Assembly (NCBI RefSeq): GCF_964204645.1 | Contig: NC_134027.1 | Location: 13,238,485 to 13,302,484, forward strand | Direction of reading: 5' to 3' | Length of the DNA stretch: 64,000 nucleotides | Source: Tubulanus polymorphus | Lineage: Eukaryota; Animalia; Nemertea | Shown: one piece after another, positions 1-64,000 of the stretch | Position numbering within the stretch: position 1 is the first letter of the stretch | Layout: every line of letters begins with the position of its first letter | The notes under the pieces: generated by a model | Seen by the model: only the letters and a program-made list of their open reading frames with translations | What the model was told of the DNA's origin: nothing | Databases searched by the model: none | Made by a program: the position numbers and the translations under genes

Positions 1-106
1 TACAATAATGTTGTAAAATATTCATATGCCCTGAGTGGGCTTAATATGCCTGCACTTTGTAAGCTGTTTCTAGCACTCACAAACATCACCAATATGCTAC
101 ACCAAA

Positions 107-520
107 AACTAGGGGTCCAGGTACACTTGGGAAGTGGTTTCAAATGCTCAACAATCTAATTCCAATATATAACGCCCCATGGTGACCATATACCGAAATT
201 AATGACCCTGAAACTCACCACAATCATAGAAAATGTCACGAGCTACAATTTTGCAATTGCTTGTGATGACAAAATATGCCTAGGTATATTCTACTATTCA
301 ATGCCGCCTGGCAACCATATGCAAAATTCAATGACCTTGAAACTAACAATCATAGGACTTGTCATGAGCTACAATTTTGCATTGGATTATGATGACAAAA
401 TATGCCTAGGTATCAATATAATAAGGAAATACAAAGTATCATACTACCCAATACCACCTGGTGACCATATCGAATAACCAATGACCTTCAAATTCATCAC
501 AATCACAGAACATTCAAAAC
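107..520 (+). repeat. Partial pearl/HINE-like element (5' end plus ~154-bp core repeats)
   Basis: Starts aactaggggtccagg like the copies at 18341 and 19522, followed by the same core units (aatgaccttgaaactcaccacaatcataga...). Confidence 0.75.
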
Positions 521-539
521 TGGGTCATGTCAGTACTAA

Positions 540-2315
540 TGTAACAAAATTTCATTTCTCAACACAGATACCTCTATCCCCTTGTTTATTAGCGACCGTA
601 CAGAAGATACATTTCCCCTTACTCCAACTCCGGCGATAACCCGCGGCTCCTTAGTCCCGAAATTGTTCCCGTATTTATCTCGCCTTTTACACACGAAATA
701 ATTATCGAAAGCTATCATGTACGATACCGTTTGAAAGAGGATTATAAAGCGACCAGTGAAGCGACGCGGAGTGAAGATGCAACACGTCGGAGTCGGCAAT
801 ATCAGAACATAAGGCGCGCAGTTTTCTCTTTCAGTCAGTTACTCAGAGAACGTCTTTTTAAGATGTATGTCGGTCCGGGGACAGCGCCGCCTATCGGCGT
901 TGCGGGTCTTGTGCCCGTTCGTCTCTGTTCCTTCTTTCTGAGTTAAAATTAAGGGCCTTGGGCCCACAGAATCCCCCTTACTGTAAATACGTAACTAGTC
1001 TTGAGCATTGTTCCTTGTTAAATATTAAGCTACGGCAAAATCATAGTACGATTTCCTTACTTATGGCCATAAGCCATTGGGCATTACGTTCACCGTCCAT
1101 ACTTATGTATTATTGAAGGGCCCTGTGTTTCTCGTTTGTCCTTAGGAACGTCGTACTATAATCCGTTAATACTTATGTATTAAGTACGGATTCTTGATAC
1201 TAGGTCTTGGGTTCTTGTGCTGATTCCTCCCCGTTCATACTAAAGTATATAGAGACGGGTTTGACCATTATTTGCGCTTATAGCATTATTAAACTATTAT
1301 TCTTCCTCCGTGTATGTGTGATGTAGGCCCTTAAGGCCAGCTTTTATGTGTGTATCTTTAAGTTTCGATAAATTTTATATAGGTAACCCTTATGGTGTTA
1401 TAATGTTCGCGGTCTTTATGTTCGTTGTATAAGTTTGAAGCGTAACAGGAAGTGTCAATCGCATTATCTTTTTCCTTTGTAAGTATGTAAGCATTTGTGG
1501 AGTATGAACCTGTCTTGTATTTGAGCATGACGTATGTCAGTTTCCGGTAGATAAATAAAAGCTGCTGTCGCAGCACGTAATGGTATTAACGATTTAGTAA
1601 TAGTATGTTGGGTAGTAAAACCGTTGACTTGGTCGGAGCGTCCATGGTCTGTATAGAGGCTTACTCTCGGAAATGGTAGAGTCCAGCGGAACGTAGTGCA
1701 ATCCCGTTCGGTTTCTGTTTATTCCGCTATCCAATTTAGGCTCAAGCGAGGAAATTCCACGTCGGGGGTGGGTGACGTGGTGTGTGATACGGTCAGGTTC
1801 ATGTATAGCAACGAAGTCGTATGTTATTGGGTGAACAGAAGGGTGCGCATCGCTATCTGTAGGTTCTAACATAGGGTTGGGCCCGATCCTTAGTTCCCAG
1901 AGGATAGTTTTCGAATCGACCCAGTCATTACGTTCCTGGATCTATCAGCAATCTACACCCGGGGTTGCGGGAATTGCTTACTCGTGTGTTAGGTCGAGTT
2001 AAGCCTGAGAGTCATTTATTATTCTACACACAAACATAACCTCCTGTGGTGGTCGTAGACCCCTTCATAAACATCTTTCCCGTTGTTTACGCGACGCAGG
2101 CGGACCCTTTGTAGCGGCGCCATTTTACATACATCGATTACATAAGTACAAATTTACATATATACACTCTGAGGACATATAAGAGAATCACGCTACCGCT
2201 ATGATCGACCCTGGTGTGAGTGAGTGCACACGCTCGTCCGGTAAGTATGTTCAGGCCCTATGTGGATGAAGAGACATGCTAGAATTTTGATGTATTCGAA
2301 CTACGAAACGCTTCA
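540..2315 (+). repeat. 5' LTR (1776 bp)
   Basis: tgtaacaaaatttc...gaaacgcttca; direct repeat of 7943-10266 apart from four deletions. Confidence 0.93.
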
Positions 2316-2319
2316 AAAT

Positions 2320-2337
2320 TGGTGGCAGCGGTAGGAT
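2320..2337 (+). promoter_or_regulatory. Primer binding site, tRNA-Leu type
   Basis: tggtggcagcggtaggat 4 nt after the LTR; complementary (one mismatch/wobble) to the ...ATCCCACCGCTGCCACCA 3' end recalled for tRNA-Leu. Confidence 0.8.
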
Positions 2338-2519
2338 AATAAATGCGCCATCTACGTCAGAACTACCTATGTTCTAAATGGTCATGCTCAGTACGTTTAG
2401 GTATACTCATGCTTACATACTCCTTTTATCCTTTACAGTCCCTTCCCTAAGGTAGTAAGTCTGTCATTCCTTTGCATTATCTAATGGTTTGATTTTTCTT
2501 GTATTAGAATTCCGTTGCT

Positions 2520-3605
2520 GTGATGGCTAGTGAAGCGTCTAAACGTCCTAATACGCGAGGTCTGAAGAGGACACCGGCAGTGTCCCGAAGTAGAAGTCAC
2601 GATGCTGCAATGCGTGACGGCGAACTTTCTCTACCCGGCGATAGCCTTTGGGTTGGTAGTACCGACCGTGGTCGAAGCAATAATAGTCCCCCGTCCGTGC
2701 ATTTTGATACCGGGGATAATACGTATATCCCAGTATCATTCCCTTTGCAGTCCCCTCTGCATTCTTTCCCTTCTAATAGTGACGATGGAGATAATGCCTC
2801 TACGTCGCTTAGTCGGCATGATCGAGATGGTTTCTCTCTTGGTCGGCCCAAGTTTCGTGCGGTAGAGCCCGAGTCATATTCCCGCGAAGGTGTATGGGAG
2901 GACTACCTCCAGGTTTTCGTTACTGCATCCGAGGTGAATCAATGGAACGATTCTATGAAGGCGGCCATGCTTTTTACCCATCTTAAGGGTGCGGCTCGTC
3001 AGTTGGCTTGTTCATTACCTTTCTCCGACCAGAGGGATTTCTCGCGTATTGTGCAGGCTCTGCATAATAGATTCGGAGCTAGCAATCAGTCGGAGCTCTA
3101 TCTCGCCGAAATTCGTAATCGCAAACGTCATAGAAACGAGTCCCTTCGTGAGCACGGCCAGGCACTTATAACCCTTTCTAGCCGTGCATACCCAGGTATG
3201 GATATGTTGCAACGTGACCGACTTTTGCGGACACACTTTCTTGATGCATTGGATGATAGTGATCTTAGAATGAAGCTCTTCATGAGCAAATGTCAGTCCT
3301 TAGATGAGCTCATTATTCTTGCAGTGGAGCTTGAGGGATATGCTAAGTTGGAGCAAGAACGATTAACTGGGGGGAGGGTATTTGTTAAGAACGTAACTGG
3401 CCGAGAAAATGAGTCTACGGAGTTAGACCAGTTACGGGGGCAAGTAGCTGATTTGACCAAGGCTGTATCCAAGCTTTCTATACCCAATGTTGGACCTCGT
3501 GATCTTTCTACCGTTCGCTGTTTTAATTGCGATCGGATGGGCCACTTCCGACGTAATTGTCCTGGCAGGTCGGGAAACTTCCGTCAGCGGGTCAAGCGGG
3601 AGTAA
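2520..3605 (+). CDS. gag: Gypsy Gag (capsid plus CCHC zinc knuckle)
   Basis: 361-aa ORF with capsid-like region and CFNCDRMGHFRRNC knuckle. Confidence 0.92.
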   Translation: MMASEASKRPNTRGLKRTPAVSRSRSHDAAMRDGELSLPGDSLWVGSTDRGRSNNSPPSVHFDTGDNTYIPVSFPLQSPLHSFPSNSDDGDNASTSLSRHDRDGFSLGRPKFRAVEPESYSREGVWEDYLQVFVTASEVNQWNDSMKAAMLFTHLKGAARQLACSLPFSDQRDFSRIVQALHNRFGASNQSELYLAEIRNRKRHRNESLREHGQALITLSSRAYPGMDMLQRDRLLRTHFLDALDDSDLRMKLFMSKCQSLDELIILAVELEGYAKLEQERLTGGRVFVKNVTGRENESTELDQLRGQVADLTKAVSKLSIPNVGPRDLSTVRCFNCDRMGHFRRNCPGRSGNFRQRVKRE

Positions 3606-6600
3606 GCCCTGCTGCTGACTTATCTCCCACTACACAAATGCACGTGACAGAGAAACCCTTAGTAAAAGATTCTTTGAGACTTCCTGTAATAATCGAAGGT
3701 GTTAAATTCAATTGCCTTGTGGACACTGGAGCATCAGTGTCTATCTTAAGTCATAACTGCTACTACCGGCTGGGTGAACATACGTCTTCGCCCCCTTTGT
3801 CGGATACTTCATTAAACCTCCTAACAGCTAATAAAACTCCTATTCGCTCGTTAGGCCACACGAATGTTGAAGTAAAGCTGTTCCAAAAACCTGTACATTG
3901 GAAATTCGTGGTTGCAGATATCAGTGAAGACGTCATTTTAGGCATGGATTTCCTATCCTTCTTCGACTGTCAGATCTTTCCTAAACGCCGGACCCTCATA
4001 TGTGGCAATGAGCAACTTCATGCAAAATCTCCCAGTTATGGAGCTTGTCTCAATATTGTTTCCTCTTGTCAAAGAGTAGTTGTAGACCCCCGTTCGGAAG
4101 CGTTAATCGCAGGGGTGGCTATGGATATCGAAGCCTATAGCAAGTGGGCATTAGTCGAACCTCGCATTTCTAGTAATATCACTGACGGTATGATGGTTGC
4201 CCGCTGCCTTGTGGATACCGAAACTCATGCAATTCCCGTTCGAGTGTTCAACTCAACGGACCATCTGGTCACCGTCCCCCAGGGTTGTTCTATTGCTTCC
4301 ATGGTCTCAATTGCAAGTCTCGACGACGCTCCGTCAGACGAAGACATACCTGACTCCTTAAATTCGCATTCAGTTAATCATGTCAATTGCGACACCCCTG
4401 ATTACCTTATAGATCTGATTCAACGTAGCTCTGAAGGATTCAATGATAAAGACGCTGCGAAGATTCGCGAATTGATTTCAAATTATTCGGACATATTCGT
4501 CCAATACGATATGGATCTTGGTACCGCTAAGGGCATAAAGCATACTATCGACGTTGGTAATGCTCGTCCCGTTAGACAGCGACCCCGTCGTCTGCCCCAG
4601 GTAAAACAAGACGAGGCTGACCGCCAAGTTAAAGAAATGCTCGAAAAAGGGGTCATAGAGCCATCCACCAGTCCTTGGGCAAGTCCCATCGTCTTAGTTA
4701 CCAAGAAAGACGGTAGTACCCGTTTCTGTATAGATTACCGAAGATTAAATGAAGTCACGTTAAAAGACGCATATCCCCTTCCTCGCATTGACAATTCTTT
4801 GAGATCCCTCCACTGCGCCAAGTATTTCTGCGTTATGAATTTAGCTAGTGGTTATTGGCAGGTCAAGCTCGACGAAGATGCGAAGGAAAAGTCGGCGTTT
4901 GTGATGAGAAATGGCTTGTATCAGTTTAAGAAAATGCCTTTCACGTTTGAAGGCTTGATGGAGAACGTCCTATCCTCGTTGCAATACAAAATCTGTCTGG
5001 TTTATCTAGACAACGTGATTGTTTTTGGCTCGTCCCTTGATGCCACGTTAGAAAACCTTGGACGGGTATTTGAGCGCTTCCGTTTGTCTGGGTTAAAATT
5101 AAAGCCTAAGAAGTGCAACTTCTTTCGAGCGTCGGTCCAATACTTAGGCCATATCGTCTCAGAAGCTTGCATTTCTTGCGATCCCGAAAAATTGAGAGCA
5201 GTGAGCGAGTGGCCTATTCCACGTACAGTCACCGGAGTCCGCTCTTTCATGGGCCTCGCGTCGTATTACAGGTCTTTTTGTCCGAACTTTGCATCCGTAG
5301 CTAAACCCCTCCATCGTCTCACCGAGAAGGGTAGAGAGTTCCTTTGGACTGCTGAGTGTCAACAAGCTTTTGAAACTTTGAAATCACTGCTCACTACATC
5401 CCCTGTACTAGCTTATCCTGATCTGAGAATCCCTTTTATCCTTGACACTGATGCAAGTGATACGGGCATCGGTGGTGTTCTTTCCCAGGTACACGCTGGT
5501 AGCGAACGAGTCATAGCTTATGCCAGTCGTTCATTGTCCAAAGAACAGCGCAATTATTGCGTAACCAGGAAGGAATTACTGGCCGTTGTCACGTTTGTCA
5601 AATATTTCCGACATTATCTATGGGGTACTCGCTTTACTTTGCGAACTGACCACGGATCCCTTAGGTGGCTTACCTCCTTTAAAGAACCCGAGGGCCAAGT
5701 AGCTCGGTGGATAGCCGTCCTTAGCACGTACGACTATGAACTCCTTCACCGCCCCGGGCGAAACCACGGAAATGCCGACGCGTTATCACGTCAGAACTGT
5801 TCGCAGTGTCGTAGGATCGAGCGTAAGAGTAGATCGCCCGTACCCTCTGACGAGGTAGGCGTTAATACTATCGGCAGTGTCACTACCGCGGTAGGTTTCT
5901 CTCTACTTCCACATTGGTCTAAAAAAGAGTTAGCGTCCGCTCAGCGTTGTGACCCGGAATTGCGATGGATACTTCGAAAGTTGAAAGATAAGGTCCGCCC
6001 TAGCCACGAAGAGTCTGCTTCTAAGGGCCCGTCTGACCGTTTCTAGTCTACCCGTTGGGAGAACCTCCGTTTCGTGGATGGTTTGCTTCACATCATTATG
6101 CACAGGGAAGGTCACTCCGATTCAACTATCTTACTTTTACCGAAGCAGTTTCGACAGGAGGTGCTCGAACATTTTCACGGCCACCTTGTTCGCGGGCACT
6201 TTGGCGTCAAGCGCACATTGACCGCAATACACGGCAGGTACTTTTGGTACGATATAAAGAGCGATGTCGCCGTTTGGTGCAGAAATTGTGAGTTGTGTCT
6301 CTCCCGGAAAAACCCTACTCGGCCAAATCACGGTCCTCTACAGTCCTCGGTAGTTGGATTCCCTATGCAAAAAGTTGCCATGGACATCGTTGGTAATTTC
6401 CCTAGAACTAGCCGTGGTAATATCGCCATACTTGTCGTAGCCGACTACTTCACTAAGTGGGTGGAGGCTTATCCTATCGCCAACAAGGAAGCTGTCACGG
6501 TAGCCGAAATTCTTACCCGTGAATTCTTTCCCCGTTTTGGAATACCTGATCAATTACATTCCGATCAAGGTAGTAACTTCTTGTCTAAAATCATGAAGGA

Positions 6601-7318
6601 GGTATGCGAACTCCTTCGCATAAGGCAAACCCGTACTAGTCCTTATCACCCGCAATCCGACGGTCTCGTCGAGCGATTCCATCGCACATTAGTATCGGAG
6701 CTTTCTCTAGTAATTGAAGAAAGTCAAGATGATTGGGATCTGCAGCTTCCGTTCGTAACTATGGCTTATCGAGCCTCCAGGCACGATGCTACTGGCTTCA
6801 CTCCTAACTTTCTTATGTTGGGTCGTGAGCTCCCTGCGCCTTTGGATCTTTTATCCGGAAGATCGTTGTCTCTTGCACAAGAACAAACATCTTATGCCCG
6901 TGAACTCCGCGAGCGTACTTCCACTGCTTATGACCGCACTCGGAACTCCTTAAGTCGACGTATAGTCTTCATGTAAAACCAGTATGACAAAAAGGCTCGA
7001 GGACACCCTTTTCGTGTCGATCAGTTAGTTTGGTTACATCAACCCGCCGTGCCTCTCGGTAAATCTCCGAAACTTTGGAAGCATTGGGTTGGTCCTTGTA
7101 CTATCGTCCAAGACCTTAATGACGTAACTTATCGTATCCGGTTGCCCAATGCCTCTGAGAAAGTGGTTCACTTCGATCGTCTCAAAATCCATCCGCGTCC
7201 GGATGCAGACATTTCTCTTTCGGTCCCTCGTGCGATTGACACTGCTAATCCTCCTTTAGCAACGAAAACTCGTAGTGGAAGGGTCGTACACCGTCCCGTT
7301 CGATATTCGTGTACTTAA
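3557..7318 (+). pseudogene. pol: Gypsy Pol (protease, RT, RNase H, integrase) with two in-frame stops
   Basis: LVDTGAS protease; RT with YLDN instead of YLDD; DASD RNase H; HHCC and DDE integrase. ORFs at 3557, 6074 and 7049 share one frame, with stops at 6044-6046 and 6974-6976. Confidence 0.92.
3572..3629 (+). promoter_or_regulatory. -1 ribosomal frameshift site with H-type pseudoknot
   Basis: G GGA AAC heptamer in gag frame at 3572-3578; pol is in the -1 frame; stem gtcagcgg/ctgctgac and loop gggagtaag pairing with cttatctccc. Confidence 0.8.
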
Positions 7319-7346
7319 CTCTTGATCCTTTCTTTTGTCTTCGCAG

Positions 7347-7785
7347 GCCTACGTGTAAAGTGTGCGAAGGGGTTTTCCCCACCTCCATCTTTGAATCGCA
7401 TATGATGAAATATCATAACAGTGCGGCAATCGAGGCACCCGTTAGTGCCACGCCCTCCACCAGCAAATTAGATCTTATCTTTGCACAGGTCGCCGAGGCT
7501 GGAGCGGAAGGCGAACCGGCGCCAAAACTGGTCACCGTGAAAAAACGGAAGCGGATTCCTGTTATACCTCCGTGTTTCCCGCCTAAGGAATCCATCGTCC
7601 TTTCACCAAGCGTAACGAGCCGGGATGCTTCTACTCAGACGGACGCCCCCGCCGAAAGAGAATACGTTCTGTTGCATGAACACCTCGGGGTCAAGTATCT
7701 CGGTTACGCAGGAGATGCATTCAACTGCGCTCAGTGCCGCGTCTACATAGCACAAAATCGCCACTTGTTAGAATCCATGAAATAA
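7347..7785 (+). CDS. Accessory ORF3, C2H2-like zinc-finger protein, probably a spliced 3' exon
   Basis: CKVC-x11-H-x4-H, basic KKRKR and a C-terminal HEH...CAQC; preceded by branch point, pyrimidine tract and CAG (7344-7346); followed by aataaa. Confidence 0.6.
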
Positions 7786-7942
7786 ATGCTGCCTTTAATA
7801 AAATAATAGTAATTCCGTATTCTTCTTCTGAGGTATTATCCGTCTTTAACGTTCGACTAAATTTGGAAATCTGCTGATCACCTCTCCTTGAGGAAATTTT
7901 GTTGCTATGTTGTTCGACCTTGTTCGGTCTGACAGGGGGTCG

Positions 7943-10266
7943 TGTAACAAAATTTCATTTCTCAACACAGATACCTCTATCCCCTTGTTTATTAGCGACC
8001 GTACAGAAGATACATTTCCCCTTACTCCAACTCCGGCGATAACCCGCGGCTCCTTAGTCCCGAAATTGTTCCCGGTGGTAAATAGTGCCGCCGCCGTATT
8101 TATCTCGCCTTTTACACACGAAATAATTATCGCAAGCTATCATGTACGATACCGTTTGAAAGAGGATTATAAAGTCTTGACTCGGTGAAAGCATCTACTA
8201 ATGTCATCGTTTTTAGGCGACACGAGTTGTAGTTTGGTAGATGAACCGATTTCGCCGGTTTGTTTACTTCCGGTCCGGCCACATGGCCCGCTCGATAAGC
8301 GGGAGAGTTAAAGTTTCTACGAAGACGTCTTGTTACTGTCACCATAACATATCACCTTAGTATTTAGTCACAGAAATTAAGTTCTTAGATAATTATCATT
8401 ATTACAAACCTAGAAGATGATTTCGGCACCTTCGTGTCTTAAAACTAACGAGTATTCGACGGTTAAACCGGCGATCTCGAACGCAGTCACCCATGACGGC
8501 AGCCTTTCGGGACCTCACTTGACTTAACGACCGAACTATCTAATACGAATTTCATATCATCAGAAAGTACAAGTTCCAAGCTTTTTAATGGTATATTACT
8601 TCGATAAGAAGACAACGTAGTTCAGCAGCAAAGCGGCTCGGAAGAATCCTAGGAAGCACATCCGACAGGGCGGCCATTGTTGAGCGACCAGTGAAGCGAC
8701 GCGGAGTGGAGATGCAACACGTCGGAGTCGGCAATATCAGAACATAAGGCGCGCAGTTTTCTCTTTCAGTCAGTTACTCAGAGAACGTCTTTTTAAGATG
8801 TAAGTCGGTCCGGGGACAGCGCCGCCTGTCAGCGTTGCGGGTCTTGTGCCCGTTCGTCTCTGTTCCTTCTTTCTGAGTTAAAATTAAGGGCCTTAGGCCC
8901 ACAGAATCCCCCTTACTGTAAATACGTTACTAGTCTTGAGCATTGTTCCTTGTTAAATATTAAGCTACGGCAAAATCATAGTACGATTTCCTTACTTATG
9001 GCCATAAGCCATTGGGCATTACGTTCACCGTCCATACTTATGTATTATTGACGGGCCCTGTGTTTCTCGTTTGTCCTTAGGAACGTCGTACTATAATCCG
9101 TTAATACTTATATATTAAGTACGGATTCTTGATACTAGGTCTTGGGTTCTTGTGCTGATTCCTCCCCATTCATACTAAAGTATATAGAGACGGGTTTGAC
9201 CATTATTTGCGCTTATAGCATTATTAAACTATTATTCTTCCTTCGTGTATGTGTGATGTAGGCCCTTAAGGCCAGCTTTTATGCGTGTATCTTAAAGTTT
9301 CGATAAATTTTATATAGGTAACCCTTATTGTGTTATAATGTTCGCGGTCTTTATGTTCGTTGTATAAGTTTGAAGCGTAACAGCAAGTGTCAATCGCATT
9401 ATCTTTTCCCTTTGTAAGTATGTAAGCATTTGTGGAGTATGAACCTGTCTTGTATTTGAGCATGACATATGTCAGTTTCCGGTAGATAAATAAAAGCTGC
9501 TGTCGCAGCACGTAATGGTATTAACGATTTAGTAATAGTATGTTGGGTAGTAAAACCGTTGACTTGGTCGGAGCGTCCATGGTCTGTATAGAGGCTTACT
9601 CTCGGAAATGGTAGAGTCCAGCGGAACGTAGTGCAATCCCGTTCGGGTGACGGGCGGTTTCTGTTTATTCCGCTATCCAATTTAGGCTCAAGCGAGGAAA
9701 TTCCACGTCGGGGGTGGGTGACGTGGTGTGTGATACGGTCGATTCAGGTTCATGTATAGCTACGAAGTCGTATGTTATTGGGTGAACAGAAGGGTGCGCA
9801 TCGCTATCTGTAGGTTCTAACATAGGGTTGGGCCCGATCCTTAGTTCCCGGAGGATAGTTTTCGAATCGACCCAGTCATTACGTTCCTGGATCTATCAGC
9901 AATCTACACCCGGGGTTGCGGGAATTGCTTACTCGTGTGTTAGGTCGAGTTAAGCCTGAGAGTCATTTATTATTCTACACACAAACATAACCTCCTGTGG
10001 TGGTCGTAGACCCCTTCATAAACATCTTTCCCGTTGTTTACGCGACGCAGGCGGACCCTTTGTAGCGGCGCCATTTTACATACATCGATTACATAAGAAC
10101 ACATTTACATATATACACTCTGAGGACATATAAGAGGATCACGCTACCGCTATGATCGACCCTGGTGTGAGTGAGTGCACACGCTCGTCCGGTAAGTATG
10201 TTCAGGCCCTATGTGGATGAAGAGACATGCTAGAATTTTTATTTATTCGAACTACGAAACGCTACA
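7943..10266 (+). repeat. 3' LTR (2324 bp)
   Basis: tgtaacaaaatttc...gaaacgctaca, preceded by gacagggggtcg. Confidence 0.93.
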
Positions 10267-10336
10267 CTCATAATGAAAGTGTGTTTTGATGACTCCAACG
10301 TCCCGTTTCTGTTAGGTTCGATTCCCACAATAAATA

Positions 10337-10933
10337 CCGTAAAAACCGGCGTATAAGTCTACGCGGCGTATAAGTCGAGGTCGATTTTTAGACCTACATT
10401 TTATGATTTTAACATATATCCGGCTTATAAGTCGAGTCCCTTCTCTTAGAAGAATAATTACTAGTATCATTGTATTGAATAGTTTGTTTTGATAACGATG
10501 TGTGCCTTCACGCACGCCGCCACACGTCAGCCTGATTGCTGCTGTGTGTTAATCAATAGACTGTTACACACACTCAGGTATAATACACTACCATACAGTG
10601 ATACAGTAGTGTGAGTCACATGCTATATATAGCCTAATGTATTAAGCGCTGCTATGAGCGCGCATATATGAATACATCGTTTTAAATGAAGCTGTGTCAA
10701 AATGAAAGAAGTTTTTTTCATTAAATAACTTTATTTATCATATATAATTAATATATATAATAATTATTCAAACTGTTATAGCACTGTTATAGTCTTTTTT
10801 GTCTGGTAGAATTAATATTTCTTGTGACCTGAAAATACTTCGTAGAAAACTGTACTCGGCGTATAAGTCGAGGTCAATAATTTAGTGGTAAAATCAAGGG
10901 TTAAAAACTCGACTTATACGCCGGTTTTTACGG
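10337..10933. mobile_element. MITE, Tc1/mariner-pogo-like
   Basis: TIR ccgtaaaaaccggcgtataagtc / gacttatacgccggtttttacgg; TA TSD; internal copies of gtataagtcgagg. Confidence 0.85.
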
Positions 10934-11331
10934 TACGTGTCTTATTTCAATTCGATTTGCACTTTGATGTTAGGACCTGTTTCATTAAAATACATATTAA
11001 CTCAAAGATCAACTAAATAATAACAAGTGGTAGATAATCTAAATCAATCAGGAAATAAAATCGATTAAATAGTTGATCCTTTAATATTTGCCCTGTGAAA
11101 TCATTGGACTAACGGCAACGGCAGACTTTACTATCATGAATGCTTTTACAGTTCAGTATCGTCCACCGATCTCCAGTCAATCATCTGTCAATTAATTTCT
11201 GCAGAGCAAAGTAGAACAAGTGCATACGAAATGTGCATCTACTGAGAGACTCCCGAACACCGAGCTGGCACGTGTTCAATATATATACCGGTATACGTCA
11301 ACGAAATACGTCAATGAAACGTTTGCCATTA

Positions 11332-11660
11332 AGGGCTTTCCCATAATTATTTTAGCAGCGCCGGAATTCCCCGTATATCCCAAAAAAAGCCAATCACATT
11401 CCCTCATAGAGACGACGCCCCCGCCCCCCCCCCCCCATCGAGGTCATTGCAATTTTATATGCAAAAGCTAAGAATTTTCCCACCAAAAACAGTTGGCCAT
11501 GTCATCGACGGAGGTTCGTCATGTCTTAAATCGCATCGATTATACATCGTTTAACTCGAGAACCAACGAAAAAATGCTCACATAAAAAAACGTACCGCGA
11601 TTTTACATGAATTGGCTCAACGCCAACCTCATACTGCTGACAAAGGTAAACCAAAAATTT
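11332..11660 (+). repeat. Dispersed repeat, copy 1 (copy 2 at ~15514-15850)
   Basis: ggctttcccataat...gcgccggaattccccgtatatcc...caaaggtaaaccaaaa shared by both. Confidence 0.8.
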
Positions 11661-11753
11661 CAAGTTCTCTTCTGACAGTGGCTAGGTTGCTGTCGTTTTT
11701 TTCCACAGGACCAAATTTCCAGTTAAAATATCATTAGTAGCTAGACAACAATA

Positions 11754-12379
11754 CCGTATTTTCCGGCCAATAAGCCAACTCGGCCAATAAGCCGAGGGCA
11801 GTTTTTTAGCCTAAAATACATGGATTTCATAAAGCTTCGCCCAATAAGCCGAGGCCCTTCATCAGAGATTTTAATTCACTGATTTGTCAATTAGTTCGTC
11901 TTAATTGACGATTTAAGAGGCTGACAGTAGCGCCCGCCGATGTGTGAGAGTTCTGTGTATACTATCATCGCCGAGTGACTGTGCTATATATAGACTCACT
12001 CAGCTGATTACTATACACACAGCCATACACGCAGTACGCGGCTCACTGCTGATTTGCATATATACTAATGTATGAACTGACACGTGGTAGTACGATGAAC
12101 TCGCGCGTTATATAAATGTATTCCATTGCCGCTGTGCGGTGATGGAACAATCAAAGTAAAAATAAAATAGTTCAAAATAGATTATAATTGGTAGTAAATA
12201 ATGACCTCAAATAAATATTGACCACTTTTCTTGATTTTGACGATCATTGAGAGCATTAGAGTGGCATAGATCAGGAAGTGATTTTTTTATGTCAGATCGT
12301 ATTCGCCCAATAAGCCGATCACGATATTTTGGGTAAAAATCTGAGGCTAGAAAATCGGCTTATTGGCCGGAAAATACGG
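11754..12379. mobile_element. MITE, Tc1/mariner-pogo-like (sister family)
   Basis: TIR ccgtattttccggccaataagcc / ggcttattggccggaaaatacgg; TA TSD; internal ccaataagccga repeats. Confidence 0.85.
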
Positions 12380-12866
12380 TAATAAAAGAAAGTTTAGGTT
12401 TTTTGGCTTTATGAGGCTGAGCGAATAGACCCGATAGCGCTGCGGGTAACGTGCTGGTGTGATGTGCAGTAGTTCGCTTGATCAAAACCGAGCTTTGCTC
12501 ATATTTTTTTATTCCTTTTTCTAACGGGTCTCTGTTTGATTTGTACAGGCTAATGGACATTTTATTCATAGTTTTCAATGGTGTTAGTCATACGGTCATA
12601 TCAGATATGGATTTTCTTACAGCCAGGATTTTTTTTGTAAGCAGGTAATTCTCGACATGGTAGATATATAAAAATTGTGTTTGATTCTAGTAACGAAGTG
12701 ACTGCTCAGTTTATTCGGCTCCATAAACTTTCACTAGGTTTGTTGTCCATCATTGTTTTTTTGGTATGGATTTAAAAGTCCTTAAAATCTAGAATCAACA
12801 GCGGCCCAGGACCAGAATAAATTAAATGATAAATGATAAAAGGGATTTATCGGCGATCTAGAACTT

Positions 12867-13365
12867 AGGCCATCCCAAAATAATGGTCTGTTTGCCGTAA
12901 CCCTACCGAGCCGACTTCAAAGGTACCAAGTGAAATCTTTTTTTGGGGATTCATTGAAATAAATTTTATTTTTGATAAAAACGGTCATCCAATAGACCAA
13001 CTACCGATGTACGAGCTAAGCATGTTTGAAGTCAAGTGTGCATCGTGTGAAAACATGCCTCGAGTGTGTCCTAGTTTAAGTTTTCCAGGAAACTGGCAGT
13101 GTTCCAATAAGCTAACATTCATTCTTAGTGACTATATTAAAGCTGGCAATGTTATAGCGTGCATATGTTTAATGTAGTGTTTCATTTTGAACACAGAGAT
13201 GACGCTCCAGACGAAGTTAGAATTTAAAGATTATTATTGAAATCTAGGCTATAGACAAATTTCTCGTGCAAAACACAGATTTTTGATATTGTTTCCATAT
13301 AAAAAAGGTGATAATTTTTTTTGCCCTAAAATTTTGCAAAAAAATATTTCCACCAACCTACTGAC
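12867..13365 (-). mobile_element. Truncated inverted copy of the MITE at 14416-14985
   Basis: Starts aggccatcccaaaataatggtc; body is the reverse complement of ~14480-14985. Confidence 0.75.
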
Positions 13366-14415
13366 TCAGTATCTCAGATGTGATATTTATATATTCGTTG
13401 CTGAAGCTAAAAATCAACTCTTGCTGTATCGGGAGATGAGAAAGTATTCTAAGTTCCATACAAACTCAGGATTTTCAGGATTCAAAACCCGACGGCAAAA
13501 AAATTGATACCTTCTCTCCACCCTTTGCCGAGCTTGATCCAGCCAGCCACCTATCTACCCTGTACATTACTTTTTTAAACCATGATCAAATTTTACCATA
13601 ACAGACCCAGCAGTTTTAGAAATGAGCCAATTACAAAGTTAATAATATTTTACAACCAGAAAGATTCTTTCTATGTGGACGCGTTAGCAACAAGTTCGAC
13701 ATTCAAATGAGTTCTCTATCTATTCTCAACCTAGCTATATCTGTTCTAAGCGATATATTTCACTGGACAGAATCGACAGTCTACGTTCCCTCGTAGTATC
13801 ATACTAATAGCAATATAGTTTAAACCCCGCTTTTTGAGAAAGCACACGGATCGCAGCTACCCTGTTAGGTAACCATATCATCATAAACGATAGCGTCAAG
13901 CAGACGCAGAGGTCAACAAGACGAATCCCACGCAGAGGCAGGCCCATAGCGAGCAAGCCATATCGCGCGCAGTGTTCAACTATATACTACACAATATTGG
14001 TCGACATCCATAGTGTTTTCTAATGCAAATTAGAATTGTTTAGAATTCATCTGCATAACAATACAAACATTTTTTCGTCAAGATGACCCCGGGCGTATGC
14101 ATAATTAGTTTTAGTTCTAATATTTTCAAAATAAATTGCCCATGGGCAAAGTGTGGTTTACCTTGAAAGCTAGAGGTTGTTTGGAGTAAGGGCATTGCTT
14201 GAAAAATCTTTTTAATTCGTGACTTCAAAGATCCACAGTTTATATTGTATTTTATCTTTCCTAAAGAATTATTTTGTAGTCAAATAAGACCAAAGATATA
14301 CATTTGTTTGCGGTCCACGTCTAAAAGTTTGTAGGGTACAGGTAGGCACGGCAGGGAAACTATTTTATATTTTCAAAAAAATATGTTTAATATGATATGA
14401 AAAAATATTCAAATA

Positions 14416-14985
14416 AGGCCATCCCAAAATAATTGTCTGTTTGCTGCAACACCGACTCAACTTTTCAGGATGAGTCGGTAGGTAGGTAGAATTTTTTTTT
14501 TGCAAAATTTTTGGGCAAAAAAAAAACAAATTTTTCACCTTTGGGCTTTTTTACATGGAAACAATATCGCAAAAAATCATCTACGTTGCGCACAGGAAAT
14601 TTGTCTAATAGCGTAGATTTCAAGAATTATTCTAAAATTATAACTTCGTCCAGAGCGTCATCTCTGTCTTAAAAATGAAACGGTACATTGAATATGTGCG
14701 CGCTTTCACGTTACCAGCTATTCAGTCACTTTAGTCACTATTAGAATGAATGGCAGCTTATTGGAACACTGCCAGTTTCCTGGAAACTTAAACTAGGCCA
14801 CATGTCAAGGCATGTTTTCACACTATGCACACTAGAATTCAAACATACGTAGCTCATAGTCGGTCGGCTGTTTTTATCAAAAATAAAATTTATTTCAATG
14901 AATCCTAGAAAAAAGTTTTCACTCGGTACCTCTGAAGTCAGGTTGGTCGGGTTACGGCAAAAAGACCATTATTTTGGGATGGCCT
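14416..14985. mobile_element. MITE with AGGCCATCCC TIRs
   Basis: aggccatcccaaaataat ... attattttgggatggcct. Confidence 0.8.
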
Positions 14986-15513
14986 AAAATTCATCACATA
15001 TCAGAGGGTGGCTGAATATTGGGTCTTGGAAACCTCTTCCAATGTTGGCCACGGAAGCTAAAATATCGGTGGTACAGAAGAAATCGGCTATTAGATCGTT
15101 TTAAGTCCTGGAATTTACCACTACAATATTCAGACCTCGACAGACCTTTTAGTTTGCTGCTTAGTATTTTCAGGTCACAAGAAATTACAATTTATTACAA
15201 ATTCTATCGAACAGAAAACACAGCGCTCATCTTCTGCTATGATTATTCAGCCTATTTTCATATCAAACGTTCACGCGTTACAGCATCACCGTAGTGTACT
15301 GTACGAGCTTGTGTGTGTGTGTGTGTGTGTGGTGTAGCACTCCGCGTGCATGTGGAGGCCTCGTGTAAGTGAATATTCGCTTACACCTCAATGTCAATCA
15401 AAACAATCACCGGGTATTAAAATGAAACAATACCTATGGCAGATGAGTGAAATAATTACATCCTCACCAGGCACGTATACGGCACCTAGTCCAATGAAAC
15501 GTACACCATTCTA

Positions 15514-15850
15514 TGGCTTTCCCATAATTTTAGTAGCGCCGGAATTCCCCGTATATCCAAAAAACAATCTCATTTGTTCGTAGAGACAACGCCCCCCCCC
15601 CAATCGAGGTCATTGCAATTTTATACGCGAGAGCTAAGAACTTTTCCCGCCAAAAACAGTTTTTCGTAGAATTTTAACTCAGTTGACCATGTCATCGACG
15701 GAGGTTCGCCATGTCTTCAATCGCATCGATTATACGTCTTTTAAGCCAAGAACCAATGAAACAAATGCTCACATAAAAAAACGTACCGCGATTTTACATG
15801 AATTGGCTCAATGCCAACATCATATCGCTGACAAAGGTAAACCAAAAATC
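15514..15850 (+). repeat. Dispersed repeat, copy 2
   Basis: Matches 11332-11660. Confidence 0.8.
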
Positions 15851-16002
15851 GAGAGAATATCCTTTATCTAAAGATTTACGGCTTTGTTGATGAGCTACAC
15901 ATGTCACTTAAACGAGGGCGCTATCATCACAGCTCCGCAGTAAATATTGCAAACTACGCCGCGCATCAACATGGAATTTTCAGCACAGCACAAGAACAAC
16001 AG

Positions 16003-16101
16003 CCCCAAGGGGCACTATGGCCAGTCTGTCAGCTTTTCATAAAATGGTAAATGATGATGCATTTTGTGGGTTAAATTTGTCAAAATACACTCCCAGCTCA
16101 G
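16003..16101 (+). repeat. Dispersed repeat (inverted copy at ~62256-62354)
   Basis: ccccaaggggcactatggccag...cactcccagctca is the reverse complement of the sequence at 62.3 kb. Confidence 0.75.
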
Positions 16102-17479
16102 AGTCAATACCTAATAATTCACACAATACAATCGTAGAATACAAAAGTAGCACAGACAGTGACTGGATGTGACAGGAACAAATACCTCAGATAAATCTTT
16201 TCCCTTGGTCTTATTGATTTTAATGCGGAATAGAATTGAATTTTCTGAAAATTGCTAAAAAAAAACAAAAATAAATTGGATTTGATGTTTTTATTTGTGC
16301 AATTAAGTAAAATTAAATTGGATTTGATATTTTTTACAGAATAAAATTTGATTGAATTTGTAGTTTGAGCACATGGCTAATTAGCATATCAAGGTCATCT
16401 ATCCGATTTAAGAAAAAGCTATTTTTCCCGGACTTTGCACAATGGTCAATGATATTTTCTGAAGTGCTGATAAAAATATTCCTCCCAAAAACCAAATCAA
16501 CTAAAGCTTTCACAGAATTCGATCTTGAAATACAATTTTAGATCTGAAAATAAAACCCGGAAGTAAATTGGTAGACGATACCGCGGCTTGTGAACACCTG
16601 CTGATTTCTGCGGCTAAGCCAATCATAGAGGAGTCTTTGCTTCCTGATTGGCTAAGCCAATCATAGAGGAGTCTTTGCTTCCTGATTGGCTATTCAAAAC
16701 CAATATTTTTGCGATCAGATATTCGCGAAAAAGCTCATAGGCCTATAAATTTTAACGAGGCCCTCTTTCAAAATTCAGCTACGTAGAGTTTGGATAATGG
16801 ATAATGCTCTAATGAATGATTTGTATGAATATATGCTCAGTTGCACAGTAAAATAACCTTTACTCAGGAAACTATGTCATTTAAATTCGCTCCATTTGTA
16901 TAGTAATAGGCTCAGCCTACGGCTGGCCTAAAAAATGAAAAATCCTTGTCAATTTTATTTCTTCTATTGTAGTTATCTTACTGAAGAATTTTATATGTTG
17001 TATCATTAATATATAAAAAGCCTACTTGCAAATTCGACAGCAAATGTCGTACAAATCCGCTCATGCTGTGTTTACGTTAGTAGATCAAGATGAGGTCACA
17101 CTACATCGCTAAAAATTCCCAAAAACCACATAAAATTGCCAATTTACCCAATTTAGGCTTCATCAATAACCTTCAAAAGCAGTCGCCACTTAGAAATTTA
17201 AATTCTGTTTTCCGCAGTTGATCTGTATAAGACCTCTCTGAGAATTCCAAAAATGAGCAAGACATCCCAAAAACATATTCACAATAATTAATCTATAAAG
17301 TGTGATAATCGTATAGAAAATGTGCCGAGTCTCAAATACTTCACATAATACATACCATTTGTCATCTCGGAAGCCAGTCAAGAAGTTTTTTCCTCATAAA
17401 ACTAAAATAAAATTTAAAGCATGATGAGCCTACACAAAAATGATACCTTGTTCCACAGGAAAAGTGGTGAGGGCATAAA

Positions 17480-18134
17480 AACAAGAGCCCCATGGGTTTT
17501 GACGGGGCAGCTTCACACTTATTGACAATTTGTGATGAGTACCGCAATCAATGCTATAACGCGATGCTTTCTAATCACACTTATGCGCATTTTAAGAATA
17601 ATTACAACGCGCAACAAATATTATATTATCATTATAAGATTAACTACATAAATGTAAGATATTTTGTCTAATTTGCGATGTGTTTCCACGTCAAAAGTTT
17701 CTGATTTGAATTCTCGATTTTCGTATTAAGTGCGGAGCTATGATAAATGGCCGCCGTGTCGCTATTTTGAAAACGGCTTTTGATCTCAGTCACATTTTGC
17801 ATTCGCTACAGTCAGGATTATCATTTGAATCAGAAATAACGATATGCAGAGGTAAGATCAGAGTCTAACCTTTCCAAAAAGCCTTCGTTTGTAAAAATCA
17901 GTTCAGAATTACTAGTCGAAAGAACTATTTGCTTTCAAAATGATGGTCATTTTAACTTCCAGGCTGGTGCAGTACAAATGGATTTTGCCGATTTTTTCGG
18001 ATTAATAGCACGATTGAACAATCTCAGAGGCACTCGAACCACTCGGTTTGAAGCAGAAATTCGCTATCTTTATGAATAATCTTACTTGAAGCGGATTGGA
18101 TTATCAATAACGAACTGTTACGACAGTTGGCTAC
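17480..18134 (+). mobile_element. Possible second pearl/HINE-like family
   Basis: Begins aacaagagcccc and ends with hairpin aactg-ttacga-cagttggcta; single copy only. Confidence 0.3.
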
Positions 18135-19521
18135 CTTGTCTTTTTAGTATCTAGGATACTGGGGTCAAAATCCTTGTGTCAAGCTGCCATCGCCCCGCGC
18201 GTGCGAAACTAACTCAGACACTACAGCGGCTGCCATAGCGCCTCATAAGGACCACAAGCAGCCTAATTCGTAGACAGATTCACTATGTGGATTCTAGAAA
18301 GTGTCTTTTTAACCAAATCTGCCTAGCTGACAAAGTCAGAAACTAGGGGTCCAGGGACACCATGCCCACTTACGGTAGGAAGTGGTTTCAGATGATGAAC
18401 AATCTAACAATTTCAATATTCAAAGCCACATCCAATGACTTTGAAAAAATCCAATGACCTTGAAACTCACCACAATCATAGAACATGTCAGCAGTTACAA
18501 TTTGTAATTGATTGTGGTAACAAAAGATAAAAAATCCTAAACAATAAGATATAAAATAAAAAATCCTAGTTACCAATATGATATGGAAATTCTAAGTTAT
18601 TCTACTATTCAACGCCCCCTAGTGACCATATGCAAAGCCCAATGACCTTGAAACTCACAATAATTATAGAACATGCCATGAGCTACAACTTTGCAATCGA
18701 TCACGGTACCAACATATGCCTACATACCAATATAATAAGGAAATACAATGTTATTCTACTATTCAACGCCCCCTAGTGACCATATAGAGAAATTAATGTC
18801 CTTGAAACTAACCACAATCAAAGACCATGTCTTGAGCTACAACTTTCCAATTGATTGTGGTATCAAAATATGCATAGGTACGAATATAGTATAGAAATAC
18901 TAAGTTATTGTATTGTTCAACACCCTCTGGTGGCCATATGCAAAAACCAATGACCTTGAAGCTCACGCCGATCATAGACCATGTCATGAGCTACAACTTT
19001 CCAGTTGATTGTGGTAACAAAATTTGCTTAAGTATCAATATAACGAGGAAAAACTTTTTTCCGCCTACGAATGAGTACTGATGACACCAAGATGGCCGCC
19101 AATTGCATCATAATTGCCTGATCAAATATACCTGTCTTGCTTACAAGAGATCCCTATCCAAAGAATACCCATCACAAATAACTTTATGCTAAGTGTATAT
19201 TTAGATCTTTCTAAAGCTTTCGACTCACTCGATATTAATATTCTTATCAAAAAATTAAATTATTCGGCGTTCGTGGAATAGCTTTAGATTGGTTTAAAAG
19301 CTATCATACAGATCGAAATATGTTTGTGCAATATAAAAATCATAATTCAGAGTTGAGAAGCATTGAGTATGGAATACCACAGGGCTCAATATTAGGGCCT
19401 CTGCTTTTTATCATTGATACCAACGACTTGACCCTAAATTTAAAAAATTGTTAAGCTGTTCTCTTTGCGGACGTCAGTATTTGTCATTAATAAAAATCTT
19501 AAAGTTCTAGTTTCTAATATG

Positions 19522-22510
19522 AACTAGGGGTCCAGGGACACCATGCCCACTTGGGAAGTGGTTTCAAATGCTCAACAATCTAACAATTTCAATATTCAAC
19601 GCCCCCTGGTGACCATTTACAAAAACCAACGACCTTGAAACTCACCACAATCATAGAACATGTCAGCAGCTACGATTTTGTAATTGATTGTGATAACAAA
19701 ATATGCCTCGTTACCAATTTAATATGGAAATACTAAGTCATTCTACTATTCAACGCCCCCTGGTGACCATATTCAAAACCCAATGACCTCGAAACTCACC
19801 ACAATCATAGAACATGTCATGAACAACAACTTTGCAATTGATCATGGTAACAAAATATTCCTAGGTACCAATATAATAAGGAAATACTAAGTTATTCTAC
19901 TATTCAACGCCCCCTGGTGACCATATAGAAAAACTTATGTCCTTAAAACTCGCAACAATCATAGATGATGTCATGAGCTACAACTTTCCAATTGATTGTG
20001 GTTACAAAATATGGATAGGTACGAATATAATAAAGAAATGCTAAGATATTGTATTATTTAACGCCCCCTGGTGGCCATACACGAAATCCAATTACCTTGA
20101 AACTGACCACAATCATAGAACACGTTATGAACTACAACTTTCTAATTGATTGTTGTAGCAAAATACGCTTAGGTATCAATATAATGTGGAAAAACTTTTT
20201 CCCACTTACGAATGAGTACTGGTGACACAAAGATGGCCGCCAATTGCGTCATAATTGGCTGATGAAAAATACCTGTCTCAGGTATAAAACATCCCTTTCC
20301 ATAGAATACCCATCACAAATTGCAATGAGAAATGGCAAACCAGTAGGAAGCTACAGGACTCAGAATTCGGGCCAAAATTAACATTTGTGGGCACTAAAAA
20401 GGTCATAGGACGGCCATCTTGAGTCCGACCGACCCAATTTTTGTTATGTTGATGGGCCCTGGGGGGATTCACATATATCCGAAAGACCAAGGTAATTGAT
20501 CAAAGCGTCTTCAAAATTTCCCCCAAAAAGTTCAAAAATGTGTAAAAAGTGCTGATTTTGGTGAACAACAATGGCTGCTAGTTGGCCATCTTGATTCTGA
20601 CAGGGCCAGTTTTTGGGCAGAAGATGTGTCTAGGGTAGATACATGTGTAACCCAAATATCAAGACATTACCTTGAAGCGTCTTCAAAACTTCCCAAAATA
20701 ACTGGATTCCGTCTACCGACGAACGGACGGACGACGGACGAAAAGTGAACGCAATAGCCCGCTGGGACTAAAGTCCCAAGTGGGCTGAAAACTAATGTCC
20801 TTAAAACTCACAAAAATCATAGATGATGTCATGAGCTACAACTTTCCAATTGATTGTGGTTACAAAATATGCAGGTACGAATATAATAAAGAAATGCTAA
20901 GATATTGTATTATTCAACGCCCCCTGGTGGCCATATACGAGATCCAATTACCTTGAAACTCACCACAATCATAGAACATGTTATGAACTACAACTTTCTA
21001 ATTGATTGTGGTAGCAAAATACGCTTAGGTATCAATATAATGTGGAAAAACTTTTTCCCACTTACGAATGAGTACTGGTGACACCAAGATGGCCGCCAAT
21101 TGCGTCATAATTGGCTGATGAAAAATACCTGTCTCAGGTATAAAACATCCCTTTCCATAGAATACCCATCACAAATTGCAATGAGAAATGGCAAACCAGT
21201 AGGAAGCTACAGGACTCAGAATTCGGGCCAAAATTAACATTTGTGGGCACTAAAAAGGTCATAGGACGGCCATCTTGAGTCCGACCGACCCAATTTTTGT
21301 TATGTTGATGGGCCCTGGGGGGATTCACATATATCCGAAAGACCAAGGTAATTGATCAAAGCGTCTTCAAAATTTCCCCCAAAAAGTTCAAAAATGTGTA
21401 AAAAGTGCTGATTTTGGTGAACAACAATGGCTGCTAGTTGGCCATCTTGATTCTGACAGGGCCAGTTTTTGGGCAGAAGATGTGTCTAGGGTAGATACAT
21501 GTGTAACCCAAATATCAAGACATTACCTTGAAGCGTCTTCAAAACTTCCCAAAATAACTGGATTCCGTCTACCGACGAACGGACGGACGACGGACGAAAA
21601 GTGAACGCAATAGCCCGCTGGGACTAAAGTCCCAAGTGGGCTGAAAACTAATGTCCTTAAAACTCACAAAAATCATAGATGATGTCATGAGCTACAACTT
21701 TCCAATTGATTGTGGTTACAAAATATGCAGGTACGAATATAATAAAGAAATGCTAAGATATTGTATTATTCAACGCCCCCTGGTGGCCATATACGAGATC
21801 CAATTACCTTGAAACTCACCACAATCATAGAACATGTTATGAACTACAACTTTCTAATTGATTGTGGTAGCAAAATACGCTTAGGTATCAATATAATGTG
21901 GAAAAACTTTTTCCCACTTACGAATGAGTATTGGTGACACCAAGATGGCCGCCAATTGCGTCATAATTGGCTGATGAAAAATACCGGTCTGAGGTATAAA
22001 ACATCCCTTTCCAAAGAATACCCATCACAAATTGCAATGAGAAATGGTAAACCAGTAGGAAGCTACAGGACTCGGAATTCGGGCAAAAATTAACATTTTT
22101 GGGCACTAAAAAGGTCATAGGACGGCCATCTTGAGTCCGACCGACCCAATTTTTGTTTCGTTGATGAGCCCTGGGGGGATTCATATATATCCGAAAGATC
22201 AAGGTAATTGATCGAAGCGTCTTCAAAATTTCCCTCAAAAAAGTTAAAAAATGTGTAAAAAGTGCTGATTTTGGCGAACAACAATGGCTGCCAGTCAGCC
22301 ATCTTGATTCTGACAGGGCCAGTTTTTTGGCTGAAGATGTGTCTAGGGTAGATACACGTGTAAGCCAAATATCAAGACGTTACCTTGAAGCGTCTTCAAA
22401 ACTTCCCAAAATAACTGGATCCCGTCTACGGACGGACGGACGGACGGACGGACGACGGACGAAAAGTGAACGCAATAGCCCGCTGGGACTAAAGTCCCAA
22501 GTGAGCTAAA
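19522..22510 (+). mobile_element. Inner pearl/HINE-like element with 856-bp tandem triplication
   Basis: Same termini as the outer copy; inserted at an AA site in the LINE; 3' part repeated with period 856. Confidence 0.8.
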
Positions 22511-23496
22511 AATGACCTAAATGTTGTTATAGATTGGTTTAAAGCCAATAAGCTTACCCTTAACCTTACTAAAACAGCATATATGTTATTTAAGCCTTAT
22601 TCATTTAAAGTTAATCATAATGAAATCAATCTGAAATTGGGCAATCAGTCAGTAAAAAATTTCAATCTGCTTGGTCTTAATATAAGTGAAAATTTGTCCT
22701 TTGAAGAACATGCCCATACCGTAATTAACAAAATCAATAAAAATCTATACATGATTAAAACACTTAAAAATTTTGTTCCAACCTGGACCAAAAGAATCCT
22801 ATACTTCAGTTATATCCAAAGCCACCTAACATATTGCCTAAACTTATGGGCTCCTCTAATTACCAAATCTACTCTGGAAAAAATATTCATCCTTCAAAAA
22901 AGAGCAGTACGTTTGATCAAAAATTCAGATATTTGCTCACCATCGTCCCCCGCATTCAAATCATTAAATATATTAAAGCTATATGATCTAATCAATCTTG
23001 AAATGTTAAAAACTGCATATAACTTCTGCAAATCCAAACTACCGGCACCGGTCCTAGATGTATTTAATAGAAATTAATTTACTCATAATTATAACACCCG
23101 CCAAAGAAACTATCCCAGAATAGGCTTACATAACACAAGTTTATATAATAGATCCTTTACGAAAAATGTACCAATGATATGGCATAACAGCACAGACACC
23201 TTGAGAAGTTCTCCAAGCATCAAAACAATGATAAATAGATTTAAGAAAATCAAAATTTCCTCTTATTGAAATCAATTGAAATTAAATAATCGTACTATCA
23301 AATAATAATTCTCCAATTCATTGTCCCTTTAAAATTGTTCTATTTGTGGAATCAATTTTTTAGGCAGGCTATTTCTCTCTTCATCCGCCCCATTCCATTT
23401 CATCTCAACCATAACACTTGTATTTGCATTGTATTGTTGTCAGTGTGCATGGGACTCTCGGGTTTACAGCTTATAATGGCTTCCATGCATCCAGCC

Positions 23497-23613
<117 letters not shown>

Positions 23614-24576
23614 ATGTATACTTTGTAATTTGTTAATCATATATATATGGAAAATAAACTTGAAAACAAATTGCAATGAAAAATGGCAAACTATTAGGTA
23701 GCTACAGGACTCAGAATTCAGGCCAAAATTGACATTTTTGGGCACAAAAAAGGTCACAGGACAGCCATCTTGAGTCCGATCGACCCAATTTTTCTCATGC
23801 TGATAGGCCCTTAGGGGATACAAATATATACAAACGATCAAGGTAATTGATATAATTGATAAAAGCGTCTCCAAAATTTACCTCGTAAATTTCAAAAATG
23901 TGTAAAAAGTGCTGATTTTTGCCAACAACAATGGCTGCCAGTCGGCCATCTTGATTCTGATAGGGCAAGTTTTTGGGTTGAAGATGTGTCTAGGGTAGAT
24001 ACATGTGTAACCCAAATATCAAGAAATTACATTGAAGCATCTTCAAAACATCCCAAAATAACTGGATTCCATCTACGGATGGAGGGACGAACCACGGACG
24101 AAAAGTGAACACAATAGCCCGCTGGGACTAAAGTCCCACATGGGCTAAAAACCTTCAAAAAAGAAAATTCTTTTCAACCGATTTATTTTACGTTTCATTA
24201 ATAGGGCCTAACATTTTCTTCTGCCGAATTTTTGGATACTTTTCTCACAGATATAAATTTTTTGTGCATATTTGCAATGCATACTTTGTTGCATCCTAAA
24301 TATTATTTTTTTCTCACAGAATTCATTTTCTTTGATATATGAATTGACAATTTGCAATGCCAAGTCTTGCCCAGGCCAGTTTGCAGTTCACCCCTCTCTT
24401 CCTTTCATAGTCTTGGAATAAACCTGTTGGATCAGTTTCGTTTCACAAAGAAGTTCCAAATTTCTTCATTAATTGAGTATATCAATTATCGATCCTCTCT
24501 GTGAAACTGGACCTACCTAGTCTGAATACCAGTCGTTGTTACGGGTTCCCTACAACGTCTGACGCCAAAATGTCAT

Positions 24577-24712
24577 AGGGGAGGGTGACCTGATTTCGGC
24601 ACAGTAAATTTTTACGGCAATTTTCTATCTGAATTATATGCAATTCATGATAAATAATCACTTACTGGATGACCATATCATTTAGAGACCGTAACATAGG
24701 TCAACCTCCCCT
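24577..24712. mobile_element. Small MITE
   Basis: taggggagggtgacct ... aggtcaacctccccta imperfect TIR. Confidence 0.55.
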
Positions 24713-25175
24713 ACAGAGGTTAACTCCTGTTTTTTGCAATGTAAGAAATGCAGGGTTCATAGTCTCCATGACGAGTCTCATTCCAAGCACCTTTCTACCC
24801 CCTATTCAATGACCCGATTCGTTGATCAAATTGACAATATTTAGATCACAATTAACTGACTTCGACTATTAAATGTATTTTATCAAACTACTATATTTGA
24901 CAGAGAAATGTTAGCTTCTCCCATGTTACTAATACTGAGACTTCGATGGCATATTTTACGCCAGGTTTCCCTTACATCTTCAGTTTGAGGTAAGTTAATG
25001 GTGTTTTACAGGGATGAAAATGGCCCATATTGAAAAAGTCGGAAAATATTTTCAAAAAAAGGAATTTTTTTGGGGAACAAAAATCAGTAACTTTTAGCCA
25101 AAAAACTTACTTCCTTTTGGTCAAAATGTTAATAATTTGGGCCTGAATTAGCGCCGCATTTTGAACGAGACGCCA

Positions 25176-25667
25176 TCTATTTCAACCTGACCTGAGAGCA
25201 TTCCGAATGGCCTAGCTCGCTCATTTTTTGGTAGTACATACCTGATAAAGGTCTTAGTAGGACCAGAAAGGACTGGCAATAGAACTAAATCATCATTTTT
25301 TAATCCATTTGAAACTGTATTGAAGAATATCCAAAAAGACTTCACTGAAAGGGGTTAAATGAAGAGAAGTGACTCCATGATTTGAAAGTTTAACAATACG
25401 TTTCCATGCCTAAATACCAAACTTCAGTTGGTAGGCATGGAGACATATTGTTAAACTTTCAAATCATGGAGTCTCTTTTCTCTCATGAACCCCTTCAGAT
25501 AAAGACTTTTTGGATATCCTTCAATACAGTTTAAAGTGGATTAAAAAACAATGTTAAAGGTCGACTGCCTGTCCTTTCTGGTACTACTAAGACCTTTATC
25601 AGGTATGTACTACCAAAAATGAGCAAGCTAGGCCACCCGGAATGCTCTCAAGTCAGGTTGAAATAGA
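25176..25667. mobile_element. Foldback (almost fully palindromic) MITE
   Basis: Arms of ~235 bp, tctatttcaacctgac...ccatgccta / taggcatgg...gtcaggttgaaataga, with a short loop. Confidence 0.85.
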
Positions 25668-27702
25668 CATTAGACAAGGACCCACCGTGCTCAACGATAC
25701 TAGGTATGTTCATGTCCACGCGGGGCGCAACTATTATTGATTAGGTTAAGTGAGATGCGCGTTTTTTCTACGCGTTTTGACATCGCGTAGTAAAATCATT
25801 CATAAAACCTGTCTATCAATGCAAATGAGCTTAAATCCTCTGGAATCAACCAATAAGATCGATCTTTATCACTTGAGGGTTGGTTTACCGATAAATCCGC
25901 ATTTTAGTCGAAGAAAATAGAAATCGAAAAATACCCTTTTTCAAGAGCAAAATTCGTCAGCTTAGGACACGGAATATGCGACGAATCATTAGGAATCGAA
26001 AGGTTTAGGATCTTATAATTCAAATACTGAAGACCGCATGATCTTAATTCGTGTCGGGGCTGAGCGATCGCTGCCGGAAAAGTCGATGTCTAAGTTTTGC
26101 GTTGAAGCGAGCGATACAAAATGGTGGCTGGCACTTGTTATTGAATGACGACGCGCCGCGCTGCTCGTGATGAGATCAATATTTAACAATTATTTATCGG
26201 TCTAGCGGTGAATTATTGTATTCATTTTCTGATTCATAATTATATATCACCAATTCTGAATATTAGGACAGATTTAGCGAAATGATCGGTAAAAATTTTT
26301 TTTTGCTCGCGCAGACCACCACTACGCTCCCGTCAGTAAAGCGGCTGTTGAAAGGGATAAATTGAGGCTTGTGATGGGCAAAAATAGAGGCGCATGATGG
26401 GACAGTGAGGCTCCCGAGGGGATTTTCCAAAAGCAGCAAAATTGAAATATATATAAAATATTGTTGAAATCTAGCTCAAAACAAAACAAATGGATTATTA
26501 TTTATTTATTATTAGTAGTATTATTACTATTGCTTGGTTTATGTTTCTAAACTGATTGATTTTATTATGATATCATGAATGTACTTCAAATTTCAGCGTT
26601 TCGAGCTAGGCCAAGCCTGATTTTCTGCTATTCTTTACTAAAATTCATTTAGCAAATAACATTTATAATTGGTATATTTAAATCAATTTGCAATAGGAGC
26701 CTATAGACCTGACTGACAGGCCCTAACAATCAAGTTTTTTTCTTTAAAGTATGTAGTGAAAAAAATAATTTCACCTGAAATCATATCAATATTTCTAAAT
26801 ATTATACAATTTTTCTTGCCGTTACCATGGAAACCAAATAATGATAATCTATTATATAATAATAGATATTCCTAGATAAACTTAGGGCAAACATAAACTA
26901 TTGATAGGGCCTAACTAGTTTTTCTATCCCCTTTATACATCATAACTTTCGATCTAACATCGATATTTCCATTATTTTACCATTTTTTGGCCCGTTTCCA
27001 TGGAAACCATAGGCATTTGGGATCAGATAAAAATTTTGGGTCTTTCATCTTTCACCTGAAAGTGCTATGAGTGTATTGCTCTTTAAATTTCTAGTCTATG
27101 TCTTAGTTAATGAGATAGGCCTATTGGAGTTTGTTTACATGAAATATTGCCTTCTTAGATCACAGTTTTTGGGTATCGAAACATGAAGACACTTTTCACT
27201 CAAATTTTCAAACTTCCATTTGGGACATCTCGAAAACTACTGAAGATAATTCAAAAATTTAAAAAGAATATTGTTATTTGAGCCCTCCCCATTCCAACCA
27301 GCTTTCTTTCAGTAAGACTGGAGCTATTTCAATTTTTTATGGATATAGATAACCATACATACTTTTTTTCTGCGCATATGGGATCAATTTCTCATCCTTC
27401 AATGATTTACGAAATGTTTATTCACAAAAAAGCTTATTTTCTGGTGTTCATTCTTTTTATCCAAGACAATATTTGGGGTAATTTTCTTTCAACACACGTC
27501 GACGGTGCCTCGGCGAAAAAATCTACTTTTTTAAATTTAAATTAGCCTAAAGTTTACATTTAAATCAATGGCTGTAGTAACGAGGCGTCCGCCACTTATT
27601 AGATTTCATCTATTTATTACATGCACAGGGGCTCATATTTGAAGTGTGGGGGTGAACTGTAGCTTACATCATCCAGTATCCCTGGTACTATAGGGCCTAT
27701 AT

Positions 27703-28123
27703 ATAAAAAGAAAAGGGTGGAAACTCCTATACAGACACTTCGATTTAAAACTGCTGTAACTCCTAAAATATCCAAAGGATTTCGATGAAATCTGTTTTAA
27801 ATTGTTCAGAACATCCTATATTTTCTAAATATGTCTACTTGGAGGCCATTTGATAACATTTAACCACTGAAAATCGCGATTTAATGCGCCAGAGACCCCC
27901 AAAATAACTTGTACTGCAATTGCTATGGCAGCAAAAATCCTCTACCTTTCAACTTCAAGTGAAGAGCTTGTGGTGATTTCAGCGTCTAAATCCAACAAAC
28001 GATACATCAATCGAAGCACAATATCTTATATTTTGTTCACAACCAGAATTTATTCATCAAGTGAACGTATTCTGAGTTTTAAATCGAAATGTCTGTAGGT
28101 ATAGGAGTTTCCACCCTTTTCTT

Positions 28124-28128
<5 letters not shown>
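27703..28128. mobile_element. MITE in a TA-rich tract
   Basis: aagaaaagggtggaaactcctatac / gtataggagtttccacccttttctt; flanked by (TA)n and an outer IR ccagtatccctg / cagggatactgg. Confidence 0.75.
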
Positions 28129-28179
<51 letters not shown>

Positions 28180-28303
28180 TCAGGGATACTGGTAGTCAGT
28201 AACCTGACTGTGGTTTAGTTTCACGATCGGATATCACAAACCACATATTGGTATAAGCCTATCCGATTATAAAAAGCTTACCACCAACAATTAGGTAACT
28301 AAC

Positions 28304-29046
28304 CAGGTTGATTAAAATACGTAGATTTAGGTATCTACGTAAATTTACGTATCGTACATAATTTTACGTAGGTCAAAGAATAACCTATAGGCCTAGCCCC
28401 TACTTTAGGCCAGTGGTACACCCTGTATCAGACGGCACATCTGATTGGCTTTCACTCCATAATATTAACCAATGATCGAAGTTCTTTTTGAAAAAGTTTG
28501 GTATTTCTATCTCAACTGTGTTAATAGGGGTGACAGGTTCGTACGGATTACTCTGGAATGTTCGTATGGGAAGGGATAGGGTTAGGGTAAGGTGAGGCTA
28601 TATGTAGTTAAAACATTCGACCGACTGTCAGCGAGCTGGGTGGTCTAGTGGTATGATGCTGCACTAGTAATTTACTGGCCCGGGTTCGAGTCTCGCTCGA
28701 TCCACTCTATTTTTCTCTAGCCTAACTCTATTCTCCACACTTTCCTTGAATTTTCTAAGTCGCGCACCTCTGTACGCATGCACGGTGTTAATCAGCCAAT
28801 CAGCGACAGTTATTAGCGTACAGATCCTAGTTCTGTACGAATAGCCTCCAGAGTAATCCGTACGGGTCCGTACGAGTAGCCACACCGTAACTTTAAATAC
28901 AATATGGAGTCGAGATAAAACATCAAAATCAAAGAGAGTGCATAACGGTGAAAACTTGCAAACTTTCTCAATAGCTAAATACGTAAATTTACGTACAGTA
29001 CATAAATTTACGTAGATACGTAAATCTACGTATTTTAATCGACCTG
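28304..29046. mobile_element. TIR element with 5-bp TSD ctaac
   Basis: caggttgattaaaatacgtagattta / taaatctacgtattttaatcgacctg; ctaac on both sides; the paralogous empty site at ~58728 has a single ctaac. Confidence 0.85.
28631..28701 (+). pseudogene. tRNA-derived sequence (Pol III A and B boxes; SINE head or tRNA pseudogene)
   Basis: A box tggtctagtgg and B box ggttcgagtct with tRNA spacing; anticodon stem does not pair. Confidence 0.55.
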
Positions 29047-29499
29047 CTAACTACTAGTTACTGACTACAGTTCACCCCCAAACTTTTCAAATACGAGCCC
29101 CTGTGTGATTACAATTTAGGCTACATGTCCCCGTGGGACAAGGCAAGAAATTATGATAGGACAATAAATTAAACCTTGTCCTTGGTTCTCGATCGCAAAT
29201 TATGAGTTATGAACAGACTGCCAGCTGCCGTGGACGTCGTGACGTGTTATATTTGTCGTTTAATCCGTGCTAACACAAATGCCAATGTGAAGCTCCGACT
29301 TCGATATCATCAACAACCTCCACTCACCAATGTTGCAGTAGGGGTTGCTCCGAGTACACAAATTCAAATCATTTATGTTTAGTACCGGAAGTGCATCGGT
29401 TATGGGGCGACTTTGACGATCTATAATTGCTCACTCTCCTGAACCCTCTAGCTTACTCATATAAACTCTCCTGAAATTATCAAAAATCATCAACTTTCA

Positions 29500-29802
29500 T
29501 TTCCTTCCACTTTATTTCTTCATTTCCCTTTCGTTTTTATTCCCTGGGTGCTTGCGACAGCGGCCTAAAGGCTTTGCTTGGCCCACACTGAAAGCTACTG
29601 TTCTCTCTCGCTTTTTATAATTGTGCTTTGTTTAAAAAAATTGTAAATTTTATTGTTTGTTTTCTCTCAACCTGTGTACATAGCCTATCATGCTTTCTGT
29701 GAAATAAATTTGAACTTGAACTTGAACTTGAACTTGTCTGTGTAGATTTTATATATGTCTAGATATTGTATTCTATGCAAATAAATATTTTGAATTGAAT
29801 TG
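29500..29802 (+). repeat. LINE/SINE 3' end remnants with (ttgaac)n and (ttgaa)n tails
   Basis: aataaatttgaacttgaacttgaacttgaacttg and aataaatattttgaattgaattg. Confidence 0.55.
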
Positions 29803-30185
29803 TCTAAAGAACAAACTTACCTCTAACCACCATTCGGGTTTTTCGTTCCGATATTGATTTTAATGTTTTAGATGCAACCTGAATGATTCATTTCAGGACT
29901 TCATCCAGTCCTGAGAGTGGGTTCGAGCCCGAAAATGTACAATTGGCAACTACACGATTTAAAAAAAAAAATGCGATGGCGAGCCTAAAGTCTATTTATT
30001 TTTGATTGTCCACGATCTTTTCGGAGAAAGGTGCGATATTTCTGAATAGCAAGAATAGCATTATATTTGATGTTCTTGCTTTTATAAACGTTATTCTATA
30101 GAAAATATGTGCTATTGTACAATTTTGCGATTCTATGCTTTTATACTGCTATTGTAATGTTACTACGCTCCTCTTTATTATAGCA

Positions 30186-30639
30186 CGGAAGTGCCCGCTT
30201 TTCTAACGATCGTAAGAATAGCGTACGATCGCAATACGATCGCGTGCTCCTGTGCTATTGTGCTCCTCTTCATGTAACTATGAACGGAAGTGCTTTTCTA
30301 ACGATCGTAAGAATATCGTGCGATCGCAATACGATCGCGTGCTCCTGTGCTATTGTGCTCCTCTTCATGTAACTATGAACGGAAGTGCTTTTCTAACGAT
30401 CGTAAGATTAGTGTACGATCGCAATACGATCGCGTGCTCCTGTGCTATTGTGCTCCTCTTCATGTAACTATGAACGGAAGCGCTTTTCTAACGATCGTAA
30501 GAATAGCGTGCGATCGCAATACGATCGCGTGCTCCTGTGCTATTGTGCTCCTCTTCATGTAACTATGAACGGAAGTGCTTTTCTAACGATGGTAAGATTA
30601 GCGTACGATCGCAATACGATCGCGTGCTCCTGTGCTATT
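30186..30639. repeat. 95-bp tandem repeat, ~4.8 copies
   Basis: Unit cggaagtgcttttctaacgatcgtaagaatagcgtacgatcgcaatacgatcgcgtgctcctgtgctattgtgctcctcttcatgtaactatgaa. Confidence 0.92.
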
Positions 30640-30829
30640 AGTAATAGGGGTAATGGGCTTTCAAGTCAAAGGTCGAAGGGTCGAGCTCGTAAAAAAATGA
30701 AAATAACAATAATTTACTGTTGAATTAGTCGCGCACACTCCTAATTCAACTGTAAATTATTGTTATTTTCATTTTTTTACTCACTCGCCCCCTCAACCTT
30801 TAACCTGAAAGCCCATTACCCCTATTACT
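30640..30829. mobile_element. Palindromic MITE
   Basis: agtaataggggtaatgggctttca ... tgaaagcccattacccctattact; near-complete hairpin. Confidence 0.8.
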
Positions 30830-30839
30830 CTTAAAATAT

Positions 30840-30841
<2 letters not shown>

Positions 30842-30910
<69 letters not shown>
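30842..30910. repeat. (TA)n microsatellite
   Basis: Direct observation. Confidence 0.97.
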
Positions 30911-30913
<3 letters not shown>

Positions 30914-32369
30914 ATAATTTACATGAATAACATATAAATTGATAGATTATTCAATATAAAAGTGTTATTAAAGTGTGAGTAAAAAAGTAACGAGTAGGCC
31001 TAATTAACGAGCTCTTATAAATAGATATAGGCCTATAGATATATTTTAAACATATTTCAATATTTATATTTGGTATGAGTTAGATTTTTAAACATTAAAA
31101 GTGTTAGTAAAGTGTGATTGAAATAATTCATATTTAAATCATTGAATATTTATATTTATATGCGTTAAATTCTTATTTTCAATATAAAAAGTAACGAGTA
31201 ATTAACGAGTGAAATAATTCATATTTAAAACAGTGAATATTTATATTTATATGCGTTAAATTCTTATTTTATGTTTAAAAGTAACGAGTAATTAACGAGT
31301 TGATGAAAATATCAATTTTAATAAAAAAATTACTTATAAATATGAATGAACAGATACTACAGTTCAAAGATATCGATTTAAATGAATTAGAAAAATATTT
31401 TATTTCTGGACTGCACAACTTCACTGGTTCGATTAAGACCTATTTGAGGTATGCACACCCAGAATTAAGCAAAATATCCCAATAAGATCGCGGACAATCA
31501 AAAATAAATAGACTTTTAGGCCCATGGGTCCAAACCATAGCTTATTGGGCAGCAGTATTAACCCTCGCTCCTTTTCCTCAAGTTAAACCACTGTTATATT
31601 ATAATGTCGGCCTCGTGATATCATTCCAGAAATTTCAATAAAATTTCAATTCTACATAGCTAAAAATCAATTTTGAACAGTAGTTTTCTTTTTTTTTTAA
31701 TTGAAATTTTACTGTAAAACTCAGAAAAGTAAACAAAATCTTTAAGTTTAGTCACATATTTATTTATTCCAAAACAGTTTTAGACGGTTGATCCTACCAT
31801 ACCTTGTACATGTTATGAAATATCTTTATTTGAAATAAAACAGTGTCGATGAAGTATTAAAGTAGCCATTAAAGTAACTAATAATTGTACAGTCTGCAAA
31901 TAGAAGAGAAGTACCTCATTAGGCTTATAATTGCAGTAATTGTAAAACTAATGTGAACGCCCTTCTCCTCCAGCGATCGTGAGGGGTAATCAGGGGTCGC
32001 ACACGTTGTAGTATCGATCCGACAATCCGACGATTCCCTTGTTCCTCGTCGCAGCAGCTTTGTTGGAAGTGTATTGTTACCCAGTTGTGTTACAGTTATT
32101 GTATGTATAGTGTTTCTATGGTATACTGACTTCAGTCTGTTCAGTGTGAATCATTCAGTGTTTATACTTGACTTACCCCTATAAACTGTACCTATATAAA
32201 TATATGTTTACTGACCACAGTCAGTACCAGCCACAGTACTTTAATAAATGTTCGACGTTGTAATATTATACGTCTGGTGTCGTCGTTAGTTTTATGGGTG
32301 TTGTTCGACCCTGGAGCTTGGATCCGAAAAGGAATTGGGTATTTCGGCCCTGGAGTTTCGTCCGTAACA

Positions 32370-32808
32370 GTACAACCTTGGCCTTTGGCTTCAATCACCA
32401 GTAAAAAGGAGTTCCTTCCTCGCCTCTCCACCAACCGACAAACTTGCGACAAACACAATATCTTATAATAACTATCAAATATTTATTCATCAACCAGCTA
32501 TGTTACCGCCATTCGCGGAATCAATACGACCCACATCATGAGATCAAACCCACAACCAGAACATAAATGAGAGGGCGCCACAGCCTGGACTGTCGTTCCA
32601 GAAAACAAGAGACTACTCACCAAATGTCATTTATGAATGTCTGTCACATACTCCCCAGAGCCGTAAAATATCGTCCTTGATATTTCAAAGTGTATCTGAA
32701 CAAACTGTACACGAACTGGGACAGCATAATAAGAAGTATAAAATGTCAAGGCCAACAACAACTGATTTCAACAGTCAACCACATGATACAATAAACGATG
32801 TGACAACA
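32370..32808 (-). repeat. Probable 3' LTR of the second Gypsy
   Basis: Minus strand aaaaaaggggagggaacg followed by TGTTGTCACA; aataaa on the minus strand near 32482. Confidence 0.5.
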
Positions 32809-32881
32809 CGTTCCCTCCCCTTTTTTGAATAGTTTTTTTTCTTTTATTTTTTTTATATCACATTGCATATACCAAACGAGA

Positions 32882-35800
32882 TTACATGTTACATTCTATT
32901 CTATACCAGTCCGGATCAGTAAGCGCATCTAACCATTTAGGATTCTCTAAAACCTCCGGAATTTTTGCATATTCCAGAAACAATTCAATCTTCCTACGAT
33001 CCGTTTGCATGTTAAACTTTAGAAATTCTCCCGAATGCTGCCAAGCTGGGGGTCGTCTCGTCCGCGGTCGTGGCACAAGACGCTCCTCCGAACTCGGACT
33101 CGGCTTGTCAACATCCAGTGATGTTGGAACAGAGGATGAACTAACTGGCACGCTATCCACAGACAAAGGGCTCAACGGAGGAGTGTCCGCGTTAATCAAA
33201 AATGGATGCTCCACAGAATCGATTGTTTCATCAGCTCCCGGTGATTCCGGAACAGGAGACATATCCGATCGCACAATTTCCTCAGAAATTGGAGCTGGAG
33301 AAACTCTCTCATTAGAACTTCGAGATAACACGGTGTCCGCACCCGCATTCTCAGACTCAACGACAGGAGGTTCCTCCGCAGTTTCCACATCGTGTGAGAC
33401 AAGTACCCAGTCTTCCTCGTCGGACCTATCGCCTGCTACTTCGACAACTACTTCCTCCGGCATATTAGTATTACCGAAAACAAATTTCTCTGGAGTAACT
33501 GGATTTAGGTTTGCTTCCTTTCCTTGGAATGATTCCTCACTGTCACGCAAAGGAGTAGCCAAAGGTAATAACTTATTCCTATGCAGAATCCTCCTACCTC
33601 CACCTTCCATTCTTTTTACCTCGTAAACAGGCACATCTCCAGTTACCTTGTTTTCCACGATATAAGGTACCGATTCCCAGCGGTCAGCTTATTTATGCCG
33701 TTCCCTGAATCCTTCACGTTTGACCAACACCATATCACCAGGCGTTAACACTGCACTCTTAGCTCTTCTGTCATACAACTCTTTCCATCTATCCCCTTGC
33801 CTAGTCAAGTGATCTGCTGCCATATTCCATGCCACTTCAAATTGATTTTCCATCTGCTTCACATACACTGTAGTCAACGTCACGCTTTCTTTATTTCCCC
33901 AACCAAATTTCTGATCAACTGACGGTCTAGGTCTTCTTCCGATCATTAGATAGAATGGCTCAAATCCTGTCGACTCGTGGGGTGTGCAATTATACGCGTA
34001 CACCAATGCGTTAATATGCCTCCGCCAGTTTCTCTTTTCCTCGGGCGGAAAACTACCCAGTAGTCGAATCGACCTACTATGAAACCTTTCTACAGCACCA
34101 TTGCCTGCAGGGTGATACGGTGTAGTTCGGGTTTTCCTCGCATTTTCAACTCGCATAACTCCTTGATCACACGACTTTCGAAGGCTGGACCCTGATCCGA
34201 ATGAAGCTGAACAGGGGCTCCAAATTTCAGCACCACTTCGTTGAATAAACACTTAGCCAACGTTCTAGCTGTCTCATTCTTAGTGGGAATAGCCATCGCA
34301 AACTTCGTGAAATAATCGGTCATAACAAGTACCTTTTCGAAGCATTGACTCAGCTCCAATGTTAAGAAATCAATACAAAGTAACTCCATAGGGTACGACG
34401 TCTCGATACTGACCAACGGGGCAACTTATGTAGGCGTAGAAGCGCACACACAGCGCTTACAACTTTTCACAAATTCCTCGACATCGGATTTCATTCCAGG
34501 CCAATAACAATCTTCGTCTCAATAAAGCCAACGTTTTGCCCCAACCGATCGTGCAAACAGTCAAGCATCTCCGCTCTCTCTGAATAGGGCAACCACACTT
34601 TCAGCTCTGACACTCCGTTTTCAATAACTCTGCGGTACAAAACATCATCCAGAAGTTCAAGCGACTTAAAACCCCGGCAGATCCCGTACTCCGATGGTTT
34701 AGCTGGCCGGAATCTTGTCTTGGTCCTCAAGTCGGGTCCCGCTCCTGCAATTTTCGCATGTCCACCTCTGCTACCCCTCCGGCTTACGTCACAGGGACTG
34801 ACGGATTTACGGTACATATTGCTACAAAGACATCAGCAGTGATCCGATTTACCGGACTACGGCTCAGCGCGTCTGCATCTCGCATATTAGTGCCACTATG
34901 ATATTCGAGTTCCAAATCGTACACAGATAAAGCCTGTAGCCAGCGATGTCCCGCGGCATCCAGTTTCGCAGATTTCAGCACATAAGACATGGGGTTCGAA
35001 TCAGTATGGACACAACATATGTTAGCATATAAGTAATCGTGGAACTTTTCCGTCGCCGCCCATTTCAGAGCCAGAAACTCAAGTTTGTGCGCAGGATACA
35101 TCTTCTCTGAAGTATTCAATCCTCTACTTGCGTACGCGATTACCTTCTTAATTCCCTTTTCATCTGTTTGGTACAAAATCGCGCCTAATCCATCATGAGC
35201 TGCATCTGTATGAAGCTCGAAGGGTCGATTAAAGTCTGCGAACCCTAATATGGGTCTAGACGTCAACATCTCCTTCAACCTCGTGAATGCGTTTTCTTCA
35301 TTCTGTCCCCACTGTACCTCGATCCTCCGTTCCGCAGTTTTACGTTTCCCCTTGAGATTCGTGACTCCCGATAACAATTTCGTTAACGGAGCAGCTACCC
35401 TGGCATAGTCCTTTATAAACTGTCTGTAATAGCCCGAAAATCCCAAGAATTGTCGCACTACAGTTACGGTTCTAGGTGCCGGCCAATCCTTCACGGCACT
35501 TAATTTCGCTTGATCGGGTTCAACTCCCTTTTCAGAGATCCTGTGCCCTAGCTAAACCATTGCTGACCGTAAAAACTCACATTTTGAGGGTTTCAACTTC
35601 AGTCCCGCAGCAGCTAGACGATCCAACACATGCTCCAACCGCTCAACATGCCCCTCGAATGTGTCCGAAAAAATAAGTATGTCATCGATGAAAACCAGAC
35701 ATTCACGGAGGTTTAAATCCACAAGAGTCCTTTCCATTAAGTGCTGGAACGTTGACGGTGCGTTTGTAAGTCCGAAGGGCATTACATTAAACTCCCAAAA

Positions 35801-36840
35801 TCCGTAACCCGCCCCGACATTGAAGGCAGTTTTTGGCTTATCCTCCTCCTTCACCTCGACTTGCCAATATCCGGCCTCCGGGTCAAGAGTAATGAAATGC
35901 TTGGCACCGGCAACAATTTCAACTAATTCATCCGCGCGAGGAAGAGTCTGCCGATCTTTCACGGTCCTCCGATTGAGGGTCCGGTAATCCATACAAAATC
36001 GAAGACCGCCATCCTTTTTCCGGACGAGAACTACCGGCGATGACCATGAACTAAAAGATGGACGGATGACTCCTGTGGACGCCATCATGTTAAGGTTATC
36101 CCTCACCTCGTTCACCATGGATGGAGGAACTCGTCGATACCTCTCCTTAAACGGTACATTATCAGTCAAATTGATCTCATGTCGAATCGCGGAAGCACGT
36201 CCAGTATCCTCATCAGCGTCCGAAAAGATTCCTTTATGTTTCCGCAGAACGTCTTTTAACCGTAGAAGCTGCCCCGAAGTCGTCTCGCAACTTTGCCAGT
36301 TGAAAAAGTCCAAAAATTTATCATCTTCTCCTGACCCTATTGCGCCACAATGTCGTTGCAGAGGATTCACACTATTCATCAGCTTCGGCTCCACTCGACG
36401 AACACCCTCAACGCTACACACCGGTGACCGAGCAAACATCGTTTCGCTAATCCAACAGCTCCCTTGTCATCATGCAAATGCTGTTACACGTTAGTGCCCA
36501 ACACCACAGGACCCGACTCACTGTTACTAGTATCTTCAACCACCAAAACCAAAACATCGAGTATCTGGTGCTCCACTACCAACGTAACTTCTGCACACCC
36601 ATGATACGGTAGTTCAGTTCCACCAGCGGTTTTCACATCCAAAAAATCATTGACAGGAAACAGCTGCGTATCCACGAGTGAACTAAAGAAACTCTTTGAG
36701 ACCGTCGTAACTTGGGCTCCAGTATCAATCAGTGCTCGACAGAATGATTATTGACGACAATATCAGATTCATTAGCTGGACCCACTAACGACGACCGGCC
36801 TGGCCCATGGGTCCGTGGCCAGGCTCCGATCGGTTTCCCG
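32882..36840 (-). pseudogene. pol: Gypsy Pol, multiple frameshifts and stops
   Basis: ALIDTGAQ protease (~36735), RT MPFGLTNAPSTFQ...FIDD, RNase H TDAAHDGLGA, integrase HSDQG...TTPYHPAGNG, long low-complexity C-terminal tail. Confidence 0.9.
36778..36839 (-). promoter_or_regulatory. -1 frameshift site with pseudoknot
   Basis: Minus strand G GGA AAC directly after the CCHC knuckle; stem gcctggcc/ggccaggc; loop ggaccca pairs with downstream tgggtcc. Confidence 0.75.
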
Positions 36841-37134
36841 CCCGCTGACAATCTCACTGAAAATGGTCCAACCCGCCGCAGTTAAAACATCTTCTGCGAC
36901 GGCTACATGGAACTGGACGGTTATTATAACCTCGGCCGCGTATTGCTCCGCCTCTATCAATTCCTCGGCCCCGTGACTGCGCGATGTCACCTTTATCATG
37001 GTAATCTGAGGTTCTTTCAATATTCAATGCTGTTATCTCCCCCTTTTCAGTTCATTACCGGTTTCCACCAAGGATTCAACGGTCTTGACGAGTTGGCCAG
37101 AACCTTCAGCGTACATCTGGTGTTGCCTAGGCTC
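36830..37134 (-). pseudogene. gag: Gag C-terminal part with CCHC knuckle
   Basis: RG-rich stretch followed by CFNCGGLDHFQ*DC. Confidence 0.75.
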
Positions 37135-40100
37135 CTCATTATGAGAATGCCGGTTTGCTAGCGTATCTATTTAACACCCGTATTGCTCGGGTTAGTTTTA
37201 CTATCAACGGGTGGCGCTGTGTGTAAATTTCACATAAATCAACGACTTTCGGCTATTAGCGGTACTTAAGACCACTTGAAAACATCATAGTCAATTACGG
37301 TAGTAGTGAACATAAAAAGATACAGTACAAAGATACGGTACGGTGTACAGTTAAGGACATGATTCCATAGCACCCATACTAGAGACATTTTGTTCAGACA
37401 AGGACTATTAGTTAAACACTAATCTTCATTATCAGCAATTAACGATCTGGTGAATTAATTAGTGATTCGGTCTTTCGGTGGTTCGAGATAAAATGCCCGC
37501 AAAATAAGAACCTAACAAACTAGGGCTGACCACAAATTGCCCAACAGATAAATTTTCGAAACGACACAATCCAATCATGTTTGGTATCAAATGTGGCGTG
37601 GACCATGGTCTTTTAACTGACCAATGCATGACCAGTACTGACCATATAGTAAATTATTTGTTTGCAAACAATTAAGTTGTTTGGTGTCAAATAACTAGAT
37701 ATGATGTGGGCATTAATCTAAAAATTGTACAGACCAGTTATCAGTGCTAACCAGAACCCCCATAAGTAATTTATATGTTTAGTGAATCCTTCGTTAGTAC
37801 TACTAGCTCTTACATTTAAATGTGTCGCTTGAAAAAGTCTTGTCCGATTTTTGTTGTAGGTGGCGAGCTAACTTTGAAATTCCGCTAAAATGCATACGAT
37901 TTTTACGTAGGGTTTTGAACGAACAACGTTTCCATTTGTAATTGTAACGTGCGCATTTGAGCCTGTAACGTGCACATTTCGCTCGCGTGAACGTGCGTAT
38001 CGGTACCAACATGCGAGACTTGTCAAACTTTTACGATCAAGACTTTTAAACTGAACAAAGAAGATATCATATCATATTGTATATACATGAATAGATGGAA
38101 TGATAATGTAGTAGTTTTAAATGTTTCGTAGCTGCTGTCCACTGACCAAAGATCAAAAGCTAATATCCTGATATGAAATATATTTTTGTTATAGAGATGT
38201 AGTAGATCAGTGAGAATTCAAACTTATGGTTAATTTTGAGTGATCACAACGCTAACCAATAGAGAAAGCTATAAGGCTTAGAAAAGATGCATTAAGTATA
38301 ACATATCTTTCAATATAATGATGAAGTATTCAACTGGCCATCTGATCACAACAATAGTGTGACTTATCTTATTGAAAAATACCGGAGTGTTAATGAGAAA
38401 ACCTTGAATTCGAAACAATTCCACACCCAATCGTTTACTTTGAAAACACAATTTGCATTTTGTGGACATGTATTTTTTTCTGCACCAAAAGCATGAAGTA
38501 TATTATCTTTGCTTGTAAAAATTTGAAATTTTGGGGAAGATTTTTGGCCTCGTTAACCTGTGAGCACTTCCTTCATATATTTTCTAAGACCGACCCTTGA
38601 AATAATGCTGAGAGTTTCGAGGATAATTTTGGTAGGATGTAAACTTAGGCTGCTTTGTATCCGTGGAGGGTTGCTAATTATTGATTCTATATACAATAAT
38701 CATAAGTACCATGAGATTCGATAGAATATCGTTTTTCAATCATACGTACACGAATTATCGCGATATAAAGATAAATAATATGTTCATATACTTTTTACGT
38801 CTTATACTGTATATTTCTTTAGTAGTATGGATAAAGAGGGGATCAGCAGGCCACCTGAGACCATTCCACGATCTAAGGTCAGTTGCCAAAAGTTAGTAAG
38901 TTTACCAGTGGATAGTTAACATTTATAATGACGATTAAATTTTCATTGCTAAAATAACTTTGTACTTGTTGACTCAAAAGCAGAGAATTGAAAATACGAT
39001 AATACGATACGAAAACTCAGTGTACAAATTCAAAAAGATTATCTCTAGTGAGAGATCGAACAATGTGTCGTAATTTTCTAATGATAAAACATGGTTTGAA
39101 ATTTGAAATGTGTACATACGTAGTTGATATTTTTCAGTGTATTTAGTCATGTATCATATTGGATGATGGTTAATTTAAATTATCTTTTCAGAAACGGGTC
39201 CCAGAGCTGTATCCTTTACTCCTGTAATAGAGGATGCATCTATTTGCGACAAACAGCTAGTGCAAATAGCTAGAAAAGGTAACAATAGTGCATTGGGAAA
39301 CTGAGAGCAAGCGTACATTGGTTGTTCAGGTTTTTTGAAGGGGAGAATTTGTGGGAAAATTAATCATTACTGAGATATATCCGTGGCGAGCTTTTCCAGG
39401 GATTTAAAAAGTTGAGCTGTACACAAGGAATTTTGTGTAGTCCAATATCCGTGATTACCTCTGGCGTGGAGAGATACAATCTAAAACCAACCCTAGAGTC
39501 AAATATTTTACCACAATTTTTTATGATCAATAAAAATATTGAGTAATAGACATTCAAACAGTATTATCTAAATTCCACTCCATTTTAAACTCATTCATCT
39601 CTTCACAAACTCCAACTTGTTGAACAGTCCACATTAAAATTAGGGACCACTATTCTTGCTCATCTACACACTGGCTACCAATCTAACAAAGGATTAAATT
39701 TGAGTGTTTGATGTTATAACAATACCAGACTGAGTTATGGATTCGGTTTCTACTTTTTGATTAAATATTCATATCACATATTGGGCATCATTTTTACCAG
39801 TATATATGGAATAACCTATCCATATATCATGTTCAATTTTATATAATCTGACTTTTGAGATGTCATTCAATCAATGCATTCACATGCGGTCGTCGCTTTC
39901 AATAGCCACCACGGACTGGCTCCTTATTATTTCTTTGGCGATACCATTGGCGGACGATCCCACACGTTTCTTGCTCCAGCCCTAGAATGCTCAATATTCG
40001 TCATGAACCCCGATTTGAATTTAAATTCAAAATACTCCTAAAACACACCTGTTAACTAGATTACTCTAAAACACCTTTATGTGCAAGAATCAGTGAAATT

Positions 40101-43100
40101 GGGGCTTTATCAGTTGTAGTCATCATTCGTACCCACGAATCTCGTATCGTATCCTATGAATGTGGAGACCCATCCTCGTAAAGAGAATGAATAGGCTCTG
40201 TATCGTTCATAATCATTTGATATGAGGCTACGTGTCATCTTCAATTGAAATCACGTTGTTTTTTCAAGGGTGGGCGAGAATATATTCTTATGTTTTTGTT
40301 TCTCTGAATGTTGCTATTTAAGAGTTCAATAATTTCAGTCTACCAAACAAAGGATTTTCCGTATGTTTCGTGACATGTTTTTCCATAACCCTAGGAGAGA
40401 ATTTTAGGTATTTTTTGCGGATGACCGAAAGCTGCTGTCCCTTTCTAGTAATTTGATGATATCCGTCGAAATCTAAATTCTAAAAAGGAATCAGGCATAT
40501 CTTCTTGTTTGACTAAATATGAACTCAACAACAAGTGACACTCCCTTCAAAGGCACCGAAGTAAAATCATGTGTCGAGTGGAGATGATATTGTGTCAGAA
40601 TTTCTTCAAAATCGGAGAAAATTGAATATTTTGAAAATAATCATTTTACATGTATGTTTAAATCCGTTATAACTGGAGCAATTTTCATGAAAAAATATCT
40701 ATGGAATCAGCGAAATGTAATTATGAAGAATACTATGTTTAAAAAGTTATCAAAGACATTGGAAAAAAGTTTTCTGAATTCGTCAACTGTTAAACTAGTA
40801 ACAACCAGATGTGTTCCCATTAAACCACCGACCGCGAGCCGAGTCGATGTGAGATGTGCCCTTCACTGAAAATCTCAAGTGCTATACAACCGGTTTTTTA
40901 GGTGCCTCTGAATGTCGGCCGTTAAAAAACTGAACAATTCCCATTTGGAAAGGGCCTACGTAGTTAGAGAAAATTCAAGATGTGTATATCGTGTGATACA
41001 GGCTCCATATTTCATGTGCGTTTGGAATTTAACCTTGTTTAAAACGAAACACGCATGTATTTATGCTATTTTAGATTTAAAAAGAGCGCATGAAAATGTT
41101 TCATGAGACCCGCAAATAACGTCAAGTTATTCATGCATTTTTGATTTATATGAATACATTTCGCTTCGAAATCTTTAAATTTCTCAGGTGGATTATTCAA
41201 TAAATTCACAACAGTCCATTATGGTTTAGTTTGACGCCAATCATTCTTTTAAAGATCTTTCTTTCTCGAAGAAAGATTTTCTTAAAAACTTTGATTATGG
41301 CGAATCTTTTATGTGTCCGATAGTTAAACCTTCGGGTATTATACTAGAACACAAATTTTTAAAGATATTCATAACATACTGAAGGATATCACAGTTTATA
41401 CCCGAAGATATGCAGTTTGGATAGATCTTTTTGTTTCGACTCGCATGCGACAGTAAAAACGGTACTTGATATAATAAGTGAACTTCATCATTGATATTTT
41501 CACTAATCTACTTGAATTCCAAAAAAAGAACTGACAATGAAAAAGGGTTACAGCTGTGACTGATATCACTCCAAATTTCAATTCCTATGAACACTTTTCA
41601 TATAAAGAAAACTATTAACGAAACAGTTTTTAGAGGCGAAGAATCCGCGTTACCATTGAATTTTCAAAACTTGAAGGAATGGTTAATGCCTCGGTGACCA
41701 CTGGTCTAGGACGCGGTTTTCTGAAATGAAAGTGGCCAAGTCTAAAGAACGACTATTGTATCACATGATTTCAAATATTAGGAACCCAATGCGTTTAATG
41801 ATTTAATTAATTGGTATCGCGCAGATTGGTTGAAAGACGAGTGTTAGTCACCTTGTGATTTAATTGTTTTTCATGCATCGATTAATTAATCTTATTATAA
41901 CTTATTTGTAGGCGCTTCCCGCAAACATTTTCTATTCGTTGAGTTTTCAATCGCAGTACTGTTCAGATGATTCGAGTCAAGTAGTAAAAAAGTTTATGTA
42001 TTAGCATTACTATGCAGTGAAAATAACGCACTGCGGTAAGTGAGGTGCTGTGATCCAGATGTGTAACCCATTTATGGGTAATAAATTTCCATCATGTCAA
42101 CGCCATTCAAAATCAGTAGCAAAACTTTCTGCTGGTTTCTAGAAATAGCAATATGAAGACAAGCACTTTCGAATTCGACCACGATATTTGAGAAGTTTCA
42201 CTTGGGCAGTGGTGGTCAGTGATGGTCAATTTATGAATTTTAATGGCGAATCCTTTCTAGTTTCACACCAAATGCGGTACCGGTATATCGTTCTTTCAAG
42301 AAGTTTCAATTGGTCAGTGGTGGTCAGTGATGGTCAATTTATGAATTTTCAATGGCGACTCCTTTCTAGTTTCACATCAAATGCGGTACCGGTATATCGT
42401 TCTTTCAAGAAGTTTCAATTGGTCAGTGGTGGTCAGTGATGGTCAATTTATTAATTTTCAATGGCGAATCCTTTCTAGTTTGACACCATAACGCGGTATA
42501 TCGTTTTCATATTCGAGAAGTTTGAATTGGTCATTGGTGGTCAGTGATGGTCAGTGATGAATTTGCAATGATGATTCCTTAGTAGTTTGAAAACAAACAT
42601 TACATGATGAATTTCCGAAATTCGAAGTCAAGTGTTCAGACTCGGGGATATCTCAATTGGTCAGTTACTGACCATCATGGTGTCACCATTGTGGTCTATA
42701 GCTCAAATGAAACATGTGGAACCGACGAAGGGGCCCAAAAGCGTTAAGTCATTTCCTGGAGTGACGTGATCCAAAAATGCCCTAACTGGAAAAGGCAGTC
42801 TCTCAATTGGATGAAACCAAATCGGACAGGACAATTAAAATTTGGGAGTCACAGGTAGTGGTCTTTCTACGAAGCCCACGCGGTGAGCGTATTATTATGA
42901 AATCTTTTTTTAAACCACCATGTACCACGAAGTAATAAGCATCGTTGTAAGCACTTGAAACAGCCATTAACCACTTGAAACTGTCAGATCAAACATCATA
43001 CCGCATCCCCGCAAAGAGGGGTGGATCAGCAAACCGGAGTTTTCATTGGCCTCTCTAGACTACCCCGCCAGTACGGGTAGCCGAGCAAACCGGAAAACTC

Positions 43101-43108
43101 ATAATGTG
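37135..43108. mobile_element. ~6-kb TIR-bounded insertion of unknown family
   Basis: ctcattatgagaatgccggtttgct / agcaaaccggaaaactcataatgtg; removing it rejoins gag in frame; no clear TSD. Confidence 0.6.
42190..42600. repeat. ~109-bp tandem repeat, ~4 copies
   Basis: gaagtttcaattggtcagtggtggtcagtgatggtcaattt... at 42192, 42300, 42409 and 42517. Confidence 0.85.
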
Positions 43109-43495
43109 ATTCCTTCCAAGGTTAGATGCCTCTTTCCCAACGCTCGCTATGTTCCGACCTACAGGTTGGAACCCAAACTCTTGCTCCAATTTTCTCGCTT
43201 CAACCACCATTTCCAGGTATGAATGATATAGCAACAGCGGACGCAGCCCAAGTTTAAATTGCCTGTTAAACAATCCCTGCCAAAACTGCGTCTTCAGTTC
43301 CACCTCATCAATCTGTCCAGGGGCACGACCCCGTATCTCCTCCAACCGGCACGCCCAGAGATTCACACTCTCTCGTCCCTACCTTGCTCTGCCGTATAAA
43401 ATTTTCCGTATACTTGTCTAGCAGTTAAAATCTCCCCAAACAGGGTATCCAGTCGATTGATCACCATGTTCAACGACAAATCTAGACCATACTCA
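43109..43495 (-). pseudogene. gag: Gag capsid part (PNMA-like Gypsy gag)
   Basis: MVINRLDTLFGE...KFYTAEQGRDESVNLWACRLEE...QFWQGL...LEMVVEARKLEQE. Confidence 0.7.
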
Positions 43496-43829
43496 CCCTC
43501 AAGGTTAAAAAAACAATCCGCAGTCTCAAATGTTTTGTGACTTTCTCAAAATGTATCAAAAATTTAACTAGTTTTTAGTTCATAAGTCCTCAAATATTCA
43601 TAAATGAACAGTTAAAAATTGTTGATACATGTCGACTCTGCCGTAAATCAACCTATTAACAGTCCGGAATGTGGGATAATGTCGGGCTTTAGGGAACATA
43701 GTGCCCCCGAGGTCTTCGCATTAACAGAAAAGATTACGTAAGTGATTCACGCGCAGCGCGCGATAGGCGGACAATAGAAATCTCGTTCGTTCTTTGAGTG
43801 TCACCAATTAAGAGGACCGCTATTGTGAA

Positions 43830-44128
43830 AATTGACCTTGGGAGGAATATTCCTCCCAAAGTCAATCGATGGAAACTTGACCAAGGGGTTCGATATTCAA
43901 ACAATTGACTTTGGGAGGAATATTCCTCCCGAGGTCAAACGAAGAGAATTTGACCTTCAGGTCTGATATTCAAAGTATTGACTTCGGGAGGAATGTTCCT
44001 CCCTATGTCAAACGAAGGAAAATGGACCTGGTCTGATATTCGAAATAATGTCATATGTCAACTGAAGGAAAATGGAACTGAGTCTAAGATTCAAAGTATA
44101 TTGTTTTAGGGAGGAATATTCCTCCCAC
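43830..44128. repeat. ~73-bp tandem repeat with palindromic core
   Basis: ttgac..gggaggaatattcctccc..gtcaa at ~43840, 43913, 43986 and 44109. Confidence 0.8.
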
Positions 44129-45056
44129 CAACCTGAATTTTTAGAAAGATAGGTATCGGTGTTTGTGGTGTAATTTGTTTTTTACTTTTTAAACAGTACC
44201 CAATAAAGCCAGGTAGATTTATGAATTTCGAGTGATACAATACACAGTACAGTGTTCGAGGTAATGAGACGGTTTGAAACATACATACAATTTTAGAAAA
44301 CTAAATAGATTTAGTATTTTCTTTGTCTAACAGTAAATTGTTGTAACTTTGTCGACCATGAATTGTAATCAGATTGTAATCAGGCGCTTCTCGATAAAGA
44401 TGTAGAGGGGAAATCGTAATTAAAACACGTGCATAACATAGAAATTAAGTTTAAGTTTTGATTATACAGGGAATATATAAGGACTGCTTACAAATTTTTG
44501 CAACACAGCTGCGATGAATCTAAATAGCTTAATACGGCACGAGTTTAGCTAATTTACGGGTTTAAAGGTTCATTTTCAGAGTCAATGGACGTAATTTGAT
44601 AAATGCATTCTTTAAATGGAAATTCTATAGTAATCGATACAAATCATTTACATTAAGTGTTTTGTGTTAATTAAGAATCGTCATTCAAGGATTAAAGATC
44701 ATTATGAAGCTGATACATTTCATTCATGTGGATTCTTCTCTCATTACTAGCGTAAATAGGAGATTCGCGTGTCACGTATAATAAAAATAAAAATATTCGA
44801 GTCGTATTTCTTTCATTAAAGGTCGAAAATTAGCCATTGTCCTAGTGTGCATTATTCTCATTTATACGTAGAAATAAAGTGTATTCGGTATGAGGGTTTG
44901 TTTCTTTCTTCACTCCTTTATACACAATTCAAAAATAGGAGTTAATAAGGAGATTTTTACTCCTCTAGCCGAACTCAGTTCCCATTCAGTTCAGTTCAAG
45001 TTTACATGCATGGGGATCTATGAAATAAGGGAAAATACAATCTAGCCACTGAACGT

Positions 45057-47223
45057 CGGTTCCTGAACTTCGCTGAAAAAGCTGAAACACTGAAACGCTG
45101 AATCGCTGAAATTAAAACGCTGATATTTCAGGGAATTTCCGAAAAACGCCGAAATTTCAGGGAATTCCCGAAAAACGCTGAAATCGTGCTAGGGACCGAC
45201 AATACACGTTTTGAAATTCTTTCCGGGCCGGTGTCCGCTGCCGAGTCCTGAACCGTCTTTTAGTCTCCACCTTCGGTTACAGAGACATGCATGGGCAGTA
45301 TGTGTGGAGTATACTTCTAGAGGGCCACTTGTTGGACAAATTAATTCGCTTGAAATCCGGATTTTTAATGCATACAGGCAGCATAATGAGGAAAACCCAT
45401 TCACAAACCGTGCAAGCCAACTTAAACACTATGCTCAATATTCCCTGCAAGACGCAAAATATCTTATTTGAACGTTCATGTATAAAACATGAAGTATGGG
45501 TCATACTGATTAGCGTCAACCAATTAATCTAAATCGGGCGAACCATTCAACAACTGTGAATAATTTATTTGCTGTGGCGTGATAATAATTATTTTTTTTT
45601 TGAAGAAATGACATACCAACTGTTAGGAAAATGTACCGATTCTTATTTTTAGACTACTACTGAATCTATAAAAGGAGGAGTCATAGACAAAGTTGATTTG
45701 CTTAGCTGGAGACACTTCTTGTCAAGTACTTCATCTCAAGTACTGGGTGTTTTGTAAGTTTAATTTCAGTATTTATTTATTAAGTGCTGTTCCCTCGAAC
45801 CGCAGTGCTTTCAAACTAGGCCCACCCCATAGGCTATATAGTCCAGGGTGTATTAGCCACTATTCTTTTATATCCTACTAAAATGCACCTTTTTCTATTT
45901 TTAGATTCAGGCTTAGAATGTGCAAATTCTTTGAGATACAGAGAAATCAGATGGCACCAGTAAACTTCAACTGCGAAATTTGCAGCAGGATAGCTGAACG
46001 ACACAATTTTTAAAAATAAGAAGGCTATTCGAATGCTATTTCAATAATAACTTGATTCAACCAGAGAGAAATAAGTCAATTGTGGATGTACAGTACACGC
46101 ACTTTTCTTCCCTGTTTCCTGGTACCAAATTTTTAGTCTTAAGCTAAGCGATATTCTAAGGTATGCTAGTGGATTTCATTAGAATATGAAGCAATGGAAC
46201 CAGAATTCTAGCCAGAGTTAAGCGAACTATTGATTCTGATATAGCCTAATGTAAGAACTGATTTCCTTTGTGTACTCTTGCAGAATATGTATTATTTCAA
46301 GCTGTTAAATAATATAGTTAGACAAACGTCCAATTATTGGATCTTTCTTGTTGACTCGTTTAATTTTGTGAGTTAAGAGTTCCAGTCAATCCACAATGTG
46401 CAGTGCCTAGCCTTCATCTACACTAAAGCCAAGCCTGTGTATGGGAAAATATCGTTCGACTCCTATAGGCCAGACAAATCAAAGCATGCAATACATTGCA
46501 GATAATAGTCTCCGGCAAGTCGAAAGAGAAAGTAAACCAGGTTTTACCCTATACCCTACCGGGGAACAAAGACACTTAAAGACTCCTTCCTCCTGGTAGA
46601 AATTGTTGAAATATGGCACCCAATCGTAGCAATGCTAAGTACAGTATACTATGACGGTTGAACCTTTATTAACGAATTTCAATGACACCGAAAATAGAAT
46701 CAAAATAATCATTAGTTCCATGCTAGCACTTAATTTGGGTTATCAGGTTCAGCCTAACTGTACTTTCATTCAGCTACTACTTGTATGAGACTTGGCAATG
46801 ATAAGTTGCAAGAAATCACCAAACATAAGAAAAAATATTGTGAATTAATATTACTGTAATTAAGAATTTATTCAATTGAAGTGATAACTTCATTGTTAGA
46901 TCGTACCGGTATATGCACATAAAACTATGGCAAAAAACACATCTAACAATCCACGCAATCCGCAATCGATCAAGTCGATCATGACGACGACCTTAAGGCA
47001 TGTCTTTGTAACCGAAGGAAGAGCATAAAACACGGTTCAGGACTCGTCAGCGGACACCGGCCCAGAATGATTTTCAAAACGTGTATTGTCGGTACCTAGC
47101 ACGATTTCAGCGTTTTTCGGGAATTCCCTGAAATTTCGGCGTTTTTCGGAAATTCCCTGAAATTTCAGCGTTTTTATTTCAGCTTTTCGGTGTTTCAGCT
47201 TTTTCAGCGAAGTTCAGGAACCG
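45057..47223. mobile_element. Non-autonomous DNA transposon with ~230-bp TIRs
   Basis: cggttcctgaacttcgctgaaa...gacatgc mirrored at 46998-47223; internal gctgaaa repeats; no TSD. Confidence 0.85.
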
Positions 47224-47224
47224 T

Positions 47225-50095
47225 TTAGATTCTTATAGATTTCTAGCAAGTTCATTAGATAATTTAGCAAAAAGTTTAGTTGATAATGATTTTGTTATAA
47301 CTCGATATTATTATCCAAATGAACAAGATTTTAAATTATTGAGATATAAAGGTGCAATTCCTTATTCATTTTATAAAACACACAATGATTTTAATGTAAC
47401 AGAATTATTAAAAGATCAATTTTATGATCAATTAAAAGAGGAGTATGTGAAAGGCGAAGTGTTTAATAGAACATTAAATATTCGGAACCATTTTAAGATG
47501 AAAAATCATGGTGAATTAGTTGATTTATATTTAAAAACAGATGTTATGATATTGGCTGACATATTTGAAAAATTTAGAGAAGTTAATTTGAATCATTTTA
47601 ATGTTGATCCTTGTTATTGCTACTCTAGTCCTGGTTTACCCTGGCAATGTGGTTTAAAATACACAAATGTAGAATTAGATTTATTAAAAGAACCAGACAT
47701 GGTTCTATTATTTGAAAAATCAATTAGAGGTGGAATTAGTGGTGTTATGGGAGATAGATATTTTAAAGCAAATGATGAATATAAATTATTATATATTGAC
47801 GCCAATAATTTATATGGTTGGGCAATGATGCAACCTCAACCATACAAAAATTTTATATTAACAGAAGTTGAAAATGGTGATAAAACTGATTGCGCAATTG
47901 CGAGTTTAAAAGATGAAGCACCAATTTGTTATTTCTTTGTAGTTGATTTAGAATATCCTGAAAATATAAAGTTTAAAACAAGAAACTTACCTTATTGCCC
48001 AGAACATTTAACCGTAGATGATAGTTATTTAAGTGAATACCAGAAGAAAATAAAACCGAAAGATCATGTTTTTACAGAAAAATTAATACTTACTCAAAAT
48101 AATAAATACAATTATATTGTTCATTATAGAATGTTAAAATTTTATCAAAAACAAGGAATGAAATTAAAGAAAGTACATAGATATATTGAATTTCAATCGA
48201 AGTGGTTAGAAAAATATATAGATTTCAATACTCAACAGAGAACCATATCAAAAACAGATTTTGAAAAAGATTTCTTCAAATTAATGAATAAAAGTTTTTA
48301 TGGTAAAACATGCGAAAATATTAGAAATAGAAATGATATTGAATTAGTAAATAATTCTGAAAGATTAAGACATTTACAATCAAGTCCTAGACATTTAGGA
48401 AATAAAAGATTTGAAGATTATTAACAGCAGTTAAATTAAAAAGAACGTCAATGAAATTTAATAAACCTATATTCATTGGTTCACCTGTTTTAGAAGTAGA
48501 AAAATTATTAATGTATGATTTTTATTATAATGTTTTACAACCACTTTTTGGGGAAAAGCATATTGAAATATTATATTTTGATTCTGTAACAGCAGACACC
48601 CCAATATCATTAAAATACAATAACCAAATATTAATTAGAAGAATTTCAGAAAAAATTCCAAAACAAAATGAATGTTATATTTCGTATGGTGAAAAAGAAT
48701 TAATACAAATAAATGAATTAATGGATGTTTGGACAAGAAATGGATGGAAAAAATTAAAGAATACTATTAGGCATAAAACAAATAAGAAAATCTATAGAGT
48801 TAGAACTAAATTAGGGTTTGTAGATGTTACAGAAGATCATAGTTTAATTAAACGAAATGGTGATGAAATAAAACCAACTGATATAAAAATTGGGGATGAA
48901 TTATTACATAAAAGATTTTTCCAAAGAATGAATCATATGTCATTTGATGAAATAATTGATAATATTTATAATATAGAACCCGAAACATTAGAAGAAAAAG
49001 AATATTTTATCAAAGGGGTTTTTATGGGAGATGGTTCAGCAGGTGTGTATAATTATGTTAGTGGAACTCAATATTGTTGGTATTTATGTAATCAGGATTT
49101 GAAATTATTAGAATGAATAAAGAAATACTGTGAAGAAGTTTATTCACATAAAACATTTAAAATCATAGATGTTATGAAATCATCACAATGTTATAGAATA
49201 CACGTGAATAATACTAAAGATTTTGCAATTAAATATAATGATGAATTCTATATTCATGCAATAGTGAAAAGTAATACTTCAACTAAAGAAAAGATAGTTC
49301 CAGATTATGTATTAAATGCAAAATATAATTTAAGAAAATAGTTCTTCATTGGATTCTATGCTGCAGATGGCACTAAAAAATTTACAAAACAGAAAACTAT
49401 ATCTTTAACACAAAAAGGAAAAGTTGCTATATCAAGATTAAATATATTATGCAGTTCATTAGGATTTAATATGAATATAGAATTAATTAAATCTAAACCA
49501 AATTGTTTTAATTTAAGGTATACAGAAAAAGATTTAACTGAAGAAGTTAGAGATTTATTCGAAATATATAAACCATCAGATTATGTTTATGATTTATCAA
49601 CTGAAGATGGAGCATTTAACTGTGGATTTCCATTAATAGCCAAAAATACTGACGCCTTCATAATAAAAATCAAGACAAATGACATAACAAAAGACTTAAA
49701 AAAATTAAAACATGATTTTGATTTTAGCAATTATCCTAAAGATCAGGAACTATTTAGCAATGATAATGAAAAGATTCCTGGTAAATGTAAAGATGAATTA
49801 GGGGGTGATGAAATGATTGAATTTGTTGGGATAAGAAGTAAAATGTATAGTTACAGAACAAAAGATCATGAAGCTAAAAAGTTAAAAGGAATAACAAAAC
49901 ATGTGGTTGATAAACATCAAGATTATATAAAGTGTTTATATAACTCAATTGTAATGAAACACAAAATGAATTGTTTAAGATCAGAAGATCACGAGATGTA
50001 CATTAATGAAGTTGAAAAAACTAGTTTGAATCCATTTGATGATAAAAGGCATATTTTAGATGATGGTATAAAAAACATTACCTTATGGTTATTAA
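47225..50095 (+). pseudogene. polB: Protein-primed family B DNA polymerase (5'-truncated, intein-containing)
   Basis: LDSYRFLASSLDNL, YLKTDV, IRGG, YIDANNLYGWAM, KLMNKSFYGK, YFD/TD, FVGIRSKMYSY, NPFDDKR; frameshifts near 48420 and 50075. Confidence 0.92.
48583..49647 (+). mobile_element. Intein with LAGLIDADG homing endonuclease (355 codons, two in-frame stops)
   Basis: YFD|SVTADTP...VTEDH...GVFMGDG...GFYAADG...VYDLST...IAKN|TD in a single frame; stops TGA 49114 and TAG 49339. Confidence 0.92.
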
Positions 50096-50945
50096 AATGG
50101 ATCAATATCATCAAACTCGAAATCACTATTGGTTTCTTCTTTTTCATTTAATTGTTCTTGTATAATTTGTTTAGGTTCTTCCATTTCATTTTTCTCATTT
50201 AAATAAAGTTCTATCTTGTACCACATTTCATCTCGCTCCTTTTGTTTCTTTTTGTTTGTTAATTCGTCAAATGGAATTATAATATCGATGTTTAAATAAT
50301 TTACAATCTTATTTAAAAAGAATTCATAATTAATTGAATCTGTTATTCTATTATCCACATAATATCTCAATATTTGTTTGAATGTTTCTTTTATATTTTC
50401 CATATCTTCTTCTGTTAATTTAGGTTTTTTATAATAATCGTTAAATAATAAATATAAATACATTTTCTTTTCTTGTGTGTTAAATGTTGATGGAATAATT
50501 GTTTTTATTATATCTTTTTTAGTTATTTCACCATTTTTATTTTCTATTATTTTCATTTTTTCAAGCCATTGCTTATATTGTGGTGTATGATCTTCCATAG
50601 AAAATATCTTAGATATTTCATCTAGATATTTTAATTTTGGTTCTATAAGAATATCTCTAGTTTTTTCATCACCCCATAAATTTTTTGCCATCCACATTCA
50701 TTACAAAATATCACAGGACCTTCTTGTCTTAAGTACACATAAATACATTTTGGGCATTTTTTTCTAACATTTCTTAGTAATAGATCTTCATTAAGCTCTT
50801 GGTATTTTCTTACGTTTTCTTTATGTTTCATTGTTCTATTATGTAGATTTGAATTACTTGTTGTAAAAATCAATTTACAATATTTACAATAATATGTTTT
50901 TCTTGTTAATTCATTATATTGTTTTTCTAACTTTTCGACTGTTTC
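50092..50945 (-). pseudogene. Polinton accessory protein with C2H2 finger and C4 ribbon (frameshifted, 5'-truncated)
   Basis: YYCKYCKLIFTTSNSNLHNRTMKH and CPKC...CNEC (50643-50945) overlapping the 201-aa ORF 50092-50697. Confidence 0.55.
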
Positions 50946-50951
50946 TTTATC

Positions 50952-51166
50952 TATAAATTAGAAGATTTAAATGGTGAAGAAGTTGATGGGTATTTTTATG
51001 AAGAAGAATTGAGTTTAACTACTGAAAATCTAGAACAAGAATATAAAATTGAAAAGTATTAAAAACAAAAACTGTTAAAAGAAAAAAATATTCTTTAGTA
51101 AAATGGGTTGGATGGCCAGATAAATTCAATGAATGGATATTATCAAGTAAAATTAAAAATATATAA
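50952..51166 (+). pseudogene. C-terminus of Polinton retroviral-type integrase with chromodomain
   Basis: YKLEDLNGEEVDGYFYEEEL...EYKIEK/LKTK..KKYSLVKWVGWPDKFNEWI; one frameshift. Confidence 0.8.
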
Positions 51167-51366
51167 ATGAATAAGGAATTATTTATATTTGAAACTCATA
51201 ATATGTTAATTTCTGGCGTAACAAATTGTGGAAAAACTTATCTTATATTAAATTTATTAGAAACTGTTTATAAAAACTATTTTGATAATATAGTATTATT
51301 TTGAATAACCATAGAAGCGATAACATTAAAAACCTCATTTTCTAATGAGTAACTACAGTTTATTAA

Positions 51367-51403
51367 CACGAACGTTTTCGGGATCATATCCCCTCATCAG
51401 GTG
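51367..51403 (-). ncRNA. Minimal hammerhead ribozyme (inverted pLTR copy)
   Basis: Reverse complement of 53777-53813. Confidence 0.7.
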
Positions 51404-51534
51404 AAATACAAGTGAATCAAATGATTAAACTACAGGTTTATATACAACATAAGTTACAAAATTACAAGTGCTAAATTCTAAGCTAATTACAAACCAAGTA
51501 TTTAATTACAAACTAATTATTTGAATACATTTAG

Positions 51535-53663
51535 GTGAGAAATTTATGCGAGAAATTGACCTGGATTCAAACAATCATTTGGCTCACTAGACTTAACCAG
51601 AAAGGCAGGAAACTAACTTCGGAAACACAGCAACGTCATGAACGCAAGCTTTTAAACTTGTGGAAAGATCAGCGTCACCCAGCACCGGATTGCTTAATCA
51701 ATAGATCAAATTATCAACTATCCCTAGAAGAAACTGAGATACTACGTTACGGCTTAAAGCATCACATTCTTCCGAAAAATATCAACGAAATCGACCTTAA
51801 ATCACGTATTGAAAAAACTGTTTACCACAAAAATAGGACTATATCTGGCGGCGAACCGAATGTGAATAACTCTTTCCTTGAAAGTATTAGACATGCGACC
51901 ATCTCATTTATCAACAGCGCTAAATCAGTATGTGGCTCGACCTGGAACCGACGTTTCTACCGTACGATTGAAAAACTTCGAAAAAACAAGGACATTAAGA
52001 TCTGCTCATTTGACAAAGGCAACGGCATTGTTATTTTGGACTGTAACGAATATTTCGATAAATTAGATAAAATTGTATTTGATAAAAGTAAATTTACTGA
52101 AATCAAAAATGTGAGAAAGAATCACCCAGTCATATCTAATGAAACCAAAATCTGCGGATTTCTGAGAAAACATGTGAAACAGTATGTAAGTTCAGAAATA
52201 TTTGATTCTATCTACCCAAGCGGTAGCCAACCTGGTAAATTATATGGTTTGTGCAAAGTGCATAAAGATAACTTTCCATTTCGACCCGTTGTATCAATGA
52301 TCGACACTGCTGAATATAACCTGGCCAAATATCTCGATAAAATCATTAAACCACATATACCGTCTAAATTCATGTTAAATAGCACTTGGGAGTTCCTTAA
52401 AAAACTGAAACAATTCGTTTTAAACCTTCTGATATTCTAATAAGTTTTGATGTAGAGTCACTTTTCACTAATGTTCCATTGAAAGAAACCATTGATATAG
52501 TTTCCGATTATATATATGCTTCCGACTCTAAACCTACATATGATCAGGCTACATTCAAAGAATTACTTAAAATCGCAACTTCGGGTTTGTTTATGTACAA
52601 TGATCGTATTTTCAAGCAAGTTGATGGGGTCACCATGGGCAGCCCCTTAGGCCCAACCTTAGCGAACTTTTGTCTTGCCCATCTTGAAAACTTGCTCCTC
52701 TCCAAAACTAATTACAAACCGACATTATACCTGAGATACGTGGACGATATATTCGGCATATTTCGAAATGTATCCAGTTATAGACTATTTTTTGAAGAAT
52801 TGAATCGCCTCCATTCTAACCTTAAATTCACTTTTGAACTAGGTCCTAATCTATTACCTTTTCTCGATACCGAAATACAAATTCCGTTAGAAACCGGAAG
52901 TGACTTTATATCTCGAGTGTACAGGAAAGCTTCCAACACAGGCCTACTTTTGAACTTCAACGCCATGTGTCCGTATAAATGGAAAATAGGACTCATCAAT
53001 ACCATGCTTTTTCGTGCCTACAATATTTGCAGTGATTGGACCATCTTTTCAGAAGAAATCAATTTCTTGAAAAATCTGTTTAAATCTAATGCGTTTCCTA
53101 TTCATGTCATCGATCAATGTATTAATAGATTTTTGAAATCAAAACAGAACTCAGAACCTCAACCGAAACCTGTTGAAGATGGAATTGATCTATTCATTTC
53201 ATTACCGTATATTGGTAACCCGTCAATCCTATTTGCCCGAAAATTAAAATATCTATTTAAAAGGAATTTTGAAATCAACTTGAAATGTGCATTCACTACG
53301 ACCAAAATTAAGAATTTTTTCTCTTTGAAATGTGCTACCCCTAAATCGCTGAAGGCTAAAGTCATATATAAATTTAATTGTTTATGTGATATAAACACTT
53401 CCTATATTGGGAAAACTAAACGACATTTGGCCATCAGGATTAAGGAACACAGATCAAAGACTTCTGCGATTGGACAACATCTCGCAATTTGTCACACTTG
53501 TGATCAGGAATTCAGTAACAACAAATTCAAAATTCTAGACAAAGGTTCATCTGATCTCGACTGTAAAATTAGGGAGGCCCTGTTTATTAAAGCGCAACGA
53601 CCCTCTTTAAATCAACAATTATTTCAAAACGGCTCATCCTTTATTCTAAATGTATTCAAATAA
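51535..53663 (+). pseudogene. Penelope RT and GIY-YIG endonuclease (one frameshift near 52420)
   Basis: DKGNG, LYGLCKVHK, SFDVESLFTNVP, GVTMGSPLGP, YLRYVDD, VIY..SYIGKT.RHL..R..EH, EALFI. Confidence 0.92.
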
Positions 53664-53776
53664 TTAGTTTGTAATTAAATACTTGGTTTGTAATTAGCCT
53701 AGAATTTAGCACTTGTAATTTTGTAACTTATGTTGTATATAAACCTGTAGTTTAATCATTTGATTCACTTGTATTT

Positions 53777-53813
53777 CACCTGATGAGGGGATATGATCCC
53801 GAAAACGTTCGTG
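53777..53813 (+). ncRNA. Minimal hammerhead ribozyme
   Basis: cac CTGATGA g gggat-atg-atccc GAAA acgt TC gtg: conserved core, stem II, palindromic stem III aacgtt. Confidence 0.75.
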
Positions 53814-54386
53814 TTAATAAACTGTAGTTACTCATTAGAAAATGAGGTTTTTAATGTTATCGCTTCTATGGTTATTCGGATATTTGAACTCTCTTCCTAA
53901 GATAGTATTATTTTGTCCAACATATGAATTTAATCAAACTTATGATAGAAATATTACTAGAAATAATAAATTTATTATATTAGATCCTAAAACAGTAAAA
54001 GAAAATTTAGATAATTGTATAAAAATAGCAATTGATATTTATAAAAGATCAAATACATTATTCATTATAGATGATTGTGCAAATTTACATGATGCAAAAA
54101 TTAGAGAGAGTGAGTTATGTTATTTAGCTTTTTCTGGTAGACATTTTGGGATAACAACTTGGGTTTAAATCAAAAATATAATTCAATTGTTAAAGACTTT
54201 AGGGATAATATAAGATTTTTAGTATTATTCTACAATAAAGATAGGATATCGATGAAAAAGGCACTTGAGGAAAATGATATAATTCCACATGATTTACGCA
54301 ATGAATATATGGATAAATTGAAAAATAATAAAAGATCAGAATTACTACTTAGATTACAACACCCATTTAAATATGAATTTATTTAA

Positions 54387-54680
54387 ATTCAACTGGCTTG
54401 TTAATCTATTACATATTTAGTTACATTCTAGTTGAATTCTAGTTATTGGTATTTGAAACATAAATCAAATAAAATTCAACAATATTTTAACTAGCTTGTT
54501 AATCTAGTATATTTTTAGTTACATTCTAGTTGAATTCTAGTTATTGGTAGTTGGAACAAAAATCAACTAGATTTAGCAAGAAATAAATAAAAACAATAAT
54601 AATTCAACTAGCTTGTTAATCTAGTTTAATTCTAGTTGAATTCTAGTTAAATTCTAGTTGCAACATCACAACTAATTTTT
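54387..54680. repeat. Polinton intergenic repeats (caactag / ctagttg)
   Basis: Three ~100-bp units with ttcaactagc...ttctagttgaattctagtt. Confidence 0.7.
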
Positions 54681-54691
54681 TTGTTATATAA

Positions 54692-55296
54692 ATGGGAGGT
54701 GAAAAGAAAATAAATCTAAAAATGGTGATGTTCCAATTGAAAAAACTTTAGATGATTTAGGAATAACAGAAACAAAATTAACTCCAGATGATGGTGCTTT
54801 AAATAATGTTACAACAAATAATAATTATGAATATTATCTTTATTGTAAACATCAATTAGAAATATTAATAGCATCTGGAAAATGTAAAAATTTTATCGGT
54901 AAAAATTTAACTTATAATGAATTAGATACAATGAAATCAGATGAAATTATTAGATTATTTAAGATTTATGAAACCGCGAGAACAGCTAGAATTAATGACG
55001 CGATATCAGAAAATGTAGTAAAAGGTTATAGTAAATTATGTAATTATATACTACCAATTGAAGATGAAAATAGATTATATTCCGATTTAAAAAATGATTA
55101 TTTAGTTATGACAGAATTAAATAAATGGATTGGATATTTATCATTTCAATTAGGCGGATTTATGACATTATTATCAACTGGGGTTATAACATTTTCAAAT
55201 ATTGAAAGTAAAAATATTTCTATAATAAATGAACAAGGTGGAAGAAGTGAAGGAATTAACTGTGAAGAAAAAACCGAGAACTCAGAAACAAATTGA
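54692..55296 (+). CDS. Polinton hypothetical protein (upstream part frameshifted)
   Basis: Open frame extends upstream of the 121-aa ORF 54931-55296; hydrophobic segment near the C-terminus. Confidence 0.5.
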
Positions 55297-55540
55297 ATGG
55301 TCTCGGCAATTAGGAATTAAATCACAAGAATATGAAAAAGCTGTAAAAGAAAAAATAAGTAATAAAAATGGTGAAAATATTGTTATTTCTACTCCTTCTA
55401 ATAATAGAATATTTGATAAATATCTATATTTTACAGTTGGATTTGTAATTTTATTCATTTTGATTGGGTGTAAGTGGTATAAGAAATCAAATAAAATTCA
55501 TGATATTAATAATTCTGAAACAACTGCTATTAAAAATTAA
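55229..55540 (+). CDS. Polinton small membrane-anchored protein
   Basis: 103 aa; basic KKKPRTQKQIEW N-terminus and TM segment YLYFTVGFVILFILIGC. Confidence 0.5.
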   Translation: MNKVEEVKELTVKKKPRTQKQIEWSRQLGIKSQEYEKAVKEKISNKNGENIVISTPSNNRIFDKYLYFTVGFVILFILIGCKWYKKSNKIHDINNSETTAIKN

Positions 55541-55753
55541 AATACTTCTGAAATTCCAAAATTGACAATAAAAAAATGGATTAATATTTTAGAAAAAAGC
55601 AAAAAAAATAATTTTTTTAATTAATTGAATATCACCATGTGGGTGCCATACGGCACCATCTCACTACTTTTGTCTATCTATGCGGAGCAATTAAATTGTC
55701 CAGATAAGTCATTTCGGATTCTAGATATTCATTATTTTTATTAATTTATTTTT

Positions 55754-56080
55754 TTAATCAACAATTTCTAAATCATGATGGCCATCTTCATTTTTTCCAT
55801 GATAGATTATTTTAAATCCTTCTAAATCTTTTAATTCCTCTGTACTCAATGAAACCCATTTATCAGGTAAAAATACTTTAAATTCTCGCGATGTACTAAC
55901 ATTGCAGTAGCTTAAATTAGCTGATACTTTCTCTCCATATTTAGTTTTTATCTTTTTTAATTTCAATATTTTATGTTCAATTTCTTTTGTAACATCAACT
56001 AACTTTTTTATTTCAAATTGTTTTTTTGCTGGTTTTATTCTGTTATTTATTGTTGCTAAGAATGCTTTTCTATCTCCCAT
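55754..56080 (-). CDS. Polinton hypothetical protein
   Basis: 108-aa ATG-initiated ORF in very AT-rich DNA. Confidence 0.5.
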   Translation of the reverse strand: MGDRKAFLATINNRIKPAKKQFEIKKLVDVTKEIEHKILKLKKIKTKYGEKVSANLSYCNVSTSREFKVFLPDKWVSLSTEELKDLEGFKIIYHGKNEDGHHDLEIVD

Positions 56081-56411
56081 TCATAAGGAAAAAAAATTAC
56101 TTGTGGTGATGAGTGGGGATTACTTCCCCTTGTATATAACAAGCACGTATTAACCGTTCTCACCCAAGCCTCACAGCATCTATTTATCCGAGCACAGCTG
56201 ACACGCAATCACTGTACTACAGTAATAGCACACGCGTTAATAACCGTTCTCGGTAGCGACTCACTGTATCGATCTATCCACGCGCAGTTGTTGTTACGCG
56301 CACTCACTGTATACATGTATCACAACGCTGTTGACCGTTCTCGGCCTAGCTGTGATGAGTGGTGTCTCGTACTCTCGTACTCTGGCCTGAAAACGCCATC
56401 TCCTAATTACT

Positions 56412-56810
56412 ACAGTAAAAGAAAATTTAGATAATTGTATTAAAATAGCATTAGATATTTATAAAGGTTCAAATACATTATTCATTATAGATGATTGTGC
56501 TAATTTATATGATTCAAAAGTTAGAGAAAGTGAGTTATGTTATCTAGCTTTCTCTGGGAGACATTTTGGGATAACAACATGGGTTTTAAATCAAAAATAT
56601 AATTCAATTGTGAAAGATTTTAGAGAAAACATTACATTTTTAGTTTTATTCTACAATAGAAATAGAAAATCAATGCAACAATCATTGGAAAAAAATCAAA
56701 TTATATCTACTGAATTACATCATGAATATATGAATAAATCAAAAAGTAATAAAGGTTCAAAATTATTACTGAGACTACAATTTCCATATGAATATAAATT
56801 TATAAAATAA
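56412..56810 (+). pseudogene. Second, paralogous packaging ATPase 3' half
   Basis: TVKENLDNCIKIALDIYKGSNTLFIIDDCAN...SGRHFGITTWVLNQKY; diverged from 53992-54386. Confidence 0.85.
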
Positions 56811-57226
56811 AATCATAATTTGAAATCTTAAAGAATTTGAATGTGTATGAGTGGATGAGTGGATGAATTGGATGAGTGGATGAATTGGATGAGTGTGGAT
56901 GAGTGTAATAATATATAATTTACATATGTTTCTTATTTAAAAAAAACAGTAAGAGTTTGATTCTAAGTCATTTTATTAGTTTTATTAAATATTATTTTAA
57001 TTATTTTAATTAAGCTGTCACACACGCAGTTTTAAAAAGTTTTCAGCGTCTAAATTACCCTACAGCTATCTACGTTTTCCAACAAAGCGGTGTGAAGAAA
57101 ATGTAGCACCTAAGAACGAAGTCGGATAACTCGAATCAGAGCCGGTGAATTGAATTGAATTGATTACCAAACCGTTGATAATGGCGGCGGCTGTTCTCCC
57201 TGGATTTTGCTAAATTTCGCATTTAG

Positions 57227-58372
57227 GTCTGTCTGCAGAGTTTCCAGAACCTGTCATGTCAGGGCCCACGACCTGACATGACAGGTGGGACCTCAGGTGA
57301 CAGGTCGATTCGCTAAAATGAAAATCGTTATGACTGAACCGATGATATTCGATTAGAAGATATGATAGGCGCGGATTTAAAAAAACTTTACTTTTTATAA
57401 CCTTTATATAGTAATAAGTATAATATAAATTGCTAACCATAGATAGAGTTAATCTTAAGTTACCATAAAACAATAATTTTGAAGCGAGACCTCACACGGC
57501 AGCTCGCGCCATTTTGCAGAGCTTCTCGAGACCTGTGGTGACAGGTCTGCATTAAAACTGATGAAATGAAGGAAAACATTAATTTTTATGGTCTCTTTAT
57601 AGTAAAGAGTATAATATAATGGCGACAGGTCTGCATTAAAACTGATATAGATAGAAAAAAAACTTCATGCTTTAAATTGATGAGTTGATTTAAAATCAGT
57701 CTCAATAAAATCAGTCTCTATAGTGCATTCGGCTCTTTTACATGTACATCATAAAGACAATGAATGTAAATAGTGAGACTTCAGGGGCTGGTTCCTCAGT
57801 TGAGATTTAAGTCAAAAAATGGTCTCAAATTTTAAGACTGGTCTTAAGTTGTTAGATTGGTTATAGTACTAAGATGGTCTTAGATTGGTCTTAAGTCTAA
57901 GCCATGACTATGGAACTGGGCCCAGGACTTCAGGACAGTGAGGAGTGTTGCCGAGCTGTGATAGTGAGCAGATAATTTTCAGTGTCTTATTGCGGAAACG
58001 AAATATCAAGACCTCGATTCATCTAGCGAAAATATTCTCTTATAATGTGCTCTTACTTCTACATTAATCAATTCATCTATGCCTGAAACTTATTTTTTCC
58101 CTTTAATACAGAAATAAGTCATAGTTTACACATAAATATTTTCTTCTTATAAATCAACCTTTCAAATGAATTATTTGTCAGAACATTTTCCTTATCGTTA
58201 TTGTTGAATCATTTTCGATATTAACGACGGGTCAGAATATTCATTCAACTCAAAATGTTCTTCCATTCGTCTAGCACATGCCTAGATATTTCGCCGTTTC
58301 GTCAAATACTGTCATGAGTTTGGGTTTTTTCGGGACCTGACATGACAGGTTCTGGAAACTCTGCAGACAGAC
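57227..58372. mobile_element. Non-autonomous TIR element
   Basis: gtctgtctgcagagtttccagaacctgtcatgtcagg / cctgacatgacaggttctggaaactctgcagacagac. Confidence 0.8.
57784..57923. mobile_element. Small Harbinger-like MITE nested in the previous element
   Basis: ggggctggttcc ... ggaactgggccc with internal cttaag/agacc repeats; cag flanks. Confidence 0.45.
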
Positions 58373-58727
58373 ATCAATCAAATTTCGTTGGTAGGCCTGA
58401 TCGCAGGTTGGTTAGAAGTGTCTCTTCTTATTCATCTAATGTAAAAACGTCTTTCATCCGAACCGGTGCTCCGTGGTACCTTGAGAAAGCAATTATTCCC
58501 CATTTAGGGCCGAATTCGCCGAGGCCTTTTAAAATTTTTGGTTAGAGAAGAAGAATTATTATTATTATATTAATACTAAACTTATTAGTAATGTCTGTAT
58601 ATATTTATTATTTGCGCACACCTATACACTGTGTTTCATCAACCAGTTGATGTTGACAGATATCGGAAGAAGAAGAAGAAAAAGAGATTATCTTCATTCG
58701 ATTCAATCTAGTAAAGTAGCCTAGAGA

Positions 58728-59575
58728 ATAGTTAGTTACCTAATCGTTGGTGGTAAGCTTTTTATAATCGGATGGGCATATACCAACGTTAGGGATGACA
58801 AGGACCAAAACACGGTTGAAAAAAGTAACACTTCAAAAATATACTTTATATTCACTTCAGTCCAAAATTAATGGCTTAATTCACAATCTAACACAGGTAC
58901 CTTTCGAAATAATCCAATTTTATGTATGTTTCGAGTGGTTAATCAACATTATTTTGAGAAATTAATTAATTTCTCCAATTTCGCCATTGGCCGCCATTTC
59001 TCTGTATTGCACATGTGGCATGATAAGACAAGGGGACCTACAAGGATTTATATAAAACTTCCAAGACGAAACGACAATTTTTATTTTTGATGGTTTTCCA
59101 ACTTATATTTCAAATCGTCAGGTTTTCCATATTAAATTATGAAATAATAAATTCTGGTAAAAGAAAAATGTGAATAAGTGTTGATTTCTTAATTTTTTTC
59201 AATTTCGTCGTTTCGCTTCGTTAGTTTGTGCTGTTGTCCTGGCCTCAGTCCACAGGTGCCAGCACCTCCAGTAATTTTCAAAATGGCAGCTGTTGACCCG
59301 ACGGAAATTTACTCTCACTTTACGGCCGATTTGCACATGGATTAAGATCGTCAGGTGATGTGTTATAGGTATCAGACAAACTACGAATCTGTTGTGCGTC
59401 GATTACAACAAAAATTAGACGGATATCTTAAGAGGCAATGAAATGCCAGGCAAATTACTCGTCAGTCAAATTGGCTGACGAAGATTTCATACAAAAATGA
59501 CCTTCCCATTCCTGACTGTGGTTTGTGAAAATATCCGATTGTGAAACTAAACCACAGACAGGTTACTGACTACCT
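58728..59575 (-). repeat. Inverted paralog of 28191-28303, split by a ~720-bp insertion
   Basis: 58728-58788 and 59515-59575 match 28191-28303 in reverse complement. Confidence 0.65.
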
Positions 59576-59869
59576 AGAGAAGAGAGTGAGAGAGTGAGTA
59601 TCGGCTACCGAGTAGGCTAAGCCGCAATGTTGCTTGCTGCATCGGATCCCATTATTGTGACCTAAAGTTTGTAAAGACCTATTTGTTTTCGATTGGCAGT
59701 GATCTTATTGGGATATAGGCCTATCACTTAATTTTCTTGGTAGGCATAAGCATCGGAATACAGGCGAAATCAAGTCTATCTTAAATAGGCCTAGCCCTAG
59801 GCCTAGTTCTAAAATCATGTTTGTCGGCTGATCGTTCTTGTCTATTCATTAATCTGATTGGTGAATGAT

Positions 59870-60558
59870 TGTACTCGACGAAAAAGTCTACAATCCTGAT
59901 TGACGACCAATTCTACTCGTCGACAATGTTTACAACCCTGATTGTGAAAATCAACTGATGGATGTAGGTGACCCTCGATCCCAGCCACTTCATAGACCCT
60001 ATAAGGTTAATCCACACACACACACACGCAGAAATTGATTTACAGTCAGGATTGCAGACAGTGTCGACGAGAAGAATTGGTCGACAATCAGGATTGTAGA
60101 CATTGTCGACGAGTAGAATCGGCCAAAATTTAGGATTGTAGACATTGTCGAGAAGTAAAATCGGTTGATGATTAGAATCAGTTCAATAGGCCTATAGTTC
60201 AGGCGGATTAATTTCAAATATCAGTCTATCAGTCTGATGTGATTAGATTCTGCACATAGGCCTATCTACTATTACCTGTTCTGGAGTTGAGCTATTGGAC
60301 TAATTCTAATCGTCGACCGATTTTAATCCTAAATTTTGGCTGATTTTACTCATCGACAATGTCTACAATCCTGATTGTCAACCAATTCTACTCGTCAACA
60401 CTGTCTGCAATCATTTGATTAACAGTCAATCAGGATTGTTGACATTGTCGATGAGTAGAATCGGTCGACAATCAGATTGTAGACATTGTCGATGGTAGAA
60501 TCGGTCGAAAATTAGATTGTAGACATTGTCGAGGAGTAGAATCGGTAGAAAATCAGGA
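59870..60558. repeat. ~42-bp minisatellite blocks in alternating orientation
   Basis: caatcctgattgtcgaccaattctactcgtcgacaatgtcta and its reverse complement. Confidence 0.8.
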
Positions 60559-60649
60559 ACCGAACCACTCACTTCATAAAAGAAAACCCACCATGACAGA
60601 ACTAGGCTATATTGACCTATTCCGGAGTTGAACCGACACCATCTGCAGC

Positions 60650-61395
60650 CTAAAAACTGGCCCGATCATATTCAAGATGGGCGACTGGCAGCCATTGTTG
60701 TTTGCCGAAATCCGCAGTTTTCAGTAGTTTTTAAACCACTTGGACTTGAGGCTATCGCGTTCACCTAAAGTTTTCGTTTGTGCTTAGGCCTATGCGGGTC
60801 AGTAGTTGGACTCCAGCTATTTAAGAATTGGAAGAAGTTTCAATTGATCGTTTAGGAATTGAAATTCAACATGCATCTAGGCCTACCGTAGGTACATCTT
60901 CAGCCGAAAAAATTGGCACGGTCAGAAACAAGATGGCCAACTGGTGGCCATTTTGTTCACTGAAATCAGCACTTTTTAAACATTTTTGATGTTTTCAAGG
61001 CAAATGTTGCAATCGATTCATCGATTGTCTTAATCTTTCAGCGATAATTGTATCCCCCCAAGGCCCATCAGCATAAGGCAAATTGAGACGAGTGGATGTG
61101 TGGTGGTGGTCATTTGCCCAAAAAGGTCATTTTTGCTCTGAATGCTGAGACAGCAGCTTCCTAGTGGTTTTGCATTTTTTATTAGAATCTTTACCGTAAT
61201 GGATATTCTTTGAGAAGAGATCATATTAGAGCTTTTTTGCAATCAGTCAATTATCGTGCAATTGGCCACCATCTTAAGTGTCATCAGTCTTGAAAATGAC
61301 ATCTGTTGAATTTCGATCACAATTTTGTTTCTGCAATCAATTGTTAAATTGTAAGCTTGTGACATGTTCTGAGATTATGGTTTCAATTAAGCACA
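60650..61395 (-). repeat. Diverged inverted pearl/HINE-like copy
   Basis: caagatgg..gactggcagccattgttgtttgccgaaatc and ccccccaaggcccatcagcat match the 18-24 kb family in reverse complement. Confidence 0.65.
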
Positions 61396-62369
61396 GTATC
61401 TGCTCTCATGGCTCTGGCAGTTTGATAAGTAACTATGAGGAAGTCTCATTTGATTTCCTTCTGTATGAACAATGTTGTGCACCTCGGCCTATATTGGTAC
61501 ATGTAGGGCTATATGATGATTGACCATCATGAAGAGATCAAAAAGATCGGAAGGGAAAAGGTCTTGTCACCTCTCCCAAAACACAATTTCGACGTGAAAG
61601 TTGTCAGCCATGAAATAGGTAAGTCGTTACTGAGTCCTAGTTATACGCATTTTATACTAGTATAGAAATGACTCCTAGTATTTCCATAGTAGATTGGTAA
61701 TGTGGCTTATTTTGTTATCACAATCAATTACAAAATCGTAGATGGCCACTCACACCATAATTCTACCAATTTCGCTTCTAGATCTTCAGTCGAGTCATCT
61801 GCCGTGCTGAAACTTTGGTGAACGTTTCGAAATACTTGAATTTGAAAGTTTATGACTAATAACGAATGACGCTAACTAGCGGTCATAATTTGTACTATGT
61901 ATATGCGGCCTCTTATTGGCTGGAACCCTTGCGCTCAGTTCCGTCGCGTCGCAGATGAGCTTATGTCGGTTGTGATCGAAAGCAACTGTCCGCCTACCGT
62001 AGGCCTGAGTAGAACATGGGCAACTAGCCGGATATGGCTTGCGACGAGTCGGTAGGCGTCGGGTTGCCGTCACAAGCCGGCTTATGTCGAACCGATAGAG
62101 CAGCAACTGGCGGCCTCTCGTAGGCCGTTAGTTGCCGCTAATCGGCGATAAACCCAGTTGCGTCGGTAGGCGTCGCTTTGCTTGTCGACATAAGTCAGCC
62201 TTTATGAAATCACAATTGAATAGTGTAAATTATTAGCCTGGGATTGACTAGTCTATGAGCTGGGAGTGTATTTGGACAAATTTAACCCACAAAATGAATC
62301 ATCATTTGCCATTTTATGAAAAGTTGACAGGCTGGCCATAGTGCCCCTTGGGGCTCTTGGAATTGTGTA

Positions 62370-64000
62370 TAAATATTAGTTATCAAAAAACAAAGTCAGT
62401 TTATTTGAGATAGCCTAAGTATAGAAACAACTCCTAATATAGATTAAGTCTTTTAATAGTGTATATGTATTAATTATCAAACACCAAAGTCAGTTTACTT
62501 GAGATGAGTATAGAAACAACTCCTACTATAGATTAAGTCTTTTTATAGTGTATAAGTATTAATTATCAAAAACCAAAGTCTGTTTATTTGAGATACGTAT
62601 AGAAACAACTCCTTGATTATCAAAAAACCAACAGTCAGTTTATTTGAGATGAGTATAGAAACAACTCCCTATTTGTTATAAAAAACCAAATAAGTCTATT
62701 TGACATGAGTAGAGTAACGGCTCATACTATAGATTATGCTTTTTATAGTGTATAACTATAGGCCTAAGTCATCAAAAATGAAAATCAGTCTATGTGAGAT
62801 GAGTATAGAAACCATTTGAGATGAGTATATAAAAATGGTCTTTTTCATAGTGCATAATTATTAACCATGAAACACCAAAGTCAGTCTAGTTGAGATATGT
62901 ATAGAAACGACTCCTACTATAGAGTAAACTTTTTCATTGTGTCTATTAGTCATCAAAAACTAAAGTCAGTTTATTTGAGATGAGTATAGAAACAACTACA
63001 ACTTTAGATTAAGCCTCTTTATTGTGTCTATTAGTCATCAAAAACTAAAGTCATTTTATTTGAGATAAGTATAGAAACAACTCCTACTATTGAGTAAGCT
63101 TTTTCATTGTGTCTATTAGTCATCAAAAACTAAAGTCAGTTTATTTGAGATGAGTATAGAAACAACTACAACTATAGATTAAGCCTCATTATTGTGTCTA
63201 TTAGTCATCAAAAACCAAAAGTCAGTTTATTTGAGATTAGTATAGAAGCTTTTTTATAGTGAATAAATATTAGTTATCAAAATCAGCAGTGAGTTTATTT
63301 GAGATATGTATAGAAACAACTCCTACGATAGATTAAGTCTTTTTATAGTGTATAAGTATTAATTATAAAAAGCCATAGTCAGTTTATTTGAGATGAGTAT
63401 AGAAACAACTCCTACTATAGATTAAGCCTTTTTATAGTGTATAACTATTTGTCATCAAAAACCAAATCAGTGTATTTGACATGAGTATAGGAACGACTCT
63501 TTCTATAGATTAAGCTTTATTTATAGTGTATAAATATTAATTATCGAAAACCAACAGTTAGTTTATTTGAGATGAGAATAGAAACAGATACTCCTATAGA
63601 TTAAGCCTCTTTATTGTGTCTATTAGAATCAAAAAACCAAAAGTCAGTTTATTTTAGATTAGTATAGGCCTAGAAACAATTCCTACTATAGAGTAAGCTT
63701 TTCATTGTGTCTATAAGTCGTCAAAAACTTAAGTCAGTTTATTTGAGATGAGTATAGAAACAACTCCTATAGATTAAGCTTGATTATAGTGTTGAATATT
63801 AGTTATCAAAAACCAACAGTCAGTTTATTTAAGATGAGTATAGAAACAACTCCTACTATAGATTAAGTCTTTTTATGGTGTATAAGTATTAATTATCAAA
63901 AACCAAAATCAGTCTATTTGAGATGAGTATAGAAACGACTCCTACTATAGATTAAGCTTTTTTATAGTGTATAAATATTAGTTATCAAAACCAGCAGTCA
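62370..64000. repeat. ~85-90 bp AT-rich satellite array running off the window
   Basis: agtcagtttatttgagatgagtatagaaacaactcctactatagattaag...tcatcaaaaaccaa, roughly 19 copies. Confidence 0.93.

Follow-up and report, generated by a model that had tools for sequence, protein, structure and literature searches.

The question raised by this locus is how an intein, together with the homing endonuclease domain that it carries, has come to lie in the catalytic motif of a Polinton DNA polymerase. What was its source, and what carries it from one polymerase to another? This is particularly relevant given that a survey of eukaryotic inteins, as far as its available text goes, reports none in Metazoa, an absence presented there as a rationale for anti-intein drugs (PMC5784728). 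If the hosts of these elements are animals, Polinton inteins would represent an exception to the intein-free Metazoa, though one found in proviral rather than host genes.

The intein and the element that carries it

The window, that is the whole 64-kb stretch of DNA analysed, contains at 48583..49647 (forward strand) an insert that is confirmed as a class 1 intein bearing a LAGLIDADG homing endonuclease domain of the two-motif type, located in motif C (YFD/TD, the slash marking the insertion point) of a protein-primed DNA polymerase of family B (pPolB). The original prediction of a 355-codon intein splitting this motif is borne out by translation, motifs, profiles and fold. Six-frame translation, with X written at two in-frame stops, gives exactly 355 codons in frame between YFD and TD. 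The N-terminal splicing region (48583..48915, forward strand, the end being approximate) includes Ser1 and a block B TEDH at intein residues 83-86 (48829-48840), and is covered by TIGR01445 on residues 2-88 and by an alignment with PI-PkoII on residues 36-112. The segment from LAGLIDADG helix 1 (GVFMGDG, residues 145-151, 49015-49035) to helix 2 (GFYAADG, residues 257-263, 49351-49371), at 49015..49371 on the same strand, encloses both stops and a block-D-type Lys in KEKIVP (residues 235-240). The C-terminal splicing region (49585..49647, forward strand), placed by the PI-PkoII alignment and motif positions, holds block F as VYDLST (residues 335-340), a GFPLI signature and the terminal KN, after which comes Thr+1.

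All members of the class 1 residue set are therefore present in the window intein, namely Ser1, the block B TxxH, the block F Asp, the terminal Asn and Thr+1, and none of 100,000 shuffles of the insert combines Ser/Cys1, TxxH, two [GA]DG motifs and a terminal Asn. The penultimate His, which is common but not required in class 1 inteins, is replaced by Lys; across 14 full-length pPolB inteins this residue is H in 10, K in 3 and S in 1, and a KN end is usual in the neighbouring giant-virus inteins. In the profile search proposed for Hint and LAGLIDADG domains, both TIGR01445 intein_Nterm (27.1 bits, cut-off 24.5) and LAGLIDADG_3 (PF14528; 29.5 bits, cut-off 22.5) score above threshold, and Pfam Intein_splicing (PF14890) scores below it in the window intein (26.6 bits, cut-off 35.8, E 6e-6) and above it in the relative P0003. 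The predicted structure (pLDDT 76.9) finds its best fold matches in full endonuclease-bearing inteins (7qsu at E 1e-14, PI-PkoII, PI-PfuI and PI-SceI), and the I-DmoI fold is also matched. Splicing is predicted for intact members of its family.

The surviving part of the N-extein (47225..48388, forward strand) spans the second exonuclease motif through motif B, as delimited by tblastn with residues 728-1118 of P0002, and matches PF03175 at 44.6 bits. After a frame change it continues at 48421..48582 (forward strand) to end in the YFD of motif C, and the C-extein (49648..50079, forward strand) begins with Thr+1 of the TD. That the extein is a protein-primed polymerase, as had been claimed, is upheld by the PF03175 match and by its grouping with pPolBs and not with RNA-primed PolB; it is 83% identical to a relative with an empty site, and the alignment of the giant-virus PolB P0012 with the window is limited to the intein plus a few flanking residues. 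The window class of pPolB also carries an endonuclease VII domain of its own, and its PF03175 scores of 45-66 bits compare with 111 for P0007, which suggests that the window class is Beta-type and P0007 Alpha-type by the definition in the available part of PMC8502044.

The copy in the window is dead. In-frame stops lie at intein codons 178 (49114-49116) and 253 (49339-49341), both within the endonuclease region, the extein reading frame shifts between 48388 and 48421, and polymerase homology begins only at 47225, which corresponds to residue 728 of the 1693-aa relative P0002, so that the 5' half has been lost. The two stops had been predicted to inactivate the copy, and they are present, but the damage is wider than they alone would imply. 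This copy is incapable of splicing, cutting or homing.

The surroundings are those of a decayed element. Abutting the truncated polymerase is a 2.2-kb element with terminal inverted repeats (45057..47223; 46-nt arms 96% and 206-nt arms 91% complementary), the scanned ORFs of which gave no Pfam match. Downstream lie two ORFs on the reverse strand (50092..50957), one of 201 aa that fits no family well and one of 104 aa with a U1-type zinc finger, and then a chromodomain fragment (51053..51163, forward strand; PF00385, E 6.7e-5, below the cut-off); Polinton integrases end in a chromodomain. A packaging-ATPase-like gene (51167..54168, forward strand), with Walker A GVTNCGKT in its first piece, is split by a retroelement at 51303..53877 (forward strand) that has 232-nt perfectly inverted ends and is presumably Penelope-like, judging by its layout of reverse transcriptase and GIY-YIG domains. 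The second piece of the ATPase gene is 90% identical over 185 nt to an A32 fragment at 56412, which belongs to a second, partial A32-type packaging ATPase (56391..56810, forward strand; PF04665, 30.1 bits). Between the two are AT-rich ORFs of 197 and 103 aa (54703..55540, forward strand) with no family match; the Atlas gave no usable match for the 197-aa ORF, and PHROGs gave no name to any of the element's ORFs that lack a family match. The combination by which a Polinton is recognised, a pPolB with an A32-type packaging ATPase, is thus found in the window, where no integrase (rve) core, protease or major or minor capsid gene was found; the element is a truncated 9.6-kb remnant with only the chromodomain fragment. 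No pair of inverted arms encloses it in a repeat search of the window, and its ends appear to be lost. The window as a whole contains Gypsy-type, Penelope-like, satellite and inverted-repeat elements, and the 137 of its ORFs that were compared with Pfam yielded mobile-element proteins only and no host gene, which leaves the originally supposed animal genome unconfirmed.

A family of inteins in protein-primed polymerases

Is the window intein a solitary relic? Thirteen other full-length pPolB inteins, all without stops, occupy the same motif C site. Among the 120 long matches listed for the intein, 10 are pPolBs with an insert at this site, and 9 of these stand in the best 10. Ser1, TxDH, both DG helices and the terminal Asn are kept in 14/14 full-length pPolB inteins, stops being confined to that of the window, and the block D Lys pattern is seen in 12/14. 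The pPolB inteins placed in trees form one clade, with support of 100/100 in two trees, 100/97 on the splicing regions alone and 100 under a mixture model. The pPolB P0007 cannot be aligned with the window class (best E 0.28), yet its intein is 48% identical and falls inside the clade. The first fast tree had 79 rows and a later one 67, long or near-duplicate rows having been dropped; for 31 of the proteins that were tried, the boundary patterns used yielded no intein, and these were not placed. P0085 and P0096, which fell in the pPolB clade in the first fast tree, were taken as cases of long-branch attraction and omitted from later trees.

With regard to hosts, one intein-bearing pPolB, P0010, comes from a 2.5-kb contig whose label is that of a symbiont from the clam Ctena; this would most simply be clam host DNA in a symbiont bin. 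No intein-bearing pPolB was found in the 117 viral and prokaryote-genome loci fetched; the searches covered 37 and the best 80 of 515 loci in IMG/VR and 10 loci in prokaryote genomes, and the best 80 of 372 metagenome loci gave one, on a 4.2-kb contig without neighbours. A search of a phage collection returned two weak matches, and no complete intein-bearing Polinton was seen among the IMG/VR, prokaryote-genome and metagenome loci examined. These observations bear on whether the hosts are animals at all, or instead a protist, alga or fungus, such that the case would extend the known viral inteins of non-animal nuclei. The lack of a host gene among the window ORFs scanned leaves room for such hosts, as does the occurrence of divergent-type pPolBs outside animals, reported in the accessible part of PMC8502044. 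However, 64 kb of gene-free repeats fits a large, repeat-rich genome, and the clam-associated P0010 also speaks for animals, so that a non-animal host is considered rather unlikely.

Origin and direction of transfer

The nearest non-Polinton inteins are the PolB inteins of giant viruses, as predicted, and both searches and trees agree on this. The proposed comparison of the intein phylogeny with giant-virus PolB inteins and with the extein tree gave a single pPolB clade with viral PolB neighbours. These neighbours are 21 viral PolB inteins with a common C-terminal G[FY]xLI signature, and the sister link between them and the pPolB clade has support of 97/91, of 96/99 on the splicing regions, and of 87/92 and SH-aLRT 89 (unstarred). 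Of 15 neighbour genome identifiers looked up, 8 were found in the classification table, all Imitervirales, and the nearest classified relatives belong to the Imitervirales families IM_01 and IM_07; a Megavirus PolB is a farther match at 26%.

All four trees nest the pPolB clade and its sister group amid other viral PolB inteins. In an AU test with Topo II and two nearer archaeal-labelled inteins as reference, chosen after the distant-outgroup result, a tree that keeps the pPolB inteins outside those of viral PolBs is rejected at p-AU 0.010. With the distant archaeal outgroup only, the same kind of constraint gives p-AU 0.594 and no rejection, the constrained tree being 5.2 log units above the quick free tree. 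The motif C site is filled far more often and more diversely in RNA-primed PolBs (515 IMG/VR relatives; 90/145 new representatives). A transfer from giant virus to Polinton is likely on these comparisons, though short of proven. The converse, in which the Imitervirales group received the intein from Polintons, from a phage or from an unsampled virus, would accord with the pPolB clade being sister to, and not nested in, the 21 signature-sharing inteins, and with the basal place that the distant-outgroup test allows; the nesting in four trees, the rejection with nearer references and the greater use of the site in RNA-primed PolBs make this improbable.

The original prediction went further, to homing across polymerase classes and to virophage-like contact. 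As to the first, a giant-virus origin is likely, but ordinary homing can hardly have brought about the jump, because the two polymerase classes match at only about 6/9 bases on each side of the site. The second is not implied, since two T4-type phage polymerases (P0373 and P0374) carry inteins of this same subgroup and related inteins occur in Topo II. A stronger form of the idea, in which the Polinton lineage is dependent on a giant virus or replicates along with one, draws on the nearest inteins being in Imitervirales, the order known to host virophages, and on the need for both genomes to be in one cell at transfer. Against it, the phage members indicate that the subgroup crosses classes without such a relation, the viral and prokaryote loci fetched gave no intein-bearing pPolB and the metagenomes one in 80, and a single old event is silent on the present life cycle; a virophage-like life is thus not a probable reading.

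Filled and empty copies

Does the intein still move between Polintons? Among the 120 best extein matches, 3 are filled, 86, including the nearest (83%), lack the insert at YxD/[TC]D, and 31 are unscorable. On a 54-row extein tree, the rows of which were hand-chosen by the analyst, intein presence switches 10 times, with at least 8 switches forced by well-supported branches, and the presence label is weakly more clustered than in shuffles (23-28 of 500 as low).

The P0003 cluster has 136 members, of which 40 were read and 15 listed; these 15 comprise 7 filled copies, 6 empty copies and 2 that end short of the site. The 7 filled and 5 near-complete empty copies are 94-99% identical to P0003, and over some 1190 extein positions all 10 residues that tell filled from empty copies sit at -7 to +44 of the site, where the filled copies read like a sister family (HYMD/TDSFVLSV). 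This flank tract is defined at the protein level only, and the copies may or may not come from one genome. Filled and empty alleles together with flank co-conversion, the pattern by which homing is recognised, are thus found in this cluster at the protein level. The P0005 cluster offers a filled and an empty copy whose flanks, 45 and 70 residues long, are identical, with no co-conversion tract. Cys is found at +1 in 35/86 empty alleles and 0/45 filled ones; this was not counted as a resistance allele, because co-conversion would overwrite that codon.

Since intact relatives are present in part of a set of near-identical polymerase copies and missing from the rest, the pPolB intein likely spreads between Polintons by homing. 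Spread among Polinton copies had originally been a guess, which the patchy presence in relatives, their filled/empty pairs and the tract of flanking residues now favour; the suggested survey of intein-plus and intein-minus copies found both in relatives, within the scope of protein records. It had also been proposed that a single capture was followed by endogenisation. However, identities between deep pPolB branches are 44-51% for both intein and N-extein, and because they match, the intein is better seen as a lineage long resident in Polintons.

The same figures bear on a further reading, that of a single ancient gain in a Polinton ancestor followed by vertical descent, many exact losses and little or no present homing. 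The intein tree largely tracks the extein clades, and the identical flanks in the P0005 cluster are also expected from exact loss, which is the only kind of loss that would be tolerated, because the site lies in the polymerase active centre. Loss fails to explain why filled P0003-type copies have foreign residues to either side of the site, why an intein occurs in the unalignable P0007 class, or why both catalytic helices are kept in 14/14, and this reading is regarded as quite improbable. Finally, an assembly chimera or giant-virus contaminant within the Polinton is scarcely credible, as P0002 aligns through both junctions at 61%, the seamless in-frame junctions are common to 13 other records, GC is equal on both sides (N-extein 0.245, intein 0.245, C-extein 0.266), and host-type retro- and DNA elements are inserted in the same Polinton.

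A model for gain and spread

Taken as a whole, the insert in the window is a broken member of one intein clade, which probably goes back to a single gain from a PolB intein of giant-virus type and was likely kept thereafter by homing between related Polintons. Points against this explanation include the dependence of the inferred direction of transfer on the outgroup and the roughly equal deep divergence of intein and extein, which vertical descent combined with many losses would fit too. The first jump would have been ectopic, probably by way of the few codons that the motif C sequences have in common. In intact members an acyl shift at Ser1, attack by Thr+1 and cyclisation of the terminal Asn would release the intein and restore YxDTD as a continuous catalytic motif. 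Motif C alleles that lack the insert are the predicted target of the endonuclease; if the break is mended with a filled copy as template, the intein would be transferred along with a little of the adjoining sequence. In its most extended form the model has an active LAGLIDADG intein of giant-virus descent residing in animal germ lines, where it would convert Polinton copies one after another, would have moved between the two pPolB classes and would belong to a subgroup that also reached T4-type phages through the motif common to all family B polymerases; this may be so, at rather less than even chances.

The intein would also serve to date contact of Polintons with giant viruses, and a nuclease directed against the pPolB catalytic motif could serve in competition between Polintons. 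Because a single family has both filled and empty copies, homing among chromosomally dispersed elements can be put to a direct test.

Comparison with known systems

The window intein model has the same two-domain fold as the archaeal PolB and VMA inteins (PI-PkoII, PI-PfuI, TliVMA and PI-SceI), and PI-PkoII aligns with it in blocks B, D/E and F; these proteins are 10-18% identical to it in structural alignments and form a far outgroup in trees. The available portion of PMC10710043 describes further inteins in eukaryotes: nuclear scaffolds of Klebsormidium, Tetrabaena and a labyrinthulomycete carry them in DNA polymerases of viral-like type, and others occur in Chloropicon Pol delta and in Anaeramoeba. 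That paper ascribes non-allelic jumps to relaxed viral endonucleases, and the intein matches obtained here include Chloropicon Pol delta (P0067). Both sets are virus-derived polymerase inteins in eukaryote nuclear DNA, theirs being in algal and protist hosts, and the text and supplements of that paper that were searched make no mention of Polintons, Mavericks or protein-primed polymerases.

Among the elements themselves, the Polintons, Mavericks and adintoviruses of PMC8502044 have, in its accessible sections, the pPolB, A32-type ATPase, chromodomain (in the window a fragment) and low GC seen in the window, and its searched text and supplement contain no intein, LAGLIDADG or homing. Nuclease inserts of the HNH and VSR types have been recorded in the pPolBs of Polintons (PMC10748475, PMC11071308). 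Like the window intein they place a nuclease in a Polinton polymerase, but as described there they come without Hint domain, splice junctions or LAGLIDADG; LAGLIDADG and homing are absent from the text searched, and intein, LAGLIDADG and Hint from the supplement searched. The available text of PMC11071308 suggests that such nuclease inserts stem from intein invasions, a proposal for which the present locus offers a concrete case with splice junctions, and the literature searched contained no earlier report of this Polinton intein.

There is a close likeness to the PolB inteins of Mimivirus and other Nucleocytoviricota, which, by the portions available of PMC549080 and PMC5784728, have the same motif C site (YGD/TD), the same Ser1, TxxH, Asn and Thr+1, a LAGLIDADG domain and a length of about 350 aa. 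The nearest sequences come from Imitervirales genomes and are 36-42% identical. What sets the present inteins apart is that their host is a small integrating element's protein-primed polymerase, the sequence of which shows no useful similarity to RNA-primed PolB apart from a few codons, and that many filled and empty copies lie on contigs of chromosomal length.

Identity and state of the intein

Motif C of the Polinton protein-primed PolB (pPolB) is split on the forward strand, at 48583-49647, by 355 codons running from SVTADTP to AKN, with YFD ending at 48582 and TD beginning at 49648 in the six-frame translation. The insert is an intein. It starts with Ser1, ends with Asn and is followed by Thr at +1, and its translation carries TEDH at residues 83-86, the LAGLIDADG helices GVFMGDG and GFYAADG at residues 145-151 and 257-263, and VYDLST at residues 335-340. 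These marks, terminal KN included, are those of the original prediction, and the full set did not recur together in any of 100,000 shuffles of the insert. The cut-offs of TIGR01445 and LAGLIDADG_3 are both passed; Pfam Intein_splicing reaches 26.6 bits against a cut-off of 35.8. PI-PkoII is the sole significant match in a sequence search of the PDB. The predicted structure (pLDDT 76.9, from an 8-row alignment) finds endonuclease-bearing inteins as its top fold matches and giant-virus polymerases as its top matches among viral models.

What, then, can such an element do? From established intein chemistry, a precursor would splice via Ser1, Thr+1 and the terminal Asn so as to rejoin the catalytic motif, and the intein, once released, is predicted to cleave empty alleles of motif C, whose repair from a filled (intein-bearing) copy would spread it, possibly between genomes that replicate in one co-infected cell or between integrated copies. 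The viral neighbours, whose polymerases must work, usually have Lys at the position of the penultimate His. The window's own copy cannot make the precursor. The two in-frame stops held to inactivate it are present, at codons 178 and 253 (read as X in translation), but the gene is broken further: the polymerase frame shifts between 48388 and 48421, outside the intein, and polymerase homology starts only at 47225, adjoining a 2.2-kb inverted-repeat element. The intein itself is genuine; the gene copy that carries it is dead.

The host polymerase and its surroundings

The protein-primed assignment of the extein holds, in that the N-extein (the polymerase part before the intein) matches PF03175 and finds relatives at E 1e-20 or better in 6,734 of 7,992 scored candidates, while alignment of giant-virus PolB with the locus is confined to the intein. 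To the right of the polymerase come a chromodomain fragment, then an ATPase gene that a Penelope-like element interrupts, then another A32 fragment. Neither a capsid nor a protease nor an integrase core turned up in the window, so the locus, of about 9.6 kb, is a Polinton-type remnant. The Penelope-like insertion (51303-53877), whose frames are nearly open and whose 232-nt ends are perfectly inverted, is apparently recent, and the ATPase gene's 3' part occurs twice, 2.4 kb apart (53992-54382 and 56412-56803; 77-90% identity). The remnant lies between two elements that have terminal inverted repeats and no genes, at 45057-47223 and 57221-58378; the former has internal 29-nt repeats and coincides with the missing 5' half of the polymerase.

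The GC content is 0.245 in intein and N-extein alike and higher, 0.36-0.40, in the flanks. CpG is depleted in the remnant at 47224-51302 (observed/expected 0.28-0.56; intein 0.33), the corresponding values being 0.85-1.0 in the window flanks and 0.64 in a related contig, L118. The remainder of the window consists of retroelements and satellites, including two Gypsy-type retroelements and an 85/89-bp satellite array (748-8174, 32800-37000 and 62368-63990), and no host genes were found among 137 scanned window ORFs. Judged by this repeat landscape, an animal origin of the DNA is a fair guess.

A family of Polinton polymerase inteins

The intein search matched 161 long proteins, and the 120 listed include 10 pPolBs, which take nine of the ten best places among them at 42-63% identity; a search of shorter proteins gave 30 further matches, the best at 66-74%. 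In thirteen other full-length pPolB inteins the splicing residues are complete, the two nuclease helices are kept and there are no stops. Contigs of 0.1-1.0 Mb hold several of the pPolB inteins, whose clusters count 41-136 members and include many fragments, as would be expected of integrated multi-copy elements, and one intein-bearing pPolB lies on a 2.5-kb contig binned as a symbiont from the clam Ctena. The window intein thus points to an apparently undescribed clade of intact inteins in Polinton polymerases. One member, P0007, is a 1603-aa pPolB that is not alignable with the window's pPolB class, the sole such case found, and its intein, at 48% identity, falls inside the pPolB intein clade. 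P0007 also bears what looks to be an insert of the VSR type. By the definition in the examined part of PMC8502044, the P0007 and window polymerases probably represent the Alpha and Beta classes.

Origin and direction of transfer

The pPolB inteins form one clade in all four maximum-likelihood trees, with support of 100/100 in two, 100/97 with the splicing regions alone and 100 under a mixture model. Their neighbours are viral PolB inteins with a C-terminal G[FY]xLI signature (support 87/92, 97/91, 96/99 and 89), and each of the four trees nests the pair within a wider set of viral PolB inteins. Eight of 15 genome ids of this type checked appear in the supplement 1 table of PMC8575486, in the part examined, as seven IM_01 and one IM_07, all Imitervirales. 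The proposed transfer from a nucleocytovirus gains from these nearest neighbours, but the direction test is mixed on these sequences: a topology with the pPolB inteins outside is kept with a distant archaeal outgroup (p-AU 0.594) and rejected with nearer references picked after the first result (p-AU 0.010). Occupation of the motif C site is far wider among RNA-primed polymerases than among pPolBs, and passage from giant virus to Polinton is likely. The first jump into pPolB was probably ectopic, because the bases shared by the two polymerase classes around the site are too few for ordinary homing (means of 5.8 and 5.6 of 9 beside it and 8-9 of 21 farther out, at 22 loci).

The virophage-like contact also envisaged is weakened. 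Two T4-type phage DNA polymerases, P0373 and P0374 (phrog_262 at 547 and 262 bits), carry at Y[GS]D|TD a LAGLIDADG intein that belongs to the Imitervirales-type subgroup and has apparently crossed between a lineage of eukaryotic giant viruses and a gene of a bacteriophage. In Type II topoisomerases (P0008, P0062, P0065, P0070, P0072, P0075, P0079 and P0083) a TDxD-like acidic motif (DQD|TD) is the site of related inteins, which form one clade among PolB-type inteins; P0008 apparently contains several. A virophage-like relation is therefore not required for jumps of this kind. Viral-type PolB inteins also occur on contigs of prokaryote genome bins (L038-L041), of which L039 and L040, labelled Bacteroidales and with a strong giant-virus PolB match, probably represent viral DNA placed in the wrong bin.

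Signs of homing

Across the best 120 relatives of the extein, the site is filled in 3, empty in 86, truncated or altered in 13 and unscorable in 18, and the nearest relative of the window, at 83% identity, is empty. Intein presence changes 10 times on the extein tree, at least eight of these forced by well-supported branches; since the 54 rows were hand-chosen and shuffled labels do about as well, the tree shows patchiness and nothing beyond. A stronger sign of the predicted spread among Polinton copies comes from the P0003 cluster, where seven of 15 listed members (of 136) are filled, six empty and two too short. Identity to P0003 runs at 94-99% for seven filled and five empty proteins, yet all 10 residues separating the two states lie within 7 before to 44 after the site, and filled copies resemble the sister family beside it, a pattern expected if the intein was copied from a related element with some flank. 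One filled and one empty copy of the P0005 cluster have identical flanks, consistent with exact loss as well as with homing between twins. Because intein and extein are equally diverged (44-51%) across deep pPolB branches, the intein is an old resident of Polintons that would move mostly among close kin, P0007 being the exception.

At the +1 position Cys replaces Thr in 35 of 86 empty sites (P0186-P0303), the filled copies having Thr in 44 of 45 and Cys in none of 45; this skew could reflect nuclease escape or a product of co-conversion.

Comparison with known inteins

The literature searched yielded no report of a protein-primed PolB whose intein combines Hint and LAGLIDADG domains, a prior mention being possible in subscription journals, Repbase, InBase or bioRxiv supplements. 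Nuclease inserts in Polinton pPolBs have been suggested to derive from intein invasions (PMC11071308, in the part examined), and the source of that suggestion, PMC10748475, describes HNH and VSR inserts, with no LAGLIDADG or homing in the text examined and no intein in the supplement file examined. Neither these terms nor inteins are mentioned in the examined text and supplement of PMC8502044, and PMC12220804, PMC13768754, PMC3671162, PMC5718144, PMC4104785 and 10.1101/299784 mention inteins, in the parts examined, in general terms only. As far as the examined parts extend, PMC5784728 tallies 67 inteins from viral DNA polymerases against 0 from Metazoa, PMC549080 describes a Mimivirus PolB intein of 351 aa, and PMC10710043 places inteins in viral-like polymerases that are encoded on scaffolds of algae and of a labyrinthulomycete, with no Polinton named. 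Inteins in animal-infecting viruses are not new, since those of invertebrate iridoviruses are known (a title in PMC5784728; text of PMC549080). The element type and the insertion site are known already; what the examined parts of these papers lack is this class of host, a dispersed set of copies both filled and empty, and a setting that is likely an animal one.
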